A stretch of DNA of 53,941 bases from Candidatus Levyibacteriota bacterium (GCA_030645455.1 JAUSNA010000069.1:1-53941); one strand, 5' to 3'. Shown: positions 1 to 53,941, counted from the first letter of the stretch. Notes: generated from the letters alone by a model not told the origin. Translations and numbers: made by a program.

Positions 1-1019
1 ATATTTTCAATATTTGGAATATAAACTACGATATTTCCTGCGTGCGATAGCTCTGAAAAAAGAGAAACAAACCGTGCCTCCAAATCCCCTTCATTATTTA
101 TACCCGCAAGAAGCCTGTCTGCGTATAATTTAAATACAATTTTATTTGCAACCTGATGGGGAAGCACAGACATATCCGAATCTATTACAAATTGAGAGAT
201 AAGAGACGTTTTTCCAACCCCCGCTTTTCCTACAAGCAATGCATTGCTTGCAGTATTTTTTGAAAGGGCGGTAACTAAAAGATCATATTCATTTTCCCGA
301 CCTATAGGCTTTGCCGAATCACTCATAAGAACCTCTCGGGTAAAATTAGAAGCGTAACGGGAAAGTTCAGCGCTCCACCCGAATACAAAAAAGTCAAATA
401 CTCCGCTTCCTGAAAAATGAAGCTCTTTATGCTTCCTACCATCGACTTGTGCTTTCTTGCGAACCCACGCAAGAACAGTAAGAACATCATTTTCATCAAT
501 GTCTTTATTGAAAAGTATTTTTTCCTCCCTGTCTGCAAGTAAAAGATATGCCGCATAAATATCAATCGAATGAATATACGCTCCTTTTAAGGCAAGTACT
601 ATCGACTTTGCCTTTTGCAACACATCTTCTTCGGAAATTGGACCGTGAGAAGCTTCGTATGAATAATCAAATAATTTATTTAAATACCGCACCTCATAGT
701 CGTGTTGTATTTGTCTAATAACGGCATGCATATCAAGGTTTCGCTCGAGATATGCTCTGGTTCTAAAATCTACACACTCAATAAAATGAGGGTATTCGTC
801 AGTTACCCTTTTTTGGGGATAACTATTCTCAAGCCTAAAATGGATAAAAAGCTCTTGCAGAACAAGAACAAAATACAATGGGAGTATGCGAATAATTAGA
901 TCCTCATTTTCTAAATTGAGATATACAACAATCCCAATTAAAAGAAATATTGCCACCCTCAACCAGCGAACGAGAGGATTATCAAAAAAATAATAGAGAA
1001 AGTAATAATTATTTTTCAT
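1..1019 (-). CDS. Membrane-anchored Clp/Hsp100-family AAA+ ATPase, N-terminal ~340 aa only (3' end runs off the left edge)
   Basis: Not in the supplied ORF track (no stop in window). My own minus-strand translation from ATG at 1019 gives MKNNYYFLYYFFDNPLVRWLRVAIFLLIGIVVYL..., with two hydrophobic helices. Clp_N-like repeats follow, then ...LSRYASNFTREVLMSDSAKPIGRENEYDLLVTALSKNTASNALLVGKAGVGKTSLISQF (Clp linker PxGRxxE plus Walker A). The frame stays open to position 1. Confidence 0.75.
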   Translation of the reverse strand, partial: MKNNYYFLYYFFDNPLVRWLRVAIFLLIGIVVYLNLENEDLIIRILPLYFVLVLQELFIHFRLENSYPQKRVTDEYPHFIECVDFRTRAYLERNLDMHAVIRQIQHDYEVRYLNKLFDYSYEASHGPISEEDVLQKAKSIVLALKGAYIHSIDIYAAYLLLADREEKILFNKDIDENDVLTVLAWVRKKAQVDGRKHKELHFSGSGVFDFFVFGWSAELSRYASNFTREVLMSDSAKPIGRENEYDLLVTALSKNTASNALLVGKAGVGKTSLISQFVIDSDMSVLPHQVANKIVFKLYADRLLAGINNEGDLEARFVSLFSELSHAGNIVVYIPNIEN

Positions 1020-1381
1020 TGTACAAAAACATCTCCACCTACCAATAAAAGAATGGCTCCAAAAGGCAAAGCAATTAAAAATAAGGCTATTAAAACCTCT
1101 GTCAAAAGAAGCACAAAAATAATACTCGCGGATATTAAAATGAGCGCGGTTTTTATAATCATTCCAAAAACTATTGAAAATAGGACCAAACCATCTCGAT
1201 ACTCATTTTTTAATGGTTTGAAAAAAGTATGCAAAAGTAGTGGGAGAGACAAAAGGGACGCCGTATATCTGTTAAATTCTATAAAAAAAGTAAAAATTCC
1301 ACCAATGACCGTTTTGTACCAGAATAAAATTAAATAAAAAGGATAATAAAGAAATGCAACCATAGGCAGTAACCACACCAC
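1016..1381 (-). CDS. Small polytopic membrane protein, hypothetical
   Basis: 121-aa ORF, almost entirely hydrophobic (3-4 predicted helices). Its TGA stop overlaps the ATG of the downstream Clp-like gene (ATGA at 1016-1019), implying translational coupling. The GTG start at 1381 is uncertain; an in-frame ATG lies at 1363. Confidence 0.6.
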   Translation of the reverse strand: MVWLLPMVAFLYYPFYLILFWYKTVIGGIFTFFIEFNRYTASLLSLPLLLHTFFKPLKNEYRDGLVLFSIVFGMIIKTALILISASIIFVLLLTEVLIALFLIALPFGAILLLVGGDVFVQ

Positions 1382-1460
1382 TCCTTACTTCTAGTTTACG
1401 GTATGGGTGAAAAATAAATCAAGGAGAGCTTATAATAGGTTGTAAGGTAAAGCGTAAATA

Positions 1461-1811
1461 TTGTATGATTACCTCATGCCGACACCCGACATTTCCGATT
1501 ATAATGAGCTTTTCCTGCGTACTGCAAAAGATCACGTTAAAGCTCTTGAGGAATTAGTATTAAAACTTGAGGCCACAGGACCAACACCCAAAATTACTGA
1601 AGAGATTTTCCGGCAGGCACATTCATTGAAAGGCTCATCAAGCGTGATGGGGTTTAAAAAAATTACAGATCTTTGTACTCAAATTGACCAGACAATCCAT
1701 CCCGGGGATGGAAAAGACCGGTTTGAAAAAAAACAAACAGCGGAAATCTCCAGATGCATCGTTGAAATAAAGAATATTCTAGAAAATAGTACAACATATA
1801 CCAATACTTAA
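1461..1811 (+). CDS. Histidine phosphotransfer (HPt) domain protein
   Basis: Contains FRQAHSLKGSSSVMGF, the classic HPt phospho-His motif (aHsLKGsa..G), in a ~115-aa all-helical-looking protein. Start is TTG at 1461 or in-frame ATG at 1476. Confidence 0.75.
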   Translation: MYDYLMPTPDISDYNELFLRTAKDHVKALEELVLKLEATGPTPKITEEIFRQAHSLKGSSSVMGFKKITDLCTQIDQTIHPGDGKDRFEKKQTAEISRCIVEIKNILENSTTYTNT

Positions 1812-1813
1812 TT

Positions 1814-2179
1814 ATGCGGATTTTACTTGCCGAAGACGATACCTTTTTCCAAAATTTCTACTCAAAAAAACTTTCAGAGAAAGGCTTTACAGTAGATATT
1901 GCCCATGATGGAGTTGAAGCAATTGAAAAATTACTAGCTAACAAACCGGATATTATGCTTTTGGATTTAATTATGCCCAAAAAGGATGGTTTTGAAGTAC
2001 TTTCTGAAGTATCAAAACGCCCGGAGTTAAAAGATGTTCCTATTCTTGTATTCTCAACACTAGGCCAAGACGCCGACGTAGAGAAGGCGAAGAGCTTGGG
2101 GGCAACTGGATATATTAATAAAACTTTTTTTGATTTTGATAATTTGCTATCAAAAGTAATGACGGTAGCAAATCATTAA
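1814..2179 (+). CDS. Single-domain response regulator (REC only, CheY-like)
   Basis: MRILLAEDD...PDIMLLDLIMPKKDGFEVL...PILVFST...K: acidic pocket, phospho-Asp and conserved T/K positions. No output domain. Begins 2 nt after the HPt stop. Confidence 0.85.
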   Translation: MRILLAEDDTFFQNFYSKKLSEKGFTVDIAHDGVEAIEKLLANKPDIMLLDLIMPKKDGFEVLSEVSKRPELKDVPILVFSTLGQDADVEKAKSLGATGYINKTFFDFDNLLSKVMTVANH

Positions 2180-2191
2180 TTTACCCTGCCT

Positions 2192-3880
2192 ATGATTTTA
2201 GCTGACGACCAGATCAAAGCACTGGTTATTAAAACCGGGCTCGCGACCGAGCAAAGCATACAAGAGCTTGTTGAGTTTGCAAAAAATTCAAATGTAACGC
2301 TTGCCGATGCTCTCATCGAAAAGGACGTTATATCAGATGAAAATCTGGGTATTCTTATTGCAGACTTTCTTCATATTCCATTCACTGTTCTATCCAAGCT
2401 TTCAATTCCTGAAGATGTTTTTCATGTAATCCCGGAAAAAATTGCCCGCAAACATAAAGTTATTCCGTTTGAAAAATCGCAGGAAGGACTAAAGGTTGCA
2501 ACAATTGATCCCCGCAATACTGAGATTTTACAGGCTATAAGTAAAAAAACGGGGCTTAAAGTTGTCCCCTATCTCACAACGGAGCGTGATATTGAAAATA
2601 TTTTACGGATTTATAAAAGAGATCTTCAAAAATCATTTGAGAAATTATTGCAAAAAGAACTCGGAATAACCGATATTTCAAAAGTAACGGATGCTGCTCC
2701 AATCGAGAAGATTGTTAACCTACTTGTCGAATTCGGATACCAGGATAAAGTATCCGACATCCATATCGAACCCGAAGAAAAAGATTCATTGGTCCGGTTC
2801 AGAATTGATGGAATTCTTCATGACGTATTGTACCTTCCGAAAAATTTCCATGAGAGGGTTATATCGAGAATAAAAATTCTATCAAAACTTCGGACCGACG
2901 AACACTTAAGTCCGCAGGATGGAAAAATGAGAATTAAACTTGAGGAAGAAAATTTGGATATCCGTGTCTCGGTACTTCCAATTGCTGATGGTGAAAAAGC
3001 GGTATTGAGGCTTCTTGCCTCCCACTTCAGACAGTTTTCTCTTATCGACCTTGGGATGAGCGAGACAGATCTTAAAAAAGTAACCAACGCGTACAGCAAA
3101 TCCTATGGCATGGTACTCTCAACAGGTCCTACCGGAAGCGGAAAAACTACCTCAATTTATGCCATTCTTAAAATTCTTAATACCCGTGAGAAAAATATTA
3201 CAACAATTGAAGACCCTGTTGAATACCGGATCAAGGGAGTTAATCAAATCAACGTAAATACCAAAACGGACCTTACCTTTGCAAACGGCTTGCGCTCCAT
3301 ATTACGTCAGGACCCCAATGTTGTTTTCGTAGGAGAAATTAGAGACAGCGAAACTGCAGGAATTGCTGTTAATGCTGCGCTCACCGGACACTTGGTTCTT
3401 TCTACCCTTCACACCAATGATGCGGCAACGGCTCTTCCGAGACTAATTGATATGAAAGTTGAACCTTTTCTTGTAGCTTCAACTGTCAATGTCATAATTG
3501 CGCAGCGCCTTATCCGCAAAATATGTGATATGTGCAAAATGTCTTACGACATTGACCGTTCGGATCTAACAAAGAATTTACCGACAAATATCATTTCAAA
3601 GCATTTTGGAGAAAAGGAAGTCGTAAGGCTTTATCGAGGTAAAGGGTGCAAGATATGCCATTCGACCGGATACTCTGGAAGACTTGGTATCTTTGAAGTA
3701 TTGGAAGTAACAAAAGACATAAAGGCATTGATTGCTGCTAAAAATGACTCGGATGTTATACAAAAAAAGGCAATAGATCTTGGAATGACAACCATGCTTA
3801 ACGACGGACTCAATAAAGTACTTAAAGGAATGACTACAATAGAAGAAGTATTACGTGTTACAAAAGTTGAATCCCTCTAA
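2192..3880 (+). CDS. pilB: Type IV pilus assembly ATPase PilB (GspE/PilB family)
   Basis: N-terminal T2SSE_N-like domain, Walker A GPTGSGKTT, Asp box/Walker B (VVFVGEIRD), His box (TGHLVLSTLHTND) and a tetracysteine motif (CDMC...CKIC). Confidence 0.93.
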   Translation: MILADDQIKALVIKTGLATEQSIQELVEFAKNSNVTLADALIEKDVISDENLGILIADFLHIPFTVLSKLSIPEDVFHVIPEKIARKHKVIPFEKSQEGLKVATIDPRNTEILQAISKKTGLKVVPYLTTERDIENILRIYKRDLQKSFEKLLQKELGITDISKVTDAAPIEKIVNLLVEFGYQDKVSDIHIEPEEKDSLVRFRIDGILHDVLYLPKNFHERVISRIKILSKLRTDEHLSPQDGKMRIKLEEENLDIRVSVLPIADGEKAVLRLLASHFRQFSLIDLGMSETDLKKVTNAYSKSYGMVLSTGPTGSGKTTSIYAILKILNTREKNITTIEDPVEYRIKGVNQINVNTKTDLTFANGLRSILRQDPNVVFVGEIRDSETAGIAVNAALTGHLVLSTLHTNDAATALPRLIDMKVEPFLVASTVNVIIAQRLIRKICDMCKMSYDIDRSDLTKNLPTNIISKHFGEKEVVRLYRGKGCKICHSTGYSGRLGIFEVLEVTKDIKALIAAKNDSDVIQKKAIDLGMTTMLNDGLNKVLKGMTTIEEVLRVTKVESL

Positions 3881-3882
3881 TT

Positions 3883-4953
3883 ATGCAATTATTCAATAAT
3901 TCAAATCCAAAATCTATCAGGATCTCAAGCACCGAAAAGCTAGGATTGGTTAGTAATATGGCAACAATGCTATCTGCAGGAATCCCGATTCTTGAGGTTG
4001 TTGATTCTCTTCTTGAAGACGCAAAAGGGAGTCAGAAAAAATTTCTTGAGTCGCTAAAGGCTGATCTTGCACAAGGCAATCACGTAGCGGATGCTCTTGC
4101 GAAATTTCCAAGAATTTTTGACAAAATTACTGTCAATCTAATTAAGGCTTCCGAAGAAGCAGGAACGCTTGACGTTACACTAACTGATCTTAAATCCTCC
4201 ATAAAAAAAGATGCGGAATTTTCAGACAAAATCAAAGGGGCTCTTACATATCCAGTTCTTATTTTCTTTGTTTTTATCGGAGTTCTACTTATGATACTTG
4301 TTGTCGTGGTCCCGAAAATATCCAGTGTATTTTCAAGACTCGATGTCCCCCTCCCTCTTCCAACACAAATATTAATTTTTATGTCTAAAATTCTTACCGA
4401 ATATACGGTTTTTGCCGCAATTGGAATACTAATTTTGGTAGTTTTGATATTTCTTGCATACCGTGAGAAGAAAAGGGAATTTATGCATATTCTATTTATG
4501 CTTCCGCTCGTCTCAACTCTTGCACAACTCATTGATTTGACCCGTTTTTCAAGAAGTCTCTATCTACTTCTCAATGCCGGCATTCCAATAGCGGCAGCTT
4601 TAGAGCTTGCCCAGGAAGTAGTTCTAAAAAAGGAAGTGGCAAAAGCTATTGGCCACTGCAAAGACGTGGTACTTGCGGGAAGTGAATTATCTTTGGGTCT
4701 TAAAAATGCAAAAAATATTTTTCCAAATATTATGATAAAAATTACCGAAGCAGGGGAAAAAAGCGGCTCTCTTGATAAATCTATGCAAGATGTTTCAGAG
4801 TACCTCGACTATCAGGTAGACAAAACCCTGAAAACGCTCACAACCATGTTGGAACCGATAATGCTTATAGTTGTCGGCACCCTCGTTGGAGGAATGATGC
4901 TTTCTATTATTGCGCCGATTTACGGACTTATCGGACAGGTCTCAGCTCGTTAG
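3883..4953 (+). CDS. pilC: Type IV pilus platform protein PilC (GspF family)
   Basis: Two GspF-type repeats (..LSAGIPILEVVDSL.. and ..LLNAGIPIAAALELA..) with three TM segments. Immediately follows pilB. Confidence 0.9.
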   Translation: MQLFNNSNPKSIRISSTEKLGLVSNMATMLSAGIPILEVVDSLLEDAKGSQKKFLESLKADLAQGNHVADALAKFPRIFDKITVNLIKASEEAGTLDVTLTDLKSSIKKDAEFSDKIKGALTYPVLIFFVFIGVLLMILVVVVPKISSVFSRLDVPLPLPTQILIFMSKILTEYTVFAAIGILILVVLIFLAYREKKREFMHILFMLPLVSTLAQLIDLTRFSRSLYLLLNAGIPIAAALELAQEVVLKKEVAKAIGHCKDVVLAGSELSLGLKNAKNIFPNIMIKITEAGEKSGSLDKSMQDVSEYLDYQVDKTLKTLTTMLEPIMLIVVGTLVGGMMLSIIAPIYGLIGQVSAR

Positions 4954-5469
4954 ATGAAATTACCAATCCAACTTAGGAATAAAGATTCGAAGAAAAGACA
5001 ATCTGGATTTACCTTCGTTGAATTGATAATTTCCTTTGGCATCATAGCAATTTTATTTTCAATCGGGTATGTAAGCATCGCAAATATTCAAACCAAATCG
5101 GCCAGCAATGCTTCCGTTTCTGTCATCATTTCAGATATCAAATCTCAACAAATAAAAGCGATGACAGGCGACACCGAAGGTCGGGGAACTCCGGATACTT
5201 ATGGAGTAAAAATACTACCAAACTCCTATATTCTCTTTCATGGATCCGTTTACAATCCGCTTGATCCCTCGAATTTTTCTATCCCAGCGCCTTCTGGTCA
5301 TACATTTAGCACACTTCTTCCAAATAATTCGATCATTTTCTCAACTGGCAAAGGAGAAATCACAGGATTTGTGGATGGACAAAATACGATTACTCTCACA
5401 AACACCAGGTCAGGCAGAACTCAGACAGTTCACTTTAATAAATACGGAACAGTAACAAATGTTAATTAA
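4954..5469 (+). CDS. Minor pilin / pseudopilin with class III signal peptide
   Basis: KKRQSG|FTFVELIISFGIIAILF: Gly-1, Phe+1, Glu+5, then a hydrophobic helix. Start codon abuts the pilC stop. Confidence 0.8.
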   Translation: MKLPIQLRNKDSKKRQSGFTFVELIISFGIIAILFSIGYVSIANIQTKSASNASVSVIISDIKSQQIKAMTGDTEGRGTPDTYGVKILPNSYILFHGSVYNPLDPSNFSIPAPSGHTFSTLLPNNSIIFSTGKGEITGFVDGQNTITLTNTRSGRTQTVHFNKYGTVTNVN

Positions 5470-7402
5470 AAATTTACAGAACCAAAAAGGACAACTGCTT
5501 ATTGAAGTATTATTTGCGATTGCGCTTACTTCAATTATTCTACCGGCACTACTAACCGGTCTTATTTCATCGAGACAAGGGATATCCCAACAACAACAAC
5601 GTATCCAAGCGATAGCTCTTCTTAAGGAAGCGGAGGAAATAGTTCGCAATGTAAAACACCAATCGTGGTCAAATGTTGCAGTAGATGGCACGTACCATCC
5701 GGTTGTTGTTAGCAACTCTTGGTCTCTTGCTGCAGGACTTGAAACAATAGGTGACTTCGAAAGAAGCATCCAAATAAACAGTGCCCAACGTGACAATAAT
5801 GGCTCAATTGTCGCAAGCGGAGGCACTATCGATCCCTCTACCAAAAGAGTGGATATCAGTGTCACTTGGAATAAACCATACAATTCAGCAGCAGAATCAA
5901 CCCTATATGTCACCCGTTATTCGCAAAACGCCGCAAATGTTGTAACGACGGTTGCGGATTTTACAAACGGCACACCCAATCAAACAATTATAGCCGATAA
6001 TAACGGCGGTGAAATTGAGTTGGGCTCAGGAGGAGGATCTTCAAATTGGTGTAATCCCATTGACTCACTTACAAGTATAGATCTCTCCCGTCAAGGTGTT
6101 CCGACAGCAATTTCTGCTATTGAAGGGTCAGTTGTTACAGGAACCGGAGGCAATGCTTCAGGACCAACCTTTGTTAGAAATCTGATATCCGGCAATTCTC
6201 CGGTTCTTGCAACACCTGCAGGAGAATTCGATAATTCAAAAGCCAATGGGGTGTTTACGGCAGGCAATTTTGGCTACATAGCAACAGACAGCAATTCTGA
6301 GGAGATAAAAATATTGAACTTAACTCAATATTCCAATCCCCCAACCAACACTAAATTCCTCAAAGTAGGAGCATTTAACGCGCCGGGAAATACTCAAGGA
6401 AATAGTGTCTATGCGAGCGGAAATACAGGATATATGACTGCAGTGGACAAATTCTACACTTTTAGACTGACAGATTATACTCAAATAAATCCTACAGCAG
6501 TAACTCTTGCCGGAACAGGAAAAAAAATAGTTGTTGCTGGAAATTATGCATTTGTTGCAGTAAATTCCATTACTACTCCCCTGCAAATTATTGATATCTC
6601 AAATCCGGCAGCACCGACAATTGTTGCCGCAGCAAATATTACCAATCAGCCGGGAATTGACGTTGCGGTTAACGAAAGCGGTACCAGAGCATATCTTATA
6701 ACACCTTATACTTCACCTTCCCAAGCCAATGTTTTGATTATTAATACCAGCACCATGACAACCCCATTGCCCCTTATTGGAACCGGATTCAACACGAACG
6801 GAATGAATCCGAAAGGAATTTCGATAGCAACCGGAAATAGATTGATTGTCGTGGGACAAAATGGATCACGGCAATACCAGGTGATTAATACATCAAACGA
6901 AACCACTCCCGTTGCCTGTGGTGATGGCATGACAATATCAAGCGGTGCGCACGCTGTATCTAGCGTTTTACAAAGCAATGGCTACGCGTACTCTTACGTC
7001 GCAACCGGGGATAGCAACCAAGAACTCAAAATTATTCTTGGCGGCTCAGGAGGAACTTTTTCTAATAACGGCACTTTTACCTCAGGTCCTATTGACCCTG
7101 GGGGGTCTGTTGTTTACAACTATTTTACTCCTTCTTTTATTAAGCCTATTGGTACCAATATTCAGTTCAAGGTAGCTGTAGCACAAGCTGTGAATAATAA
7201 CTGCAATGAGGCTTCATATACTTTTCTGGGTCCCGACGGAACAGAAAATTCATTTTTTAGTGGGGAAGGTGCAATTCCGTTCAATACAAGTGGAACATAT
7301 ACCAATCCGGGCCGCTGCTTCAAATTTATGGCATATCTTTCAACCACAGATTATACCTCTTCGCCTATTCTCTATGATGCTACCGTCAATTACTCACCAT
7401 AA
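5459..7402 (+). CDS. Large pilin-like protein: prepilin N-terminus fused to a ~600-aa repeat (beta-propeller/LVIVD-like) domain, candidate pilus tip adhesin
   Basis: N-terminus NQKG|QLLIEVLFAIALTSIILPALL (Glu+5). The body has recurring units such as GNFGYIATDSNSEEIKILNL, GNTGYMTAVDKFYTFRL, AGNYAFVAVNSITTPLQIIDISNPAAP, GTRAYLITPY and GNRLIVVGQNG. These resemble LVIVD-type propeller blades. 11-nt overlap with the upstream gene. Confidence 0.7.
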   Translation: MLIKNLQNQKGQLLIEVLFAIALTSIILPALLTGLISSRQGISQQQQRIQAIALLKEAEEIVRNVKHQSWSNVAVDGTYHPVVVSNSWSLAAGLETIGDFERSIQINSAQRDNNGSIVASGGTIDPSTKRVDISVTWNKPYNSAAESTLYVTRYSQNAANVVTTVADFTNGTPNQTIIADNNGGEIELGSGGGSSNWCNPIDSLTSIDLSRQGVPTAISAIEGSVVTGTGGNASGPTFVRNLISGNSPVLATPAGEFDNSKANGVFTAGNFGYIATDSNSEEIKILNLTQYSNPPTNTKFLKVGAFNAPGNTQGNSVYASGNTGYMTAVDKFYTFRLTDYTQINPTAVTLAGTGKKIVVAGNYAFVAVNSITTPLQIIDISNPAAPTIVAAANITNQPGIDVAVNESGTRAYLITPYTSPSQANVLIINTSTMTTPLPLIGTGFNTNGMNPKGISIATGNRLIVVGQNGSRQYQVINTSNETTPVACGDGMTISSGAHAVSSVLQSNGYAYSYVATGDSNQELKIILGGSGGTFSNNGTFTSGPIDPGGSVVYNYFTPSFIKPIGTNIQFKVAVAQAVNNNCNEASYTFLGPDGTENSFFSGEGAIPFNTSGTYTNPGRCFKFMAYLSTTDYTSSPILYDATVNYSP

Positions 7403-7405
7403 TCT

Positions 7406-7969
7406 ATGAAAATTAGTTTTAAGTATCTTGCGTTAAGTATTAAGAGTTTGTGCATTTGTTTTAGACCAAACGCTAGGCACCATAAACCAAACTCTTCTTC
7501 AGGCTTTACTCTTGTTGAAGTTCTTATTTATATGGGGCTCTTAATTACTCTTATTGTTATTTTCACAGAAATATTTGCATCGATAACAGACCTACAATTA
7601 AGCTCAAAAAATACCTCAAATGTTGCGGACGACGGCAGATACATATATAGCAGATTTATTTATGACGTAAATAGGGCAGAGTCAATATCTACACCTATAA
7701 ATGAAGGAGAGACTACAAATACCCTTTCTCTTATAATAAACGGTGATTCATACAATTACACACTTGCCAATGGAGTGCTTTCAATAACTGATCCCACTGG
7801 GTCTTACGCACTCAACGGATACGGCTCACAAGTGGTTGGATTATCATTCACGAAAATCGGAACCGGCGCCAACAGCACGGTGAGAATTAATTTCACAGTC
7901 AATGGTATCGTTACAAAGCAAGGGCTATCGGATCAACAATCTTTTCAAACAACTGCGGGACTCAGATGA
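7406..7969 (+). CDS. Minor pilin with class III signal peptide
   Basis: SSSG|FTLVEVLIYMGLLITLIVIF (Phe+1, Glu+5). The 33-aa leader is unusually long; an alternative in-frame TTG start lies at 7448. Confidence 0.75.
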   Translation: MKISFKYLALSIKSLCICFRPNARHHKPNSSSGFTLVEVLIYMGLLITLIVIFTEIFASITDLQLSSKNTSNVADDGRYIYSRFIYDVNRAESISTPINEGETTNTLSLIINGDSYNYTLANGVLSITDPTGSYALNGYGSQVVGLSFTKIGTGANSTVRINFTVNGIVTKQGLSDQQSFQTTAGLR

Positions 7970-8349
7970 AAAAAACAAACATATATCAGAATGGTCAAAC
8001 GCTTGTGATACTTCTTGTTTATATGATTATAGCGGTAACTATCACATCGGCTGCGGTTGTAATGGTGCTTAATAGTTCTACTGGAACCGGAAAAGTTCAT
8101 CAGGGAGCAACAGCATTCGACATTGCAGAAAGCGGTGCTGAAAATGCTATTTTAAAATTATTAAGAAATAGGAATTACGCAGGAGAAACACTGGATATCG
8201 GAAACGGTCAGGCAGAGGTTACGATAACAGGAACCAACCCCAAAACAATAATCTCAACAGGAACTTTAAATAATTTCTCTCGAACAGTACAAGTTTTGGT
8301 CAATATAATTAATGGAGAACTAACAGTGACCTCTTGGAAGGAAATTTAA
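7966..8349 (+). CDS. PilX/GspK-like minor pilin lacking Glu+5
   Basis: YQNG|QTLVILLVYMIIAVTITSAAVVMVL: prepilin-like helix with Ile at +5, as in GspK/PilX-type initiators. 4-nt overlap with the upstream pilin. Confidence 0.6.
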   Translation: MKKTNIYQNGQTLVILLVYMIIAVTITSAAVVMVLNSSTGTGKVHQGATAFDIAESGAENAILKLLRNRNYAGETLDIGNGQAEVTITGTNPKTIISTGTLNNFSRTVQVLVNIINGELTVTSWKEI

Positions 8350-8402
8350 AATCTGGGAAAGTTTTTTCAGAATGAGTATAATAATTAATAACAATATACA
8401 AT

Positions 8403-9095
8403 ATGGATTTTAACAAAAAACAAGCAGCGCTTCTTTATCTTGACAAGAATGGTTTTTACTTTTATACAGATGGTCTTCCAAGCGTAATTAGTCTTGCATT
8501 TATCGACAACGCGGTAAGAGATATGGATGTTGTCAACGGAGCATCCCTTATAGCTCAGGTAAAAGCCTTTATAGATCAGTACAGGCTCATGCCTTCGATG
8601 ATTACCATTATTCTTTCTCCAAATGTTGCTTTTGAAAAAGACATTGCTGGCCTTACGCGCGAAGCGCAGGCGGAAGAAATTAAGAATTTTATTGATACCA
8701 TTCCTTTTGAAAGTGTACTTACCAGAACCTACCCTATTGAAAAAGGTGTAAAGGTGATTGGATTTAATGAAGACCTTTATACAGAGTTAAAAAATGGCTT
8801 TGAAAAAAACTCATTTGGAATCGATATGGTCATCCCTTACCAACTACTCGGGACAGATCAGACTCTGATTAAAAATTTAACCACCGATAACGCTGCGCAA
8901 TTCCTGAAAAGATGCGACCATTTAAAACAATACACTTTACTTATCACCGAAAAACAAAAAAACCCTGGTCCATCTCCAGTGACCGAGACAGTCGTGCAAA
9001 AACCAAAAAAAAATTATACCCGCCTTTTTGTAATGATAGGAGTTTTTACTTTTCTTTTTGCGGTTCTTGGATATATGCTAATTACTATGAAATGA
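8403..9095 (+). CDS. Bitopic pilus-operon protein, hypothetical (possible minimal PilM/PilN-like assembly factor)
   Basis: Soluble ~200-aa N-terminal domain plus a single C-terminal TM (LFVMIGVFTFLFAVLGYMLI). Sits between minor and major pilins. The functional call is a guess from context. Confidence 0.4.
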   Translation: MDFNKKQAALLYLDKNGFYFYTDGLPSVISLAFIDNAVRDMDVVNGASLIAQVKAFIDQYRLMPSMITIILSPNVAFEKDIAGLTREAQAEEIKNFIDTIPFESVLTRTYPIEKGVKVIGFNEDLYTELKNGFEKNSFGIDMVIPYQLLGTDQTLIKNLTTDNAAQFLKRCDHLKQYTLLITEKQKNPGPSPVTETVVQKPKKNYTRLFVMIGVFTFLFAVLGYMLITMK

Positions 9096-9123
9096 ACCCA
9101 AATTGGATAAAAGTTTTACCCTA

Positions 9124-9153
9124 TTGACAAGATTTTTTAAATATGGTTATCTA
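9124..9153 (+). promoter_or_regulatory. Putative sigma70-type promoter of the major pilin
   Basis: TTGACA (9124-9129), 18-nt spacer, TATCTA (9148-9153), then 9 nt to ATG 9163. It lies inside the 5' extension of the track ORF, which argues for the 9163 start. Confidence 0.45.
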
Positions 9154-9162
9154 GATACAGAT

Positions 9163-9630
9163 ATGAAAACTGCCCAGTTGAAATACCAGAAAGGTTTCAC
9201 ACTTATCGAACTTCTCGTTGTTATTGGAATTTTGGCAGTTCTTCTTGCAATTACACTTATAGCAATCAACCCTGCACGTCAATTCTCTCAAGCAAATAAT
9301 ACGCAAAGAGCAAGTGATGTGAACGCTATTCTTAATGCTGTTGGACAATATGCAGTTGATAACAATGGAGACTTGACTGCTCTTGGCATACCGGTAGCAC
9401 CAGCTGCTGCAGGAAATATCGGGAATGCAGGAATCAACCTGTGCTCAGCACTCGTGCCAACCTACATTGCGGAACTTCCGGTTGATCCTCAGACTGGAAG
9501 CTATACTGATTGCACAACATATGATACCCAATATGAAATTGTCCGATCCAACACTGATAGCCGCGTAACTGTTAATGCTCCCGACACAGAAATCCCACCA
9601 GCTGCAGCTATAATAAATGTAACTAGATAA
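9163..9630 (+). CDS. Type IV major pilin, paralog A
   Basis: MKTAQLKYQKG|FTLIELLVVIGILAVLLAITLIAINPARQF: 11-aa type IVa-like leader with Phe+1 and Glu+5. The track ORF starts at 9103, but I prefer ATG 9163. Confidence 0.85.
   Translation: MKTAQLKYQKGFTLIELLVVIGILAVLLAITLIAINPARQFSQANNTQRASDVNAILNAVGQYAVDNNGDLTALGIPVAPAAAGNIGNAGINLCSALVPTYIAELPVDPQTGSYTDCTTYDTQYEIVRSNTDSRVTVNAPDTEIPPAAAIINVTR
9191..9380 (+). repeat. Direct repeat copy 1 (5' pilin segment), about 490 nt from copy 2
   Basis: Aligns base-for-base with 9681-9870 at offset 490. It includes a 37-nt identical run gcacgtcaattctctcaagcaaataatacgcaaagag (9274-9310 = 9764-9800). Confidence 0.85.
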
Positions 9631-9646
9631 TATTTTTAATCGTAAT

Positions 9647-10132
9647 ATGATTCATTTTATAAATAACAAAAAAATTCAAAAAGGTTTTACGCTTATTGAG
9701 CTTCTCGTTGTTATTGGAATTTTAGCTGTTCTTCTTGCAATTACACTTATCGCGATCAACCCGGCACGTCAATTCTCTCAAGCAAATAATACGCAAAGAG
9801 CTAGTGACGTTAACGCAATTCTAAATGCTGTTGGACAATATGCGGTTGAAAATAACGGCGATCTATCTGCACTCGCTATTCCGGTTGGATCTGCAAGTGC
9901 GGTAGTTGTTGGAAGTAATACCGCTGGCGGACAATTGGATTTTTGTCCTGATATAGTGCCAACATATATCGCTGAGATGCCCGTTGATCCTCAAACTGGA
10001 ACGTGGGTTGATTGTACAAATTATAGCTCAAATTACACAATTTTCCGCTCCGCTACGGATAGTAGAATTACTGTCTCAGCTCCTAATACCGAGATTCCTC
10101 CAGCAGCTGAAGTGATATCTGTTACGAGATAG
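9647..10132 (+). CDS. Type IV major pilin, paralog B
   Basis: MIHFINNKKIQKG|FTLIELLVVIGILAVLLAITLIAINPARQF. The first ~60 mature residues are nearly identical to paralog A, the middle diverges, and the C-terminus (VPTYIAE.PVDPQTG...TEIPPAA..I.VTR) is conserved. Confidence 0.85.
   Translation: MIHFINNKKIQKGFTLIELLVVIGILAVLLAITLIAINPARQFSQANNTQRASDVNAILNAVGQYAVENNGDLSALAIPVGSASAVVVGSNTAGGQLDFCPDIVPTYIAEMPVDPQTGTWVDCTNYSSNYTIFRSATDSRITVSAPNTEIPPAAEVISVTR
9681..9870 (+). repeat. Direct repeat copy 2 (5' pilin segment)
   Basis: See copy 1. By eye most differences are synonymous third positions. Confidence 0.85.
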
Positions 10133-10242
10133 ACCTACAATTCTTCCTAAGTATTGCCATGATCTTATTTTAATGATAGGATTTTTATTGTAAAAAGTTA
10201 CTATCCTTTAAATAACTATTTATTAATGATAAAGTAGAATAT

Positions 10243-10635
10243 ATGGAGAAAAAAATACTGATTGCTGAAGACGAACAATTCCTAAGAGAACTTTACGCAG
10301 ATGTTTTAAGGGGTGAAGGCTACACCGTAGATACTGCTATAGATGGCGAGGAAGCGTTCACCAAAATGTCTAAGGGGGGATGGGACTTAGTCTTATTGGA
10401 CATTATTATGCCAAACATTAGTGGTCTTGATGTAATGAAAAAAATGCAGTCATCCCCTCAACCCGAAATACCCAATAAGACCGTTGTTTTTCTCACAAAC
10501 CTTGATAAAGGTGAGGAAATCAAACAAGCATTACTTCTTGGGAACGGTTATCTTATCAAAAGTCAGATCACTCCGGGAGACTTGGTCCATGAAGTACAAT
10601 TATACCTAAGTCAGCCTACTCCACCCACTAAATAG
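10243..10635 (+). CDS. Single-domain response regulator (REC only)
   Basis: KKILIAEDE...WDLVLLDIIMPNISGLDV...VVFLTN...K. No output domain. Confidence 0.85.
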   Translation: MEKKILIAEDEQFLRELYADVLRGEGYTVDTAIDGEEAFTKMSKGGWDLVLLDIIMPNISGLDVMKKMQSSPQPEIPNKTVVFLTNLDKGEEIKQALLLGNGYLIKSQITPGDLVHEVQLYLSQPTPPTK

Positions 10636-12072
10636 CTACTTCTTTTGAGCAATCGGGATAGAAAAAGAGAATACCGAACCCTTATTTTCGCCTCCCGATT
10701 CGACCCAAATTCTTCCTCCATGCAACTCTACCAACGATTTTGATAAGTAGAGCCCAAGACCGGTTCCCTGTCCGCTTTGCTTAGTTAAGTAATTTCCTCC
10801 CAGCATGTTAAATTTTTTGAATAATTTTTCCATATCCTCACTTTTAATTCCGCGTCCGGTATCCGCAACGTGAGTGATTATATTTCCCTCTTTTAATTCT
10901 TGTGAAATCGTAATACTTCCTTCCCTGGGTGTAAATTTGAGGGAATTACCGATCAGATTAATTAATACTTGCTTTATTCTTTCCGAATCAAAAAATCCCA
11001 TAGGAAGAGGTGATAAAGGCGTAAAAAGCAATCTTAACCCTTGCTCTAGGGCTCTTGGCTGCATCTCATCAACAACTTCTTTAACTAATGCTGTCATGTC
11101 TGCCTGCTTTGACTCTATAGTTAATCTTCCCGATTCGATTCTGGAAATATTAAGCATGTCATTAACCATATTGATAAGCCGAATCGTTGAGCTATATGTC
11201 CGTTGTAAATACTCTTTTTGTTTATCGTTAACAACTCCGGTTTTACCCTCAAGAAGAAGCCAAATATATGACTTTATAACAGTCATTGGTGTTCTTAACT
11301 CATGCGAAGCAAGAGATACGAACTCGTCCTTTAATTTATCAAGTTGCTCAAGCTGCTCGTTGGCAAGCTGCAATTTCTTTGTAGTTTCATTGAGAGAATT
11401 GAATAACAACGCGTTATCAAGGGCAATACCAGCTGCTCCTACAAAACTTTCCAATACCGCCCATTCCTCATCAGTTATAGCCTCCTTTTCCTTACTAAGA
11501 CTAAATACAAGAGAACCCAAAACTTTATCTTTTGCAATCAAAGGATATACTATCGAAGTTTTTATACCCAGTGTATGCTGAAAACTATCAACCCATTCCC
11601 TTGTTATAGCGGGAACTAGAATATCTGAAACATTGGTAGTCGTAAACATCTTCCTTTCATTGATTGCTCTTATGGAAAGGTTGTCTACAGCAGAGAAAGG
11701 AATAATAATATCATTAAAAGGTATTGGGGTTGCCTCTAAAAACCTGCCAGCTGCTTGAGTGTTGGAAATTGCGATCCTCCTAAGCCCCTGACTTTTCTCA
11801 TCTCTCATCGTTAGGACAATCACTTCATATCCCGCATTCATGTATCCGAGTTCTGTTAGGATAATATTTACGACCTGTTTTGTGGCATCATTAAAATCGA
11901 CAGTTTCAAGAACAGCTTTTTCAATCCGCCAAATAGATTCAAATACGCTTTTGAACTTTTTATTGCTATCGTTACCTAGAAGCGCTTTTTTACGAAACGT
12001 AAATAACAATAATGATAATAAAATAATTGCAAATATTAGAAAAATAAAAATAGGAAAAGCTAAATCGGGCAT
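10636..12072 (-). CDS. Sensor histidine kinase (TM - GAF-like - HisKA - HATPase_c)
   Basis: N-terminal TM, a central GAF-like region, H-box SHELRTPMT, N-box LINLIGNSLKF, G1 DTGRGI and G2 GTGLGL. Its stop codon directly abuts the stop of the convergent REC gene (10635/10636). Confidence 0.88.
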   Translation of the reverse strand: MPDLAFPIFIFLIFAIILLSLLLFTFRKKALLGNDSNKKFKSVFESIWRIEKAVLETVDFNDATKQVVNIILTELGYMNAGYEVIVLTMRDEKSQGLRRIAISNTQAAGRFLEATPIPFNDIIIPFSAVDNLSIRAINERKMFTTTNVSDILVPAITREWVDSFQHTLGIKTSIVYPLIAKDKVLGSLVFSLSKEKEAITDEEWAVLESFVGAAGIALDNALLFNSLNETTKKLQLANEQLEQLDKLKDEFVSLASHELRTPMTVIKSYIWLLLEGKTGVVNDKQKEYLQRTYSSTIRLINMVNDMLNISRIESGRLTIESKQADMTALVKEVVDEMQPRALEQGLRLLFTPLSPLPMGFFDSERIKQVLINLIGNSLKFTPREGSITISQELKEGNIITHVADTGRGIKSEDMEKLFKKFNMLGGNYLTKQSGQGTGLGLYLSKSLVELHGGRIWVESGGENKGSVFSFSIPIAQKK

Positions 12073-12098
12073 TAGAATAAGTATATCATGAAGGCTAT

Positions 12099-13355
12099 TT
12101 AGTGATCGTGAGGTTGTCCGTTGCGGCCTACAATTTTTCTAACTGTATTTTCGGATAGTTGTCTTCCTGTTGAGTGGGCAAAATTTAGAACCTCAAGAGC
12201 TTTTTCTTCAGTTAAATTAAGAATTCCTAACGATTCACAATATAAATAAACATTCGAGAGTCCACTCGTAGCACCTATTTTTACTTTAGGTTCTAGACCA
12301 ACTTCCTTCGGATCAAATGGGAAATAAATAGGCGTATCTCCCATTTTTCCATACGTATTTGCGTGCACACCGGATGAGGTTTCAGGCCAATTCTCTCCGA
12401 TTATCGGTTCGTGCGATGTAGGGTGTGCAACCTTTAATATATCAGAGGCTAAATGTGCAAATTGAATAATTTCTTTGGTATCTATATCTCTAAATCCTCT
12501 TAAATTTAAAAGAACTATCAATTTTTCCAAGCTTACATTTCCAGCCCGTTCACCTACACTTCTTGCCGTAGCGTGCAATCTATCGACTCCTTCTTGTGCT
12601 GCAACAAGACTATTTGCAAGTCCCATACCTAAGTCGTCGTGTTCATGAAAGTCAAATTTTATGTGGGGATACTTATTACCTATTTTTGAAAATACCTCAC
12701 GAAAAATATTTACGGTTCCCTGAGGTGTCAAAACACCGGTTGTATCGGCAATTGCCAATCTATCGGCTCCACTATCAGCCGCAATCATGCATATTTCATA
12801 TAATTCTTCCGGTGGTGTTGCACTTGCTCGTTCAGGTACATACATAACACTTAAACCCTCTTTTTTTAAAAACTCTATATTTTTAGATGTTCTTATCATC
12901 ATTTCCTCTCTATTCCATCCTTGAACTTTTGAACGGATTTTGCTCGGATCCCAAAAGACATCGGCTTCGAGGGGCACGTTGGATCTTTCGGCTATTTCAA
13001 CAATAGCTCTTGCATCATCTATTGCAGCAGCCCTTCCAGCTACACTGAAAGTCAACCGTTCTTTTCTTTTTGTTGACGAGTCTATAAGGCTTACTATCTC
13101 GTTTCTATGCAACTGACTTGTTGCAGGAAAACCTATATCAAGATGGTCAACATAATCCCTAGAGGCGACGTGATAAATATATTTATCTTTCTCTTCTAAA
13201 GTTGGTTGGTCTTCGTCTTCTTCAAATTGCGTACCCTGCATTCCATCCCTCCATGTCTCATCGTCAATCTCAACTTTTAACTGGGGGCTTTTTACCGGCT
13301 CGCTTGGACCTTGATGAAGGTTCCAATCATAGATTCCTTCGTACTCTTTTCTCAT
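12099..13355 (-). CDS. HMGL-family 2-oxoacid:acetyl-CoA synthase (isopropylmalate/citramalate/homocitrate synthase-like)
   Basis: DETWRDGMQG (variant of DTTLRDGxQ) and HEHDDLGMGLANSLVAAQEG (HxH metal ligands of the pyruvate carboxyltransferase TIM barrel). No LeuA regulatory domain is evident. Confidence 0.78.
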   Translation of the reverse strand: MRKEYEGIYDWNLHQGPSEPVKSPQLKVEIDDETWRDGMQGTQFEEDEDQPTLEEKDKYIYHVASRDYVDHLDIGFPATSQLHRNEIVSLIDSSTKRKERLTFSVAGRAAAIDDARAIVEIAERSNVPLEADVFWDPSKIRSKVQGWNREEMMIRTSKNIEFLKKEGLSVMYVPERASATPPEELYEICMIAADSGADRLAIADTTGVLTPQGTVNIFREVFSKIGNKYPHIKFDFHEHDDLGMGLANSLVAAQEGVDRLHATARSVGERAGNVSLEKLIVLLNLRGFRDIDTKEIIQFAHLASDILKVAHPTSHEPIIGENWPETSSGVHANTYGKMGDTPIYFPFDPKEVGLEPKVKIGATSGLSNVYLYCESLGILNLTEEKALEVLNFAHSTGRQLSENTVRKIVGRNGQPHDH

Positions 13356-13361
13356 CAGAAT

Positions 13362-13390
13362 ATATTACTATCTTGAAGTATATATGTAAA
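13362..13390 (-). promoter_or_regulatory. Putative promoter of the HMGL-type synthase (leaderless-type spacing)
   Basis: Minus strand: TTTACA (13385-13390), 17 nt, TAATAT (13362-13367), then 6 nt to ATG 13355. Confidence 0.4.
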
Positions 13391-15393
13391 TGTTTGAAGA
13401 TAGAAAAACTTACCGTATAATGCAAAGAATGAGTACTGAAACTTTATTCCAACCTGATTTTGAACCTCAAAAAGAGGAGTTTCAACTTACAGGAAGAATA
13501 TTGTATTTAACCGTTGACCCGGATCTAATTCGTCAGCAACTTGATGGAGAAAATATTCCTATACCTTTAGCCTCTGATCTGGCATTTGGTGTTTCAACGG
13601 ATGAACTTGCACCAAACCGCATATGTCTCCAATACACAGGGCACGAAGAAGATTTATTGGGGAACAATCTTTTGACGGGTTTTAGAGGTGGAGTAATAAA
13701 ATCGGGAGAAATTTTAAATGGAAATTTTGAGGCAATAGTAGCCGGTCCTTCTTTTGGAAGGGGTTCTTCAAGATATCATGCTCCAATTGCACTACAAGAA
13801 GCAGGTATAAAAGTTCTTATCACCGAACCTGCCGAAAGAATATTTTCTGAAAATGCGGTAAATGCAGGGATAAATATACTTCATCCAGAAAGTGAAGCAG
13901 CACAAATTCTTCTGGAAGAAAACCGCATACCACTTTCAAAACTTCGTGAACATTTACCACCTATTTCTAGAGAAATTATTAATGCAGGGAGTCTTCTTAA
14001 ATATTTACAAATGCTTCACGAAGGAAAATTTTCTTATCCGGTACCAAAGCAACAGCAAAGACCTATGACTATGGCAGAAAAAATGATAACGCGAAAGGTA
14101 AAAACAGGAAGCAATAGTGTTGGTGTAAGTTACGTAAAACCTGGAGATCAAGTAATTGCGATTCCAGATATGTATTATGGATATGAACTGCAAACAACTG
14201 TTGTAAGGCGGGCATTAACTGACGAATTCGGCGACGAAATTCCAGTATCAAATCCAGATAAAACTATACTTTTTAATGACCACACGGCACTCATTCAAAA
14301 TACAGAAGCAGCTCAAACACAACAAAAGGAGCAAAAGGTTTTTGCAGATCAACATGGAATCATTAATTTTGAAAACGACGATAGTGGATCTGAGGCAATA
14401 TGCCATACAAAAATGCTTGAAGATTTTGCATTACCCAATCAACTCATTTTAGGAAATGATTCTCACACGTGCACACTCGGAGCAGTTAATACGTTGGCTG
14501 TTGGAAAAGGAGCTGCAGATTTGGCAGGAGCAATTGCATTCGACGAAATGGTAATTCAAGTTCCGGAAACTGTTCGCGTAAATGTAGTTGGAAAACTTAG
14601 AAGTGGGGCAACTATAAAAGATGCTGTTCTTGCCTTAGGCGCCAGAGATGATATGAAAGATGGAAGACTTGCAAGTGGAAGAGTTTTGGAATTTGGAGGA
14701 GAAGCACTAAACAATATTCTATTTGATGAGCAAATAAAATTTACGAATATGGCAGTTGAACTTCAAGCTTTTACAGGAATTTTGGAACCAAATATACAAA
14801 TGTTCCAGTACTTAAATGAAAAACGGGGAATGACTCTTCGAGAATTTTCAGAGCAAATGGTTATCAGTGATGATTCTGCGGAATATGCAAGCACCTTAAC
14901 CCTCGATCTTTCAACAGTTGAACCAATGGTTGCAACTCCCGGAGATACACAAAATGGAGTAAAGCTCTCTGAGATTACAAAACAGAAAATAAAAATACAA
15001 AAAGCATATATCGGATCGTGTACCCATGGAACTCCTGAAGATTTAAGGCAAGGGGCAGAAGTTACAAAAGGAAGGAAAATCTGCGAGACGACAAAGTTAT
15101 ATGTGCAAGCAAGTTCTCAAGGAAATTTACAAACTGCAGAAGAATATGGATACATTCAAACACTCCTAGACGCGGGCGCAGAACTTCTTCCAATTGGATG
15201 CGGAGCATGTATGAATGCGGGACCGGGTTCAACCGAAGAAGGAGAAGTGGGAATTTTTGCAACTAATAGAAACTACCCGGGAAGAACAGGAAAAGGAGAA
15301 ACCTATCTTTCAAATCCAAAAGTAGTTGCTGCAAGCGCAATTGCCGGGTTTATTTGCGGACCTGAAGATTTAGAAAACAACTATACAGCGTGA
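13390..15393 (+). CDS. Aconitase-family [4Fe-4S] dehydratase with permuted fusion: LeuD-like swivel domain N-terminal to LeuC-like catalytic domains
   Basis: Residues ~30-210 carry the small-subunit signature GPSFGRGSSRYHAPIALQEAGIKVLITEPAERIFSENAVNAG. Large-subunit signatures follow: MTMAEKMI, GNDSHTCTLGA, and the three cluster cysteines in YIGSCTHG and GCGACMN, then NRNYPGRTG. The real start may be ATG 13429. Confidence 0.8.
   Translation: MFEDRKTYRIMQRMSTETLFQPDFEPQKEEFQLTGRILYLTVDPDLIRQQLDGENIPIPLASDLAFGVSTDELAPNRICLQYTGHEEDLLGNNLLTGFRGGVIKSGEILNGNFEAIVAGPSFGRGSSRYHAPIALQEAGIKVLITEPAERIFSENAVNAGINILHPESEAAQILLEENRIPLSKLREHLPPISREIINAGSLLKYLQMLHEGKFSYPVPKQQQRPMTMAEKMITRKVKTGSNSVGVSYVKPGDQVIAIPDMYYGYELQTTVVRRALTDEFGDEIPVSNPDKTILFNDHTALIQNTEAAQTQQKEQKVFADQHGIINFENDDSGSEAICHTKMLEDFALPNQLILGNDSHTCTLGAVNTLAVGKGAADLAGAIAFDEMVIQVPETVRVNVVGKLRSGATIKDAVLALGARDDMKDGRLASGRVLEFGGEALNNILFDEQIKFTNMAVELQAFTGILEPNIQMFQYLNEKRGMTLREFSEQMVISDDSAEYASTLTLDLSTVEPMVATPGDTQNGVKLSEITKQKIKIQKAYIGSCTHGTPEDLRQGAEVTKGRKICETTKLYVQASSQGNLQTAEEYGYIQTLLDAGAELLPIGCGACMNAGPGSTEEGEVGIFATNRNYPGRTGKGETYLSNPKVVAASAIAGFICGPEDLENNYTA
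13394..13421 (+). promoter_or_regulatory. Putative promoter of the aconitase-family gene (leaderless-type spacing)
   Basis: TTGAAG (13394-13399), 16 nt, TATAAT (13416-13421), then 7 nt to in-frame ATG 13429 (MSTETLF...). Confidence 0.4.
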
Positions 15394-16448
15394 TGCCCAA
15401 CCCTGCGACTTGAAACGAATGGCGCTTTTACTTCTCCGTGCATTCGACTGTTGTAAAATTCTCGATAACGCTCTATTTGTGCCATTACATCACTTACACG
15501 CTTATCCGACATTTCATTATTTCTTCTATTATATTTTGTTTTGCTTGATGCCGTGTATTTTTTATCTATACCTATTCTTTCGGGCTCAAAGCTGATTGGC
15601 ACACCAATATTCATTTCTATTGCTTCGGGAGAAATTGATCCAACACGTAAAATTTTTGGGGGAAACTCAGCAAACGACAACATGGTTTGGGACCTCCCGA
15701 TTCTTGCTGCTTCTGCAATTTCGTCAAAAAGAATAAAGTCTATTTCTTTTTGCCATTCTGGGTTTTTCATAAATGCAGCATATAATTCTTTTGATGTATA
15801 GCTTGGATCCTCTCCATTAACATTTAAAGATCCTCCCCCCAACAACCCCCTTTTAACTTTCTTTCGTAACTTATTTCCAAGCTCTTCATACCCCCAATGT
15901 CCTGGTATCCAAAATGCCGCAAGTGTATGCTCCGGCTGACGCACAACACCGGGATCGACTTCGGCATTTTTCTTTAAAGGAAAAACGGCATGTAAAGGAC
16001 CGTCCGGATATATATCATGACGAGCACCTGCCCAGCGCAATTGTTTTAATTCAAGAGGCAGTCTATCAACATCAACAAGATCTATAATATCGTCCGGATT
16101 TGTAAATGCTACAAAGTTTTGCGACCGGGGACGTCTTTTAATAGTTTCAAACATTGGATCATGTTCCTTAACTTCAGGTCTTCTAACTTCAACAACTCCA
16201 AAATTACCCATTATAAAAGCGGCAGCTCTGTCTCCATTTTTCAACCTCTCTGCGATTTCTTCGTGATGAGAAGGGCTCCATATTGAATAAGTGTCTAATT
16301 TATTTACTTGTCCTTCGTGCTCAAACTCCCATATACCCTTATCCAACTGTATATTTTTACCCTCAAATCTAAGAATGTTCCCTTCATAGTGTGGAGAACG
16401 AAGTATGTCACGGCTATTATTTTGTAGAGTTTCGGAAGCTGTCGCCAT
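15381..16448 (-). CDS. Divergent YrdC/Sua5-fold (threonylcarbamoyl-AMP synthase-like) protein
   Basis: Five collinear weak matches to TsaC/Sua5 motifs as I remember them. These are GNFGVVEV (PTExVFGVG), IKRRPRSQNFVAF (LKxRPxxKPLILI), YPDGPLHAVFPLK (WPGPVTFVFP), LAAFWIPGH (LAVRVPxHP) and GGGSLNVNGEDP (STSANLSGxPP). Also IDFILFD...GRSQTMLSF...ILRVGSIS (vDlilDgG..STvvd...ilRxG). 13-nt 3' overlap with the convergent aconitase gene. Confidence 0.4.
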   Translation of the reverse strand: MATASETLQNNSRDILRSPHYEGNILRFEGKNIQLDKGIWEFEHEGQVNKLDTYSIWSPSHHEEIAERLKNGDRAAAFIMGNFGVVEVRRPEVKEHDPMFETIKRRPRSQNFVAFTNPDDIIDLVDVDRLPLELKQLRWAGARHDIYPDGPLHAVFPLKKNAEVDPGVVRQPEHTLAAFWIPGHWGYEELGNKLRKKVKRGLLGGGSLNVNGEDPSYTSKELYAAFMKNPEWQKEIDFILFDEIAEAARIGRSQTMLSFAEFPPKILRVGSISPEAIEMNIGVPISFEPERIGIDKKYTASSKTKYNRRNNEMSDKRVSDVMAQIERYREFYNSRMHGEVKAPFVSSRRVGHHAV

Positions 16449-16451
16449 ATA

Positions 16452-16480
16452 TTTACAATGACCTATAATATAGGTATAAT
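16452..16480 (+). promoter_or_regulatory. Near-consensus sigma70 promoter placed for a leaderless mRNA
   Basis: TTTACA (16452-16457), exactly 17 nt, TATAAT (16475-16480), then 6 nt (cctacc) to ATG 16487. No Shine-Dalgarno is possible. Confidence 0.55.
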
Positions 16481-16486
16481 CCTACC

Positions 16487-17029
16487 ATGAGTGTTGAGCT
16501 GACGCAAGAGAAAAAAAGCAAATTCGAAAATCTCAAGAAATCTGCAAAAAAAATGGCTGTACCAGCGCTAGTCGGGGCTGGAATTATTTTCCCGGCATCA
16601 GTATATACCGCCGCTGCAGTTGAAACAGATCCCAAAGACAGAAGTAATGAAATTTCAGATTTTTTAGATAACAGACAAGCGGAAATTTCCGAAGGTGTAC
16701 TTCTATTATCCGGCGTCGCTCTTACACTCAATGCATATTACACAGGAAAACGATACGATGAAAAAAAATTACACATTCTAAGAGTTGCCGGTCCTACTTT
16801 ACTTACTGCTGCTGCAACGACAGCACTTATTGACTCACAAACACCAATTAACTATGCGATTCCAGCGGGTCTTGCGCTTGCATCAACTTATGCTCTAGCA
16901 TCAACAAATATAATATCCACTTTTGAAAGAACCCGGGATATAGCAATAAGAAGTACTACTATCGCCGCGGGTGGAGCTCTTGTTGCAGGAGGTGCAACGA
17001 TATTTTTGGCTGCCGCTGACAAACTTTAA
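16487..17029 (+). CDS. Ala-rich membrane protein, hypothetical
   Basis: 180-aa ORF with 4-5 hydrophobic, Ala/Gly/Thr-rich segments. No motif recognised. Confidence 0.55.
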   Translation: MSVELTQEKKSKFENLKKSAKKMAVPALVGAGIIFPASVYTAAAVETDPKDRSNEISDFLDNRQAEISEGVLLLSGVALTLNAYYTGKRYDEKKLHILRVAGPTLLTAAATTALIDSQTPINYAIPAGLALASTYALASTNIISTFERTRDIAIRSTTIAAGGALVAGGATIFLAAADKL

Positions 17030-17087
17030 ATTCCCTTGACAACATACTCATTCCTCGCCTATGCTTAAATAGAGAGGGGGTGAAATA

Positions 17088-17399
17088 ATGGAATTATTAT
17101 TAGGTTTTTTATCAGGAATGTTCTTAACAAACGGAATTCCTCATTTTGTGAGCGGAGTCAAAGGCAAAACGCACATGACACCATTTGCCAAAAATTCTTC
17201 TGCAATTGTAAATGTATTGTGGGGATTTATTAATTTTATTGGCGGTGTGTGGATTTTGGGCTATTCGCAAAAAACGATCGTCGATGCGCTTTCCCTTGAC
17301 ACATTCTCTATGAGTTTTTTGGCAGGTGTTCTTGTCATGAGTATTGCTGCTGCATGGCTTTTTTCAAATAAGGATGCACGGTTTCCGTGGTTTAAATAA
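17088..17399 (+). CDS. Small membrane protein, hypothetical
   Basis: 103 aa with 3-4 TM segments. Strong SD (GAGGGGGTG) sits 5 nt upstream of the ATG. An upstream TTGACA-18-TATGCT promoter-like pair lies at 17036-17065. Confidence 0.6.
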   Translation: MELLLGFLSGMFLTNGIPHFVSGVKGKTHMTPFAKNSSAIVNVLWGFINFIGGVWILGYSQKTIVDALSLDTFSMSFLAGVLVMSIAAAWLFSNKDARFPWFK

Positions 17400-17402
17400 T
17401 TT

Positions 17403-18269
17403 CTAGAACCAGCGACGTTTTTTTGACTCACTCGCAAATTCCTCTAGAATTTCTTTCTGGCGGGAAGATAATTTGCTGGGAATATCTACCTGCACCCTCA
17501 CGTAATGATCCCCATAATTTGCACTATTAACGTGCTTTACTCCTTTTCCCTTTATCCGTATTAAAGTCCCAGGTTGTGTTCCTTGTGGAATTTTAAGCTT
17601 CACTTTACCTGCTACAGTTTCTATTTCTTCAACGCCTCCAAGAACAGCCAGGGTCATCGGAATTTTTAAATCGGATACTATATCGTATCCTTCCCTTCTG
17701 AATTTTTGACTGGAAGATACGCTAATAACGATATCAAAATCATTGAATTGGATTCTGGAACCCTCATTTACACCGGCGGGCACTTTTATATCCTTCTTTT
17801 TTCCGTCTAAAGAAACTGTTTTAGTAGTACCTTTAATTGCTTCCAAAAAATCTATTCGAAGAGAATAAGCTGGTTTTCTCCTCCCAAATGGTGAACCTCC
17901 ACCTCCAAAAAATTGCTCAAAAATATCAAATGGATCTGAAAAACCGCCAAAATCATAACCCTGTCCGTTTGTGGTGTATGTATAGTTAAAAGGTCCTTGC
18001 TGACCGCCAAACCCACCGAAAGGTCCGCCGCCTGCTCCCCTTCCCCCATTCTCAAAAGCAGCAGCTCCAAATTGGTCATACTGCTTTCTCTTTTGCTCAT
18101 TTCCCAAAACCTCGTATGCCTGATTTATTTCCTTGAATTTTTCTTCTGCTTCTTTTGATTTATTTTTGTCAGGGTGATACTGCACGGCAAGTTTTCTATA
18201 CGCTTTTTTTAATTCTTCAGCGGTTGCCGTCTTTGCAACTCCTAATACAGCATAATAATCGTGTGACAT
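17403..18269 (-). CDS. dnaJ: DnaJ-family co-chaperone, class II (no zinc-finger domain; CbpA-like)
   Basis: J-domain with YYAVLGV...YHPDKN, a G/F-rich linker ([15 protein letters not shown]) and C-terminal substrate-binding domains. The protein contains no cysteine at all, so the CxxCxGxG zinc module is absent. Confidence 0.85.
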
Positions 18270-18279
18270 ATATGTTATT

Positions 18280-18306
18280 TTAGCAAAAAAGGACTCCGAT
18301 TGCTAG
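18280..18306 (-). promoter_or_regulatory. Weak CIRCE-like inverted repeat just upstream of dnaJ
   Basis: TTAGCAAAA-N9-GATTGCTAG versus consensus TTAGCACTC-N9-GAGTGCTAA (13/18). It lies in the 45-nt gap before dnaJ, 11 nt from the ATG. A match of this quality can occur by chance elsewhere, so only the location makes it notable. Confidence 0.3.
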
Positions 18307-18314
18307 AACTGAGG

Positions 18315-18962
18315 CTATTGAATACCTTTCTTTCTCTTACTGTAAAGTAGGTAGAGACCAAAGCCAACAACTGCTATCAGCCCTAGCACAATACCTACGA
18401 TTATTATAATATTACTACTCTCGACTTTTTTCATCTCAACAGGCTTGTCTTGCACAGTTAACGGCTCGACGGGAGTAGCATTTGGAGGAGGTGTAATACC
18501 CTCAAGGAACGGTACTTCAAAAAACTCTCCACCAACACCTTCATGTGTAAATTCCTTCCCCTCCGAAAGTTTTAGAAGTGTAAATTTTTTCGTAAATTGT
18601 GTCGACTTACCAAGAGAACCAAGTTTGCTCCCCTGATCCGGAATCGGATTATAAAGCATTACATATTTTGCAATGTTAACATTCTCATCAATAGTTTTAA
18701 ATTTGAGATTTCTTTTCTCAATTAAATCTTTTTGTAAACTTGTAAAAATCCCGACAAATGTCGGCTCTTCAACACTCTCTCCATCCAAATACACAAGCGT
18801 GCGGTCAGTATTTTGAAAAATAAATAATAAATCTTCATGAGTAACGTAGGTAACAACTCCTAATATTTTTTGGGATTGCGCCTGAACGCCACCGGTAAAA
18901 GAAATGCAAAAAACAACAAATACAATGATACTTACAATTATTTTATTCATCTGCAAGGTCAA
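18315..18962 (-). CDS. Exported protein with signal peptide and C-terminal TM anchor, hypothetical
   Basis: N-terminal signal-like helix (IIVSIIVFVVFCISFTGGVQAQ), C-terminal TM plus a basic tail (IIIIVGIVLGLIAVVGFGLYLLYSKRKKG). 20-nt overlap with the protease gene's 3' end. Confidence 0.55.
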   Translation of the reverse strand: MTLQMNKIIVSIIVFVVFCISFTGGVQAQSQKILGVVTYVTHEDLLFIFQNTDRTLVYLDGESVEEPTFVGIFTSLQKDLIEKRNLKFKTIDENVNIAKYVMLYNPIPDQGSKLGSLGKSTQFTKKFTLLKLSEGKEFTHEGVGGEFFEVPFLEGITPPPNATPVEPLTVQDKPVEMKKVESSNIIIIVGIVLGLIAVVGFGLYLLYSKRKKGIQ

Positions 18963-21900
18963 CTACTGCACCTGCAACTGCTTTTGCAGTTTTGGTGATT
19001 TGATCAAAGTTAATATTCTCTATTTTATCATTGAGTGAGTGATAGATGGGGGAAGAAAGCGTTGTGGTGATAACACACTCATATCCGAAAGCGGCTTGTT
19101 TTCCCTTTGCTTGAAATGGGTAATGGTCACTGGACGGAATTACCGACAATATTGACCGGGCTTCTAATCCGATGTTGTAGCGTGTATTTGTATCAACGAC
19201 TCTTGACGTAAATGCGCTTCCAAGTCCGCCGACCCCATATGTAAAATCAACGCACGCCTTCCCACCGCTTGAAATCCCAATCATGTCAAGGTTCATAAGT
19301 CCCATAAGTGTTTTTGTTCCAAAATTGTTTGCGTAGTATTTACTCCCATAAAGCCCTTGCTCCTCCCCTGAGAATAGAACGAATTCAATAGAATGTTCAA
19401 GAACAGGCTTTGATGTTGCAATTGCACGGGCAATTTCCATTACGGCTGATGTACCACTCCCGTTGTCATCTGCCCCAGGAGATGGATCATTCGTACCCGA
19501 ACTTTTAGCAGTAGAGTCCATATGCGCTGTTACCATATATACTGAATTTTTGTTTTTACCATCATAACGAGCAACAATATTTTTAGTTGTGCAATTCCCA
19601 TTTGAAAATGACTGCTCTTCAACTGATAGCCCCAGAAAAGCCATGTGATCCTTTATGTAATTGCGCTCCTCGGTATTTCCCGGAGCACAACTATACCGTG
19701 CCTGGAAATTATCTCCAGAAGTGTTTTTACCTACCAAGTTGGAAAGATACTCACGGATTTTTTGCTCAGACACTACATCTATTGTTGCCTTCACCCCCGA
19801 AAGTGCAGTCGTTGGTGTTAATGCTCCGGTTGTTATTGTTGGATTTGTACTTCCTGTTGGACCGGCTGTAGGACTAGTGCCTCGTGGTACGGTTGCTGTT
19901 GGGCTTGTTGGTGATTGCGTAGGATTTGTCGATAAGACAGACTGACATATAAGCGGACACAGCTGTATACTTTTGCCACTATTAATACATTTAGGATCAG
20001 GAAGACATGTAAACATCTGCCGTGGTGTAGGAGACGGTCCTGGAGTACCACCCGTTGGAGCTGGACCACTGGGAATTGTCGGTGCCGGTCCCGAAACATC
20101 ACACCTGGCTGTTGTTACATTTAGTGAAAATATCAAACTTGGAACGGCGTCTGCTTGCGCAGTATGCACTTCAATTGAGTACTTATAATCCTGTGTCAAA
20201 CCGGTCGTCGTAGATAGTAAGTTACCCGTAGAAACGTACGTTCCCTTTCCAGAAGCAGGTGATCCAAATGTACCGGCAGTATAGCTCATATCCTCAATTC
20301 CTGTAGGAGCACCCTTATCATTTATTGTTTTAAATACTCCACCAGAGGGGTCAGTAATATCATAATCTATCTTCAAATGTGCTTTACCTCCTTCACAAAT
20401 TGGTGTAACGCTTATTTTCCACGATCCCGAAGCCCCGACAACAGGCGTCGGGGTTGGTAGACCGGTACTCCCCGTTGGAGTCGCCCCTGTTGGCCCAGGC
20501 GAGACAGGTGGAGCACCACCAGATGACGCGCATGTAGCAGATTGCATGGCTATTCCTTGACATATCGGACTCACAACAGAACCTGTCGGCTGCTGATCAA
20601 GCTCCGTTGCTTGCATTGCTCTTGTCACGTTTTCGCATTCTGGTGATCCTGTTCCAAATAAATCATTACACGCCTGAATATACGACGCGTATGCGTCTTT
20701 AAAATTGGATGTTGGAGTCAAATATTTAGTAAGCGCCTGGTATGCGACTTTTATACTCTTATCCCTTCCTATTCCATTTATAGAACACCCGTTATAGCTT
20801 CCCCCATCCGTCATCAAGTAGAAAGTTTTGTTGAATACTCCGCTGTTCTTGTGTACTCCCCCGTTATCCGATATTGCACAATGGTAAAGTGTTGATGAGA
20901 GCTTGTCGGGATTACCTTTTGACGGAGGGTTGCTCATTGAGCGGAGCGGTACGGGAAGACCGATACCGGGTGTCAAATTTTCACCTATCTCCCAGTTGCC
21001 ATCAACTGCACTTCCAAAAATATCTGAAGTTGATTCATTTAATGCTCCCGACTGACGCATATACTGCAGATTTGCGGTACGTGAAGTTATAGCGTGCGTT
21101 AATTCATGCGCTGCCACATCAAGCAATACCAACCCCGAGCAAAAAACCATTTCGTATCCATTCCAGAAAGCATTTGGACATTTCATGGTCGAACCATTTA
21201 TTGAAAAGCCTGTCGGTGCATGAACGTATCCTTTAATAAGAGCGCCACTACCGTCAAAACTATCCCTACCAAAGTTATTTGCCAAAAAGTCATAGATATT
21301 TCCAAAATATGTGTATAAATTATTTACATCCGCATCCGTAACAGTTGGGTCTCCTTCTTTACGTGTAAGAATGCACGATCCCCCCTGACAGTTATATATG
21401 TTGCGGGAAAGCGCATCTCGTGTTTGGGATTCGGTATAAATAATTTCTCCATTGGTAAGCGAAATAATATAATCCGTTCTGAATAAAACTGGCACTCCCG
21501 GTGACTCCACCTCTACTTTTAGCGCTATCTTGTCGGTAACATCATTTGACAACCCCAATAATTTTTCGTTTACGTAAAATTTATTTGTCTGCTTGACGAT
21601 AAGCTCCCGAGCACCGCTTTCCTCCCGTGCTTTTTCAATTGCAATTTTAATTGCCTCACTTTCAGATAGTTTTTCTGCAGTTTGGGTTTTTGCTGTTGAT
21701 ACATTTCCGGACGTTGCATAAATCTCACTTCCATTTCTTAAATGAATAACTACCTGAGCGTTATAAACAGGAATTCCATTTATTTTTTGGTCAAAAAAGT
21801 AGTGTTCATTCGTAAGTATAAAATTATTGCTTTTCAAAAAAGTATCATCAGCATCCTTCTCCTCACGGATTACAAACGCATTATCGGAAAACTTTTCAGG

Positions 21901-22209
21901 AAATATGGGTGGCGTTGAGTTAAATGAAGGGTTTGCCTTAATAAATTCAATTGCCGCCTCTTTTCCCTTTTTTGATTTTGATTTATATAAATATTTACCT
22001 TGCGAACTAAGTGAAAAAACAGTTCTTCCCTCTTCTTGATTGATTCCTGAATAAGGAGAGACACTTACCTGTATCTTTTCTTCATCGATGCGAAACAGAT
22101 ATATAAAAACTCCCACCAACAAAAATACTAAAACCGAAGCTATAAGAACAGAGATTTTTTTATGAACTAACAAAAAATCCGAGAATTTTTTCCAGTAAAT
22201 TAATGTCAT
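18943..22209 (-). CDS. Membrane-anchored multidomain protease: thermolysin-like M4 endopeptidase fused to an M28 aminopeptidase
   Basis: N-terminal TM and a propeptide-like region. M4 signatures are VAAHELTHAITS (HExxH) and GALNESTSDIFG (third zinc ligand Glu). Pro/Thr-rich linkers and a Cys-containing middle domain follow. C-terminal M28 signatures are VTAHMDS, GADDNGSGTSAVMEIAR, FSGEEQGLYGS and SDHYPF. Confidence 0.85.
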   Translation of the reverse strand: MTLIYWKKFSDFLLVHKKISVLIASVLVFLLVGVFIYLFRIDEEKIQVSVSPYSGINQEEGRTVFSLSSQGKYLYKSKSKKGKEAAIEFIKANPSFNSTPPIFPEKFSDNAFVIREEKDADDTFLKSNNFILTNEHYFFDQKINGIPVYNAQVVIHLRNGSEIYATSGNVSTAKTQTAEKLSESEAIKIAIEKAREESGARELIVKQTNKFYVNEKLLGLSNDVTDKIALKVEVESPGVPVLFRTDYIISLTNGEIIYTESQTRDALSRNIYNCQGGSCILTRKEGDPTVTDADVNNLYTYFGNIYDFLANNFGRDSFDGSGALIKGYVHAPTGFSINGSTMKCPNAFWNGYEMVFCSGLVLLDVAAHELTHAITSRTANLQYMRQSGALNESTSDIFGSAVDGNWEIGENLTPGIGLPVPLRSMSNPPSKGNPDKLSSTLYHCAISDNGGVHKNSGVFNKTFYLMTDGGSYNGCSINGIGRDKSIKVAYQALTKYLTPTSNFKDAYASYIQACNDLFGTGSPECENVTRAMQATELDQQPTGSVVSPICQGIAMQSATCASSGGAPPVSPGPTGATPTGSTGLPTPTPVVGASGSWKISVTPICEGGKAHLKIDYDITDPSGGVFKTINDKGAPTGIEDMSYTAGTFGSPASGKGTYVSTGNLLSTTTGLTQDYKYSIEVHTAQADAVPSLIFSLNVTTARCDVSGPAPTIPSGPAPTGGTPGPSPTPRQMFTCLPDPKCINSGKSIQLCPLICQSVLSTNPTQSPTSPTATVPRGTSPTAGPTGSTNPTITTGALTPTTALSGVKATIDVVSEQKIREYLSNLVGKNTSGDNFQARYSCAPGNTEERNYIKDHMAFLGLSVEEQSFSNGNCTTKNIVARYDGKNKNSVYMVTAHMDSTAKSSGTNDPSPGADDNGSGTSAVMEIARAIATSKPVLEHSIEFVLFSGEEQGLYGSKYYANNFGTKTLMGLMNLDMIGISSGGKACVDFTYGVGGLGSAFTSRVVDTNTRYNIGLEARSILSVIPSSDHYPFQAKGKQAAFGYECVITTTLSSPIYHSLNDKIENINFDQITKTAKAVAGAVVDLADE

Positions 22210-22757
22210 TGCTTAAGGATTTTTACAGTAGCGGAGGTTTCATTGGCATTAACTAGTTCTATCTGAAATCCAAATCCGACTAATTTATCCGTACAGGCTC
22301 CGGCAATCCCGCCGCAAAGGTATTGTAGCTTTTTTTCGATGCCTTTTTGCTCAAGAGAAATATCCGTCGTTGTTGAACAATCAATACAATTTGGGTTAGG
22401 TATATCCGCACCAACATACAATATTTTTACATCAGAATTAGGGATATCAATCTGCCTTCCTTTCTCAAGTGTCAATTCTATCGCTGCAGAAATTGAAGGT
22501 GAAATTGGCGCACCCGTTGCCGAAAGGGTAGGAGCTACAAGAGTTGGAGTAGGAATATTTGAGATCTGAGAATTATTTTTTGGAATTACAAAAAAAACAG
22601 CAGCAAAAACTATCAATAATATAACAACTATAATTACTGCTACCACTATAATTGGCTTTTTTGAACGTGGAGGAACTTGTTGCATAGACAGCTGCTGGAT
22701 AGGTGCTTCTTGAACAGAAGCTGGTGAAGGGGGCTGCACGACTTGATTGTTGTCCAT
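22206..22757 (-). CDS. N-terminally anchored extracytoplasmic protein, hypothetical
   Basis: Q/P-rich N-terminus, one TM (IIVVAVIIVVILLIVFAAVFFVI) and a ~110-aa Cys-containing ectodomain. ATGA overlap with the protease start (22206-22209). Confidence 0.55.
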   Translation of the reverse strand: MDNNQVVQPPSPASVQEAPIQQLSMQQVPPRSKKPIIVVAVIIVVILLIVFAAVFFVIPKNNSQISNIPTPTLVAPTLSATGAPISPSISAAIELTLEKGRQIDIPNSDVKILYVGADIPNPNCIDCSTTTDISLEQKGIEKKLQYLCGGIAGACTDKLVGFGFQIELVNANETSATVKILKQ

Positions 22758-22761
22758 AAGC

Positions 22762-25605
22762 TTACTGAGGCTGGGTCATATCCCGTTGCATTTGCGTACC
22801 ATCCATAGACATAGGAGCAGCAGATACCACACCATTTGACTGTGCTGGATCAGCTGTAAATGGATTGAATGGTGCTGGAGTCATGGGATTTTGTATAGGT
22901 GTATAGGGATCTACTATCATGCCGTTAGGCTGCTGGTTTTGAGCAGGAGCAGGAAGAACTACACCATTTTGTCCTGTTGGACCAACCGGTTCTTGGGGTG
23001 GGATAGGACCACCAGGCTGGGGTACAGAAGTTCCAGGCTGGGGTTGGGTTAATGACTTAATAAATGTATACTCACCTTTTGCCTCATCGTAATCAACCTT
23101 TATCGTATCTCCTGGAACAAATTTTTGACCGATAATTTCAATACTTATCGGGTTTTCGATAGCACTTTGGATGAGACGTCTCAAGGGCCTTGCACCATAT
23201 ACTGGATCGAATCCTTCATTCCCAAGTCTTTCCAATGCTTTGTCTGAAATTTCGAGCACGAATCCCTGCTCTTTAAGCAGCTTTGCGGTTTTACCGATAT
23301 TAATTCTTGCAATTTGCTTCATGTCTTGCTTTCTTAATGGTTTGAATATAACTACTCCGTCAAAGCGGTTCACAAGCTCAGGCCTGAAAAACTTTGTCAG
23401 TTCTTCCATAAGTTTTTTTGAAAGATCCGCAAAAACTTTCTGCATGTGAGGATCCTGATTCGGCACCTTTGGAACTGCTGCTACTGCGCCGTTTGCACTG
23501 ACTACAGAGCCTGCTGCTGGCTGCACCTGAACTCCTGCTGGTGCTACTCCTGCGGTCTGTTGTTGTCCGCCATTTACTGCAGTCTGCTGCGGCAAGGGGG
23601 TCGCACCGCTTGCCATTTTTTGCTGTGAATCCTGCTGAGCTTTTGCATTCGTTAATGCCTCCTGAATAGATGAACTTCCGATATTTGAAGTTGCAATAAC
23701 AATAGTATTTTTAAAAGAAATCGTATTGCCTTTGTTATCTGTAAGTCTTCCATCCTCCAAAAGCTGAAGAAGAATATTAAAAACGTCAGGATGCGCTTTT
23801 TCAACCTCGTCAAGAAGAACAATTGAATAAGGTTTTGCGCGGACTGCTTCTGTGAGCTGACCACCTTCTTCGTATCCTACATATCCCGGTGGTGCTCCGA
23901 TGAGTTTTGCTACCTCATGCTTCTCCATATACTCTGACATATCAAGCCGCACCATTGCATCATCTTTGCCAAAAAGAATTTCAGCTAACGTTTTGGCGAG
24001 TTCAGTTTTGCCTACCCCTGTAGGACCAAGAAAAATAAACGACGCAATTGGCCGGTTTGCAGCAGCAAGACCAATTCTTCCACGCCTTACAGCCTCAGAA
24101 ACTGCAGCTACAGCCTCTTCCTGATCTATGAGTCTATTGTGAATAAGTTCTTCGAGTTGAAGCAGCTTTTTACCTTCATCTTCGGTAAGTTTTGTGATAG
24201 GAATACCTGTCCAATCACTTACAACTTTCTCTATATCTGCCCTTTTCAATTCGGTATCTTGCCGTTGACCCTGCGCATGCTTCAGCTTCACCTCGGCTGC
24301 AGCCTCATCAAGTAGGTCAATAGCCTTATCGGGCAAGAAGCGTTCTCCAACATATTTCTTAGACAATGTCACGGAAAATTTAATAGCATCGGGAGTAATT
24401 GTGACGGAGTGAAATTTTTCGTATTTCTCCTTCAAAACTTCAAGCATTTTCATCGCTGTCTCCTCATCGGGCTCATCAACAATTACCGACTGGAAGCGCC
24501 TTTGAAACGCCTTATCTTTCTCAAAATACTTCCTGTACTCGGCCGTTGTTGTAGTACCTATTAGTTGCAATTGTCCCCGGGCCAAATAAGGCTTTATGAT
24601 ATTTGATGCATCCATCGCTCCTCCTCCTTCTTCTCCTGCTCCTATCAAAGTGTGGATTTCGTCGATAAAAAGGAGGATTTTTCCACCTGAAACTTGAACT
24701 TCCTTAATAACATTTTTCAACCTTTCTTCAAATTCTCCGCGATGGGATGCGCCCGCAATGAGCGCTGCCAAATCAAGCTCTATTATCTTTTTATCCTTCA
24801 ACTGATCAGGGACTTGGCCTTTGATTATATTCTGAGATAGCCCCTCAATTACAGCTGTTTTTCCGACTCCAGCCTCTCCGATAATGATAGGGTTATTTTT
24901 TGTTCTTCTAAGAAGAATGTGCGTTAGTCGCTCAATTTCTTTATCGCGCCCAACAACCGGATCAAGCTTTCCGTCTCTTGCTTCTCCCGTTAGGTCAATG
25001 CCGAATTGTTCAAGGATAGATTTCTTTCCCGCTGCCTGAAAAGTAGGACTTTTTGAAAGATTTTTTTCGACTCCTTCTTTTTGGATACCCTTCGTAGAAA
25101 GGTATTGCGCTGTCGCATCCTGATTGAATAACGCAAGCAAAATATCCTCAGGAGTAATAAAGCTTGACCCTCTATTTTTGGCGAAGGTGAACGCCTCATC
25201 AAATATTTTTTGTGATACCGGAGAAAGTATTGGTGCTCCTTCAAATGTACCGGGGGTTTGTTTTTGCTGAAGCTCACGCGCTAAATCACCCACGTTTACC
25301 GTAAACTCCTGTAGTGTTTTATAAACTTCTTTATCGTATAAAAGCCCAAGCAGCACCAGATCCGGTTCAATTTGAGAAAGTTTTGCTTTTTTTGCCTCAT
25401 TTTGCGCTTGTTGCAATACTTGATTTGCGCGGGCATCAAGATGAGTCAGACTCTCAACATTCTGCCTCTTTACAGGATCCATCCCGCCAGGCTGCGTGGG
25501 GCTTTCAATAACCGCTTGTGGTGCATTTTGATTCTGCTGATCAACTGCTCCCTCAGGCGTTCCATCTTCACCGTATTTTTTTGTTGAAAATAAATTACCA
25601 AACAT
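22762..25605 (-). CDS. Two-ring Clp/Hsp100 AAA+ unfoldase without a coiled-coil M-domain (ClpA/ClpC-like layout), with low-complexity insertions
   Basis: Clp_N repeats, then NBD1 ([17 protein letters not shown]). Only about 20 residues separate [16 protein letters not shown] from VVSDWTGIP, where ClpB carries about 120. NBD2 shows [20 protein letters not shown] and GARPLRR. A Q/A/G/V-rich insert lies at about 23450-23680, and a 97-aa P/Q-rich tail at 22762-23055. Confidence 0.85.
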
Positions 25606-25653
25606 ATATTTATTATGAACTACTGCGCAAATCCTATCAACAACCCAAAAAAC

Positions 25654-27804
25654 TTAATTTGCCGCACTCGGCGGACTACCGGGCGGATTTTGTCCATCGT
25701 CATCTTTTTTTTCATCCGGGTTTTGAGACTCCACCGATGGTTCATCTGTTGGTAATTCCTGATGCATCACCATTTCCGCTTGTCCTGATTTTGTTTCATC
25801 CCTACGCTCAACCATCGTATCCTCATCTTCTGTCTTAGCATCAACACTTGCAATGACCGTCTTTGCAGCCTCCATTTTCGCTTTGAGGTACGAAATAACT
25901 TCTGTCTTTGAAAAACCTCCTAGCAATAAAAATGGCAAGATATTAGCAACTCTCTCCATGCCTTTATCAACATTTTCTTGATTGTCAGAACTCAGCAAGT
26001 TAATTGTTTCCGTAATATTTGCGATATCGGACTGGATAAAGCTATGCTTGTCGGTTGGAATGCCATTCGGACCAATTGGGGTTTCCATGTTTTGGTAATT
26101 CTCAAGCCACATTTTTCTGACATCTTCATATTCTTCGATACTTACCTGCTGAACCTGATTTACATGAGGAAGCTTTACCTCTTTAATGCTTGTAAGAGAA
26201 GCTTGTTTTTGGCCGGGCGTTACAGCTTTTGTTTTGTTACCCATTTCCTCAGAAACCTTTGTCGCAGATAATACATTTTCAGCTAATTTGTCGCCCTTCT
26301 TTTGTTGTGTTACCAATTTTTCCTTGATAGTAGTGAATTTTTGCCTATCAACGGGAGTTGCAACCGTTGTAGGTTTAGATATTTTCTCGAGAGTGTCATG
26401 GAAACGGCTTATCTCGGACCTCGAAACAGTATCATGTTTCATTAGAGACGTTTCGTATCTGGCAATATCCTTCATCTTTGGAATTGAGAGATTTGCAAGG
26501 CGCAGAACGTCTTTTGTTTCCCTTACTGTTTGAAGGTTAGTAAGTGATGCTCTTTCAAGAGTGCTGGTCGTTCGTGAGGTGGGAATTTCCATTGCCCTCT
26601 TATTGAAAAAGGGGATACTCTTAGCAAGGCCGAAAGGTGAGGGTTGCTGTGGAGGGCTTCCCGGTGGAGGCTGTTGTCCCCCATATGCTTTATTGAACCA
26701 AGAATTTGAGGTTATCTTTTTGATTACAGGACTTTCTGCAATAGATACGTTACTTAAATAATCAAGAAATATCTGTAAAAGCAAAAAAGGTAGTAATATT
26801 ACTACCCACAGCATTAATAGCGCCACAACATAAAGAGCAAAGGTATCTTTCAAATTAACTGAGTTATTAAGTCCTATCTGCTGACCCGGACCTCCCAAAA
26901 GAATATTAATTGCAGTTGGATATACAGCCGATCCAACCTTTGAAAAATCAAAACTCATCGGAATTCCACTTCTCCACACATTTACCAAACCGTGGAGAAA
27001 AAGCGCAAATAACGGTGCATATAACAGCCATCGGAAAAATTCACCGATCCATATTTTTGCCGTATTTCTCACTGGCCTGAAAAAGAAAAGCAGAGGAAAA
27101 ATTGGGCTAACAATAATAAAAAACCACAATATTATTTTTCTAATTAAAAGTAGTCCTGTCATTACATAATAGGTAATTGCGGTAAGCTTTACTAACAAAA
27201 GAGAAATAAAAGCGGATTCATCAAAGTCAATTCCAAGCTTCCTATACCCCCTAAATGATTCGTAATCAAAGGCTATAAACAACAAATCTTGCGGCCCAAT
27301 ATTGCGGTTTTGCCCTGTAACCGGATCTTTTACATTGAGAAAAAATCCCTGTATAACATCTGTTGCCTGATACAAAAACCGTATAATTGCAAAAGAAAGA
27401 ACGACAAGGATTACAATCATGATAAATCTGGGAATAAATTTCATTACCGTCAGATTTTGTCCGCGGGTAATTATCATGACAAAAGCGGCTCCCAAAACAA
27501 AAAGAGAAAGCATAACAAACACAATATTTCTAACAATCGCCCAGAAGCTTTGTATCGGATTGTTATTGGCTCCTTCCGGAAGAGTTATCCACCGATAATT
27601 TTCGACAGATAATGTCCACTCTAAAAAGCCATTGGCGCGGGTCGCGGTCTTTCCAACAAATGTCACTTCCTGATCTCTTACCCAACCGGTCGTAATGTCT
27701 GGAGTCGGAGTCTGAGCAAAAGAGGGCTTCACAAATAGAAATGCACCAATGGTAAGAAGAGAAATTATGAATAATCTGACTATAAGGGGCAGTTTGTTAA
27801 GCAT
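25654..27804 (-). CDS. Large polytopic membrane protein (possible VirB6/TrbL-like) with a ~330-aa hydrophilic C-terminal tail
   Basis: Signal-like N-terminus (..GAFLFVKPSFAQ), about 8 TM helices in the first ~380 aa, then a charged/coiled tail bracketed by PPGSPP motifs. Starts 1 nt after the small pilin gene. The VirB6 assignment rests on context and topology only. Confidence 0.5.
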   Translation of the reverse strand: MLNKLPLIVRLFIISLLTIGAFLFVKPSFAQTPTPDITTGWVRDQEVTFVGKTATRANGFLEWTLSVENYRWITLPEGANNNPIQSFWAIVRNIVFVMLSLFVLGAAFVMIITRGQNLTVMKFIPRFIMIVILVVLSFAIIRFLYQATDVIQGFFLNVKDPVTGQNRNIGPQDLLFIAFDYESFRGYRKLGIDFDESAFISLLLVKLTAITYYVMTGLLLIRKIILWFFIIVSPIFPLLFFFRPVRNTAKIWIGEFFRWLLYAPLFALFLHGLVNVWRSGIPMSFDFSKVGSAVYPTAINILLGGPGQQIGLNNSVNLKDTFALYVVALLMLWVVILLPFLLLQIFLDYLSNVSIAESPVIKKITSNSWFNKAYGGQQPPPGSPPQQPSPFGLAKSIPFFNKRAMEIPTSRTTSTLERASLTNLQTVRETKDVLRLANLSIPKMKDIARYETSLMKHDTVSRSEISRFHDTLEKISKPTTVATPVDRQKFTTIKEKLVTQQKKGDKLAENVLSATKVSEEMGNKTKAVTPGQKQASLTSIKEVKLPHVNQVQQVSIEEYEDVRKMWLENYQNMETPIGPNGIPTDKHSFIQSDIANITETINLLSSDNQENVDKGMERVANILPFLLLGGFSKTEVISYLKAKMEAAKTVIASVDAKTEDEDTMVERRDETKSGQAEMVMHQELPTDEPSVESQNPDEKKDDDGQNPPGSPPSAAN

Positions 27805-27805
27805 A

Positions 27806-28123
27806 TTAGGAAAATCCCGGAATTTTTAATATATCAGCAGTAACAATTTGAATAAATACAAACCCAAAAATTGCAAGCAACATCCCGATAATTGCGTATG
27901 TGATATAGGATTTTCCGGCATGCAGTCTTTCTGGATTTCCTTGCGAAACAAGTATATGGTATCCGCCAATTATCAGAAACAGAAGGCCAACAAGACCAAT
28001 AAGTCCTAATCCGATACCGTAAAATCTGGCAACAAAACCTACGGGGTCGTTAGGAATGCATCCAAAGTCAGTAACAATCTCTTTTAGTGGATCGCACGCG
28101 TCGGCGGGTACAATTGAAGCCAT
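27806..28123 (-). CDS. Small TrbC/VirB2-type (T4SS-like) pilin
   Basis: 105 aa with two hydrophobic helices separated by a short polar loop: GIGLGLIGLVGLLFLIIGGYHILVSQGNPERLHAGKSYITYAIIGMLLAIFGFVFIQIV. An upstream Cys pair is present (ACDP...FGCIP). This matches my recollection of the small 'T4SS pilin' family abundant in CPR genomes. Confidence 0.55.
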   Translation of the reverse strand: MASIVPADACDPLKEIVTDFGCIPNDPVGFVARFYGIGLGLIGLVGLLFLIIGGYHILVSQGNPERLHAGKSYITYAIIGMLLAIFGFVFIQIVTADILKIPGFS

Positions 28124-28178
28124 ACAACTTTAATAGTAGCACTAAAGCAGTGGAGAAAACAACACGTTTTTGCTCAAA

Positions 28179-30284
28179 CTATTCAATTACACTACCCCAA
28201 ACAACAACGGTGAAGTCTTTACGCACAAGAGGCTTAAATTCCGGTCTTGAGACTAACACATCGGTTGCATTTGAAAGTTTTTTAGCATAAAAAATGTGGG
28301 ACATAAAAGCTTGGGGTTTTGGCAAAACATCAATCGCCAATAAATTTTCTACCTCCTTTTCGGGCAAATTGCTAAAATAGACATAAGAAGAACCCTCCAA
28401 CTCTCGGCTGAAAAAAGTAACAATGTCCATAACCTCGCGTGTATTAAATCCTAAAGAATAGGCATAATCAGCAATCCCTCTCTGGAGTTCGGAACTCTTT
28501 AAAATTACGCCACCTGAAGGCAAAGCAACACTTCCGCGGGGAAAATCGTAATCAATTTTCTTATAATTACCTTCAGAAAAACGCAACGCACCATCCCTAT
28601 TGGTTTCAAAACTCCACACCCCATTGACAAGCTGAGGTACTGCGGATCCTTTGCTTATGGGGGTCCGTGGTGAAATTGTAATTTTTTTGTTATCACTGCT
28701 ATATGCATAAATCGGGCATGCCTCACAAGCTTCATAATTTGGGTATCCTTTTTTCTCCCATTCGGTTTCGCATTCGGAACGCGGATTTTTCCGTTCGCGC
28801 TTCGGCTCAACAGGGACAAAAGTCCCCAGCTTTAACTGCCTATCGGTTACTGACAACTCGTCAACCAACTTCTTATTACGCTCTATTCCTAATTTTTCTT
28901 GTGGTAATTTCGGCATGACTGAGACAAATTCAAAGTCATTCGACTTATCGGGAAGAATTGTAGTAATAAGTTCTTTTGTGGTTAGGTTATATACTTTTAT
29001 TGATTTCAACTTATTCTTGTATCCCGATGGCCCAATACCATTCCCGGTACCCAGGTTTCCTCTAAACGCTATCTCCTCACCGATAAGCACAGTTTTATCA
29101 CCCGAAGGTAATTCACCTACGTCAAGTATTCTTATTGTGTTGTCCGACTTGCCAACGATTGTTTCTTTTGTAAAATTACCTTCCTTGTCTTTTTTGATTA
29201 GCTGTATTTCCGAAAAAACAAGCATTGACTTTCCCCCAACTGACTCTACCCGGTATATTTCAGAAACTATACTCATATCACTTTCCGGCACACCTGATAC
29301 AAACACCGGATGCTTGTAATGCTCACCTTCATTACCCGGAGCAACAGTTACAATTTGCTTTGAATCTAAGTCGTAGGTCTTAACAATATTGGTATTTACT
29401 ATTTGATCCCGCGTACTATCGGTATCACCAGTTGACGGAAGTCTTGAATTATTCGGATCAAAAGCCGTATAGAGAAGGTAACGTTCGTTAAAGAAATACG
29501 GATTACTATTATATGAATTTAGAGGAAGTATCACGCTTAACGCCTCGTTTTTATATCCGTAATAAAGCGCATAACTGCTTGGTATGAGGGTATCAAAATA
29601 TACCGATCCTACATTTGTAATAACCGAAGGCAATGAGATCGCAACGCCCGGTCCGGCTTTTTGCTCAAGAAGAGTAGATGGGGAAAGCGTTTCTTTTCCA
29701 TTGATCACTTCATCAAGATTTGCTTTAAAAACCCTGTAAAAATCGTTCTCGTGAGTGTAGCCACCGTCATCTGCAGCCTTTACTTCGTACCAAGCAATCC
29801 ACTTGTGATCTTTCGAAATTACATACCGGTCTATTTTATATTCGTCCGTAGGTGTATAAATGGTTCTAACCGGTCCATCAATATCACTACCTGCTGGGGT
29901 TATTTGCTTTAAAGCAAATGATCCACCCATATCCCCATAATCAGTGTCTGCAATATACAAAAGGTGCTTACCCGTAACAAGTGGTGTTACGAATTTCACC
30001 GTATCTTTAATTGTTGTTACCGATGAATTATTTATTCCCGAATCGTTTATTGCAGATATTAAGGATATGTCTTCTCCTTTTGAGCCATAAATAAGGGTGT
30101 TAATTGATGAGGTATCATTTTTCAGGTCTTTTTGATTCTCTTTAGGAATTTCCTGCCTAATAGGAGCGTTCCCCCCACCCCGTTGACTCATGGCACCAAT
30201 AAAACCCAATCCCAAAACAATAAGTGCACCAAGCAGAAGAAAGGGTGAGTTGTCTGAGCTGAAGCGCTTTCCAATTGAGACCAT
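28179..30284 (-). CDS. Large exported/anchored protein, hypothetical (propeller-like N-terminal half, Cys-cluster C-terminal half)
   Basis: N-terminal TM/signal (FLLLGALIVLGLGFIGA). Repeated beta-rich segments resemble TolB/WD40 blades (LLYIADTDYGDMGG, WIAWYEVKAADDGG, YLLYTAFDPNN). A cluster SECETEWEKKGYPNYEACEACP is also present. Confidence 0.5.
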   Translation of the reverse strand: MVSIGKRFSSDNSPFLLLGALIVLGLGFIGAMSQRGGGNAPIRQEIPKENQKDLKNDTSSINTLIYGSKGEDISLISAINDSGINNSSVTTIKDTVKFVTPLVTGKHLLYIADTDYGDMGGSFALKQITPAGSDIDGPVRTIYTPTDEYKIDRYVISKDHKWIAWYEVKAADDGGYTHENDFYRVFKANLDEVINGKETLSPSTLLEQKAGPGVAISLPSVITNVGSVYFDTLIPSSYALYYGYKNEALSVILPLNSYNSNPYFFNERYLLYTAFDPNNSRLPSTGDTDSTRDQIVNTNIVKTYDLDSKQIVTVAPGNEGEHYKHPVFVSGVPESDMSIVSEIYRVESVGGKSMLVFSEIQLIKKDKEGNFTKETIVGKSDNTIRILDVGELPSGDKTVLIGEEIAFRGNLGTGNGIGPSGYKNKLKSIKVYNLTTKELITTILPDKSNDFEFVSVMPKLPQEKLGIERNKKLVDELSVTDRQLKLGTFVPVEPKRERKNPRSECETEWEKKGYPNYEACEACPIYAYSSDNKKITISPRTPISKGSAVPQLVNGVWSFETNRDGALRFSEGNYKKIDYDFPRGSVALPSGGVILKSSELQRGIADYAYSLGFNTREVMDIVTFFSRELEGSSYVYFSNLPEKEVENLLAIDVLPKPQAFMSHIFYAKKLSNATDVLVSRPEFKPLVRKDFTVVVWGSVIE

Positions 30285-30296
30285 AGGCAGTTATTG

Positions 30297-30776
30297 TTAC
30301 TCTTTTAAAACCTGTATCTCAATCTTATCCAAATCCTTCAGTAAAATCCAGCGGTAGGGACTAGTAACTTGTTTTCCATTTTTCTTCAAAATAATCTTAT
30401 ATCCATCAAATGTTCTGATCGCTCCAATTTGAGAATTATTAAACGTTGTCCCCATCACGTCAAAAAAATCACCTAAGAAAAAAGGTACTGGATACGGATA
30501 TTCCATATGAATAAGACCCGTTGCGTCATGTGTATGCAGTGGATGCATACAATCTTGGGTTAATCCTATGCTGGGTGGAATTTCAATTTCTCTTCCTTCC
30601 TGAATAATTTTTAACTGCGTGTGACTATGAGTTGGACTATGGTCGACGTGTTCAACACATTGTCTAAAAATAAAACTTCTAGCCCACAGTATTCCAACGA
30701 CAAAAAAAATAAGGCCACCAAAAAACACTCCGATAATTTTTTTACGGCTTGGATATAAAATTCGCTTCCTACTCAC
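30297..30776 (-). CDS. Membrane-anchored protein with conserved-looking His motifs, hypothetical
   Basis: One N-terminal TM, then HVDHSPTHSHTQLKII..G.EIEIPPSIGL..DCMHPLHTHDATGLIHMEYP. GTG start at 30776. Confidence 0.5.
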   Translation of the reverse strand: MSRKRILYPSRKKIIGVFFGGLIFFVVGILWARSFIFRQCVEHVDHSPTHSHTQLKIIQEGREIEIPPSIGLTQDCMHPLHTHDATGLIHMEYPYPVPFFLGDFFDVMGTTFNNSQIGAIRTFDGYKIILKKNGKQVTSPYRWILLKDLDKIEIQVLKE

Positions 30777-30816
30777 CTACTAAGGATATCAATTATCAAA
30801 GGGTAATAAAAGGAGG

Positions 30817-32739
30817 TTAGCTGACAACTTCGCCTTCTTCGGCATCTTCTTTCTTCGAGTCTGAGGAAGTGCTGTCAGGATTCTCTTCCGAATCTGCGTC
30901 GGCAGAACTTTCACCTTCAGTTTTTTGCTCATTATCTTCAGGCTTTTGATTTGCGTACATTTTTTCTCCCACTTTAGAAATCTTCTCAGATAGATCTTTT
31001 GTCTTTGACTCAATCTCTTCTTTATCGTCTGTGTCTTTTACTTTACGAAGGCTCTCAATTGCTTCCTCTACCTCTTTTTTATCTGCTTCCTCTATCTTTC
31101 CCTCCAAATCTTTAATAGATTTTTCAGCAGTAAAAATAAGGTTGTCTGCACTATTTTTCACTTCGATCAATTCCTTTTTCTTTGCGTCCTCCTCAGCGTG
31201 CGCTTCCGCATCCTGAGTCATCTTCTTTATTTCATCGTCCGTCAGACCGGTCGATCCGGTTATTTTAATACTTTGTTCCTTACCCGTTGCTTTGTCTTTT
31301 GCTGTTACAGAAAGAATACCGGATGCATCAATATCAAAAGTTACCTCAACCTGGGGCACCCCACGCGGTGCTGGGGGAATACCATCTAATATAAATCTCC
31401 CCAGTGATTTATTGTCTTGAGCCATTGGACGCTCTCCCTGAACTACGTTAATTTCAACTTGAGTTTGGTTATCGGCAGCGGTTGAGAATACCTGAGATTT
31501 TTTACTTGGAATTGTTGTATTCTTCTCAATTAAAGGTGTTGCAACTCCACCCATTGTCTCAATTCCTAAAGTAAGAGGTGTTACATCCAAAAGCAAAACG
31601 TCTTTTACCTCTCCACCCAAAACTCCCGCCTGAACTGCTGCACCGACTGCAACTACTTCATCCGGATTTACTGATTTGTTGGGCTCTTTTCCGAAGAATT
31701 TTGTTACTTCGGAAATTATTTTTGGCATTCTTGTCATACCTCCTACTAAAATGATTTCATCAATGCCACTAGTCTCAACCTTTGCGTCTTTCAACGCTTG
31801 CCTTACAGGGCCAAAAGATTTTTCGATAAGAGGAGATACTAATGATTCAAGTTTTGAGCGTGTGATTTTTACGGTTAAATGAAGTGGCCCAGATGGTCCC
31901 TGCGTGATAAATGGCTGGTTAATTTCTGCTTCCATTGAAGTTGATAATTCAATTTTTGCTTTTTCCGCCGACTCCTTAAGTCTTTGCAATGCCTGAGGGT
32001 CTTGCCTCAAATCAATGCTATTTTCCTTTTTAAATTCATCTGCCAAATAGTCGATAAGCACCTGATCAAAATCGTCTCCTCCCAGATGCGTATCTCCATT
32101 CGTTGCTTTTACCTCGTAAACTCCTTCACCTAATTCCAAAACTGAAATATCAAATGTTCCACCGCCCAAATCATAAACAGCAACGGTATGGGCGTGTTTT
32201 TTATCGAGTCCGTACGCAAGAGCTGCTGCTGTCGGCTCGTTAACAATGCGAAGTACCTCAAGGCCGGCAATTTCTCCAGCCTGCTTTGTTGCTTGGCGCT
32301 GCGCGTCGTCAAAATATGCAGGAACCGTAATAACAGCCTGGGTAACTTTGTCTCCAAGATAGTTTTCAGCATCTTTTTTAAGTTTCTGTAAAATTTGTGC
32401 TGAAATTTCTTGAGGAGTATATGCTTTACCATCAACTTCAACAACAGCCATACCTTCTCGGCCATTTTTTACGTCATAGGGCAATAGCTTCAAATCGCGC
32501 TGTACGGAATCGTCCTTCAGCTTTCTTCCCATTAGTCTTTTTACGGAAAATATAATTTTCTTAGGCTTCAAAACCATTTGACGCTTTGCAACATCTCCAA
32601 CAACTCTTTCGATAGGATCAACAACTGATGGGGTAGTATTTCTTCCCTCGGAAGAGAATATAACCTTTGGAGATCCACCCTCCATAACGGCCATACATGA
32701 ATTTGTTGTTCCTAGATCAATACCTATAATTTTTCCCAT
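30817..32739 (-). CDS. dnaK: Chaperone DnaK (Hsp70)
   Basis: [17 protein letters not shown], a VGG-containing segment and an acidic C-terminal tail, full length at 640 aa. Confidence 0.97.
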
Positions 32740-32811
32740 ACTTTTTATATTTATACTGTAATTAGATTCTTGTTATCATGAGTATTATATTATATTCACA
32801 ATAATAAATCC

Positions 32812-33315
32812 CTAATTTCTTTCCCCCTGCCCGACTTTTACTTGCGCAGGTCGGATTAATTTGCCGTTTACTGTAAAACCGGGTCTTACTTCTTCTATTA
32901 TTTTTTCCTTTGGTCCATCAACTACTTCAACTACCTCCATCGTATCCGCATTATATTGTGCATTATGGGTATCTACTTTTTCAATACCGTTTTCTTTTAA
33001 TACGTCTACTATTCTTCCGATTGTCAATTTTACACTTTCATCCGTAGTATATTTTCCTGCTAAAAAAAGTGTGTCAAAAGCAGGAAGCAATGCTTCTATC
33101 AGCTGTTTGTTTGCAAACCGTATTGCCTCGCTTCGTTCTTCAAAACTTCTCCTTTCCAAATTTCTATAGTCTGCGACCGCCCTTGTTAGTTGGTCAGAAA
33201 GTTCAATTATCTTTGCATCCTTTTCATCTTTTTCCGGTTCTGCCTCTTGTACCTTATCAGCAATTACTTCTTCTTTGTCTTTTTTTATTTTCTTGTCATC
33301 CATTGTCTTTACCAA
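32812..33315 (-). CDS. grpE: Nucleotide exchange factor GrpE
   Basis: Coiled-coil N-terminus, RAVADYRNLERR and a C-terminal beta domain (..PGFTVNGKLIRPAQVKV). 7-nt overlap with hrcA. Confidence 0.9.
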   Translation of the reverse strand: MVKTMDDKKIKKDKEEVIADKVQEAEPEKDEKDAKIIELSDQLTRAVADYRNLERRSFEERSEAIRFANKQLIEALLPAFDTLFLAGKYTTDESVKLTIGRIVDVLKENGIEKVDTHNAQYNADTMEVVEVVDGPKEKIIEEVRPGFTVNGKLIRPAQVKVGQGERN

Positions 33316-34031
33316 GTTGCAACGTCTTCTATTAAAGAGCCATAGTACCTCACAAGTGGCACAATATTTTCATATCTAAGTCTTGCAGGACCAATTACTC
33401 CAATTGTCCCATCGTGATTACTTTTTGTATGGAACTTTGAAAAAACAAAACTGTATGGTTTGAATAATTCAAGCTCCATATCATCTCCCAAAATAACTGC
33501 AAATTTCTCATGTATCAGCCCAAATAAGGTGTCAAAATGCGCTTGGTTGTCGAGTAAATTCAATAAATTCTTTGTTACATCGATATCATAAAATTCAGGC
33601 ATGTCCAAAATTTGCGAATATCCTGAGCAGAAAAAGTTGCCGTCGTCATTGCGAGCAATCGCCAATGTTCCGGTTTTTTCAGCCAATCTTTGAGTTGCCG
33701 CTCTCATAAATTCATTTTCTTTCTCGCGTACGTCCCAAATTTTCTCTTTTGCTTCTACCTCTTCCGCAACCGACAAGTCTTTTTCCTTCATCAGCTCATT
33801 TACATAAAGCTTCATCGCTTTTGATGTAGGAACCCTTCCTGCGGACGTGTGGGGCTTTGCCAAATACCCTTTTTTTATCATAGCCGCCATTTCATTCCGA
33901 ATTGTTGCAGGACTTACCCCCACATCGTACTTTTTTTCCAAAGTCTCAGAACCAACGGGATTTGCTGTATCGATATACTCCTTAACAATCTGTTTTAAAA
34001 TCTCGATTTGCCTTTGCGTTAAATCGTACAT
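33309..34031 (-). CDS. hrcA: Heat-inducible transcription repressor HrcA (short, 240 aa)
   Basis: N-terminal winged helix LTQRQIEILKQIVKEYIDTANPVGSETL...GVSPATIRNEM, first gene before grpE-dnaK, with a CIRCE operator upstream. It is about 100 aa shorter than typical HrcA. Confidence 0.85.
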   Translation of the reverse strand: MYDLTQRQIEILKQIVKEYIDTANPVGSETLEKKYDVGVSPATIRNEMAAMIKKGYLAKPHTSAGRVPTSKAMKLYVNELMKEKDLSVAEEVEAKEKIWDVREKENEFMRAATQRLAEKTGTLAIARNDDGNFFCSGYSQILDMPEFYDIDVTKNLLNLLDNQAHFDTLFGLIHEKFAVILGDDMELELFKPYSFVFSKFHTKSNHDGTIGVIGPARLRYENIVPLVRYYGSLIEDVATW

Positions 34032-34089
34032 AAATTTTTTTAAAAAATGAATTCAATCCCATATACCCGCCGTTTTGGAATATACGAGA

Positions 34090-34116
34090 TTAGCAATAAT
34101 ATACCATGAGTGCTAA
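34090..34116 (-). promoter_or_regulatory. CIRCE operator (HrcA binding site) of the hrcA operon
   Basis: Plus strand TTAGCAATA-ATATACCAT-GAGTGCTAA; minus strand TTAGCACTC-N9-TATTGCTAA. This is 16/18 to consensus TTAGCACTC-N9-GAGTGCTAA with exact 9-nt spacing. Confidence 0.8.
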
Positions 34117-34126
34117 ATGATGTCAA
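34098..34126 (-). promoter_or_regulatory. Putative hrcA promoter overlapping CIRCE
   Basis: Minus strand TTGACA (34121-34126), 17 nt, TATATT (34098-34103). The CIRCE left arm fills the spacer. Confidence 0.55.
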
Positions 34127-34173
34127 CCCCTTTATTCTTGTTGTAACTTTCTATTTCTGATACCCTAAAATTA

Positions 34174-34509
34174 ATGAAATCGCGGAAAAAATTTCTTATC
34201 TACCTATTTATATCAATTCTTTCACTCGCCGGTTTTATTTTATTTATTAATACTTTTTCTCCAACGGATCCAATAGATATATTTATTGCCAAAATTCACC
34301 CAACCATCCCATTTTTCTTTCTACTATTTTTGGCGGTTAGCTGTTTGTTTGCGTTTATTTTAAAAAGTAAGAGAAGAGGAGTATTTATCGGCATATTTGC
34401 CAGTATTTTTTTGCTCTTACAATATCTTAACTACAATAACATTTTCTATACTGCAATTTTGGCTACTATTCTAATTTTAGTTGAAATTCTATTTTGGAAA
34501 AAAAGGTAA
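34174..34509 (+). CDS. Small membrane protein, hypothetical
   Basis: 111 aa with four hydrophobic helices and no recognisable motif. Confidence 0.5.
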   Translation: MKSRKKFLIYLFISILSLAGFILFINTFSPTDPIDIFIAKIHPTIPFFFLLFLAVSCLFAFILKSKRRGVFIGIFASIFLLLQYLNYNNIFYTAILATILILVEILFWKKR

Positions 34510-34547
34510 TATTTGTTAATAGCCTCAAAAATTGATAGAATAGCTAG

Positions 34548-35984
34548 ATGAATAAAAATTACAATTTCGAAGAAAATGCAAAACGGAAGTTTTACATAAC
34601 AAACGCAATACCGTATGTAAATGCCAAGCCTCACGTAGGTCATGCGTTGGAATTCGTCCAATCAGATGTTATTGCCCGCTATCATAAACTTTTGGGAGAC
34701 AACACACTGCTTCTTTGTGGCGGAGATGAAAATGCGATAAAAAATGTACAAGCTGCTGAGATTGAAGGCAAAAAAATACAGGAATTTGTTGATGAGAACA
34801 GCATGCTTTTCCGAGATCTTGCCGAAAAGCTTAACGTTAATTTTGATGTTTTCCAAAAAGGAAGCAGCCCAGACCATTACAAATCCTCACAAGAATTATG
34901 GCAAAAATGTAATGAGAACGGTGATATATATAGAAAAGACTATGCGGGATTTTATTGCGTGGGATGTGAATTATTTTACGAAAAAGATGAATTAAATGAA
35001 AACGGTGAGTGCTTCGAACATCCTGGAAAACCGCTTCAAGAAGTAAGCGAATCTAATTATTTTTTCAAACTAAGCAAATTCCAAGATGAAATAAAAAATC
35101 TTATACAAACGGATACACTAAAAATAACACCTAATTCAAGAAAAAATGAAATGCTTGCCTTTATAGAAAAGGGGCTTGAGGATATTAGCATCTCAAGATC
35201 CAACGCACGAGCAAAAAATTGGGGCGTACCTGTTCCGGGTGATGACACACAACGGATGTATGTTTGGTTTGATGCGTTAAATATCTATAGAAGCGGCCTT
35301 GGTGAAAAATACGAAGAATTTTGGCCGGCTGATGTACATGTGATAGGCAAAGGGATCACAAGATTTCATGCAATTTATTGGCCGGCATTTCTGTTGTCCG
35401 CAAAAATCCCTTTACCAAAATCACTGTTTGTTCATGGTTACTTTACGGTAAATGGACAAAAAATGTCAAAAACTCTGGGAAACGTGATTGATCCTATCGA
35501 ATTGATTAATAAATATGGTGCGGACGCATTGAGATATTATTTCCTTACACAAATTCCACCTACGAATGATGGTGATTTTTCTGAGGAAAAATTAAAAATT
35601 GTCTATAACGCAGATCTAGCAAATGGAATTGGCAATTTAGTGGCAAGAGTATCTAAGTTGGCAGAAAAGATACAGTTTCATGCACCAAAAGATACGGCAA
35701 TTATTGACCCGCTGGTTATTGACGCCTTAAATGGATATAAATTTAATGAATGTTTAACTTTGATTTGGGCAGATATTTCAGCGCTCAACAAAAAGATCAA
35801 TGATACAGAACCATGGAAATTGGAGAGTCACGACCTTGAAGAGTTCTTATCCGAAGCGGCGATTAAGTTACTTTCAATCGCAAAAACTCTTCAACCGTTC
35901 TTGCCTGAAACTTCAGAAAAAATTCTCATACAGTTTTCGGGAGAAATAACATCCAACTCTTCACTTTTTCCCCGCATTTCCTAG
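34548..35984 (+). CDS. metG: Methionyl-tRNA synthetase (short form, no C-terminal tRNA-binding appendage)
   Basis: Class I signatures PYVNAKPHVGHA (HIGH) and KMSKTLGNVIDP (KMSKS), plus a CP knuckle remnant CVGCELFY...CFEHPG. Confidence 0.93.
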   Translation: MNKNYNFEENAKRKFYITNAIPYVNAKPHVGHALEFVQSDVIARYHKLLGDNTLLLCGGDENAIKNVQAAEIEGKKIQEFVDENSMLFRDLAEKLNVNFDVFQKGSSPDHYKSSQELWQKCNENGDIYRKDYAGFYCVGCELFYEKDELNENGECFEHPGKPLQEVSESNYFFKLSKFQDEIKNLIQTDTLKITPNSRKNEMLAFIEKGLEDISISRSNARAKNWGVPVPGDDTQRMYVWFDALNIYRSGLGEKYEEFWPADVHVIGKGITRFHAIYWPAFLLSAKIPLPKSLFVHGYFTVNGQKMSKTLGNVIDPIELINKYGADALRYYFLTQIPPTNDGDFSEEKLKIVYNADLANGIGNLVARVSKLAEKIQFHAPKDTAIIDPLVIDALNGYKFNECLTLIWADISALNKKINDTEPWKLESHDLEEFLSEAAIKLLSIAKTLQPFLPETSEKILIQFSGEITSNSSLFPRIS

Positions 35985-35990
35985 CTATAA

Positions 35991-36019
35991 AAAACCTCCC
36001 GAATAATCGAGAGGTTTTT
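35991..36019. terminator. Bidirectional rho-independent terminator between metG and hsp20
   Basis: aaaaCCTCcCG-aataat-CGaGAGGttttt: 8-bp arm aaaacctc/gaggtttt plus 2 inner pairs, with an A-tract on one side and a T-tract on the other. Confidence 0.55.
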
Positions 36020-36046
36020 CAAAGCATAAAGCTTAACAGTTAAAAG

Positions 36047-36475
36047 TTATGATTGGACTTTTTTTGAAACTTTAATTTTGCGGGGCTCTTTTTTCTCAGC
36101 CTTTTTAAAGGTGAGTTTCAAAACTCCATTTTCAAGTTCTGCCTCTGGCTCGTTATCTCTAACTATTCCTTCTGGGATTCTAAAAGAATAATTGAAAGAA
36201 GTAGCCATTGAAGACATAAAATATCTTTTCTTAGTCTTATCTTCTTCGTTTTGCTGGGAAGAACCCGTTACCCTTACAATGCCATCCTCAAAAGTAACAT
36301 CTATCTTGTCTTCCGGAATGCCGGGAACAGAAGCCTCTGCCACGAGTGCATCTTCTGTTTCGTAAAGGTTAAGGCCTTGGGACATGAATTTAGAGATCCC
36401 CGGAATTGTGGGGAATTCAAAATCATCCTCAAAAACTCTATCAAGATTCCAAGGGTTCCAACGTATTATTGCCAT
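36047..36475 (-). CDS. Small heat-shock protein (Hsp20/alpha-crystallin family)
   Basis: Alpha-crystallin core (..LVAEASVPGIPEDKIDVTFEDGIVRVTG...F.YSFRIPEG....EAELENGVLKLTF.K). I prefer ATG 36475, which sits 8 nt after AAGGAGG. The track's GTG 36484 lies inside that SD. Confidence 0.88.
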   Translation of the reverse strand: MAIIRWNPWNLDRVFEDDFEFPTIPGISKFMSQGLNLYETEDALVAEASVPGIPEDKIDVTFEDGIVRVTGSSQQNEEDKTKKRYFMSSMATSFNYSFRIPEGIVRDNEPEAELENGVLKLTFKKAEKKEPRKIKVSKKVQS

Positions 36476-36590
36476 ATATTTCACCTCCTTTTTCCCAAAA
36501 TAGGGAGCAAAATTGTTTTGAGATCTTATATCCGTCCGAAGTACTAATGGGGGAGGATATAAGAATTTATGAACTCATTTCCTCTAATTT

Positions 36591-36625
36591 TTATCAGTAT
36601 ACATCCAAGAGTGCTAATTTGTCAA
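36591..36625 (-). promoter_or_regulatory. hsp20 promoter with embedded CIRCE-like operator
   Basis: Minus strand: TTGACA (36620-36625), 18 nt, TATACT (36596-36601). Within it lies TTAGCACTC-TTGGATGTA-TACTGATAA (36591-36617), a perfect left arm with the right arm 6/9. The layout matches the hrcA promoter. Confidence 0.55.
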
Positions 36626-36667
36626 GCATGGTCATCTTTGGTATCATAGGGAATACTTGCTCCTCTA

Positions 36668-37527
36668 TGAAACGTAAAATTCTCTTATTGATTGCGATTC
36701 TACTTGTAGCCTCAGGACTCTTTCTCTTGGTGCGTGTTATCTACACCTTTAAAGATGTAGGACGAGGAGGACTACAGGTAACCGCAAATGTTCAGGGTAA
36801 AGTTCTTCTTGACGGAAAACATATTGGTGACGTTCCTGTCAGAAAAATAAATCAGCAAGATACCATTCCGATAGGTAATTATGAACTGCGAATTGAACCG
36901 AGAGATACGGCATTTCCCGCATATACGGTTAGACTTCGGATAAATAGCGGGGTGCTTACCGCAGTTGACAAAACATTCCTTCCCGGGTCTCTAGGAAGTT
37001 CGTACGTTTTGACTCTTGAAAAATCCTCAAATCCAAAACCTCAAATTGAGATAACATCGATCCCTGACGGGTCTCTTATCACAATAGATAGTGTTGCGGT
37101 TGGAACAACACCCTACAAATCGGATTCACTCTCATCATCAGAGCATGAAGTGGAATTACAAAAAGAGGGCTTTGCAAAAAAAACAATTAGGGTAAGGACT
37201 ATTGAAAATCATGTGCTTGTTCTCAGTGCACAGCTTGGAACAGGAGATAACGGAACTGTCCCAGATACTTTACCTAGTCCAACAATTATCAACCCATCAA
37301 CAAGTCCCACACCAACTCAGGCGGAAAATGCAAATGCGACAATACTTTCAACTCCAAATGGATTTCTCAGGGTCAGAAGCGGTCCCGGAACATCATTTGG
37401 CGAAGTAGCTCGAGTAAAACCTGGTGAATCCTACACGATTACCGATGAACAACCTGGGTGGTATCAAATTCAAGTTGATCCTAATACAATTGGGTGGGTC
37501 AGCAGTCAATTTACAAGAAAAGAATGA
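36668..37527 (+). CDS. Membrane-anchored PEGA-domain / SH3b-domain protein
   Basis: Start MKRKILLLIAILLVASGLFLL (TM). Two PEGA-like units (VLLDGKHIGDVP; LITIDSVAVGTTPY), a P/T linker and a C-terminal bacterial SH3 (GFLRVRSGPGTSFGEVARVKPGESYTITDEQPGWYQIQ). The track ORF begins at 36406 but would overlap hsp20 and its promoter. Confidence 0.7.
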
Positions 37528-37545
37528 GTTAAGACGCTAAAAGAT

Positions 37546-38508
37546 TTAACCTCCGATGAAGTAAATAATAAAAATGACCAAAAATCCCCAAATAATAACA
37601 GAGGCTAGAAGCGATCTGTCGGAAAGAAGCACTTTATCAGGACTTTCTCCTTCTTTTTTCTCATAAATGTCCTGCAGGTAGCGCATTACTCCATAAATAA
37701 CAGGAAGAATTGTTACCATTAACCATTTTCTATGAAAATACGAAGGTAAGAATTCAGGAAGAAGTAAATCAAGGCCTATATTCAAACCCCGAGGCGTAGC
37801 AAGAAAAGTGAACAAACTATAAAACACGAATGTGCTCGTTGCAAAAATAGTTGAGAAAGAATCAAGAAGGGCTTCCGAATAATGTGACAGGGTCTTTCGC
37901 ACTTCATCTATTTTTGCTCCCTTGACGTTTTGTAAAAGTGTTAATTCAGATCTTCTTTTCCCAACAGCCAAAAAAAGCGAAAGAGAAACAGCGGTTAATA
38001 AAAGCCAAATTGACGTATGAAAATTGGAAATTGCCTCTCCTGCAAGTATTCGTAAAATATATCCTGTTGCTATAAAAAGGATATCAAAAATAGTAATTGA
38101 CTTAAAAATGGTTGAATAAAGTATTTGTAAAATTATGTACGAAACACCGATAACGGTAAAAAGAATGCTCGTATTAAGTGCTATTGCAAAAGCCCCAAAT
38201 AAAATTGCAGCAAGAATTACTAGCGCCTCAGGAACGGAAATCTCACCGCTTGCAATTGGTCTTAGTCTTTTGAAAGGGTGAAGCTTGTCTTTCTTAACAT
38301 CTAGAATGTCATTAAAAATATAGGTGGATGACGCAAACAAACAAAATGCGATAAATCCGCTTACAACTTGCGATAGAAGTGAAAGATTGAAAAGTTCTCC
38401 GGCAAAAGTGATACCTGCAAAAAGGGCAAAATTCTTAATCCACTGACGTGGGCGAAGCAACTTGAGTATATAAAATCCGTGCCTAATCATGTCGTAATTA
38501 GATACCAA
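37546..38508 (-). CDS. UbiA-family polyprenyl-phosphate phosphoribosyltransferase (DPPRS/Rv3806c-like)
   Basis: LRPRQWIKN, NDILDVKKDKLHPFKRLRPIASGEIS and GKRRSEL closely track the decaprenyl-phosphate 5-phosphoribosyltransferase motifs as I recall them. About 8 TM helices. Confidence 0.75.
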   Translation of the reverse strand: MVSNYDMIRHGFYILKLLRPRQWIKNFALFAGITFAGELFNLSLLSQVVSGFIAFCLFASSTYIFNDILDVKKDKLHPFKRLRPIASGEISVPEALVILAAILFGAFAIALNTSILFTVIGVSYIILQILYSTIFKSITIFDILFIATGYILRILAGEAISNFHTSIWLLLTAVSLSLFLAVGKRRSELTLLQNVKGAKIDEVRKTLSHYSEALLDSFSTIFATSTFVFYSLFTFLATPRGLNIGLDLLLPEFLPSYFHRKWLMVTILPVIYGVMRYLQDIYEKKEGESPDKVLLSDRSLLASVIIWGFLVIFIIYFIGG

Positions 38509-38563
38509 TAGTAAAACGCGGCTCGATTATGACTTGATCAAATCCATTTATCACAAATAGAAC

Positions 38564-39616
38564 TTAATCGTAATCCTGATGTTTTCCAGCGACCCGCAAC
38601 ATAAAAACAAAACCCAACACAACAACTACCACCAACATTATAACAAATAGTTTTCCTCTACTCGATGCCATTAATGCAACAAATCCTAATATCAAAGACA
38701 TTAACCAATAAAATACCGCAATGCTTCTGTGTCCTAACCCATAATTCAATAATAAATGGTGCAGGTGTCCTCTATCATGCCAGAATGGGGATTTTTTGGA
38801 GAGAATTCTTCTGAAAATTGTAATCGCAGCATCAACGCTTGGAACTCCCATGACTAAAACTGCAGTAGCAAGTTTGACGCCCGAAGTTATTGACAATATT
38901 CCAATAAAATATCCTAATATCGTAGCGCTGTATCCGGGGAAAATTTTTGCAGGATAAAAATTATAAACTAGAAATCCTAACGACGCACCACCCACAATAA
39001 AGGAGATCAAAGATGTTGAATAACTTGTTTCTTCAACCGACATAAAACGGAATGCGGCAATCCCAATTACAAAAGCCGAAATAGCGGCAATCCCCGGCAT
39101 TTGTCCATCAACACCCTTGCTCCAATTCAACATATTCATTACCCATACTATCCACACGACAGCCAACGCATCACCGATATTATATGCTTGAGAAAATATA
39201 ATAACCTGAAAGTCATTGAAATGAAGGATTCCACCCAAAGGATTTGTGATGAATGGAATAGTAACCCCGGCATATACGGCAATCATTGCAGTCAAAATAT
39301 TTACTCCAAATCGTATATAGGGTGAGAGGTCATACTTGTCATCAAGTACTCCGGTTACAACCACAACCAAACCTCCTAAGAAAATTGTTTTAGTAAAGTT
39401 ATCAAAAGGAACAAATACTAGTGCTGAGATCAGAATCCCCAAAAAAATCGCGAGTCCTCCCGCTCGAGGAATTGGTTTTTTATGAATAACTGCAGGATGT
39501 ATATGGGTCTTTGGATCATCCATAAGTTTTGCCCTTTTAGCAAAACGTATTACAAGAGGAACAGTAATTACTGTTGCGAAAAAAGCAATTAGGGGAGCAA
39601 ATAATAACTGTTGCAT
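38564..39616 (-). CDS. Polyprenyl-phosphate N-acetylhexosamine-1-phosphate transferase (MraY/WecA family)
   Basis: 10-11 TM helices, DDKYDLSP, NMLNW..GVDG and a HHLL motif typical of the family. MraY versus WecA/TagO cannot be distinguished by eye. Confidence 0.8.
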   Translation of the reverse strand: MQQLLFAPLIAFFATVITVPLVIRFAKRAKLMDDPKTHIHPAVIHKKPIPRAGGLAIFLGILISALVFVPFDNFTKTIFLGGLVVVVTGVLDDKYDLSPYIRFGVNILTAMIAVYAGVTIPFITNPLGGILHFNDFQVIIFSQAYNIGDALAVVWIVWVMNMLNWSKGVDGQMPGIAAISAFVIGIAAFRFMSVEETSYSTSLISFIVGGASLGFLVYNFYPAKIFPGYSATILGYFIGILSITSGVKLATAVLVMGVPSVDAAITIFRRILSKKSPFWHDRGHLHHLLLNYGLGHRSIAVFYWLMSLILGFVALMASSRGKLFVIMLVVVVVLGFVFMLRVAGKHQDYD

Positions 39617-39970
39617 TTAAAATGTTAAGAACAAAATTTGTAAATATGCTAATAATCCAAGTAAAAGAAAAAGGAAGCAATTGAATAATACTATTCTTGC
39701 TACGAGCACATATTTCGCATAAGCAATCGTTGCCTGTAAAATATTACCTATAAAGATTGCAAGAAGAATGATTGGTAAAAGTATTGTGACATTGGAATAA
39801 GCGAGACGTTCTTCTCCCCAAGGCATACTATTATAAAAAGGGATGAGTGGGGGTAAATTATTATATGATGCGATAATAATTATGATTAAAGGAGTAATAA
39901 AAATAAGAGAAAGAAGAAGTGAAATACGCACGAATTGATCGGTAATAATAACTTTAAATTTGTCTTTCAT
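39617..39970 (-). CDS. Small polytopic membrane protein, hypothetical
   Basis: 4 TM helices. I prefer the internal start MKDKFKV (39970). The longest ORF (to 40027) overlaps the upstream GT-C gene by 74 nt. Confidence 0.5.
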   Translation of the reverse strand: MKDKFKVIITDQFVRISLLLSLIFITPLIIIIIASYNNLPPLIPFYNSMPWGEERLAYSNVTILLPIILLAIFIGNILQATIAYAKYVLVARIVLFNCFLFLLLGLLAYLQILFLTF

Positions 39971-41417
39971 ATATTTTTGTTCCTTCCATAATATACCGTA
40001 AGTCGTAGGAAGATAAAAGCTCATCAAAAACAGAACCTGCTGTCGTCTGGATAATATACCTCGGACGGACCTTTTCGATTTGTTCTTTAGTAATTTTCAG
40101 TCCATCTTTGTAATATGAAATATGATACGCAGCCAAATATTTACCAATCGGAAGTTTGTCCGATAAAGCATAGATTTGCACACTGTCCGAGATTAAGAAA
40201 ACTTCCTCATTTTTACCGACATTTGTTCTAATAAAATTGGCGATCTTATAATCTCTTGGTGTGTTGCGATCAAAAAATGACTGATAATCTCGTATCTCTT
40301 TACGATTTGTTATGAACTCTATGTAATTCCGGTAGTATGCAATATTCTTTCTGTATAACTGGAAATGGAAATAAGCAGACAATGCAATAACTATAATCAA
40401 AACCAATTCAAAAAAACGTACCCTTGACCTCTCTAAAGAATGCCCAAGCAACAACGAAAACGCAGGAAGCAAAACAATCAGATAGTGAGTGTAGGGTCTA
40501 TCGGAGAAAAGAACGCTATAACTTCCAAATGCCACCCATATATAAATAAATAATGCCGACTTGGTAATTTTTTTGCGTAAGAAAAATATTGCACCAACAA
40601 TTGCTGCAAGTATAATGGTTTTAATTAACAGAATTATTCTAGGATTTGCTGCTCCATATTGTTCGCTTACATATCCAATATTTTGCGTAAATACACCATC
40701 CATAAAGTCTTGAAAAGCGCCAAGAGCAAAAAAATAAAGACAGCAAATTAGAAATAGAGACAGAAAAGACGCAAGCATGACAAAACTAATTTTCAATCTT
40801 AACTTATTCTCCGTAAAAAATATAAGAAAAAGAAAAACGAAAAAAGCAACAAAATCAAAGATAGCAACTGTTTTAATAATGAAAGCAATTGAAAGAAGTA
40901 TTCCTGCAGTAACCAATTGCAATGTGTATTTATTCTTTGTATATAAATATATAAAATAACCACCCGTTACTATGGGAAGCAACATAAAATTTTCCGCGTT
41001 TGCGATATTCCCTTCAATAATCGGTAATCCTAAAAGTAATGCAAATACTGTCGTTGCTACATATACTGAGTGGTTTTTCTTAAAAATTCTCAACGAAAGT
41101 AGGAAAAAAACAATTATCGATAAAAGTCCGGAAATCAACGAGAAAAGCTTTACCGCAAATAGATTACCTTGAAGAAATGCGTAGATAATATAGAGTAGAG
41201 GTGGCTTATTGTCCCAAATGTCTCGGTATAATACCCGTCCATCATTTAATGCACGTCCGACCACTTGATAAATCCCTTCATCTCCATACCAATGTGGCTC
41301 GACTAAGGAAGGAAGTCTCAGGAACGCAAAAACGGCACAAATTCCCAACAAAAACCAATAATGTTGATATCCATTAAAATGTTTTGAATTATAAATTTTT
41401 AAAAACAATCTTTTCAT
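39954..41417 (-). CDS. GT-C fold membrane glycosyltransferase (ArnT/PMT, family 39/83-like)
   Basis: About 11 TM helices. The first loop motif EPHWYGDEGIY (Asp/Glu-containing, as in polyprenyl-phosphate-sugar dependent GT-C enzymes) and a soluble C-terminal domain are present. Confidence 0.7.
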   Translation of the reverse strand: MKRLFLKIYNSKHFNGYQHYWFLLGICAVFAFLRLPSLVEPHWYGDEGIYQVVGRALNDGRVLYRDIWDNKPPLLYIIYAFLQGNLFAVKLFSLISGLLSIIVFFLLSLRIFKKNHSVYVATTVFALLLGLPIIEGNIANAENFMLLPIVTGGYFIYLYTKNKYTLQLVTAGILLSIAFIIKTVAIFDFVAFFVFLFLIFFTENKLRLKISFVMLASFLSLFLICCLYFFALGAFQDFMDGVFTQNIGYVSEQYGAANPRIILLIKTIILAAIVGAIFFLRKKITKSALFIYIWVAFGSYSVLFSDRPYTHYLIVLLPAFSLLLGHSLERSRVRFFELVLIIVIALSAYFHFQLYRKNIAYYRNYIEFITNRKEIRDYQSFFDRNTPRDYKIANFIRTNVGKNEEVFLISDSVQIYALSDKLPIGKYLAAYHISYYKDGLKITKEQIEKVRPRYIIQTTAGSVFDELLSSYDLRYIMEGTKIYERQI

Positions 41418-41440
41418 GCATTTTTATCTTTACTCTCTTA

Positions 41441-42940
41441 CTACACTTTTTCGGTTACCTTATATTCAAGTCTTTTCCCAATTATTAGTTGTATGTGTGA
41501 TATAAGAGCCGGGAGTGCCGATAAGAAAAATCCCGCAATTGGCATAAAAAGAAATTCTAAAGGGAACAGTATTTTTCTTAATCGTGAGTGTTTGCCGACG
41601 CTCTTTTTGGGACCAAGCATATAGTCCACATAAATCATCGCAAGAATGGAAAGCAAACAAAGTGTCAAAATAAATGCAGAAATCTGTGGAAGTGTATACC
41701 CAAGATTTGTCCGAGTAAATACAGGATTTACTAATGCCACTAAATTTGCAGATACCGTAATAATGAACCAGTTAACCGGCCAAAGGATGTGGTCAACTAT
41801 CACGTTCATAACCAACATCGTTTTTCTCCAGAATGGAATTCCCTTAACAGTCAGATACCATTTCACATATGTTGCGTCATCTGCTACCCCCCATGACCAT
41901 CGCCTCTCCTGATGATATTTATTAAGCAAACTTCTCTTATATGAATATGATTGCGCAGCATCCATTGATGTTTTTAAAAATATTGGCTCAACAACCACCC
42001 TTCCTTTCGTTTTAAAAAATGCTTTAAAAAATACTCGATAATCTTCAGGGATTACATCCACATCCCAATTACCAATATCCATGAGCAATTTATATGAGAG
42101 TGAATAAACAGAATTTGGAACAAGCCTGGCGTGCTGTACGAGAACCGAGGTCCGCCATAGACTTCCAAAAAACGAAATCACTCTTGTAAATGAGGGTACT
42201 TGCCAGAAGTTATTATACGTCACGTTTGCCGACTGCCAAAAAGTGTACAGAGGATCAGGCACTGTAAGGAATGAGTAGGCAAGATAAGAATAAAATGCTT
42301 TATCAAATAACACATCGGCATCGGCCGACGTCACCGTCATAAAATTAATATCAAGTTTTCCACTCTCAACCAGTTTTTTATACGCATCAACCGCTGCATA
42401 CGCTTGATTGGAGGATTTCCCTTTTACCTCGTTTGGGAGATCAGGATGTAATGTGTAATAAAAGCCTCCAAATATTTTTTCATAATCTTTTTTTAATCTC
42501 TCTGCTTTCTCAGTAACATTTTCCTCACGCTCTTCAAGGGCAAGGTAGATGTACATTTGTTTTTTAGGGAAGGTCTGATCATTAATACTTTCCAGAGTTT
42601 CTTTTATTTTTTCATACGTCTCTTTGTAGCTGGGAATAACAATAAGATGCGCTACTTTTGAAAAATTAGGCAGCACCTTTGCTTTAGCAATCCAATCGGT
42701 TTTTTCGGCAGCCTTAATTTTGCGCGCTGCGATAAATGACATTATGACCAGATTTACCGATTTGTAAAACCAGTAGACGTCAAAGAAAATAATAAAATAA
42801 GAAAGTGCGACCGGGAAAAAATAAGCACCCCACAGAGGCATTGTTATCAGAAAAAGAGCAATAATAGGGGGCATTATCTCAAGTGCTCTTCTTGATTTTA
42901 TTGGGTAGCGGGTAAATAGTCGATCAAGTTTGCTGTGCAT
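41441..42940 (-). CDS. Membrane-embedded processive family-2 glycosyltransferase (synthase-type)
   Basis: 2 N-terminal and about 4 C-terminal TM helices around a GT-A domain: IVIPSYKE...INDQTFP, SADADV (DxD) and QERRWSWG (Q(R/Q)xRW motif of cellulose/chitin/hyaluronan-type synthases). Confidence 0.75.
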   Translation of the reverse strand: MHSKLDRLFTRYPIKSRRALEIMPPIIALFLITMPLWGAYFFPVALSYFIIFFDVYWFYKSVNLVIMSFIAARKIKAAEKTDWIAKAKVLPNFSKVAHLIVIPSYKETYEKIKETLESINDQTFPKKQMYIYLALEEREENVTEKAERLKKDYEKIFGGFYYTLHPDLPNEVKGKSSNQAYAAVDAYKKLVESGKLDINFMTVTSADADVLFDKAFYSYLAYSFLTVPDPLYTFWQSANVTYNNFWQVPSFTRVISFFGSLWRTSVLVQHARLVPNSVYSLSYKLLMDIGNWDVDVIPEDYRVFFKAFFKTKGRVVVEPIFLKTSMDAAQSYSYKRSLLNKYHQERRWSWGVADDATYVKWYLTVKGIPFWRKTMLVMNVIVDHILWPVNWFIITVSANLVALVNPVFTRTNLGYTLPQISAFILTLCLLSILAMIYVDYMLGPKKSVGKHSRLRKILFPLEFLFMPIAGFFLSALPALISHIQLIIGKRLEYKVTEKV

Positions 42941-42943
42941 GGA

Positions 42944-43765
42944 TTAGACTTTAAAAACCTCACTGAAGTTACGCTCAATTTGAGCTTCAAGTGTATTATA
43001 TGAAATTCCCTTGGTCTTCGCAATGAAATCCAGAATAATAGGGATGCTAGACGGAGTATTTCTTTGACCACGCAAAGGGATGGGGGATAAAAATGGACTA
43101 TCTGTTTCGGTTAATGTTCGTTCAACTGGTACGTATTTTACGAGATCAACCAAAGCCGTTGTCTCGCCTGGTGGGATTCCACCATATGTAATGTTTCCGT
43201 CAAATCCAACAAAAAATCCCATATCCAATACTTTTTTTGCAAAATCTACACTACCCGAAAAACAATGAAACATACCAGAAGGTGCTTGAAAATCTTTTTT
43301 ATAATCAGATAATATCGAAAGGGTTTCATCCCACGCAAGGCGTGTGTGAATTTGCAATGGCAAACTTAATTTAATCGAAAGCTCGATTTGTTTGCGAAAA
43401 GCATCTTCCTGCAGATCAACCGGAACTATACCGTTAGTCCGGTAATTCCAAAAGTCCATTCCTACCTCACCTATACCAATTACTTTTTTTGAACTTTTAG
43501 CAATAGACTCAAGCTGTACCAACCAGTCTTGGGGCGGCTCTCCTTCATATTTTGCGTCAGTTTTGTCAGCATGATGGGGATGTATTCCTACAATTGCATA
43601 AAGATTTTCGTATTTTTGTGAAAGCTCGACGGCTTGGCGAGAGGATTCAATTGAAGTCCCGGTATTAACAATTGTTGTAACCCCATTTGAAATAGCGTCT
43701 TTTATAACAGCGTCATAGTCATTCTCAAACTTATGAAACTGCATATGGCAATGTACATCTATCAT
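42944..43765 (-). CDS. tatD: TatD-family metal-dependent hydrolase/DNase
   Basis: IDVHCHM at the N-terminus, internal GEVGMD, H and D ligands in order, about 270 aa. Confidence 0.85.
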   Translation of the reverse strand: MIDVHCHMQFHKFENDYDAVIKDAISNGVTTIVNTGTSIESSRQAVELSQKYENLYAIVGIHPHHADKTDAKYEGEPPQDWLVQLESIAKSSKKVIGIGEVGMDFWNYRTNGIVPVDLQEDAFRKQIELSIKLSLPLQIHTRLAWDETLSILSDYKKDFQAPSGMFHCFSGSVDFAKKVLDMGFFVGFDGNITYGGIPPGETTALVDLVKYVPVERTLTETDSPFLSPIPLRGQRNTPSSIPIILDFIAKTKGISYNTLEAQIERNFSEVFKV

Positions 43766-43768
43766 ATT

Positions 43769-44440
43769 TTACTTTGGAACAATAAGTCCTACCGATTTTA
43801 ACATCGGCACGGTTGCATCCCCATGCCATGCATCAACAAGACCTGCGGACGGAATAAAAACTAAATTTCTCTGATCATCTTTTTTATCCTCAAGAGATCT
43901 CCGATCTTCTTTGGCAAATTTATTCCTATTCCTGTCAATAAATGTTCGGCTCCGGACATAATTATCCTCAAATAAAGATCTTCCATGTTTTGTTTTGTAC
44001 AATTCTTCGATCATTATAATATCAACAATTTCACCCATCCTTAAGGTTGCAGTCGGAAATTTAGCTTCAATTTCTTGATTTTGCTCGCCCAATAGTTTGC
44101 TTGCCTCATCAAAAGTAGTATCTTCGCAATTAGGTAAAAATACATTTGGAGGAATTGCTACATGTCCTTTTATAGTTTGCTGTTTTTTTATTAGATCTAT
44201 TACGTCACTCTTGAAGTACGGGGTTATATATTTGTCGATATCTTCCTCGGGCAAAACCTCACCTTTCAATTCAAATACTTCATATCCCTTTGCCTCAAAC
44301 TCTATCAATTCATTGTCCGTGAATAACTTGGGGGCATTCTCCTCATTGGTATTCTCATGTGGGGTTGGTGAAAAAACAACAGGGGATTCGGAAGACACTT
44401 CCCCTACTCCAATTTCTGCCGCTTCGACTCTATCATCCAT
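43769..44440 (-). CDS. Cytoplasmic acidic protein, hypothetical
   Basis: 223-aa ORF with no TM and no motif I recognise. Tightly packed between groEL and tatD. Confidence 0.45.
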   Translation of the reverse strand: MDDRVEAAEIGVGEVSSESPVVFSPTPHENTNEENAPKLFTDNELIEFEAKGYEVFELKGEVLPEEDIDKYITPYFKSDVIDLIKKQQTIKGHVAIPPNVFLPNCEDTTFDEASKLLGEQNQEIEAKFPTATLRMGEIVDIIMIEELYKTKHGRSLFEDNYVRSRTFIDRNRNKFAKEDRRSLEDKKDDQRNLVFIPSAGLVDAWHGDATVPMLKSVGLIVPK

Positions 44441-44494
44441 ATGAAAATTATACAGGAGTATAAATTGAAATAGTAAGTACGATTAGAGGAAGTC

Positions 44495-46138
<1,644 letters not shown>

Positions 46139-46194
46139 TTAATAATTAAAAGTTAAAAATTCAAAATTAACTTTGCACTTTTCACTTTGGACTT

Positions 46195-46515
46195 TTAACT
46201 TAATATAGCTAAAATGTCCTTTTGTTCAACAATCGTCCATTCTTCATTCTCAACTTTTACTTCATTTCCTCCCCATTTTTTGTACATCACTTTGTCTCCA
46301 ACTTTTACATGCATTGAGTTCTTCACAATCTCTCCGTCATCAACTTCTCCTGGACCGATTGCCATAACAATTCCAACTGTTGGTTTTTCTTTTGCGCTGT
46401 CTGGAAGAATAATACCCGAAGCAGTTTTTGACTCAGCCTCAACTGGTCTTATTAATACATTTGAAAAAAGAGGCGCGATACTTACTGTTGTTTGAGTTTC
46501 TGTAGGTTTTTTCAT
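46195..46515 (-). CDS. groS: Co-chaperonin GroES
   Basis: I..L.NVLIRPVE....TASGIILPDSAKEKP..G.V.A.G.G and ..VKVGD.V.Y.K. I prefer the start MKKPTETQ at 46515. The longer ORF start (46560) falls inside the predicted -10/TSS. Confidence 0.9.
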   Translation of the reverse strand: MKKPTETQTTVSIAPLFSNVLIRPVEAESKTASGIILPDSAKEKPTVGIVMAIGPGEVDDGEIVKNSMHVKVGDKVMYKKWGGNEVKVENEEWTIVEQKDILAILS

Positions 46516-46523
46516 AAAATTAA

Positions 46524-46552
46524 TCCAAACAAATTTTTTAAATTTATTTGGA
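46524..46552 (-). promoter_or_regulatory. 13-bp AU-rich hairpin / inverted repeat in the groES 5' leader
   Basis: tccaaacaaattt-ttt-aaatttatttgga: 12/13 complementary as DNA and 13/13 as RNA with one G-U pair, with a 3-nt loop. It ends 8 nt before the groES ATG. Confidence 0.5.
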
Positions 46553-46561
46553 CAGCTCATA

Positions 46562-46590
46562 TTTATACAAAACCATTATCAATTTGTCAA
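46562..46590 (-). promoter_or_regulatory. Putative groESL promoter
   Basis: Minus strand TTGACA (46585-46590), 17 nt, TATAAA (46562-46567). Confidence 0.55.
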
Positions 46591-46602
46591 GAGGTCTGCT
46601 AA
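46576..46602 (-). promoter_or_regulatory. Degenerate CIRCE-like element over the groES -35
   Basis: Minus strand TTAGCAGAC-CTCTTGACA-AATTGATAA (13/18 to CIRCE). It shares the TGATAA right-arm variant seen at hsp20. Weak. Confidence 0.3.
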
Positions 46603-46697
46603 TCTATGGGCTATCTCGCTTGCAAAAAGTTCCAAAATCTTCTACGCTAATATCATCTTGCATTGCAGGTAGTTTTAGCCTGTGAGCAAGAGCCTGC

Positions 46698-47840
46698 ATG
46701 AATATTTTTAAAAATAAATTTTTTCTTCTGGGAAATTTGGCATTTCTTCTTATAGCAATTCCGGTAGTGCTTTATTTTGTTAAAAACCAAACTTCCACCC
46801 GCGGAAGCGCAGCACCAACGACAACTCTCTCATTTATCGATCCGAGTCTAACACCTGATCAATGCGACTCTACCCAAAAATCCAGGCTGGTGCTTAATCC
46901 GGGACAAAACATTGTAGCCACAGTTCAACTATCTCTTAAATGGGACAAGTCAAAATTTGATATAGATTTTGCACCAAACAAAACGGCATTTCCCCAAACG
47001 CTAAAAGGTCCTGAACAAACGACAAATGGCATGACTATAACTCTTAATACCGGGTCCGAAATTACTAACGCGATCAGTACGACAACAGACGTTGGAACCG
47101 TAACTATAAAACCAATCGCGCCAACTGGTGGTACAGTCATCAAACTTGAAATTGACCCAATCGGAACGAAGGTGTACGCCCTTTCAGAACAAGAAGAAGC
47201 AACAAATGTTTATAATGCAGCAAGTTCCTCCTCCCTACAAATCTCAATTGTCGCAAAAGCCTGTACAGATACTGCTCCTTCACCAACAACAGGTACCACA
47301 GCTCCCTCCCCAACAGTTCCCGCCATAACATCTGCTCCAACCGCACCCCAAGCAACCCCAACGGTTGGCGCGAGCAATCAATCCCCACTTTGCATTAATT
47401 TAGCCACGTCAACGTCTTCGGGATCAGCACCATTTGCCGTTACTTTTACAACAACGGGTCGCGATTCCGATGGCACTCTTAGCAAAGCGACATTTAACTT
47501 TGGAAATGGAGCACAACAAGATGTTGTGACCGGTCTTGGGGTTGCTTCAGGATCCGCACAAATTTCTTATACTTACACATCGGGAGGAACCTTTAACGCG
47601 ACATCCGTCTTTACCGATAATAGGGGCGCTGTAAGTGCGGTATGCTCAAAACAAATCGTCGCAAGCGGTGCATTTGCAACTATTGCACCAACTGCTACTC
47701 CAACAACAGCACCGATTGCAACAAGCATTCCAACTGCAACGCCTACTATTGCACCCAGCGGAAGTATTGGGATGACGGTTGGAATAATTGGAGGTATATT
47801 ACTTGTAGTTGTTGCCGGAATCTTCTTGCTAGCTCTATAA
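46698..47840 (+). CDS. Surface protein with PKD-like domain, P/T/A linkers and C-terminal TM anchor
   Basis: N-terminal TM/signal and a cohesin-like first domain (guess). PKD-like signature SAPFAVTFTTTGRDSDGTLSKATFNFGNGAQQ...YTYTSGGTFNATSVFTDNRGAVS. C-terminal hydrophobic helix IGGILLVVVAGIFLLAL. Confidence 0.6.
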   Translation: MNIFKNKFFLLGNLAFLLIAIPVVLYFVKNQTSTRGSAAPTTTLSFIDPSLTPDQCDSTQKSRLVLNPGQNIVATVQLSLKWDKSKFDIDFAPNKTAFPQTLKGPEQTTNGMTITLNTGSEITNAISTTTDVGTVTIKPIAPTGGTVIKLEIDPIGTKVYALSEQEEATNVYNAASSSSLQISIVAKACTDTAPSPTTGTTAPSPTVPAITSAPTAPQATPTVGASNQSPLCINLATSTSSGSAPFAVTFTTTGRDSDGTLSKATFNFGNGAQQDVVTGLGVASGSAQISYTYTSGGTFNATSVFTDNRGAVSAVCSKQIVASGAFATIAPTATPTTAPIATSIPTATPTIAPSGSIGMTVGIIGGILLVVVAGIFLLAL

Positions 47841-47852
47841 AGACTAGTAGAA

Positions 47853-49613
47853 TTAAACTTTCAAAATACTCATAAAAGCCTCTTTGGGGACATTAACTCT
47901 TCCAATCGATTTCATTTTCTTCTTTCCCTCTTTTTGCTTATCTAGTAATTTATCTTTTCTTGTCCTATCCCCTCCGTATAATTTACTCGTTACGTCTTTC
48001 ATGTATGCGCCAATTTTCTCAGATGCAATTATCTTTCCCCCAACGTGGGCTCTAACCGCAATCTGAAAAGAGTGCTTTGGGATACTTTTTGAAAGAACCT
48101 CAACAATTCTTCTGGAAAATGCTTCGGTGTTGGATTTATGCACAATAAATGATAGTTCCGGCACAATAACTTCATTTACTGAAATATCCACTCTTTCAAG
48201 ATTTGAATTTCTATATTCTAAAAAGTCATAGTCGAATGATGCGTATCCTGCCGATGCTGATTTTAGATTGTCATAAAAGTCATAAACTATATTTGACAAT
48301 GGCATCTCAAAAGTAACTTTAACTTGTGACCCAAAATACGTTATATCACCCTCAGTCCCTCTTCCTTTATATACAAGATCCAAAATTCCACCAAGATACT
48401 GAGCAGGTGTATATACCTCCCCCATTATAAATGGCTCCTTTATATCGTTCTTGGAAATATCAAATTCTTTGGGACTTGAAATTTCAACGCCATCCACAAG
48501 ATACGCAATTGACGGGGGTGCTGAAAAAACGTCAAGATTGTATTCACGCTCCAGTCTTTCTAGAACTATCTGGGAATGCAAAAGTCCTAAAAATCCACAC
48601 CTAAATCCCGACCCAAATATCGTCGAGTAGTCAGGAGCAACAACAAGCGCTGCATCTGTAAGTTTTAAGGAGTAGAGCGCCTTTCTTAAATTTTGAAAAT
48701 CAGATGAAGAAGTTGGATAAATAGAAAGAAAAACAAAAGGCTTTTGTTCTTTATATCCCGGTAGTGATGGCGCCGGATTTTTTGAAAGCGTCATTGTATC
48801 ACCAACTTTTGCTTGAGTAATATCTTTAATATTTGTAATGACATATCCGACATCGCCGTTTGCTAATTTTTCAGTAGACGTAAAAGTTGGGGACATGAAC
48901 CCCACGTCCATAACAAGAGCTCGGCTTTTGTCGGAAGCAAACATTATTTCGTCACCCTTTCTAATTTCTCCATTTCTTACCCTTACAAAAATCACGATCC
49001 CGCGATGCTCGTCGTACTTCGAATCAAAGATAAGCGCTTGGGTTTTGTCGCCATTAATGATCGTTGGGGGAGGAACTTTTCGTATCAAAACTTCCAGTAA
49101 ATGCTCGACCCCAATTCCGTTTTTTGCGCTAATTCTTAAAATTTCGCTTTTGTCAAAACCAAAGCTTTCCACTATTTCATTCTCTACTTTTTCAACCTCG
49201 GCACTGTCAAGATCAACCTTATTAATGGCAGGAATAATAGTAAGACCAAGACTTTTTGCTACATTAAAATGGCTAACAGTCTGCGCTTGAATTCCTTTTG
49301 TTGCATCAACAACTAATATTGCACCTTCACACGCATAAAGAGTGCGCACCACCTCGTATGAAAAATCAACGTGTCCCGGAGTATCAATGAGATTCAGGAC
49401 ATAGGGTGTAGCGTTTAGGGTGTAATTCATATGAACCGGGGCAAGCTTGATAGTAATTCCGCGCTCACGTGAAATTGGATTGCTATCGAGAAATTGTTCC
49501 TGATCCAAATCTTTACCGGTAAGGGTCCCTGTCAACGCCATGAGTCTGTCTGCAAGAGTCGACTTGCCATGATCAACGTGAGCAATTATGGCAAAGTTTC
49601 TAATATTATTCAT
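47853..49613 (-). CDS. lepA: Translation elongation factor 4 (LepA)
   Basis: IRNFAIIAHVDHGKSTLADRL, DTPGHVDF, NKVD, and the LepA-specific C-terminal region. Confidence 0.95.
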   Translation of the reverse strand: MNNIRNFAIIAHVDHGKSTLADRLMALTGTLTGKDLDQEQFLDSNPISRERGITIKLAPVHMNYTLNATPYVLNLIDTPGHVDFSYEVVRTLYACEGAILVVDATKGIQAQTVSHFNVAKSLGLTIIPAINKVDLDSAEVEKVENEIVESFGFDKSEILRISAKNGIGVEHLLEVLIRKVPPPTIINGDKTQALIFDSKYDEHRGIVIFVRVRNGEIRKGDEIMFASDKSRALVMDVGFMSPTFTSTEKLANGDVGYVITNIKDITQAKVGDTMTLSKNPAPSLPGYKEQKPFVFLSIYPTSSSDFQNLRKALYSLKLTDAALVVAPDYSTIFGSGFRCGFLGLLHSQIVLERLEREYNLDVFSAPPSIAYLVDGVEISSPKEFDISKNDIKEPFIMGEVYTPAQYLGGILDLVYKGRGTEGDITYFGSQVKVTFEMPLSNIVYDFYDNLKSASAGYASFDYDFLEYRNSNLERVDISVNEVIVPELSFIVHKSNTEAFSRRIVEVLSKSIPKHSFQIAVRAHVGGKIIASEKIGAYMKDVTSKLYGGDRTRKDKLLDKQKEGKKKMKSIGRVNVPKEAFMSILKV

Positions 49614-49694
49614 AATAATTCGTGTTCTATACGAGTGACAGCAAAATAGAAGTAAATATTCTAGTGTGTGAATTATACCAAGAAAGAATAAATT

Positions 49695-51347
49695 TTAGGG
49701 ATTGAGTTTGGAGCCATCGAGTAACTCTCCTATTTGCTTGATTATCTTGTCTCTGTGTTTAAATCTCTTAGCAACAGCAATTATATAATATGCCTCTTTT
49801 ATATCCAAAAGCCAGGTAAAGAAAATATACGCTAAAATTCCAGTCACAGAAGCGATACCGGTAAGCATCAAAAGATTTACAGTTCTTGTAGTATCAAATA
49901 CTAGTTGGTCTAAAAGCTTGATGGGAATATAAAGAGCAACCCCCATAACAAAAGTAGCTATCAAAATTTTCATCGTTGCAATAACAATTTCCAATTTAGG
50001 TAGCATAATTTTTGCATTAAGAGTTATAAGTAGCAAAATAAAACTAATTAGACTCCCAATCGTGAATGATACTCCCAAATAATATACGGGGAGCATCAGA
50101 TACATAATTAAATAATATGACAACGCAATATTTATTATCACCGAAAATAGAGTTATGAAAAAAGGAGTCTGCGAGTCTTTCAGAGCAAAGAAGGCTCGAG
50201 CAAAAAGATAAATAGCACTTTGCGCAGCAATTGATATCCCTAAGAAAGCAAGAGTTAGTCCTGTTGAAACGGTTGCATCCCAGTCAAACCGTGAAGCTCC
50301 AAAGAAAAGACGCACTATTGGAATCCTCAAAACAATAAGTAGAGCACTAACAGGCAGCGTTAGATACATTATTTGATTTAACGAACTAACAAAGATGGAA
50401 ACAAATTCTTGAGGCTCCTTTGCTTTTAATGACAACGATGGAAATGACGCTTGCGCTATTGATTGACCAAAAAGTATTACGGGCGCCAGCATTAAAGTTT
50501 GTGCAAGATCAAAAATAACAAGATTTCTCGCTGATATAAAAAGTGCAAAAAAGACGTTGGCTGTTATGGCAATTTGTGAGACCAGAAGCGTTAGAGACCT
50601 TGGAATCATAAGCTTTGCAATCTTCCTGACTGCATCGTCTCTGTGAAAATTAATATTAAAATGAAATCCTGTACCCCTCAAGAAGGGGAGCTGGGCCGCA
50701 AAGAAGAAAAAGGCACCAATAACTACACCCAAAGTTGCGCCATAAATACCCATTCCAAAAACACCCGACAAAACAACTATGCCAATTATTATTCCTAAAT
50801 TGTAAAGGGCTGATGCAATACCGGGTACTAGAAAATGCTGAAATGACTGCAGTATTCCTGAAAAAACAGTCCCGACAACAAAAAACACCTGCGAAAGCTG
50901 AATAATAATCATCAGATTAGCCATTAGGGTTATTTCCGCATCTGAAAATTTAGGGGCAATCATTCGCGCAATCGGATGAGAAAATATAATAACAACTACT
51001 GACATTAGAAAAAATATTCCAACACCATAAGTCAAAATAGCCGAAGAAAACTTATTCGCCTCTGCTCTCTTGTTTTGTGAAACGAATTCCGAAAAAAGCG
51101 GAATAAATGATGTAGAAAGAGCGCCGGTAATAAATATTTGAAAAAGAAAATCCGGAACCCTAAAAGAAGCAAGAAATACACCCAAATCACTTGATGCACC
51201 AAAAATTGCAACCAACAACCGATATTTAAGAATTCCTAGAATTTGTCCGAAAATAGTAGTTGCGACAATAAAAAATGCTGCCGTAAATATATTTGACTGT
51301 TTTAGAGTCAACGCCTGAAGTCCTTTTTTAAAAATATCTTTTACCAT
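49695..51347 (-). CDS. murJ: Lipid II flippase MurJ (MviN family)
   Basis: 14-TM MOP-superfamily layout with the typical N-terminus ...LGILKYRLLVAIFGASSDLGVFLASFRVPDFLF. Confidence 0.85.
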   Translation of the reverse strand: MVKDIFKKGLQALTLKQSNIFTAAFFIVATTIFGQILGILKYRLLVAIFGASSDLGVFLASFRVPDFLFQIFITGALSTSFIPLFSEFVSQNKRAEANKFSSAILTYGVGIFFLMSVVVIIFSHPIARMIAPKFSDAEITLMANLMIIIQLSQVFFVVGTVFSGILQSFQHFLVPGIASALYNLGIIIGIVVLSGVFGMGIYGATLGVVIGAFFFFAAQLPFLRGTGFHFNINFHRDDAVRKIAKLMIPRSLTLLVSQIAITANVFFALFISARNLVIFDLAQTLMLAPVILFGQSIAQASFPSLSLKAKEPQEFVSIFVSSLNQIMYLTLPVSALLIVLRIPIVRLFFGASRFDWDATVSTGLTLAFLGISIAAQSAIYLFARAFFALKDSQTPFFITLFSVIINIALSYYLIMYLMLPVYYLGVSFTIGSLISFILLLITLNAKIMLPKLEIVIATMKILIATFVMGVALYIPIKLLDQLVFDTTRTVNLLMLTGIASVTGILAYIFFTWLLDIKEAYYIIAVAKRFKHRDKIIKQIGELLDGSKLNP

Positions 51348-51486
51348 TTAAATACAACCAAAAAATACATTAATGAATCTTCAACTTTTTGAGGCTTCAT
51401 TTCTTGTATTTAGTTATTATCCATGTTAGAATAACCAGGTTCCTTTTACAATATGTTTGAATAATATATTGTAAACACAATAAATT

Positions 51487-51810
51487 ATGCCAGTTATAAA
51501 ATCAGCAATTAAGAAATTGCGACAAGACAAAAAACGCGAAAAACAAAATGACGATCTTCGAGAGATCCTGAAATCAACCGTGCGCGCAGCAAAAAAAACC
51601 AAAACAGGAAAATCTGTTTCTAAAGCTGTATCTATAGTTGATAAGGCTGCCAAAAATAAAATTATCCATCAAAATAAAGCCTCCAGAATCAAGGCCTCTC
51701 TATCAAGACTTGCCAAACCCCAGAGTGGCAAATCGTCTCAAAAAGTATCCAGTGTTCCCAAAAAAGTTGCGCCAAAGAAAAAAGTTACCAAACCTACAAA
51801 AGCTAAATAA
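51487..51810 (+). CDS. rpsT: 30S ribosomal protein S20
   Basis: MPVIKSAIKKLRQDKKREKQN..., highly basic, with a Lys-rich C-terminal extension. Confidence 0.9.
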   Translation: MPVIKSAIKKLRQDKKREKQNDDLREILKSTVRAAKKTKTGKSVSKAVSIVDKAAKNKIIHQNKASRIKASLSRLAKPQSGKSSQKVSSVPKKVAPKKKVTKPTKAK

Positions 51811-51840
51811 ATTTTAGCCTCATTCTTTCCCCATCCAGCT

Positions 51841-51869
51841 TTGACAATCATATATAAAAACCTTAAACT
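51841..51869 (+). promoter_or_regulatory. Putative promoter of the PilN/PilO-like module (leaderless-type spacing)
   Basis: TTGACA (51841-51846), 17 nt, TAAACT (51864-51869), then 9 nt to ATG 51879. Confidence 0.5.
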
Positions 51870-51878
51870 GGGTTATGT

Positions 51879-52442
51879 ATGGCGAAAAGAAATTCTCCCA
51901 AGCTTAATATCAACCTAAGCTCAAAAGGCAAGCAGACCGTCGGAAAAGTCGTTTATGGCTGGACTATAGATGCAGGGAGGGCAATTATTGTAATCATAGA
52001 ATTAATCGCCCTTATTGCTCTAGGATACCGGTTTATTATTGACAGGAAAATAGTTGACCTTCACGACCAGATAAAAAAAGAAGAATTATTTATTACATTG
52101 CAAGAAACTGATGAAAAAGCATACAGAAGCATACAAGACAGACTGAAAAACATTAAATCCACCAATGAAGAAACAGCTGCAAAAGTTCAAATTATGAATG
52201 AGATTTTAAAGGCAATTTCTGCAGGAACATTTTTTTCAGCAAATCTATCTATAAATGATAGAAGTGTCCTCATCGACGGGAGTACATTTTCAATATTTAC
52301 ACTAACTGATTTTTTAAATAGCCTTAAAGAATTTCCATCAGTCGTTTCTATTTCTATAGATGAGATTACCGCAACAGATGAAGGGATACGATTCAAATCA
52401 AGAGTTGATGTAAAAGATATGTCTTCAAAAGATTTAAAATGA
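51879..52442 (+). CDS. PilN-like pilus assembly protein
   Basis: N-terminal KLNINLSS (cf. the PilN INLLP motif), single TM (AIIVIIELIALIALGYRFII), a coiled coil, then an alpha/beta C-terminal domain. Confidence 0.55.
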   Translation: MAKRNSPKLNINLSSKGKQTVGKVVYGWTIDAGRAIIVIIELIALIALGYRFIIDRKIVDLHDQIKKEELFITLQETDEKAYRSIQDRLKNIKSTNEETAAKVQIMNEILKAISAGTFFSANLSINDRSVLIDGSTFSIFTLTDFLNSLKEFPSVVSISIDEITATDEGIRFKSRVDVKDMSSKDLK

Positions 52443-52443
52443 T

Positions 52444-53067
52444 ATGAAAAAAAATAAGGATTTAATAAAAGAAGAATTAAAATCACTGATTGATAAATCT
52501 AATGGTTTTCTCAATACGGGCAATAATAGACAGCAGGCGACCGCCTATTTATATGTAATTTTTTCTCTTATTGCTCTTTCCTTTTTTGGGCTTTTTGCGA
52601 TAGGACCAACTATCACAACTATATCCGATCTCAATAAGCAATATGAGGAGGATACTGTAGCGCTTGAAAAATTACAGGATAAGAATGCTGCTCTTAAATC
52701 CCTTAGTTCTCAATTTATTGACATCCAAGCCGACTTGATACTCATCGATAACGCAATTCCTCAAAGTCCGAAAATTGCGGAACTTACGCGCCAACTCGAA
52801 TATTTATCCGTCATAAATAACCTAGCTATAGAAAAGCTAGACACCGGACTTATGGAATTATTTCCAGCCAAAAATACTAATACCCCACTCTTTTCCTATA
52901 CTTTTACGATTGGGGTTAACGGAACAGAGCTTGATATTAATAATTTTCTTAGCGATGTCATTAACATGGGAAGGATTGTGGGGATCGACAAGCTTTCAAC
53001 CGGAAAACAACAAAACAATTTATTTACGGCGTCCATAACAGGACGTGCATTTTTTTACAAACAATAA
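52444..53067 (+). CDS. PilO-like pilus assembly protein
   Basis: Single TM (YLYVIFSLIALSFFGLFAIGP), a coiled coil (LNKQYEEDTVALEKLQDKNAALKSL), then a ferredoxin-like-looking C-terminus. Starts 1 nt after the PilN-like stop. Confidence 0.5.
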   Translation: MKKNKDLIKEELKSLIDKSNGFLNTGNNRQQATAYLYVIFSLIALSFFGLFAIGPTITTISDLNKQYEEDTVALEKLQDKNAALKSLSSQFIDIQADLILIDNAIPQSPKIAELTRQLEYLSVINNLAIEKLDTGLMELFPAKNTNTPLFSYTFTIGVNGTELDINNFLSDVINMGRIVGIDKLSTGKQQNNLFTASITGRAFFYKQ

Positions 53068-53078
53068 AAAGTTAACTT

Positions 53079-53411
53079 ATGTTAAAAAATTTATTACTAC
53101 TTTCCGCATTTAGCACTTTTGTTGTGATTATTCTTGTCGGACTTGATATTTATCACAAAAATAATATTTCATCTTTACAAGATACTACCAAGAGAAATAT
53201 CCTACCGATTGACCCAAAGTTTGATAAATCAACGCTTGATCAGCTCAAAAAAAGAGATCCAATTACCGTATCGCTTACGGGGAAAAGCTCTGTAATTTCC
53301 GAAGACTCAAAACCAACAAGCAGGGGGTTAAATTCCCCTTCCCCAACCATTACCCAACCAGCTGCATCATCAAGCGGAAGCATATCCCAGAGTTCTCCTT
53401 TCTTTCCCTAA
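53079..53411 (+). CDS. Small N-terminally anchored Ser/Pro-rich protein, hypothetical
   Basis: One TM (LLLLSAFSTFVVIILVGL) followed by a polar/Ser-Pro-rich tail. Confidence 0.45.
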   Translation: MLKNLLLLSAFSTFVVIILVGLDIYHKNNISSLQDTTKRNILPIDPKFDKSTLDQLKKRDPITVSLTGKSSVISEDSKPTSRGLNSPSPTITQPAASSSGSISQSSPFFP

Positions 53412-53414
53412 TAT

Positions 53415-53941
53415 ATGAAAAAAGGACTATTTAATAGACGCATACCAACTGTAATTGCACTGGTAATACTAACTGTCATAGTTGGGATATCAACATTGCT
53501 TATTCAAAGTGGAGTATTCTATGTGGGAAAAGCGGCACCTGACACACAACCTCAAAATTTCGCCATCACAAATATAACGGATACTTCTTTTACAGCGACT
53601 TTTACAACAACAGGGCTTGTAGATGCAGTACTTAGCATTAATTCCGCCAGCACCGGTAATTCCATAACCCTAGATGATAGAGATAAAAAAACAGGTGCAC
53701 AAAATAAATACTATTCACATCATATTACTGTTCCGAATCTGTCTGTTGAAACCACGTACATTTTTAAGCTAATTGTGGGTGGCAAAGAATATCAAGGATC
53801 AAATTATACGGCAAGAACCGCAAAAACCATAACAAGTGCCCCTCCAAGTCAAAACCCTCTATTTGGTAGAGTCTTACTACCAGACGGATCCACTGGCACT
53901 GACTCAATTGTCATCGCAAAAACCGATCAATCAAACTTTGT
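53415..53941 (+). CDS. Anchored protein with FN3-like then carboxypeptidase-regulatory-like domains (5' part; continues beyond the window)
   Basis: My own translation from ATG 53415: MKKGLFNRRIPTVIALVILTVIVGIST... (TM). Then PQNFAITNITDTSFTATFTTTG...TTYIFKLIVGG (FN3-like) and ...LFGRVLLPDGSTGTDSIVIA. Not in the ORF track (no stop). Confidence 0.5.
   Translation, partial: MKKGLFNRRIPTVIALVILTVIVGISTLLIQSGVFYVGKAAPDTQPQNFAITNITDTSFTATFTTTGLVDAVLSINSASTGNSITLDDRDKKTGAQNKYYSHHITVPNLSVETTYIFKLIVGGKEYQGSNYTARTAKTITSAPPSQNPLFGRVLLPDGSTGTDSIVIAKTDQSNF

Follow-up and report, generated by a model that had tools for sequence, protein, structure and literature searches.

The window analysed here, a stretch of DNA of 53,941 nt, carries a block of five minus-strand genes (22762–30776) which, judged from sequence comparison, is the form that a module conserved in Microgenomatia (Patescibacteria/CPR) takes in Levybacteria. 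The conserved core of this module comprises three genes, encoding a VirB2-like pilin, an extended TrbL/VirB6-like polytopic protein and a divergent Hsp100/Clp protein, here called Clp1. We consider it probable that the three are coupled both genetically and functionally. Because of the near-universal adjacency of the genes in about 80 related ultra-small bacteria and the recurrence of the pilin–Clp pair in sister lineages, the Clp may work together with the pilin and the VirB6-like protein, possibly replacing VirB4.

Layout of the locus

The five ORFs of the block (159, 701, 105, 716 and 947 aa) are all found on the minus strand, as the first-pass annotation had described, and are separated, in this order, by 12, 55, 1 and 48 nt. 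No terminator-like site, which might have marked a transcript boundary inside the block, is present in these gaps. The surrounding operon is of the CIRCE/HrcA type with the order hrcA-grpE-dnaK-[block]-protease-dnaJ. Upstream of the block on the same strand are hrcA (33309–34031, 240 aa; PF01628 in orthologous loci, synteny), grpE (32812–33315, 167 aa) and dnaK (30817–32739, 640 aa), the latter two assigned by orthologous-locus annotation and synteny. The block is followed by a same-strand string at 17403–22757 with gaps of 4 nt or overlaps, and 45 nt preceding dnaJ; it encodes a 183-aa anchored protein (22206–22757), a fused M4 thermolysin and M28 peptidase (18943–22209), a 215-aa protein (18315–18962) and DnaJ (17403–18269). 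The best match of the region to a sigma-70-like promoter (TTGACA, 17 nt, TATATT; 11/12; 34090–34126, minus strand) is located 5' of hrcA and overlaps a CIRCE-like inverted repeat with 2 mismatches, 58 nt upstream of this gene. It is one of two CIRCE-like matches in the window, and 100 shuffles yielded none. With a CIRCE element at the promoter of an hrcA-first operon the window thus contains an HrcA/CIRCE heat-shock operon. Among 61 related loci scanned, a CIRCE-like site precedes hrcA in 46 and never directly precedes the pilin, VirB6-like or Clp genes.

Elsewhere in the window a PilB/T2SSE ATPase is encoded with PilC at 2192–4953, which represents a type IV pilus gene pair and not VirB11. 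The ORF at 34548–35984 is methionyl-tRNA synthetase-like, and the annotation of its relatives marks it as a tRNA synthetase. Rfam and tRNA scans of the window gave no matches. Insertion of a mobile element was considered and rejected in view of the even GC content and the presence of the triad in nearly all Levybacteria loci read.

The first two genes of the block are lineage-specific accessories. The 159-aa product (30297–30776, minus strand) is a membrane-anchored His-rich protein with no family match in profile searches, and its gene is always paired with the 701-aa gene (28179–30284, minus strand). The latter encodes an anchored or exported protein composed of an N-terminal anchor, a β-propeller (about residues 60–460), a Cys-rich linker and a 180-aa α/β C-terminal domain. 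The propeller, initially surmised from the sequence, was corroborated by an AlphaFold2 model (pLDDT 80.2), for which Foldseek retrieved Kelch and TolB propellers (E about 1e-7, probability 1.00). Only 18 homologues of this protein are present in the database, and the pair of genes occurs in merely four of 80 related loci (L005, L011, L012, L015), which reduces the five-gene module originally envisaged to its three core genes. The C-terminal domain of the 701-aa protein (about residues 520–700) is common to proteins of about 460 aa whose genes stand between the VirB6-like gene and the Clp gene in eight other Levybacteria loci.

The three core proteins

The pilin (27806–28123, minus strand, 105 aa) matches the pilin-like conjugal transfer protein profile NF045849 (E=4e-7) and PF18895 (T4SS_pilin; E=5.9e-5), the latter with 23.5 bits and thus just below the 26.6-bit cutoff; related pilin-domain proteins score 28–33.9 bits. 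Among orthologues, precomputed PF18895 matches are unmarked (E<=1e-5) in L001 and weak in L002 and L004. A two-Cys N-terminal region is followed by two transmembrane helices flanking a short basic loop. This two-helix architecture is conserved, and the two-Cys extracellular region and the C-terminal motif, IPGF[S/N/K] in the orthologues inspected, are strongly so; a signal peptide is missing from most orthologues. Two hydrophobic helices together with the profile matches identify a VirB2-like pilin of type IV secretion systems (T4SS), and the VirB2-type membership suggested at the outset holds at the family level (PF18895).

The adjacent gene (25654–27804, minus strand) encodes a 716-aa protein consisting of a signal peptide, 5–6 hydrophobic spans and a 365-aa hydrophilic, helical C-terminal domain. 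It had earlier been described as a polytopic protein with about eight transmembrane helices, a count that is too high. The window protein has no Pfam match at E<=1, PF04610 included. By contrast, 19 of 30 members of its family match PF04610 (TrbL/VirB6; E<=1). Four of them, orthologues of about 52% identity, exceed the gathering score (26.0–29.4 versus 25.9 bits), with matches that extend over profile positions 8–9 to 173–174 of 215. At the family level this agrees with the TrbL/VirB6 membership proposed in the first-pass annotation; for the window protein itself the assignment is transitive. An attempt to confirm VirB6 at the fold level failed. The AlphaFold2 model, based on a 30-sequence alignment, was poor (pLDDT 61.5, pTM 0.37), Foldseek retrieved no PDB entry with it at E<=0.001, and profile searching of the PDB gave chance matches only and no VirB6 structure. 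The numbers of Lys and Arg residues in the loops speak for a C-terminal domain on the cytoplasmic side, which is probably its true position. This domain contains a single copy of a 53-aa repeat in the window protein (residues 463–515) and extends to about 2000 aa of tandem repeats in some species. Extended VirB6 proteins, such as TraG of the F plasmid and the VirB6 paralogues of Rickettsiales, likewise combine a polytopic N-terminal part with a large hydrophilic C-terminal domain of variable length. Unlike in these proteins, the C-terminal domain of the family described here is built from family-specific helical repeats, is probably cytoplasmic and has its repeat in common with the neighbouring Clp.

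Clp1 (22762–25605, minus strand, 947 aa) contains Clp_N, D1 and D2 domains, with matches to PF02861, PF00004, PF17871, PF07724 and PF10431 all above their cutoffs and Walker A motifs at residues 243 and 527. An N-domain, two AAA modules and a D2-small domain make it a class I Hsp100/Clp AAA+ protein. Its best sequence matches are ClpB structures (E=4e-204); nevertheless, it stays below the cutoffs for ClpB (TIGR03346; 895.5, equivalog cutoff 1232.1), for ClpA (717.8, cutoff 993.15) and for ClpV/TssH (TIGR03345; 692.8, cutoff 884.95), and it fits neither ClpB, nor the ClpP partners ClpA, ClpC and ClpE, nor ClpV. The D2 pore loop (GAPPGYVGY) is intact. In the D1 pore loop ASHRG replaces KYRG, and the Tyr is absent from all 66 Levybacteria orthologues (His in 63, Arg in three). 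An M-domain is lacking: about 120 residues of ClpB (about 410–528) have no counterpart, residue 440 of Clp1 continuing directly to 451 in the alignment, which is collinear with ClpA in this respect, and the D1–D2 linker is 30 residues long in 53 of 58 Levybacteria proteins measured. Although the initial description of Clp1 as M-domain-less is thus accurate, the loss is specific to Levybacteria, and the wider pilin-linked clade retains a linker of 85 residues, about the length of the half M-domain of ClpC. ASHRG occurs in 118 of 120 of these outgroup Clps. A profile built from the nearest Clp clusters outside Levybacteria retrieved these proteins; Woesebacteria, Roizmanbacteria and, once, Parcubacteria are among their source names. 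Comparison of these sequences points to the His that replaces the D1 pore Tyr, rather than to M-domain loss, as the more general hallmark.

The Q/P/A-rich extensions of Clp1 noted earlier were also found, namely about 75 extra Q/A/P-rich residues at 651–727 and a P/Q-rich C-terminal tail. The placement of the former on the pore side was not sustained: the insert is not a pore loop and occupies, on the D2 exit face, the position of the ClpP-docking loop in ClpA and ClpC. In Levybacteria this site carries a low-complexity loop of 35–112 aa. Unlike in ClpA and ClpC, a docking tripeptide of the IGF/LGF type ([ILVM]G[FLIM]) is present in none of 66 orthologues. In the outgroup the D2 insert measures 105–576 aa, and inserts longer than 200 aa are conserved repeat domains. 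The His pore loop, the large D2 insert and the absence of a ClpP loop, joined in Levybacteria by the lack of an M-domain, mark Clp1 as a member of a distinct Hsp100 clade of Microgenomatia. A second, membrane-anchored Clp is encoded nearby in related Levybacteria.

Conservation of the module and a repeat shared with the Clp

In a sample of 80 distinct Levybacteria loci or species, the pilin gene lies directly upstream of the VirB6-like gene in 75 of 76 loci, and clp1 is located downstream of the latter in 67 of 68 (59 directly, eight with one intervening gene). The flanks of the triad vary, with dnaK, dnaJ or the 701-aa gene upstream and a protease gene, dnaJ or a second Clp gene downstream. 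Genes for a tRNA synthetase, Hsp20 and PEGA-domain proteins are conserved neighbours as well, and gene order in Levybacteria is conserved generally. Outside this group, a PF18895 pilin gene is found directly downstream of the Clp gene in eight of nine outgroup loci, attributed to other Microgenomatia, and none of these loci belongs to a dnaK operon. A polytopic protein of 565–608 aa that matches the VirB6-like profile is encoded in four of the nine as well. Further products of the outgroup loci are C39- or CHAP-type peptidases, additional pilin-domain proteins and large unannotated proteins of 1174–1224 aa, one of which has a C-terminal hydrophobic segment. Whether the latter are divergent VirB4 proteins was considered and rejected on the grounds that they match no P-loop family. 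Ordinary Clp loci used as a negative control (n=80) contained neither a pilin nor a VirB6-like gene. They derive from a metagenome scan with the outgroup Clp alignment and the generic motifs DM[ST]E[YF]ME and I[LM]FIDE[IML]H, which returned ordinary ClpB/ClpC loci of 39–51% identity that served as negative control alone; the pore residue of these Clps is Tyr or Phe where the motif was found. The order pilin, polytopic protein, Clp is conserved, relatives placing the pair almost always beside a Clp and never beside VirB4.

The second line of evidence comes from the repeat. When every ORF of 84 loci was searched with an HMM built on the 53-aa repeat of the VirB6-like C-terminal domain, 83 VirB6-like proteins matched, with 1–11 copies each. 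Beyond these, the only matches were the C-terminal tails of six Clp1 proteins (1–4 copies). For L066, BLASTP aligned the Clp1 tail with the C-terminal domain of its neighbour at E=1e-21 (86 bits), against 25 bits at best in 200 shuffles; the corresponding pair of L080 gave E=7e-17. Of about 74 Clp1 proteins, six contain the repeat; these six may form one clade, and the Clp1 of the window lacks it. The length of the VirB6-like C-terminal domain correlates with that of the Clp1 tail (Spearman 0.43, p=0.004; kinship ignored), a result to which we attach little weight because it is driven largely by a few loci of extreme length and carries no correction for phylogeny. The length of the D2 insert showed no correlation. 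Mere co-transcription with chaperone genes, offered from the beginning as the alternative, is disfavoured because Clp and pilin are paired outside dnaK operons and because the repeat is present in both the VirB6-like protein and Clp tails.

A possible motor role of the Clp

VirB4 counts as the one component that all T4SS share, and in canonical systems pilin extraction is ascribed to it. A Pfam scan of all window ORFs of at least 350 aa except 34548–35984 revealed no VirB4- or VirD4-like ATPase and no type VI secretion family, in keeping with the first-pass annotation. No VirB4/VirD4-like P-loop ORF occurs within 10 kb in the 80 Levybacteria loci, where the other large ORFs with a Walker A motif encode only FtsK, an ABC transporter, RecA and a GTPase, and the nine outgroup loci have no VirB4 within 10 kb. 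Pfam matches to VirD4 or relaxases are likewise absent from the window and the neighbourhoods read. Hence neither a VirB4 encoded with other T4SS parts nor a VirD4 or relaxase, as expected of a canonical T4SS, was found there. In a published survey of assemblies, VirB4 is reported in 2417 of 3035 Patescibacteria assemblies overall, but in only 20 of 44 Levybacteria assemblies and absent from the remaining 24 (Table S1, PMC12102498). Of four assemblies shown to carry the triad, three are listed there with VirB4 'No'. The T4SS described for Patescibacteria (MPF-FATA-derived; Quinonero-Coronel et al. 2025, PMC12102498) resembles the module in its PF18895 pilin and TrbL/VirB6-like protein, its monoderm CPR hosts, its chromosomal location and the lack of a relaxase. 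It differs in that it was defined by and mapped around virB4, whereas the module has no VirB4 within 10 kb in 89 loci. VirB6 is called 'scarce' in Microgenomatia in that study, and its main text and the part of its supplement covered here contain no mention of Clp or AAA proteins.

We propose the following model. The pilin would enter the membrane as a hairpin of two helices whose short loop faces the cytoplasm, and the VirB6-like protein would form a membrane platform that presents its repeat-containing cytoplasmic domain. A Clp hexamer, devoid of the M-domain as its tie to DnaK and of the docking tripeptide as its tie to ClpP, would be recruited to this platform and spend ATP to pull on the pilin or the platform. 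Pulling might draw pilin subunits out of the membrane so that they can be assembled, or else remove or recycle them. In the window the module would be driven, together with grpE, dnaK and dnaJ, from the CIRCE/HrcA promoter. The idea of a Clp motor, raised in the first-pass annotation, gains from three further findings: the pilin–Clp pair recurs in other Microgenomatia outside chaperone operons, the VirB6-like protein and Clp tails have a repeat in common, and VirB4 is patchily distributed in Levybacteria; that the Clp acts as motor or dislocase is nonetheless a tentative proposal to which we give slightly less than even chances. Inferred parts of this model are that the proteins touch, that the C-terminal domain is cytoplasmic, and which way and to what end the Clp pulls. 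Somewhat more doubtful still is the full picture of an undescribed Microgenomatia envelope machine whose ATPase is an Hsp100/Clp instead of VirB4. Docked via the repeats of the VirB6-like protein, this Clp would provide the power for a VirB2-type pilus to be assembled or retracted, or for transport by way of a VirB6-type channel.

Known systems offer partial parallels. Like ClpV/TssH of type VI secretion, which is dedicated to its machine and not to general proteostasis, Clp1 is a two-ring Hsp100 with an N-domain and without ClpP docking that is encoded with a putative envelope machine. It differs from ClpV in its D1 pore His, in the absence of type VI genes from the window and in having membrane proteins rather than a cytoplasmic sheath as module partners. 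With ClpB of dnaK operons, Clp1 of Levybacteria shares the hrcA-grpE-dnaK-dnaJ context and its best structural matches, but it lacks the M-domain that couples ClpB to DnaK, and in sister orders the clade is found outside the dnaK operon. PilA–PilC–PilB of type IV pili, type II secretion and archaella likewise unite a small membrane pilin with a polytopic platform protein and a hexameric ATPase in the cytoplasm, all encoded together; since these families are not related to those of the module, the parallel is no more than an analogy.

The Clp may alternatively be coupled to the pilin and the VirB6-like protein not as an assembly motor but as a chaperone dedicated to them, or as a factor for their recycling or quality control. 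Like ClpV, it would then disassemble, extract or clear misassembled complexes, with assembly left to VirB4 where present or to spontaneous polymerisation. All evidence for coupling applies equally to such a role, and placement in a heat-shock operon in Levybacteria fits proteostasis. The D1 pore loop without Tyr, which could weaken threading and counts against a motor, is compatible with a remodelling enzyme. VirB4 is, moreover, present in about 45% of Levybacteria, where it could serve the pilin and VirB6-like proteins. However, more than half of the listed Levybacteria assemblies keep the triad without detectable VirB4, so that another ATPase would have to drive assembly, and the outgroup Clp–pilin pair lies outside a stress operon. 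We regard the chaperone role as unlikely, though worth keeping in view.

It is less likely again that the genes are uncoupled and share a highly expressed operon by history, the Clp being a general Hsp100 and the pilin and VirB6-like protein being dispersed parts of a Patescibacteria T4SS whose virB4 lies near dnaA. Operons linking dnaK and clpB occur in other bacteria, so that the operon may simply have included a Clp ancestrally, and Clp1 is perhaps a housekeeping enzyme because it may be the sole N-domain Hsp100 in these genomes. Flanking housekeeping genes are syntenic too. T4SS parts are reported to be often dispersed in Microgenomatia, where VirB3 is rarely encoded near virB4, and of 1948 assemblies only 1135 have pilins in the vicinity of virB4 (PMC12102498); L172 and L173 are close to rpmH and yidC, where the same study places virB4. 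An uncoupled arrangement is difficult to reconcile, however, with an adjacency that survives two gene orders and several unrelated contexts across orders, with the complete absence of pilin genes from the 80 control loci, with the fusion of the VirB6-like repeat to the Clp tail in six species, with the 24 Levybacteria assemblies devoid of VirB4 and with the loss from the Clp of its DnaK- and ClpP-coupling elements. Very improbable, finally, is a present-day function of the pilin- and VirB6-like proteins solely as membrane anchor or adaptor recruiting the Clp for general membrane-protein extraction, without a secretion or pilus role: the missing signal peptide of most pilin orthologues, the lack of other known Clp partners and the membrane-anchored second Clp would fit, but the pilin-domain proteins, peptidases and 1174–1224-aa proteins of the outgroup loci form a set typical of a cell-surface apparatus, and the two-Cys region and C-terminal motif of the pilin are strongly conserved.

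VirB2-like pilins of CPR bacteria are thought to be important for epibiotic life. If the Clp serves the pilin and VirB6-like proteins, the scarcity of VirB6 in Microgenomatia would be explained by a gene that is divergent and located elsewhere, and a large Hsp100 clade would receive its first function. Such a role would predict a pilus or secretion device driven by an Hsp100, and next to that of ClpV there would be a second envelope machine with an Hsp100 of its own. An Hsp100-powered machine would also mean that an AAA+/P-loop hexamer had been recruited independently for a third time to a pair of pilin and platform, and would be a T4SS derivative that dispensed with the only universal component of the system. 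More than half of the listed Levybacteria assemblies have no detectable VirB4, and yet the Levybacteria loci read almost always retain the pilin and the VirB6-like protein beside a remodelled Hsp100.

Gene order and heat-shock operon context

The gene string of interest lies entirely on the minus strand of the window. In transcription order it begins with hrcA (33309–34031), grpE (32812–33315) and dnaK (30817–32739), directly followed by genes for a 159-aa protein (30297–30776), a 701-aa protein (28179–30284), a 105-aa pilin (27806–28123), a 716-aa polytopic protein (25654–27804) and a 947-aa Clp protein, termed Clp1 (22762–25605). Next come genes for an anchored protein of 183 aa, an M4/M28 peptidase fusion and a 215-aa protein, and dnaJ (17403–18269) is the last of the string. 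The fusion gene, which belongs to the same string as the chaperone genes (18943–22209, minus strand), encodes a 1088-aa anchored protein consisting of an M4 thermolysin-type peptidase and an M28 aminopeptidase with P/T/S-rich linkers; relatives have at this position M4 only, an S8 peptidase, or nothing.

The first-pass annotation had described the five genes from the 159-aa gene to clp1 as a block with short gaps, and this was borne out by intergenic distances of 12, 55, 1 and 48 nt, with no terminator-like site detected in the four gaps by a scan of the window. Immediately upstream of hrcA, a CIRCE-like inverted repeat (0 occurrences in 100 shuffles) overlaps with the best σ70-like promoter of the region. 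Because promoter and repeat precede hrcA at the head of the string, the block forms part of a classical heat-shock operon of the HrcA/CIRCE type, a context reaching beyond what had been annotated. A second CIRCE-like repeat (36591–36617, three mismatches) is located upstream of a minus-strand 145-aa ORF (36047–36484), the counterpart of the HSP20 gene in related loci; the GroES/GroEL pair (44495–46560) has no CIRCE-like match with three or fewer mismatches. A pilus system separate from the pilin block is encoded on the plus strand (2192–7402) by the type IV pilus pair PilB (T2SSE and MshEN, 562 aa) and PilC (T2SSF, 356 aa), downstream of which are small ORFs and then a gene for a 647-aa LVIVD-repeat protein.

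Scanning a single genome for each species yielded 124 relatives of the polytopic protein, and the flanks of the best 80 of these 124 loci were annotated with profiles of the window's proteins. The 80 loci are labelled mostly Levybacteria/Levyibacteriota or Patescibacteria. Many (L005–L017 and many others) are TPA MAG records titled 'uncultured Gammaproteobacteria bacterium', yet their gene content is typical of Patescibacteria and this label is probably wrong. The suggested conservation of the order pilin, polytopic protein, Clp held across the best 80 of the 124 loci: the pilin gene is directly upstream of the gene for the polytopic, VirB6-like protein in 75 of 76 evaluable loci, and clp1 directly downstream of it in 59 of 68, with one gene in between in 8 more, whose product has a C-terminal domain in common with the window's 701-aa protein. 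By contrast, the pair of 159-aa and 701-aa genes between dnaK and the pilin gene is confined to the window and four close relatives, and these two genes are accessories rather than core members; the 701-aa protein combines an anchored β-propeller with a distinct C-terminal domain of 180 aa. The triad of pilin, VirB6-like protein and Clp1 stays whole while its flanks change, with dnaK, dnaJ or the 701-aa gene upstream and a protease gene, dnaJ or a second clp gene downstream. CIRCE-like sites precede hrcA in 46 of 61 related loci and hsp20 in 12 related loci; none immediately precedes the pilin gene, the VirB6-like gene or a clp gene.

The pilin and the VirB6-like protein

Assignment of the 105-aa protein to the VirB2-type pilins was upheld by matches to PF18895 T4SS_pilin (E=5.9e-5, slightly under the gathering score) and to NF045849, pilin-like conjugal transfer protein (E=4e-7). 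PF18895 is present in the precomputed annotation of orthologues as well (unmarked in the related locus L001, weak in L002 and L004). Members of the family have a two-Cys N-terminal region and two hydrophobic helices flanking a short basic loop. In most orthologues the first Cys comes a few residues after the start and there is no signal peptide; a few, such as that of locus L068, have a clear signal peptide that ends just before the same position. At the extreme C-terminus, the orthologues inspected share an IPGF[S/N/K] motif, which might be a site of processing or cyclisation. Beside the module, several lineages encode proteins of 238–429 aa in which a long N-terminal extension precedes a C-terminal PF18895 domain (L066 4643–5359 and L080 3960–5222, both minus strand; L087 4001–4735; L089 3776–4555; L090 2043–3341; L173 6306–7079).

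The VirB6 type proposed for the 716-aa protein stands at the level of its family, in which PF04610 (TrbL/VirB6) is matched by 19 of 30 members, 4 of the 30 scoring above the gathering threshold over most of the profile; the window protein itself has no Pfam match, and its putative VirB6 assignment is transitive via these relatives. Its structure model was poor and failed to confirm a VirB6 fold. Hydropathy recovered the annotated membrane spans with a long hydrophilic tail, but predicted a signal peptide, 5–6 spans rather than about eight, and a C-terminal domain of 365 aa, for which Lys/Arg counts of the loops favour a cytoplasmic location. Giant VirB6-like proteins of 1200–2100 aa are encoded in L066 (9989–14665), L073 (9878–16012), L082 (2071–8466) and other loci. 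The full sequence of the L066 protein contains the whole C-terminal module of about 370 aa in three tandem copies; the others were assessed by length and repeat count only.

A divergent Clp clade associated with pilin genes

Clp1 consists of a Clp_N domain and two AAA rings (D1 and D2). Its best matches are ClpB structures, yet about 120 residues of the M-domain, the ClpB coiled coil between the rings, are missing, and D2 has about 75 extra residues compared with ClpB, at the position where ClpA and ClpC carry the ClpP loop. Clp1 scores under the NCBIfam equivalog cutoffs of ClpB, ClpA and ClpV. The D1 pore loop of ClpB, ClpA and ClpC is KYRG; its tyrosine is replaced in all 66 Levybacteria orthologues (His in 63, Arg in 3), none of which has a ClpP tripeptide. 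Of 58 orthologues measured, 53 have a D1–D2 linker of 30 residues; the D2 loop is 35–112 aa long, and the C-terminal tail ranges from about 50 to 590 aa. Downstream of the operon, L002 (18185–20560) and some 43 other Levybacteria loci encode a conserved second Clp-like protein, about 790 aa in length. The full L002 sequence has hydrophobic N-terminal segments resembling two TM helices, and in the copies checked D1 is divergent, lacking the pore-loop motif, and D2 is normal. Besides Clp1, the window showed no Clp-like ORF.

Among 1.8 billion cluster representatives searched, the nearest non-Levybacteria clusters likewise lacked the D1 pore tyrosine, and those farther out were ordinary proteins of the ClpC type that carry KYRG and IGF/LGF. 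A profile of the nearest clusters yielded 120 outgroup proteins, with Woesebacteria, Roizmanbacteria and one Parcubacteria label among the source names, and 118 of them have ASHRG in place of KYRG. These outgroup Clps keep an 85-residue linker, so complete loss of the M-domain is specific to Levybacteria. Their D2 insert measures 105–576 aa and, when longer than 200 aa, is a conserved repeat domain, not low complexity; 103 of 104 such inserts are mutually homologous. The domain occupies the place of the ClpP loop of ClpA and ClpC and spans 260–570 aa (residues 820–1132 of P0387 and 825–1388 of P0401; loci L086 and L090) with repeats such as 'STYTFSPRGREILTIG...W...L.DYF'.

None of nine neighbourhoods of outgroup ASHRG Clps lies in a dnaK operon. 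All nine contain a pilin-domain gene, in eight a PF18895 pilin gene is located downstream of the clp gene with zero to two genes between, and four encode a 565–608-aa polytopic protein matching the Levybacteria VirB6-like profile; no pilin or VirB6-like gene was found in 80 control loci of ordinary Clps. This pairing outside dnaK operons counts against mere co-transcription. Membrane-anchored C39- or CHAP-type peptidases also occur in outgroup loci: Peptidase_C39_2-like proteins whose N-terminus includes a hydrophobic segment, together with a CHAP-domain protein, encoded divergently from the Clp-pilin pair (L087 6922–7959; L085 6376–7989; L090 6163–7944; L085 4674–5669; all minus strand), could act as wall hydrolases of the VirB1 kind or in the processing of pilin.

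A 53-aa repeat was identified in the C-terminal domain of the VirB6-like protein (residues 463–515 of the window protein). An HMM built from VirB6-like proteins only and searched against every ORF of 84 loci matched just these proteins (1–11 copies) and six Clp1 proteins, the latter in their C-terminal tails (1–4 copies). In L066 the Clp1 tail matches the neighbour's VirB6-like C-terminal domain with E=1e-21 (86 bits; best of 200 shuffles, 25 bits) and in L080 with E=7e-17; the tail of the window's own Clp1 has no such repeat. Confinement of a module to the products of two adjacent genes classically points to a functional link, and this distribution likewise counts against mere co-transcription. 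Occurrence of the repeat in Clp1 tails further suggests that the VirB6-like C-terminal domain lies in the compartment of the Clp, the cytoplasm.

A possible Clp-powered pilin system

As had been annotated, a family scan of the 54-kb window found neither VirB4 nor VirD4. Other large Walker-A ORFs in the 84 loci encode only FtsK, ABC transporter, RecA and GTPase proteins, and VirB4 is likewise absent from the nine outgroup loci. VirB4 was reported in 2417 of 3035 Patescibacteria assemblies, near dnaA in Microgenomatia, where VirB6 was called 'scarce'; neither the main text nor the consulted portion of the supplement of this type IV secretion survey mentions Clp (PMC12102498). According to the consulted part of its Table S1, VirB4 is present in only 20 of 44 Levybacteria assemblies, and three of the four assemblies shown to carry the triad are marked VirB4 'No' (PMC12102498); about 45% of Levybacteria assemblies thus do have the gene. 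Incomplete MAGs are not an easy explanation for a rate so far under the phylum average.

Judged from sequence and gene neighbourhood, the pilin, the VirB6-like protein and this Clp clade are probably coupled both genetically and functionally. We tentatively favour a mechanism in which the VirB6-like protein would be a membrane platform whose cytoplasmic repeat domain recruits the Clp hexamer, which in turn would spend ATP to pull hairpins of the pilin from the membrane or return them to it. In canonical systems pilin extraction is ascribed to VirB4. The combination of pilin, platform and ATPase would have a counterpart in type IV pili.

The main rival, by analogy with ClpV, is a recycling or quality-control role of the Clp, which we regard as unlikely. 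Slightly less likely still is co-location without any coupling: synteny is generally high in the Levybacteria lineage and dnaK-clpB operons exist in other bacteria, but the outgroup Clp-pilin pairs, the control loci and the restricted distribution of the repeat speak against it. A membrane-adaptor role unrelated to secretion appears improbable.

The component proteins of the favoured Clp-driven mechanism belong to known families, and the pilin and VirB6 repertoire of Patescibacteria was described in 2025; our literature search found no paper connecting Clp/Hsp100 proteins with pilin and VirB6-like genes. If the Clp is the motor, the system would represent a categorically new type of machine.
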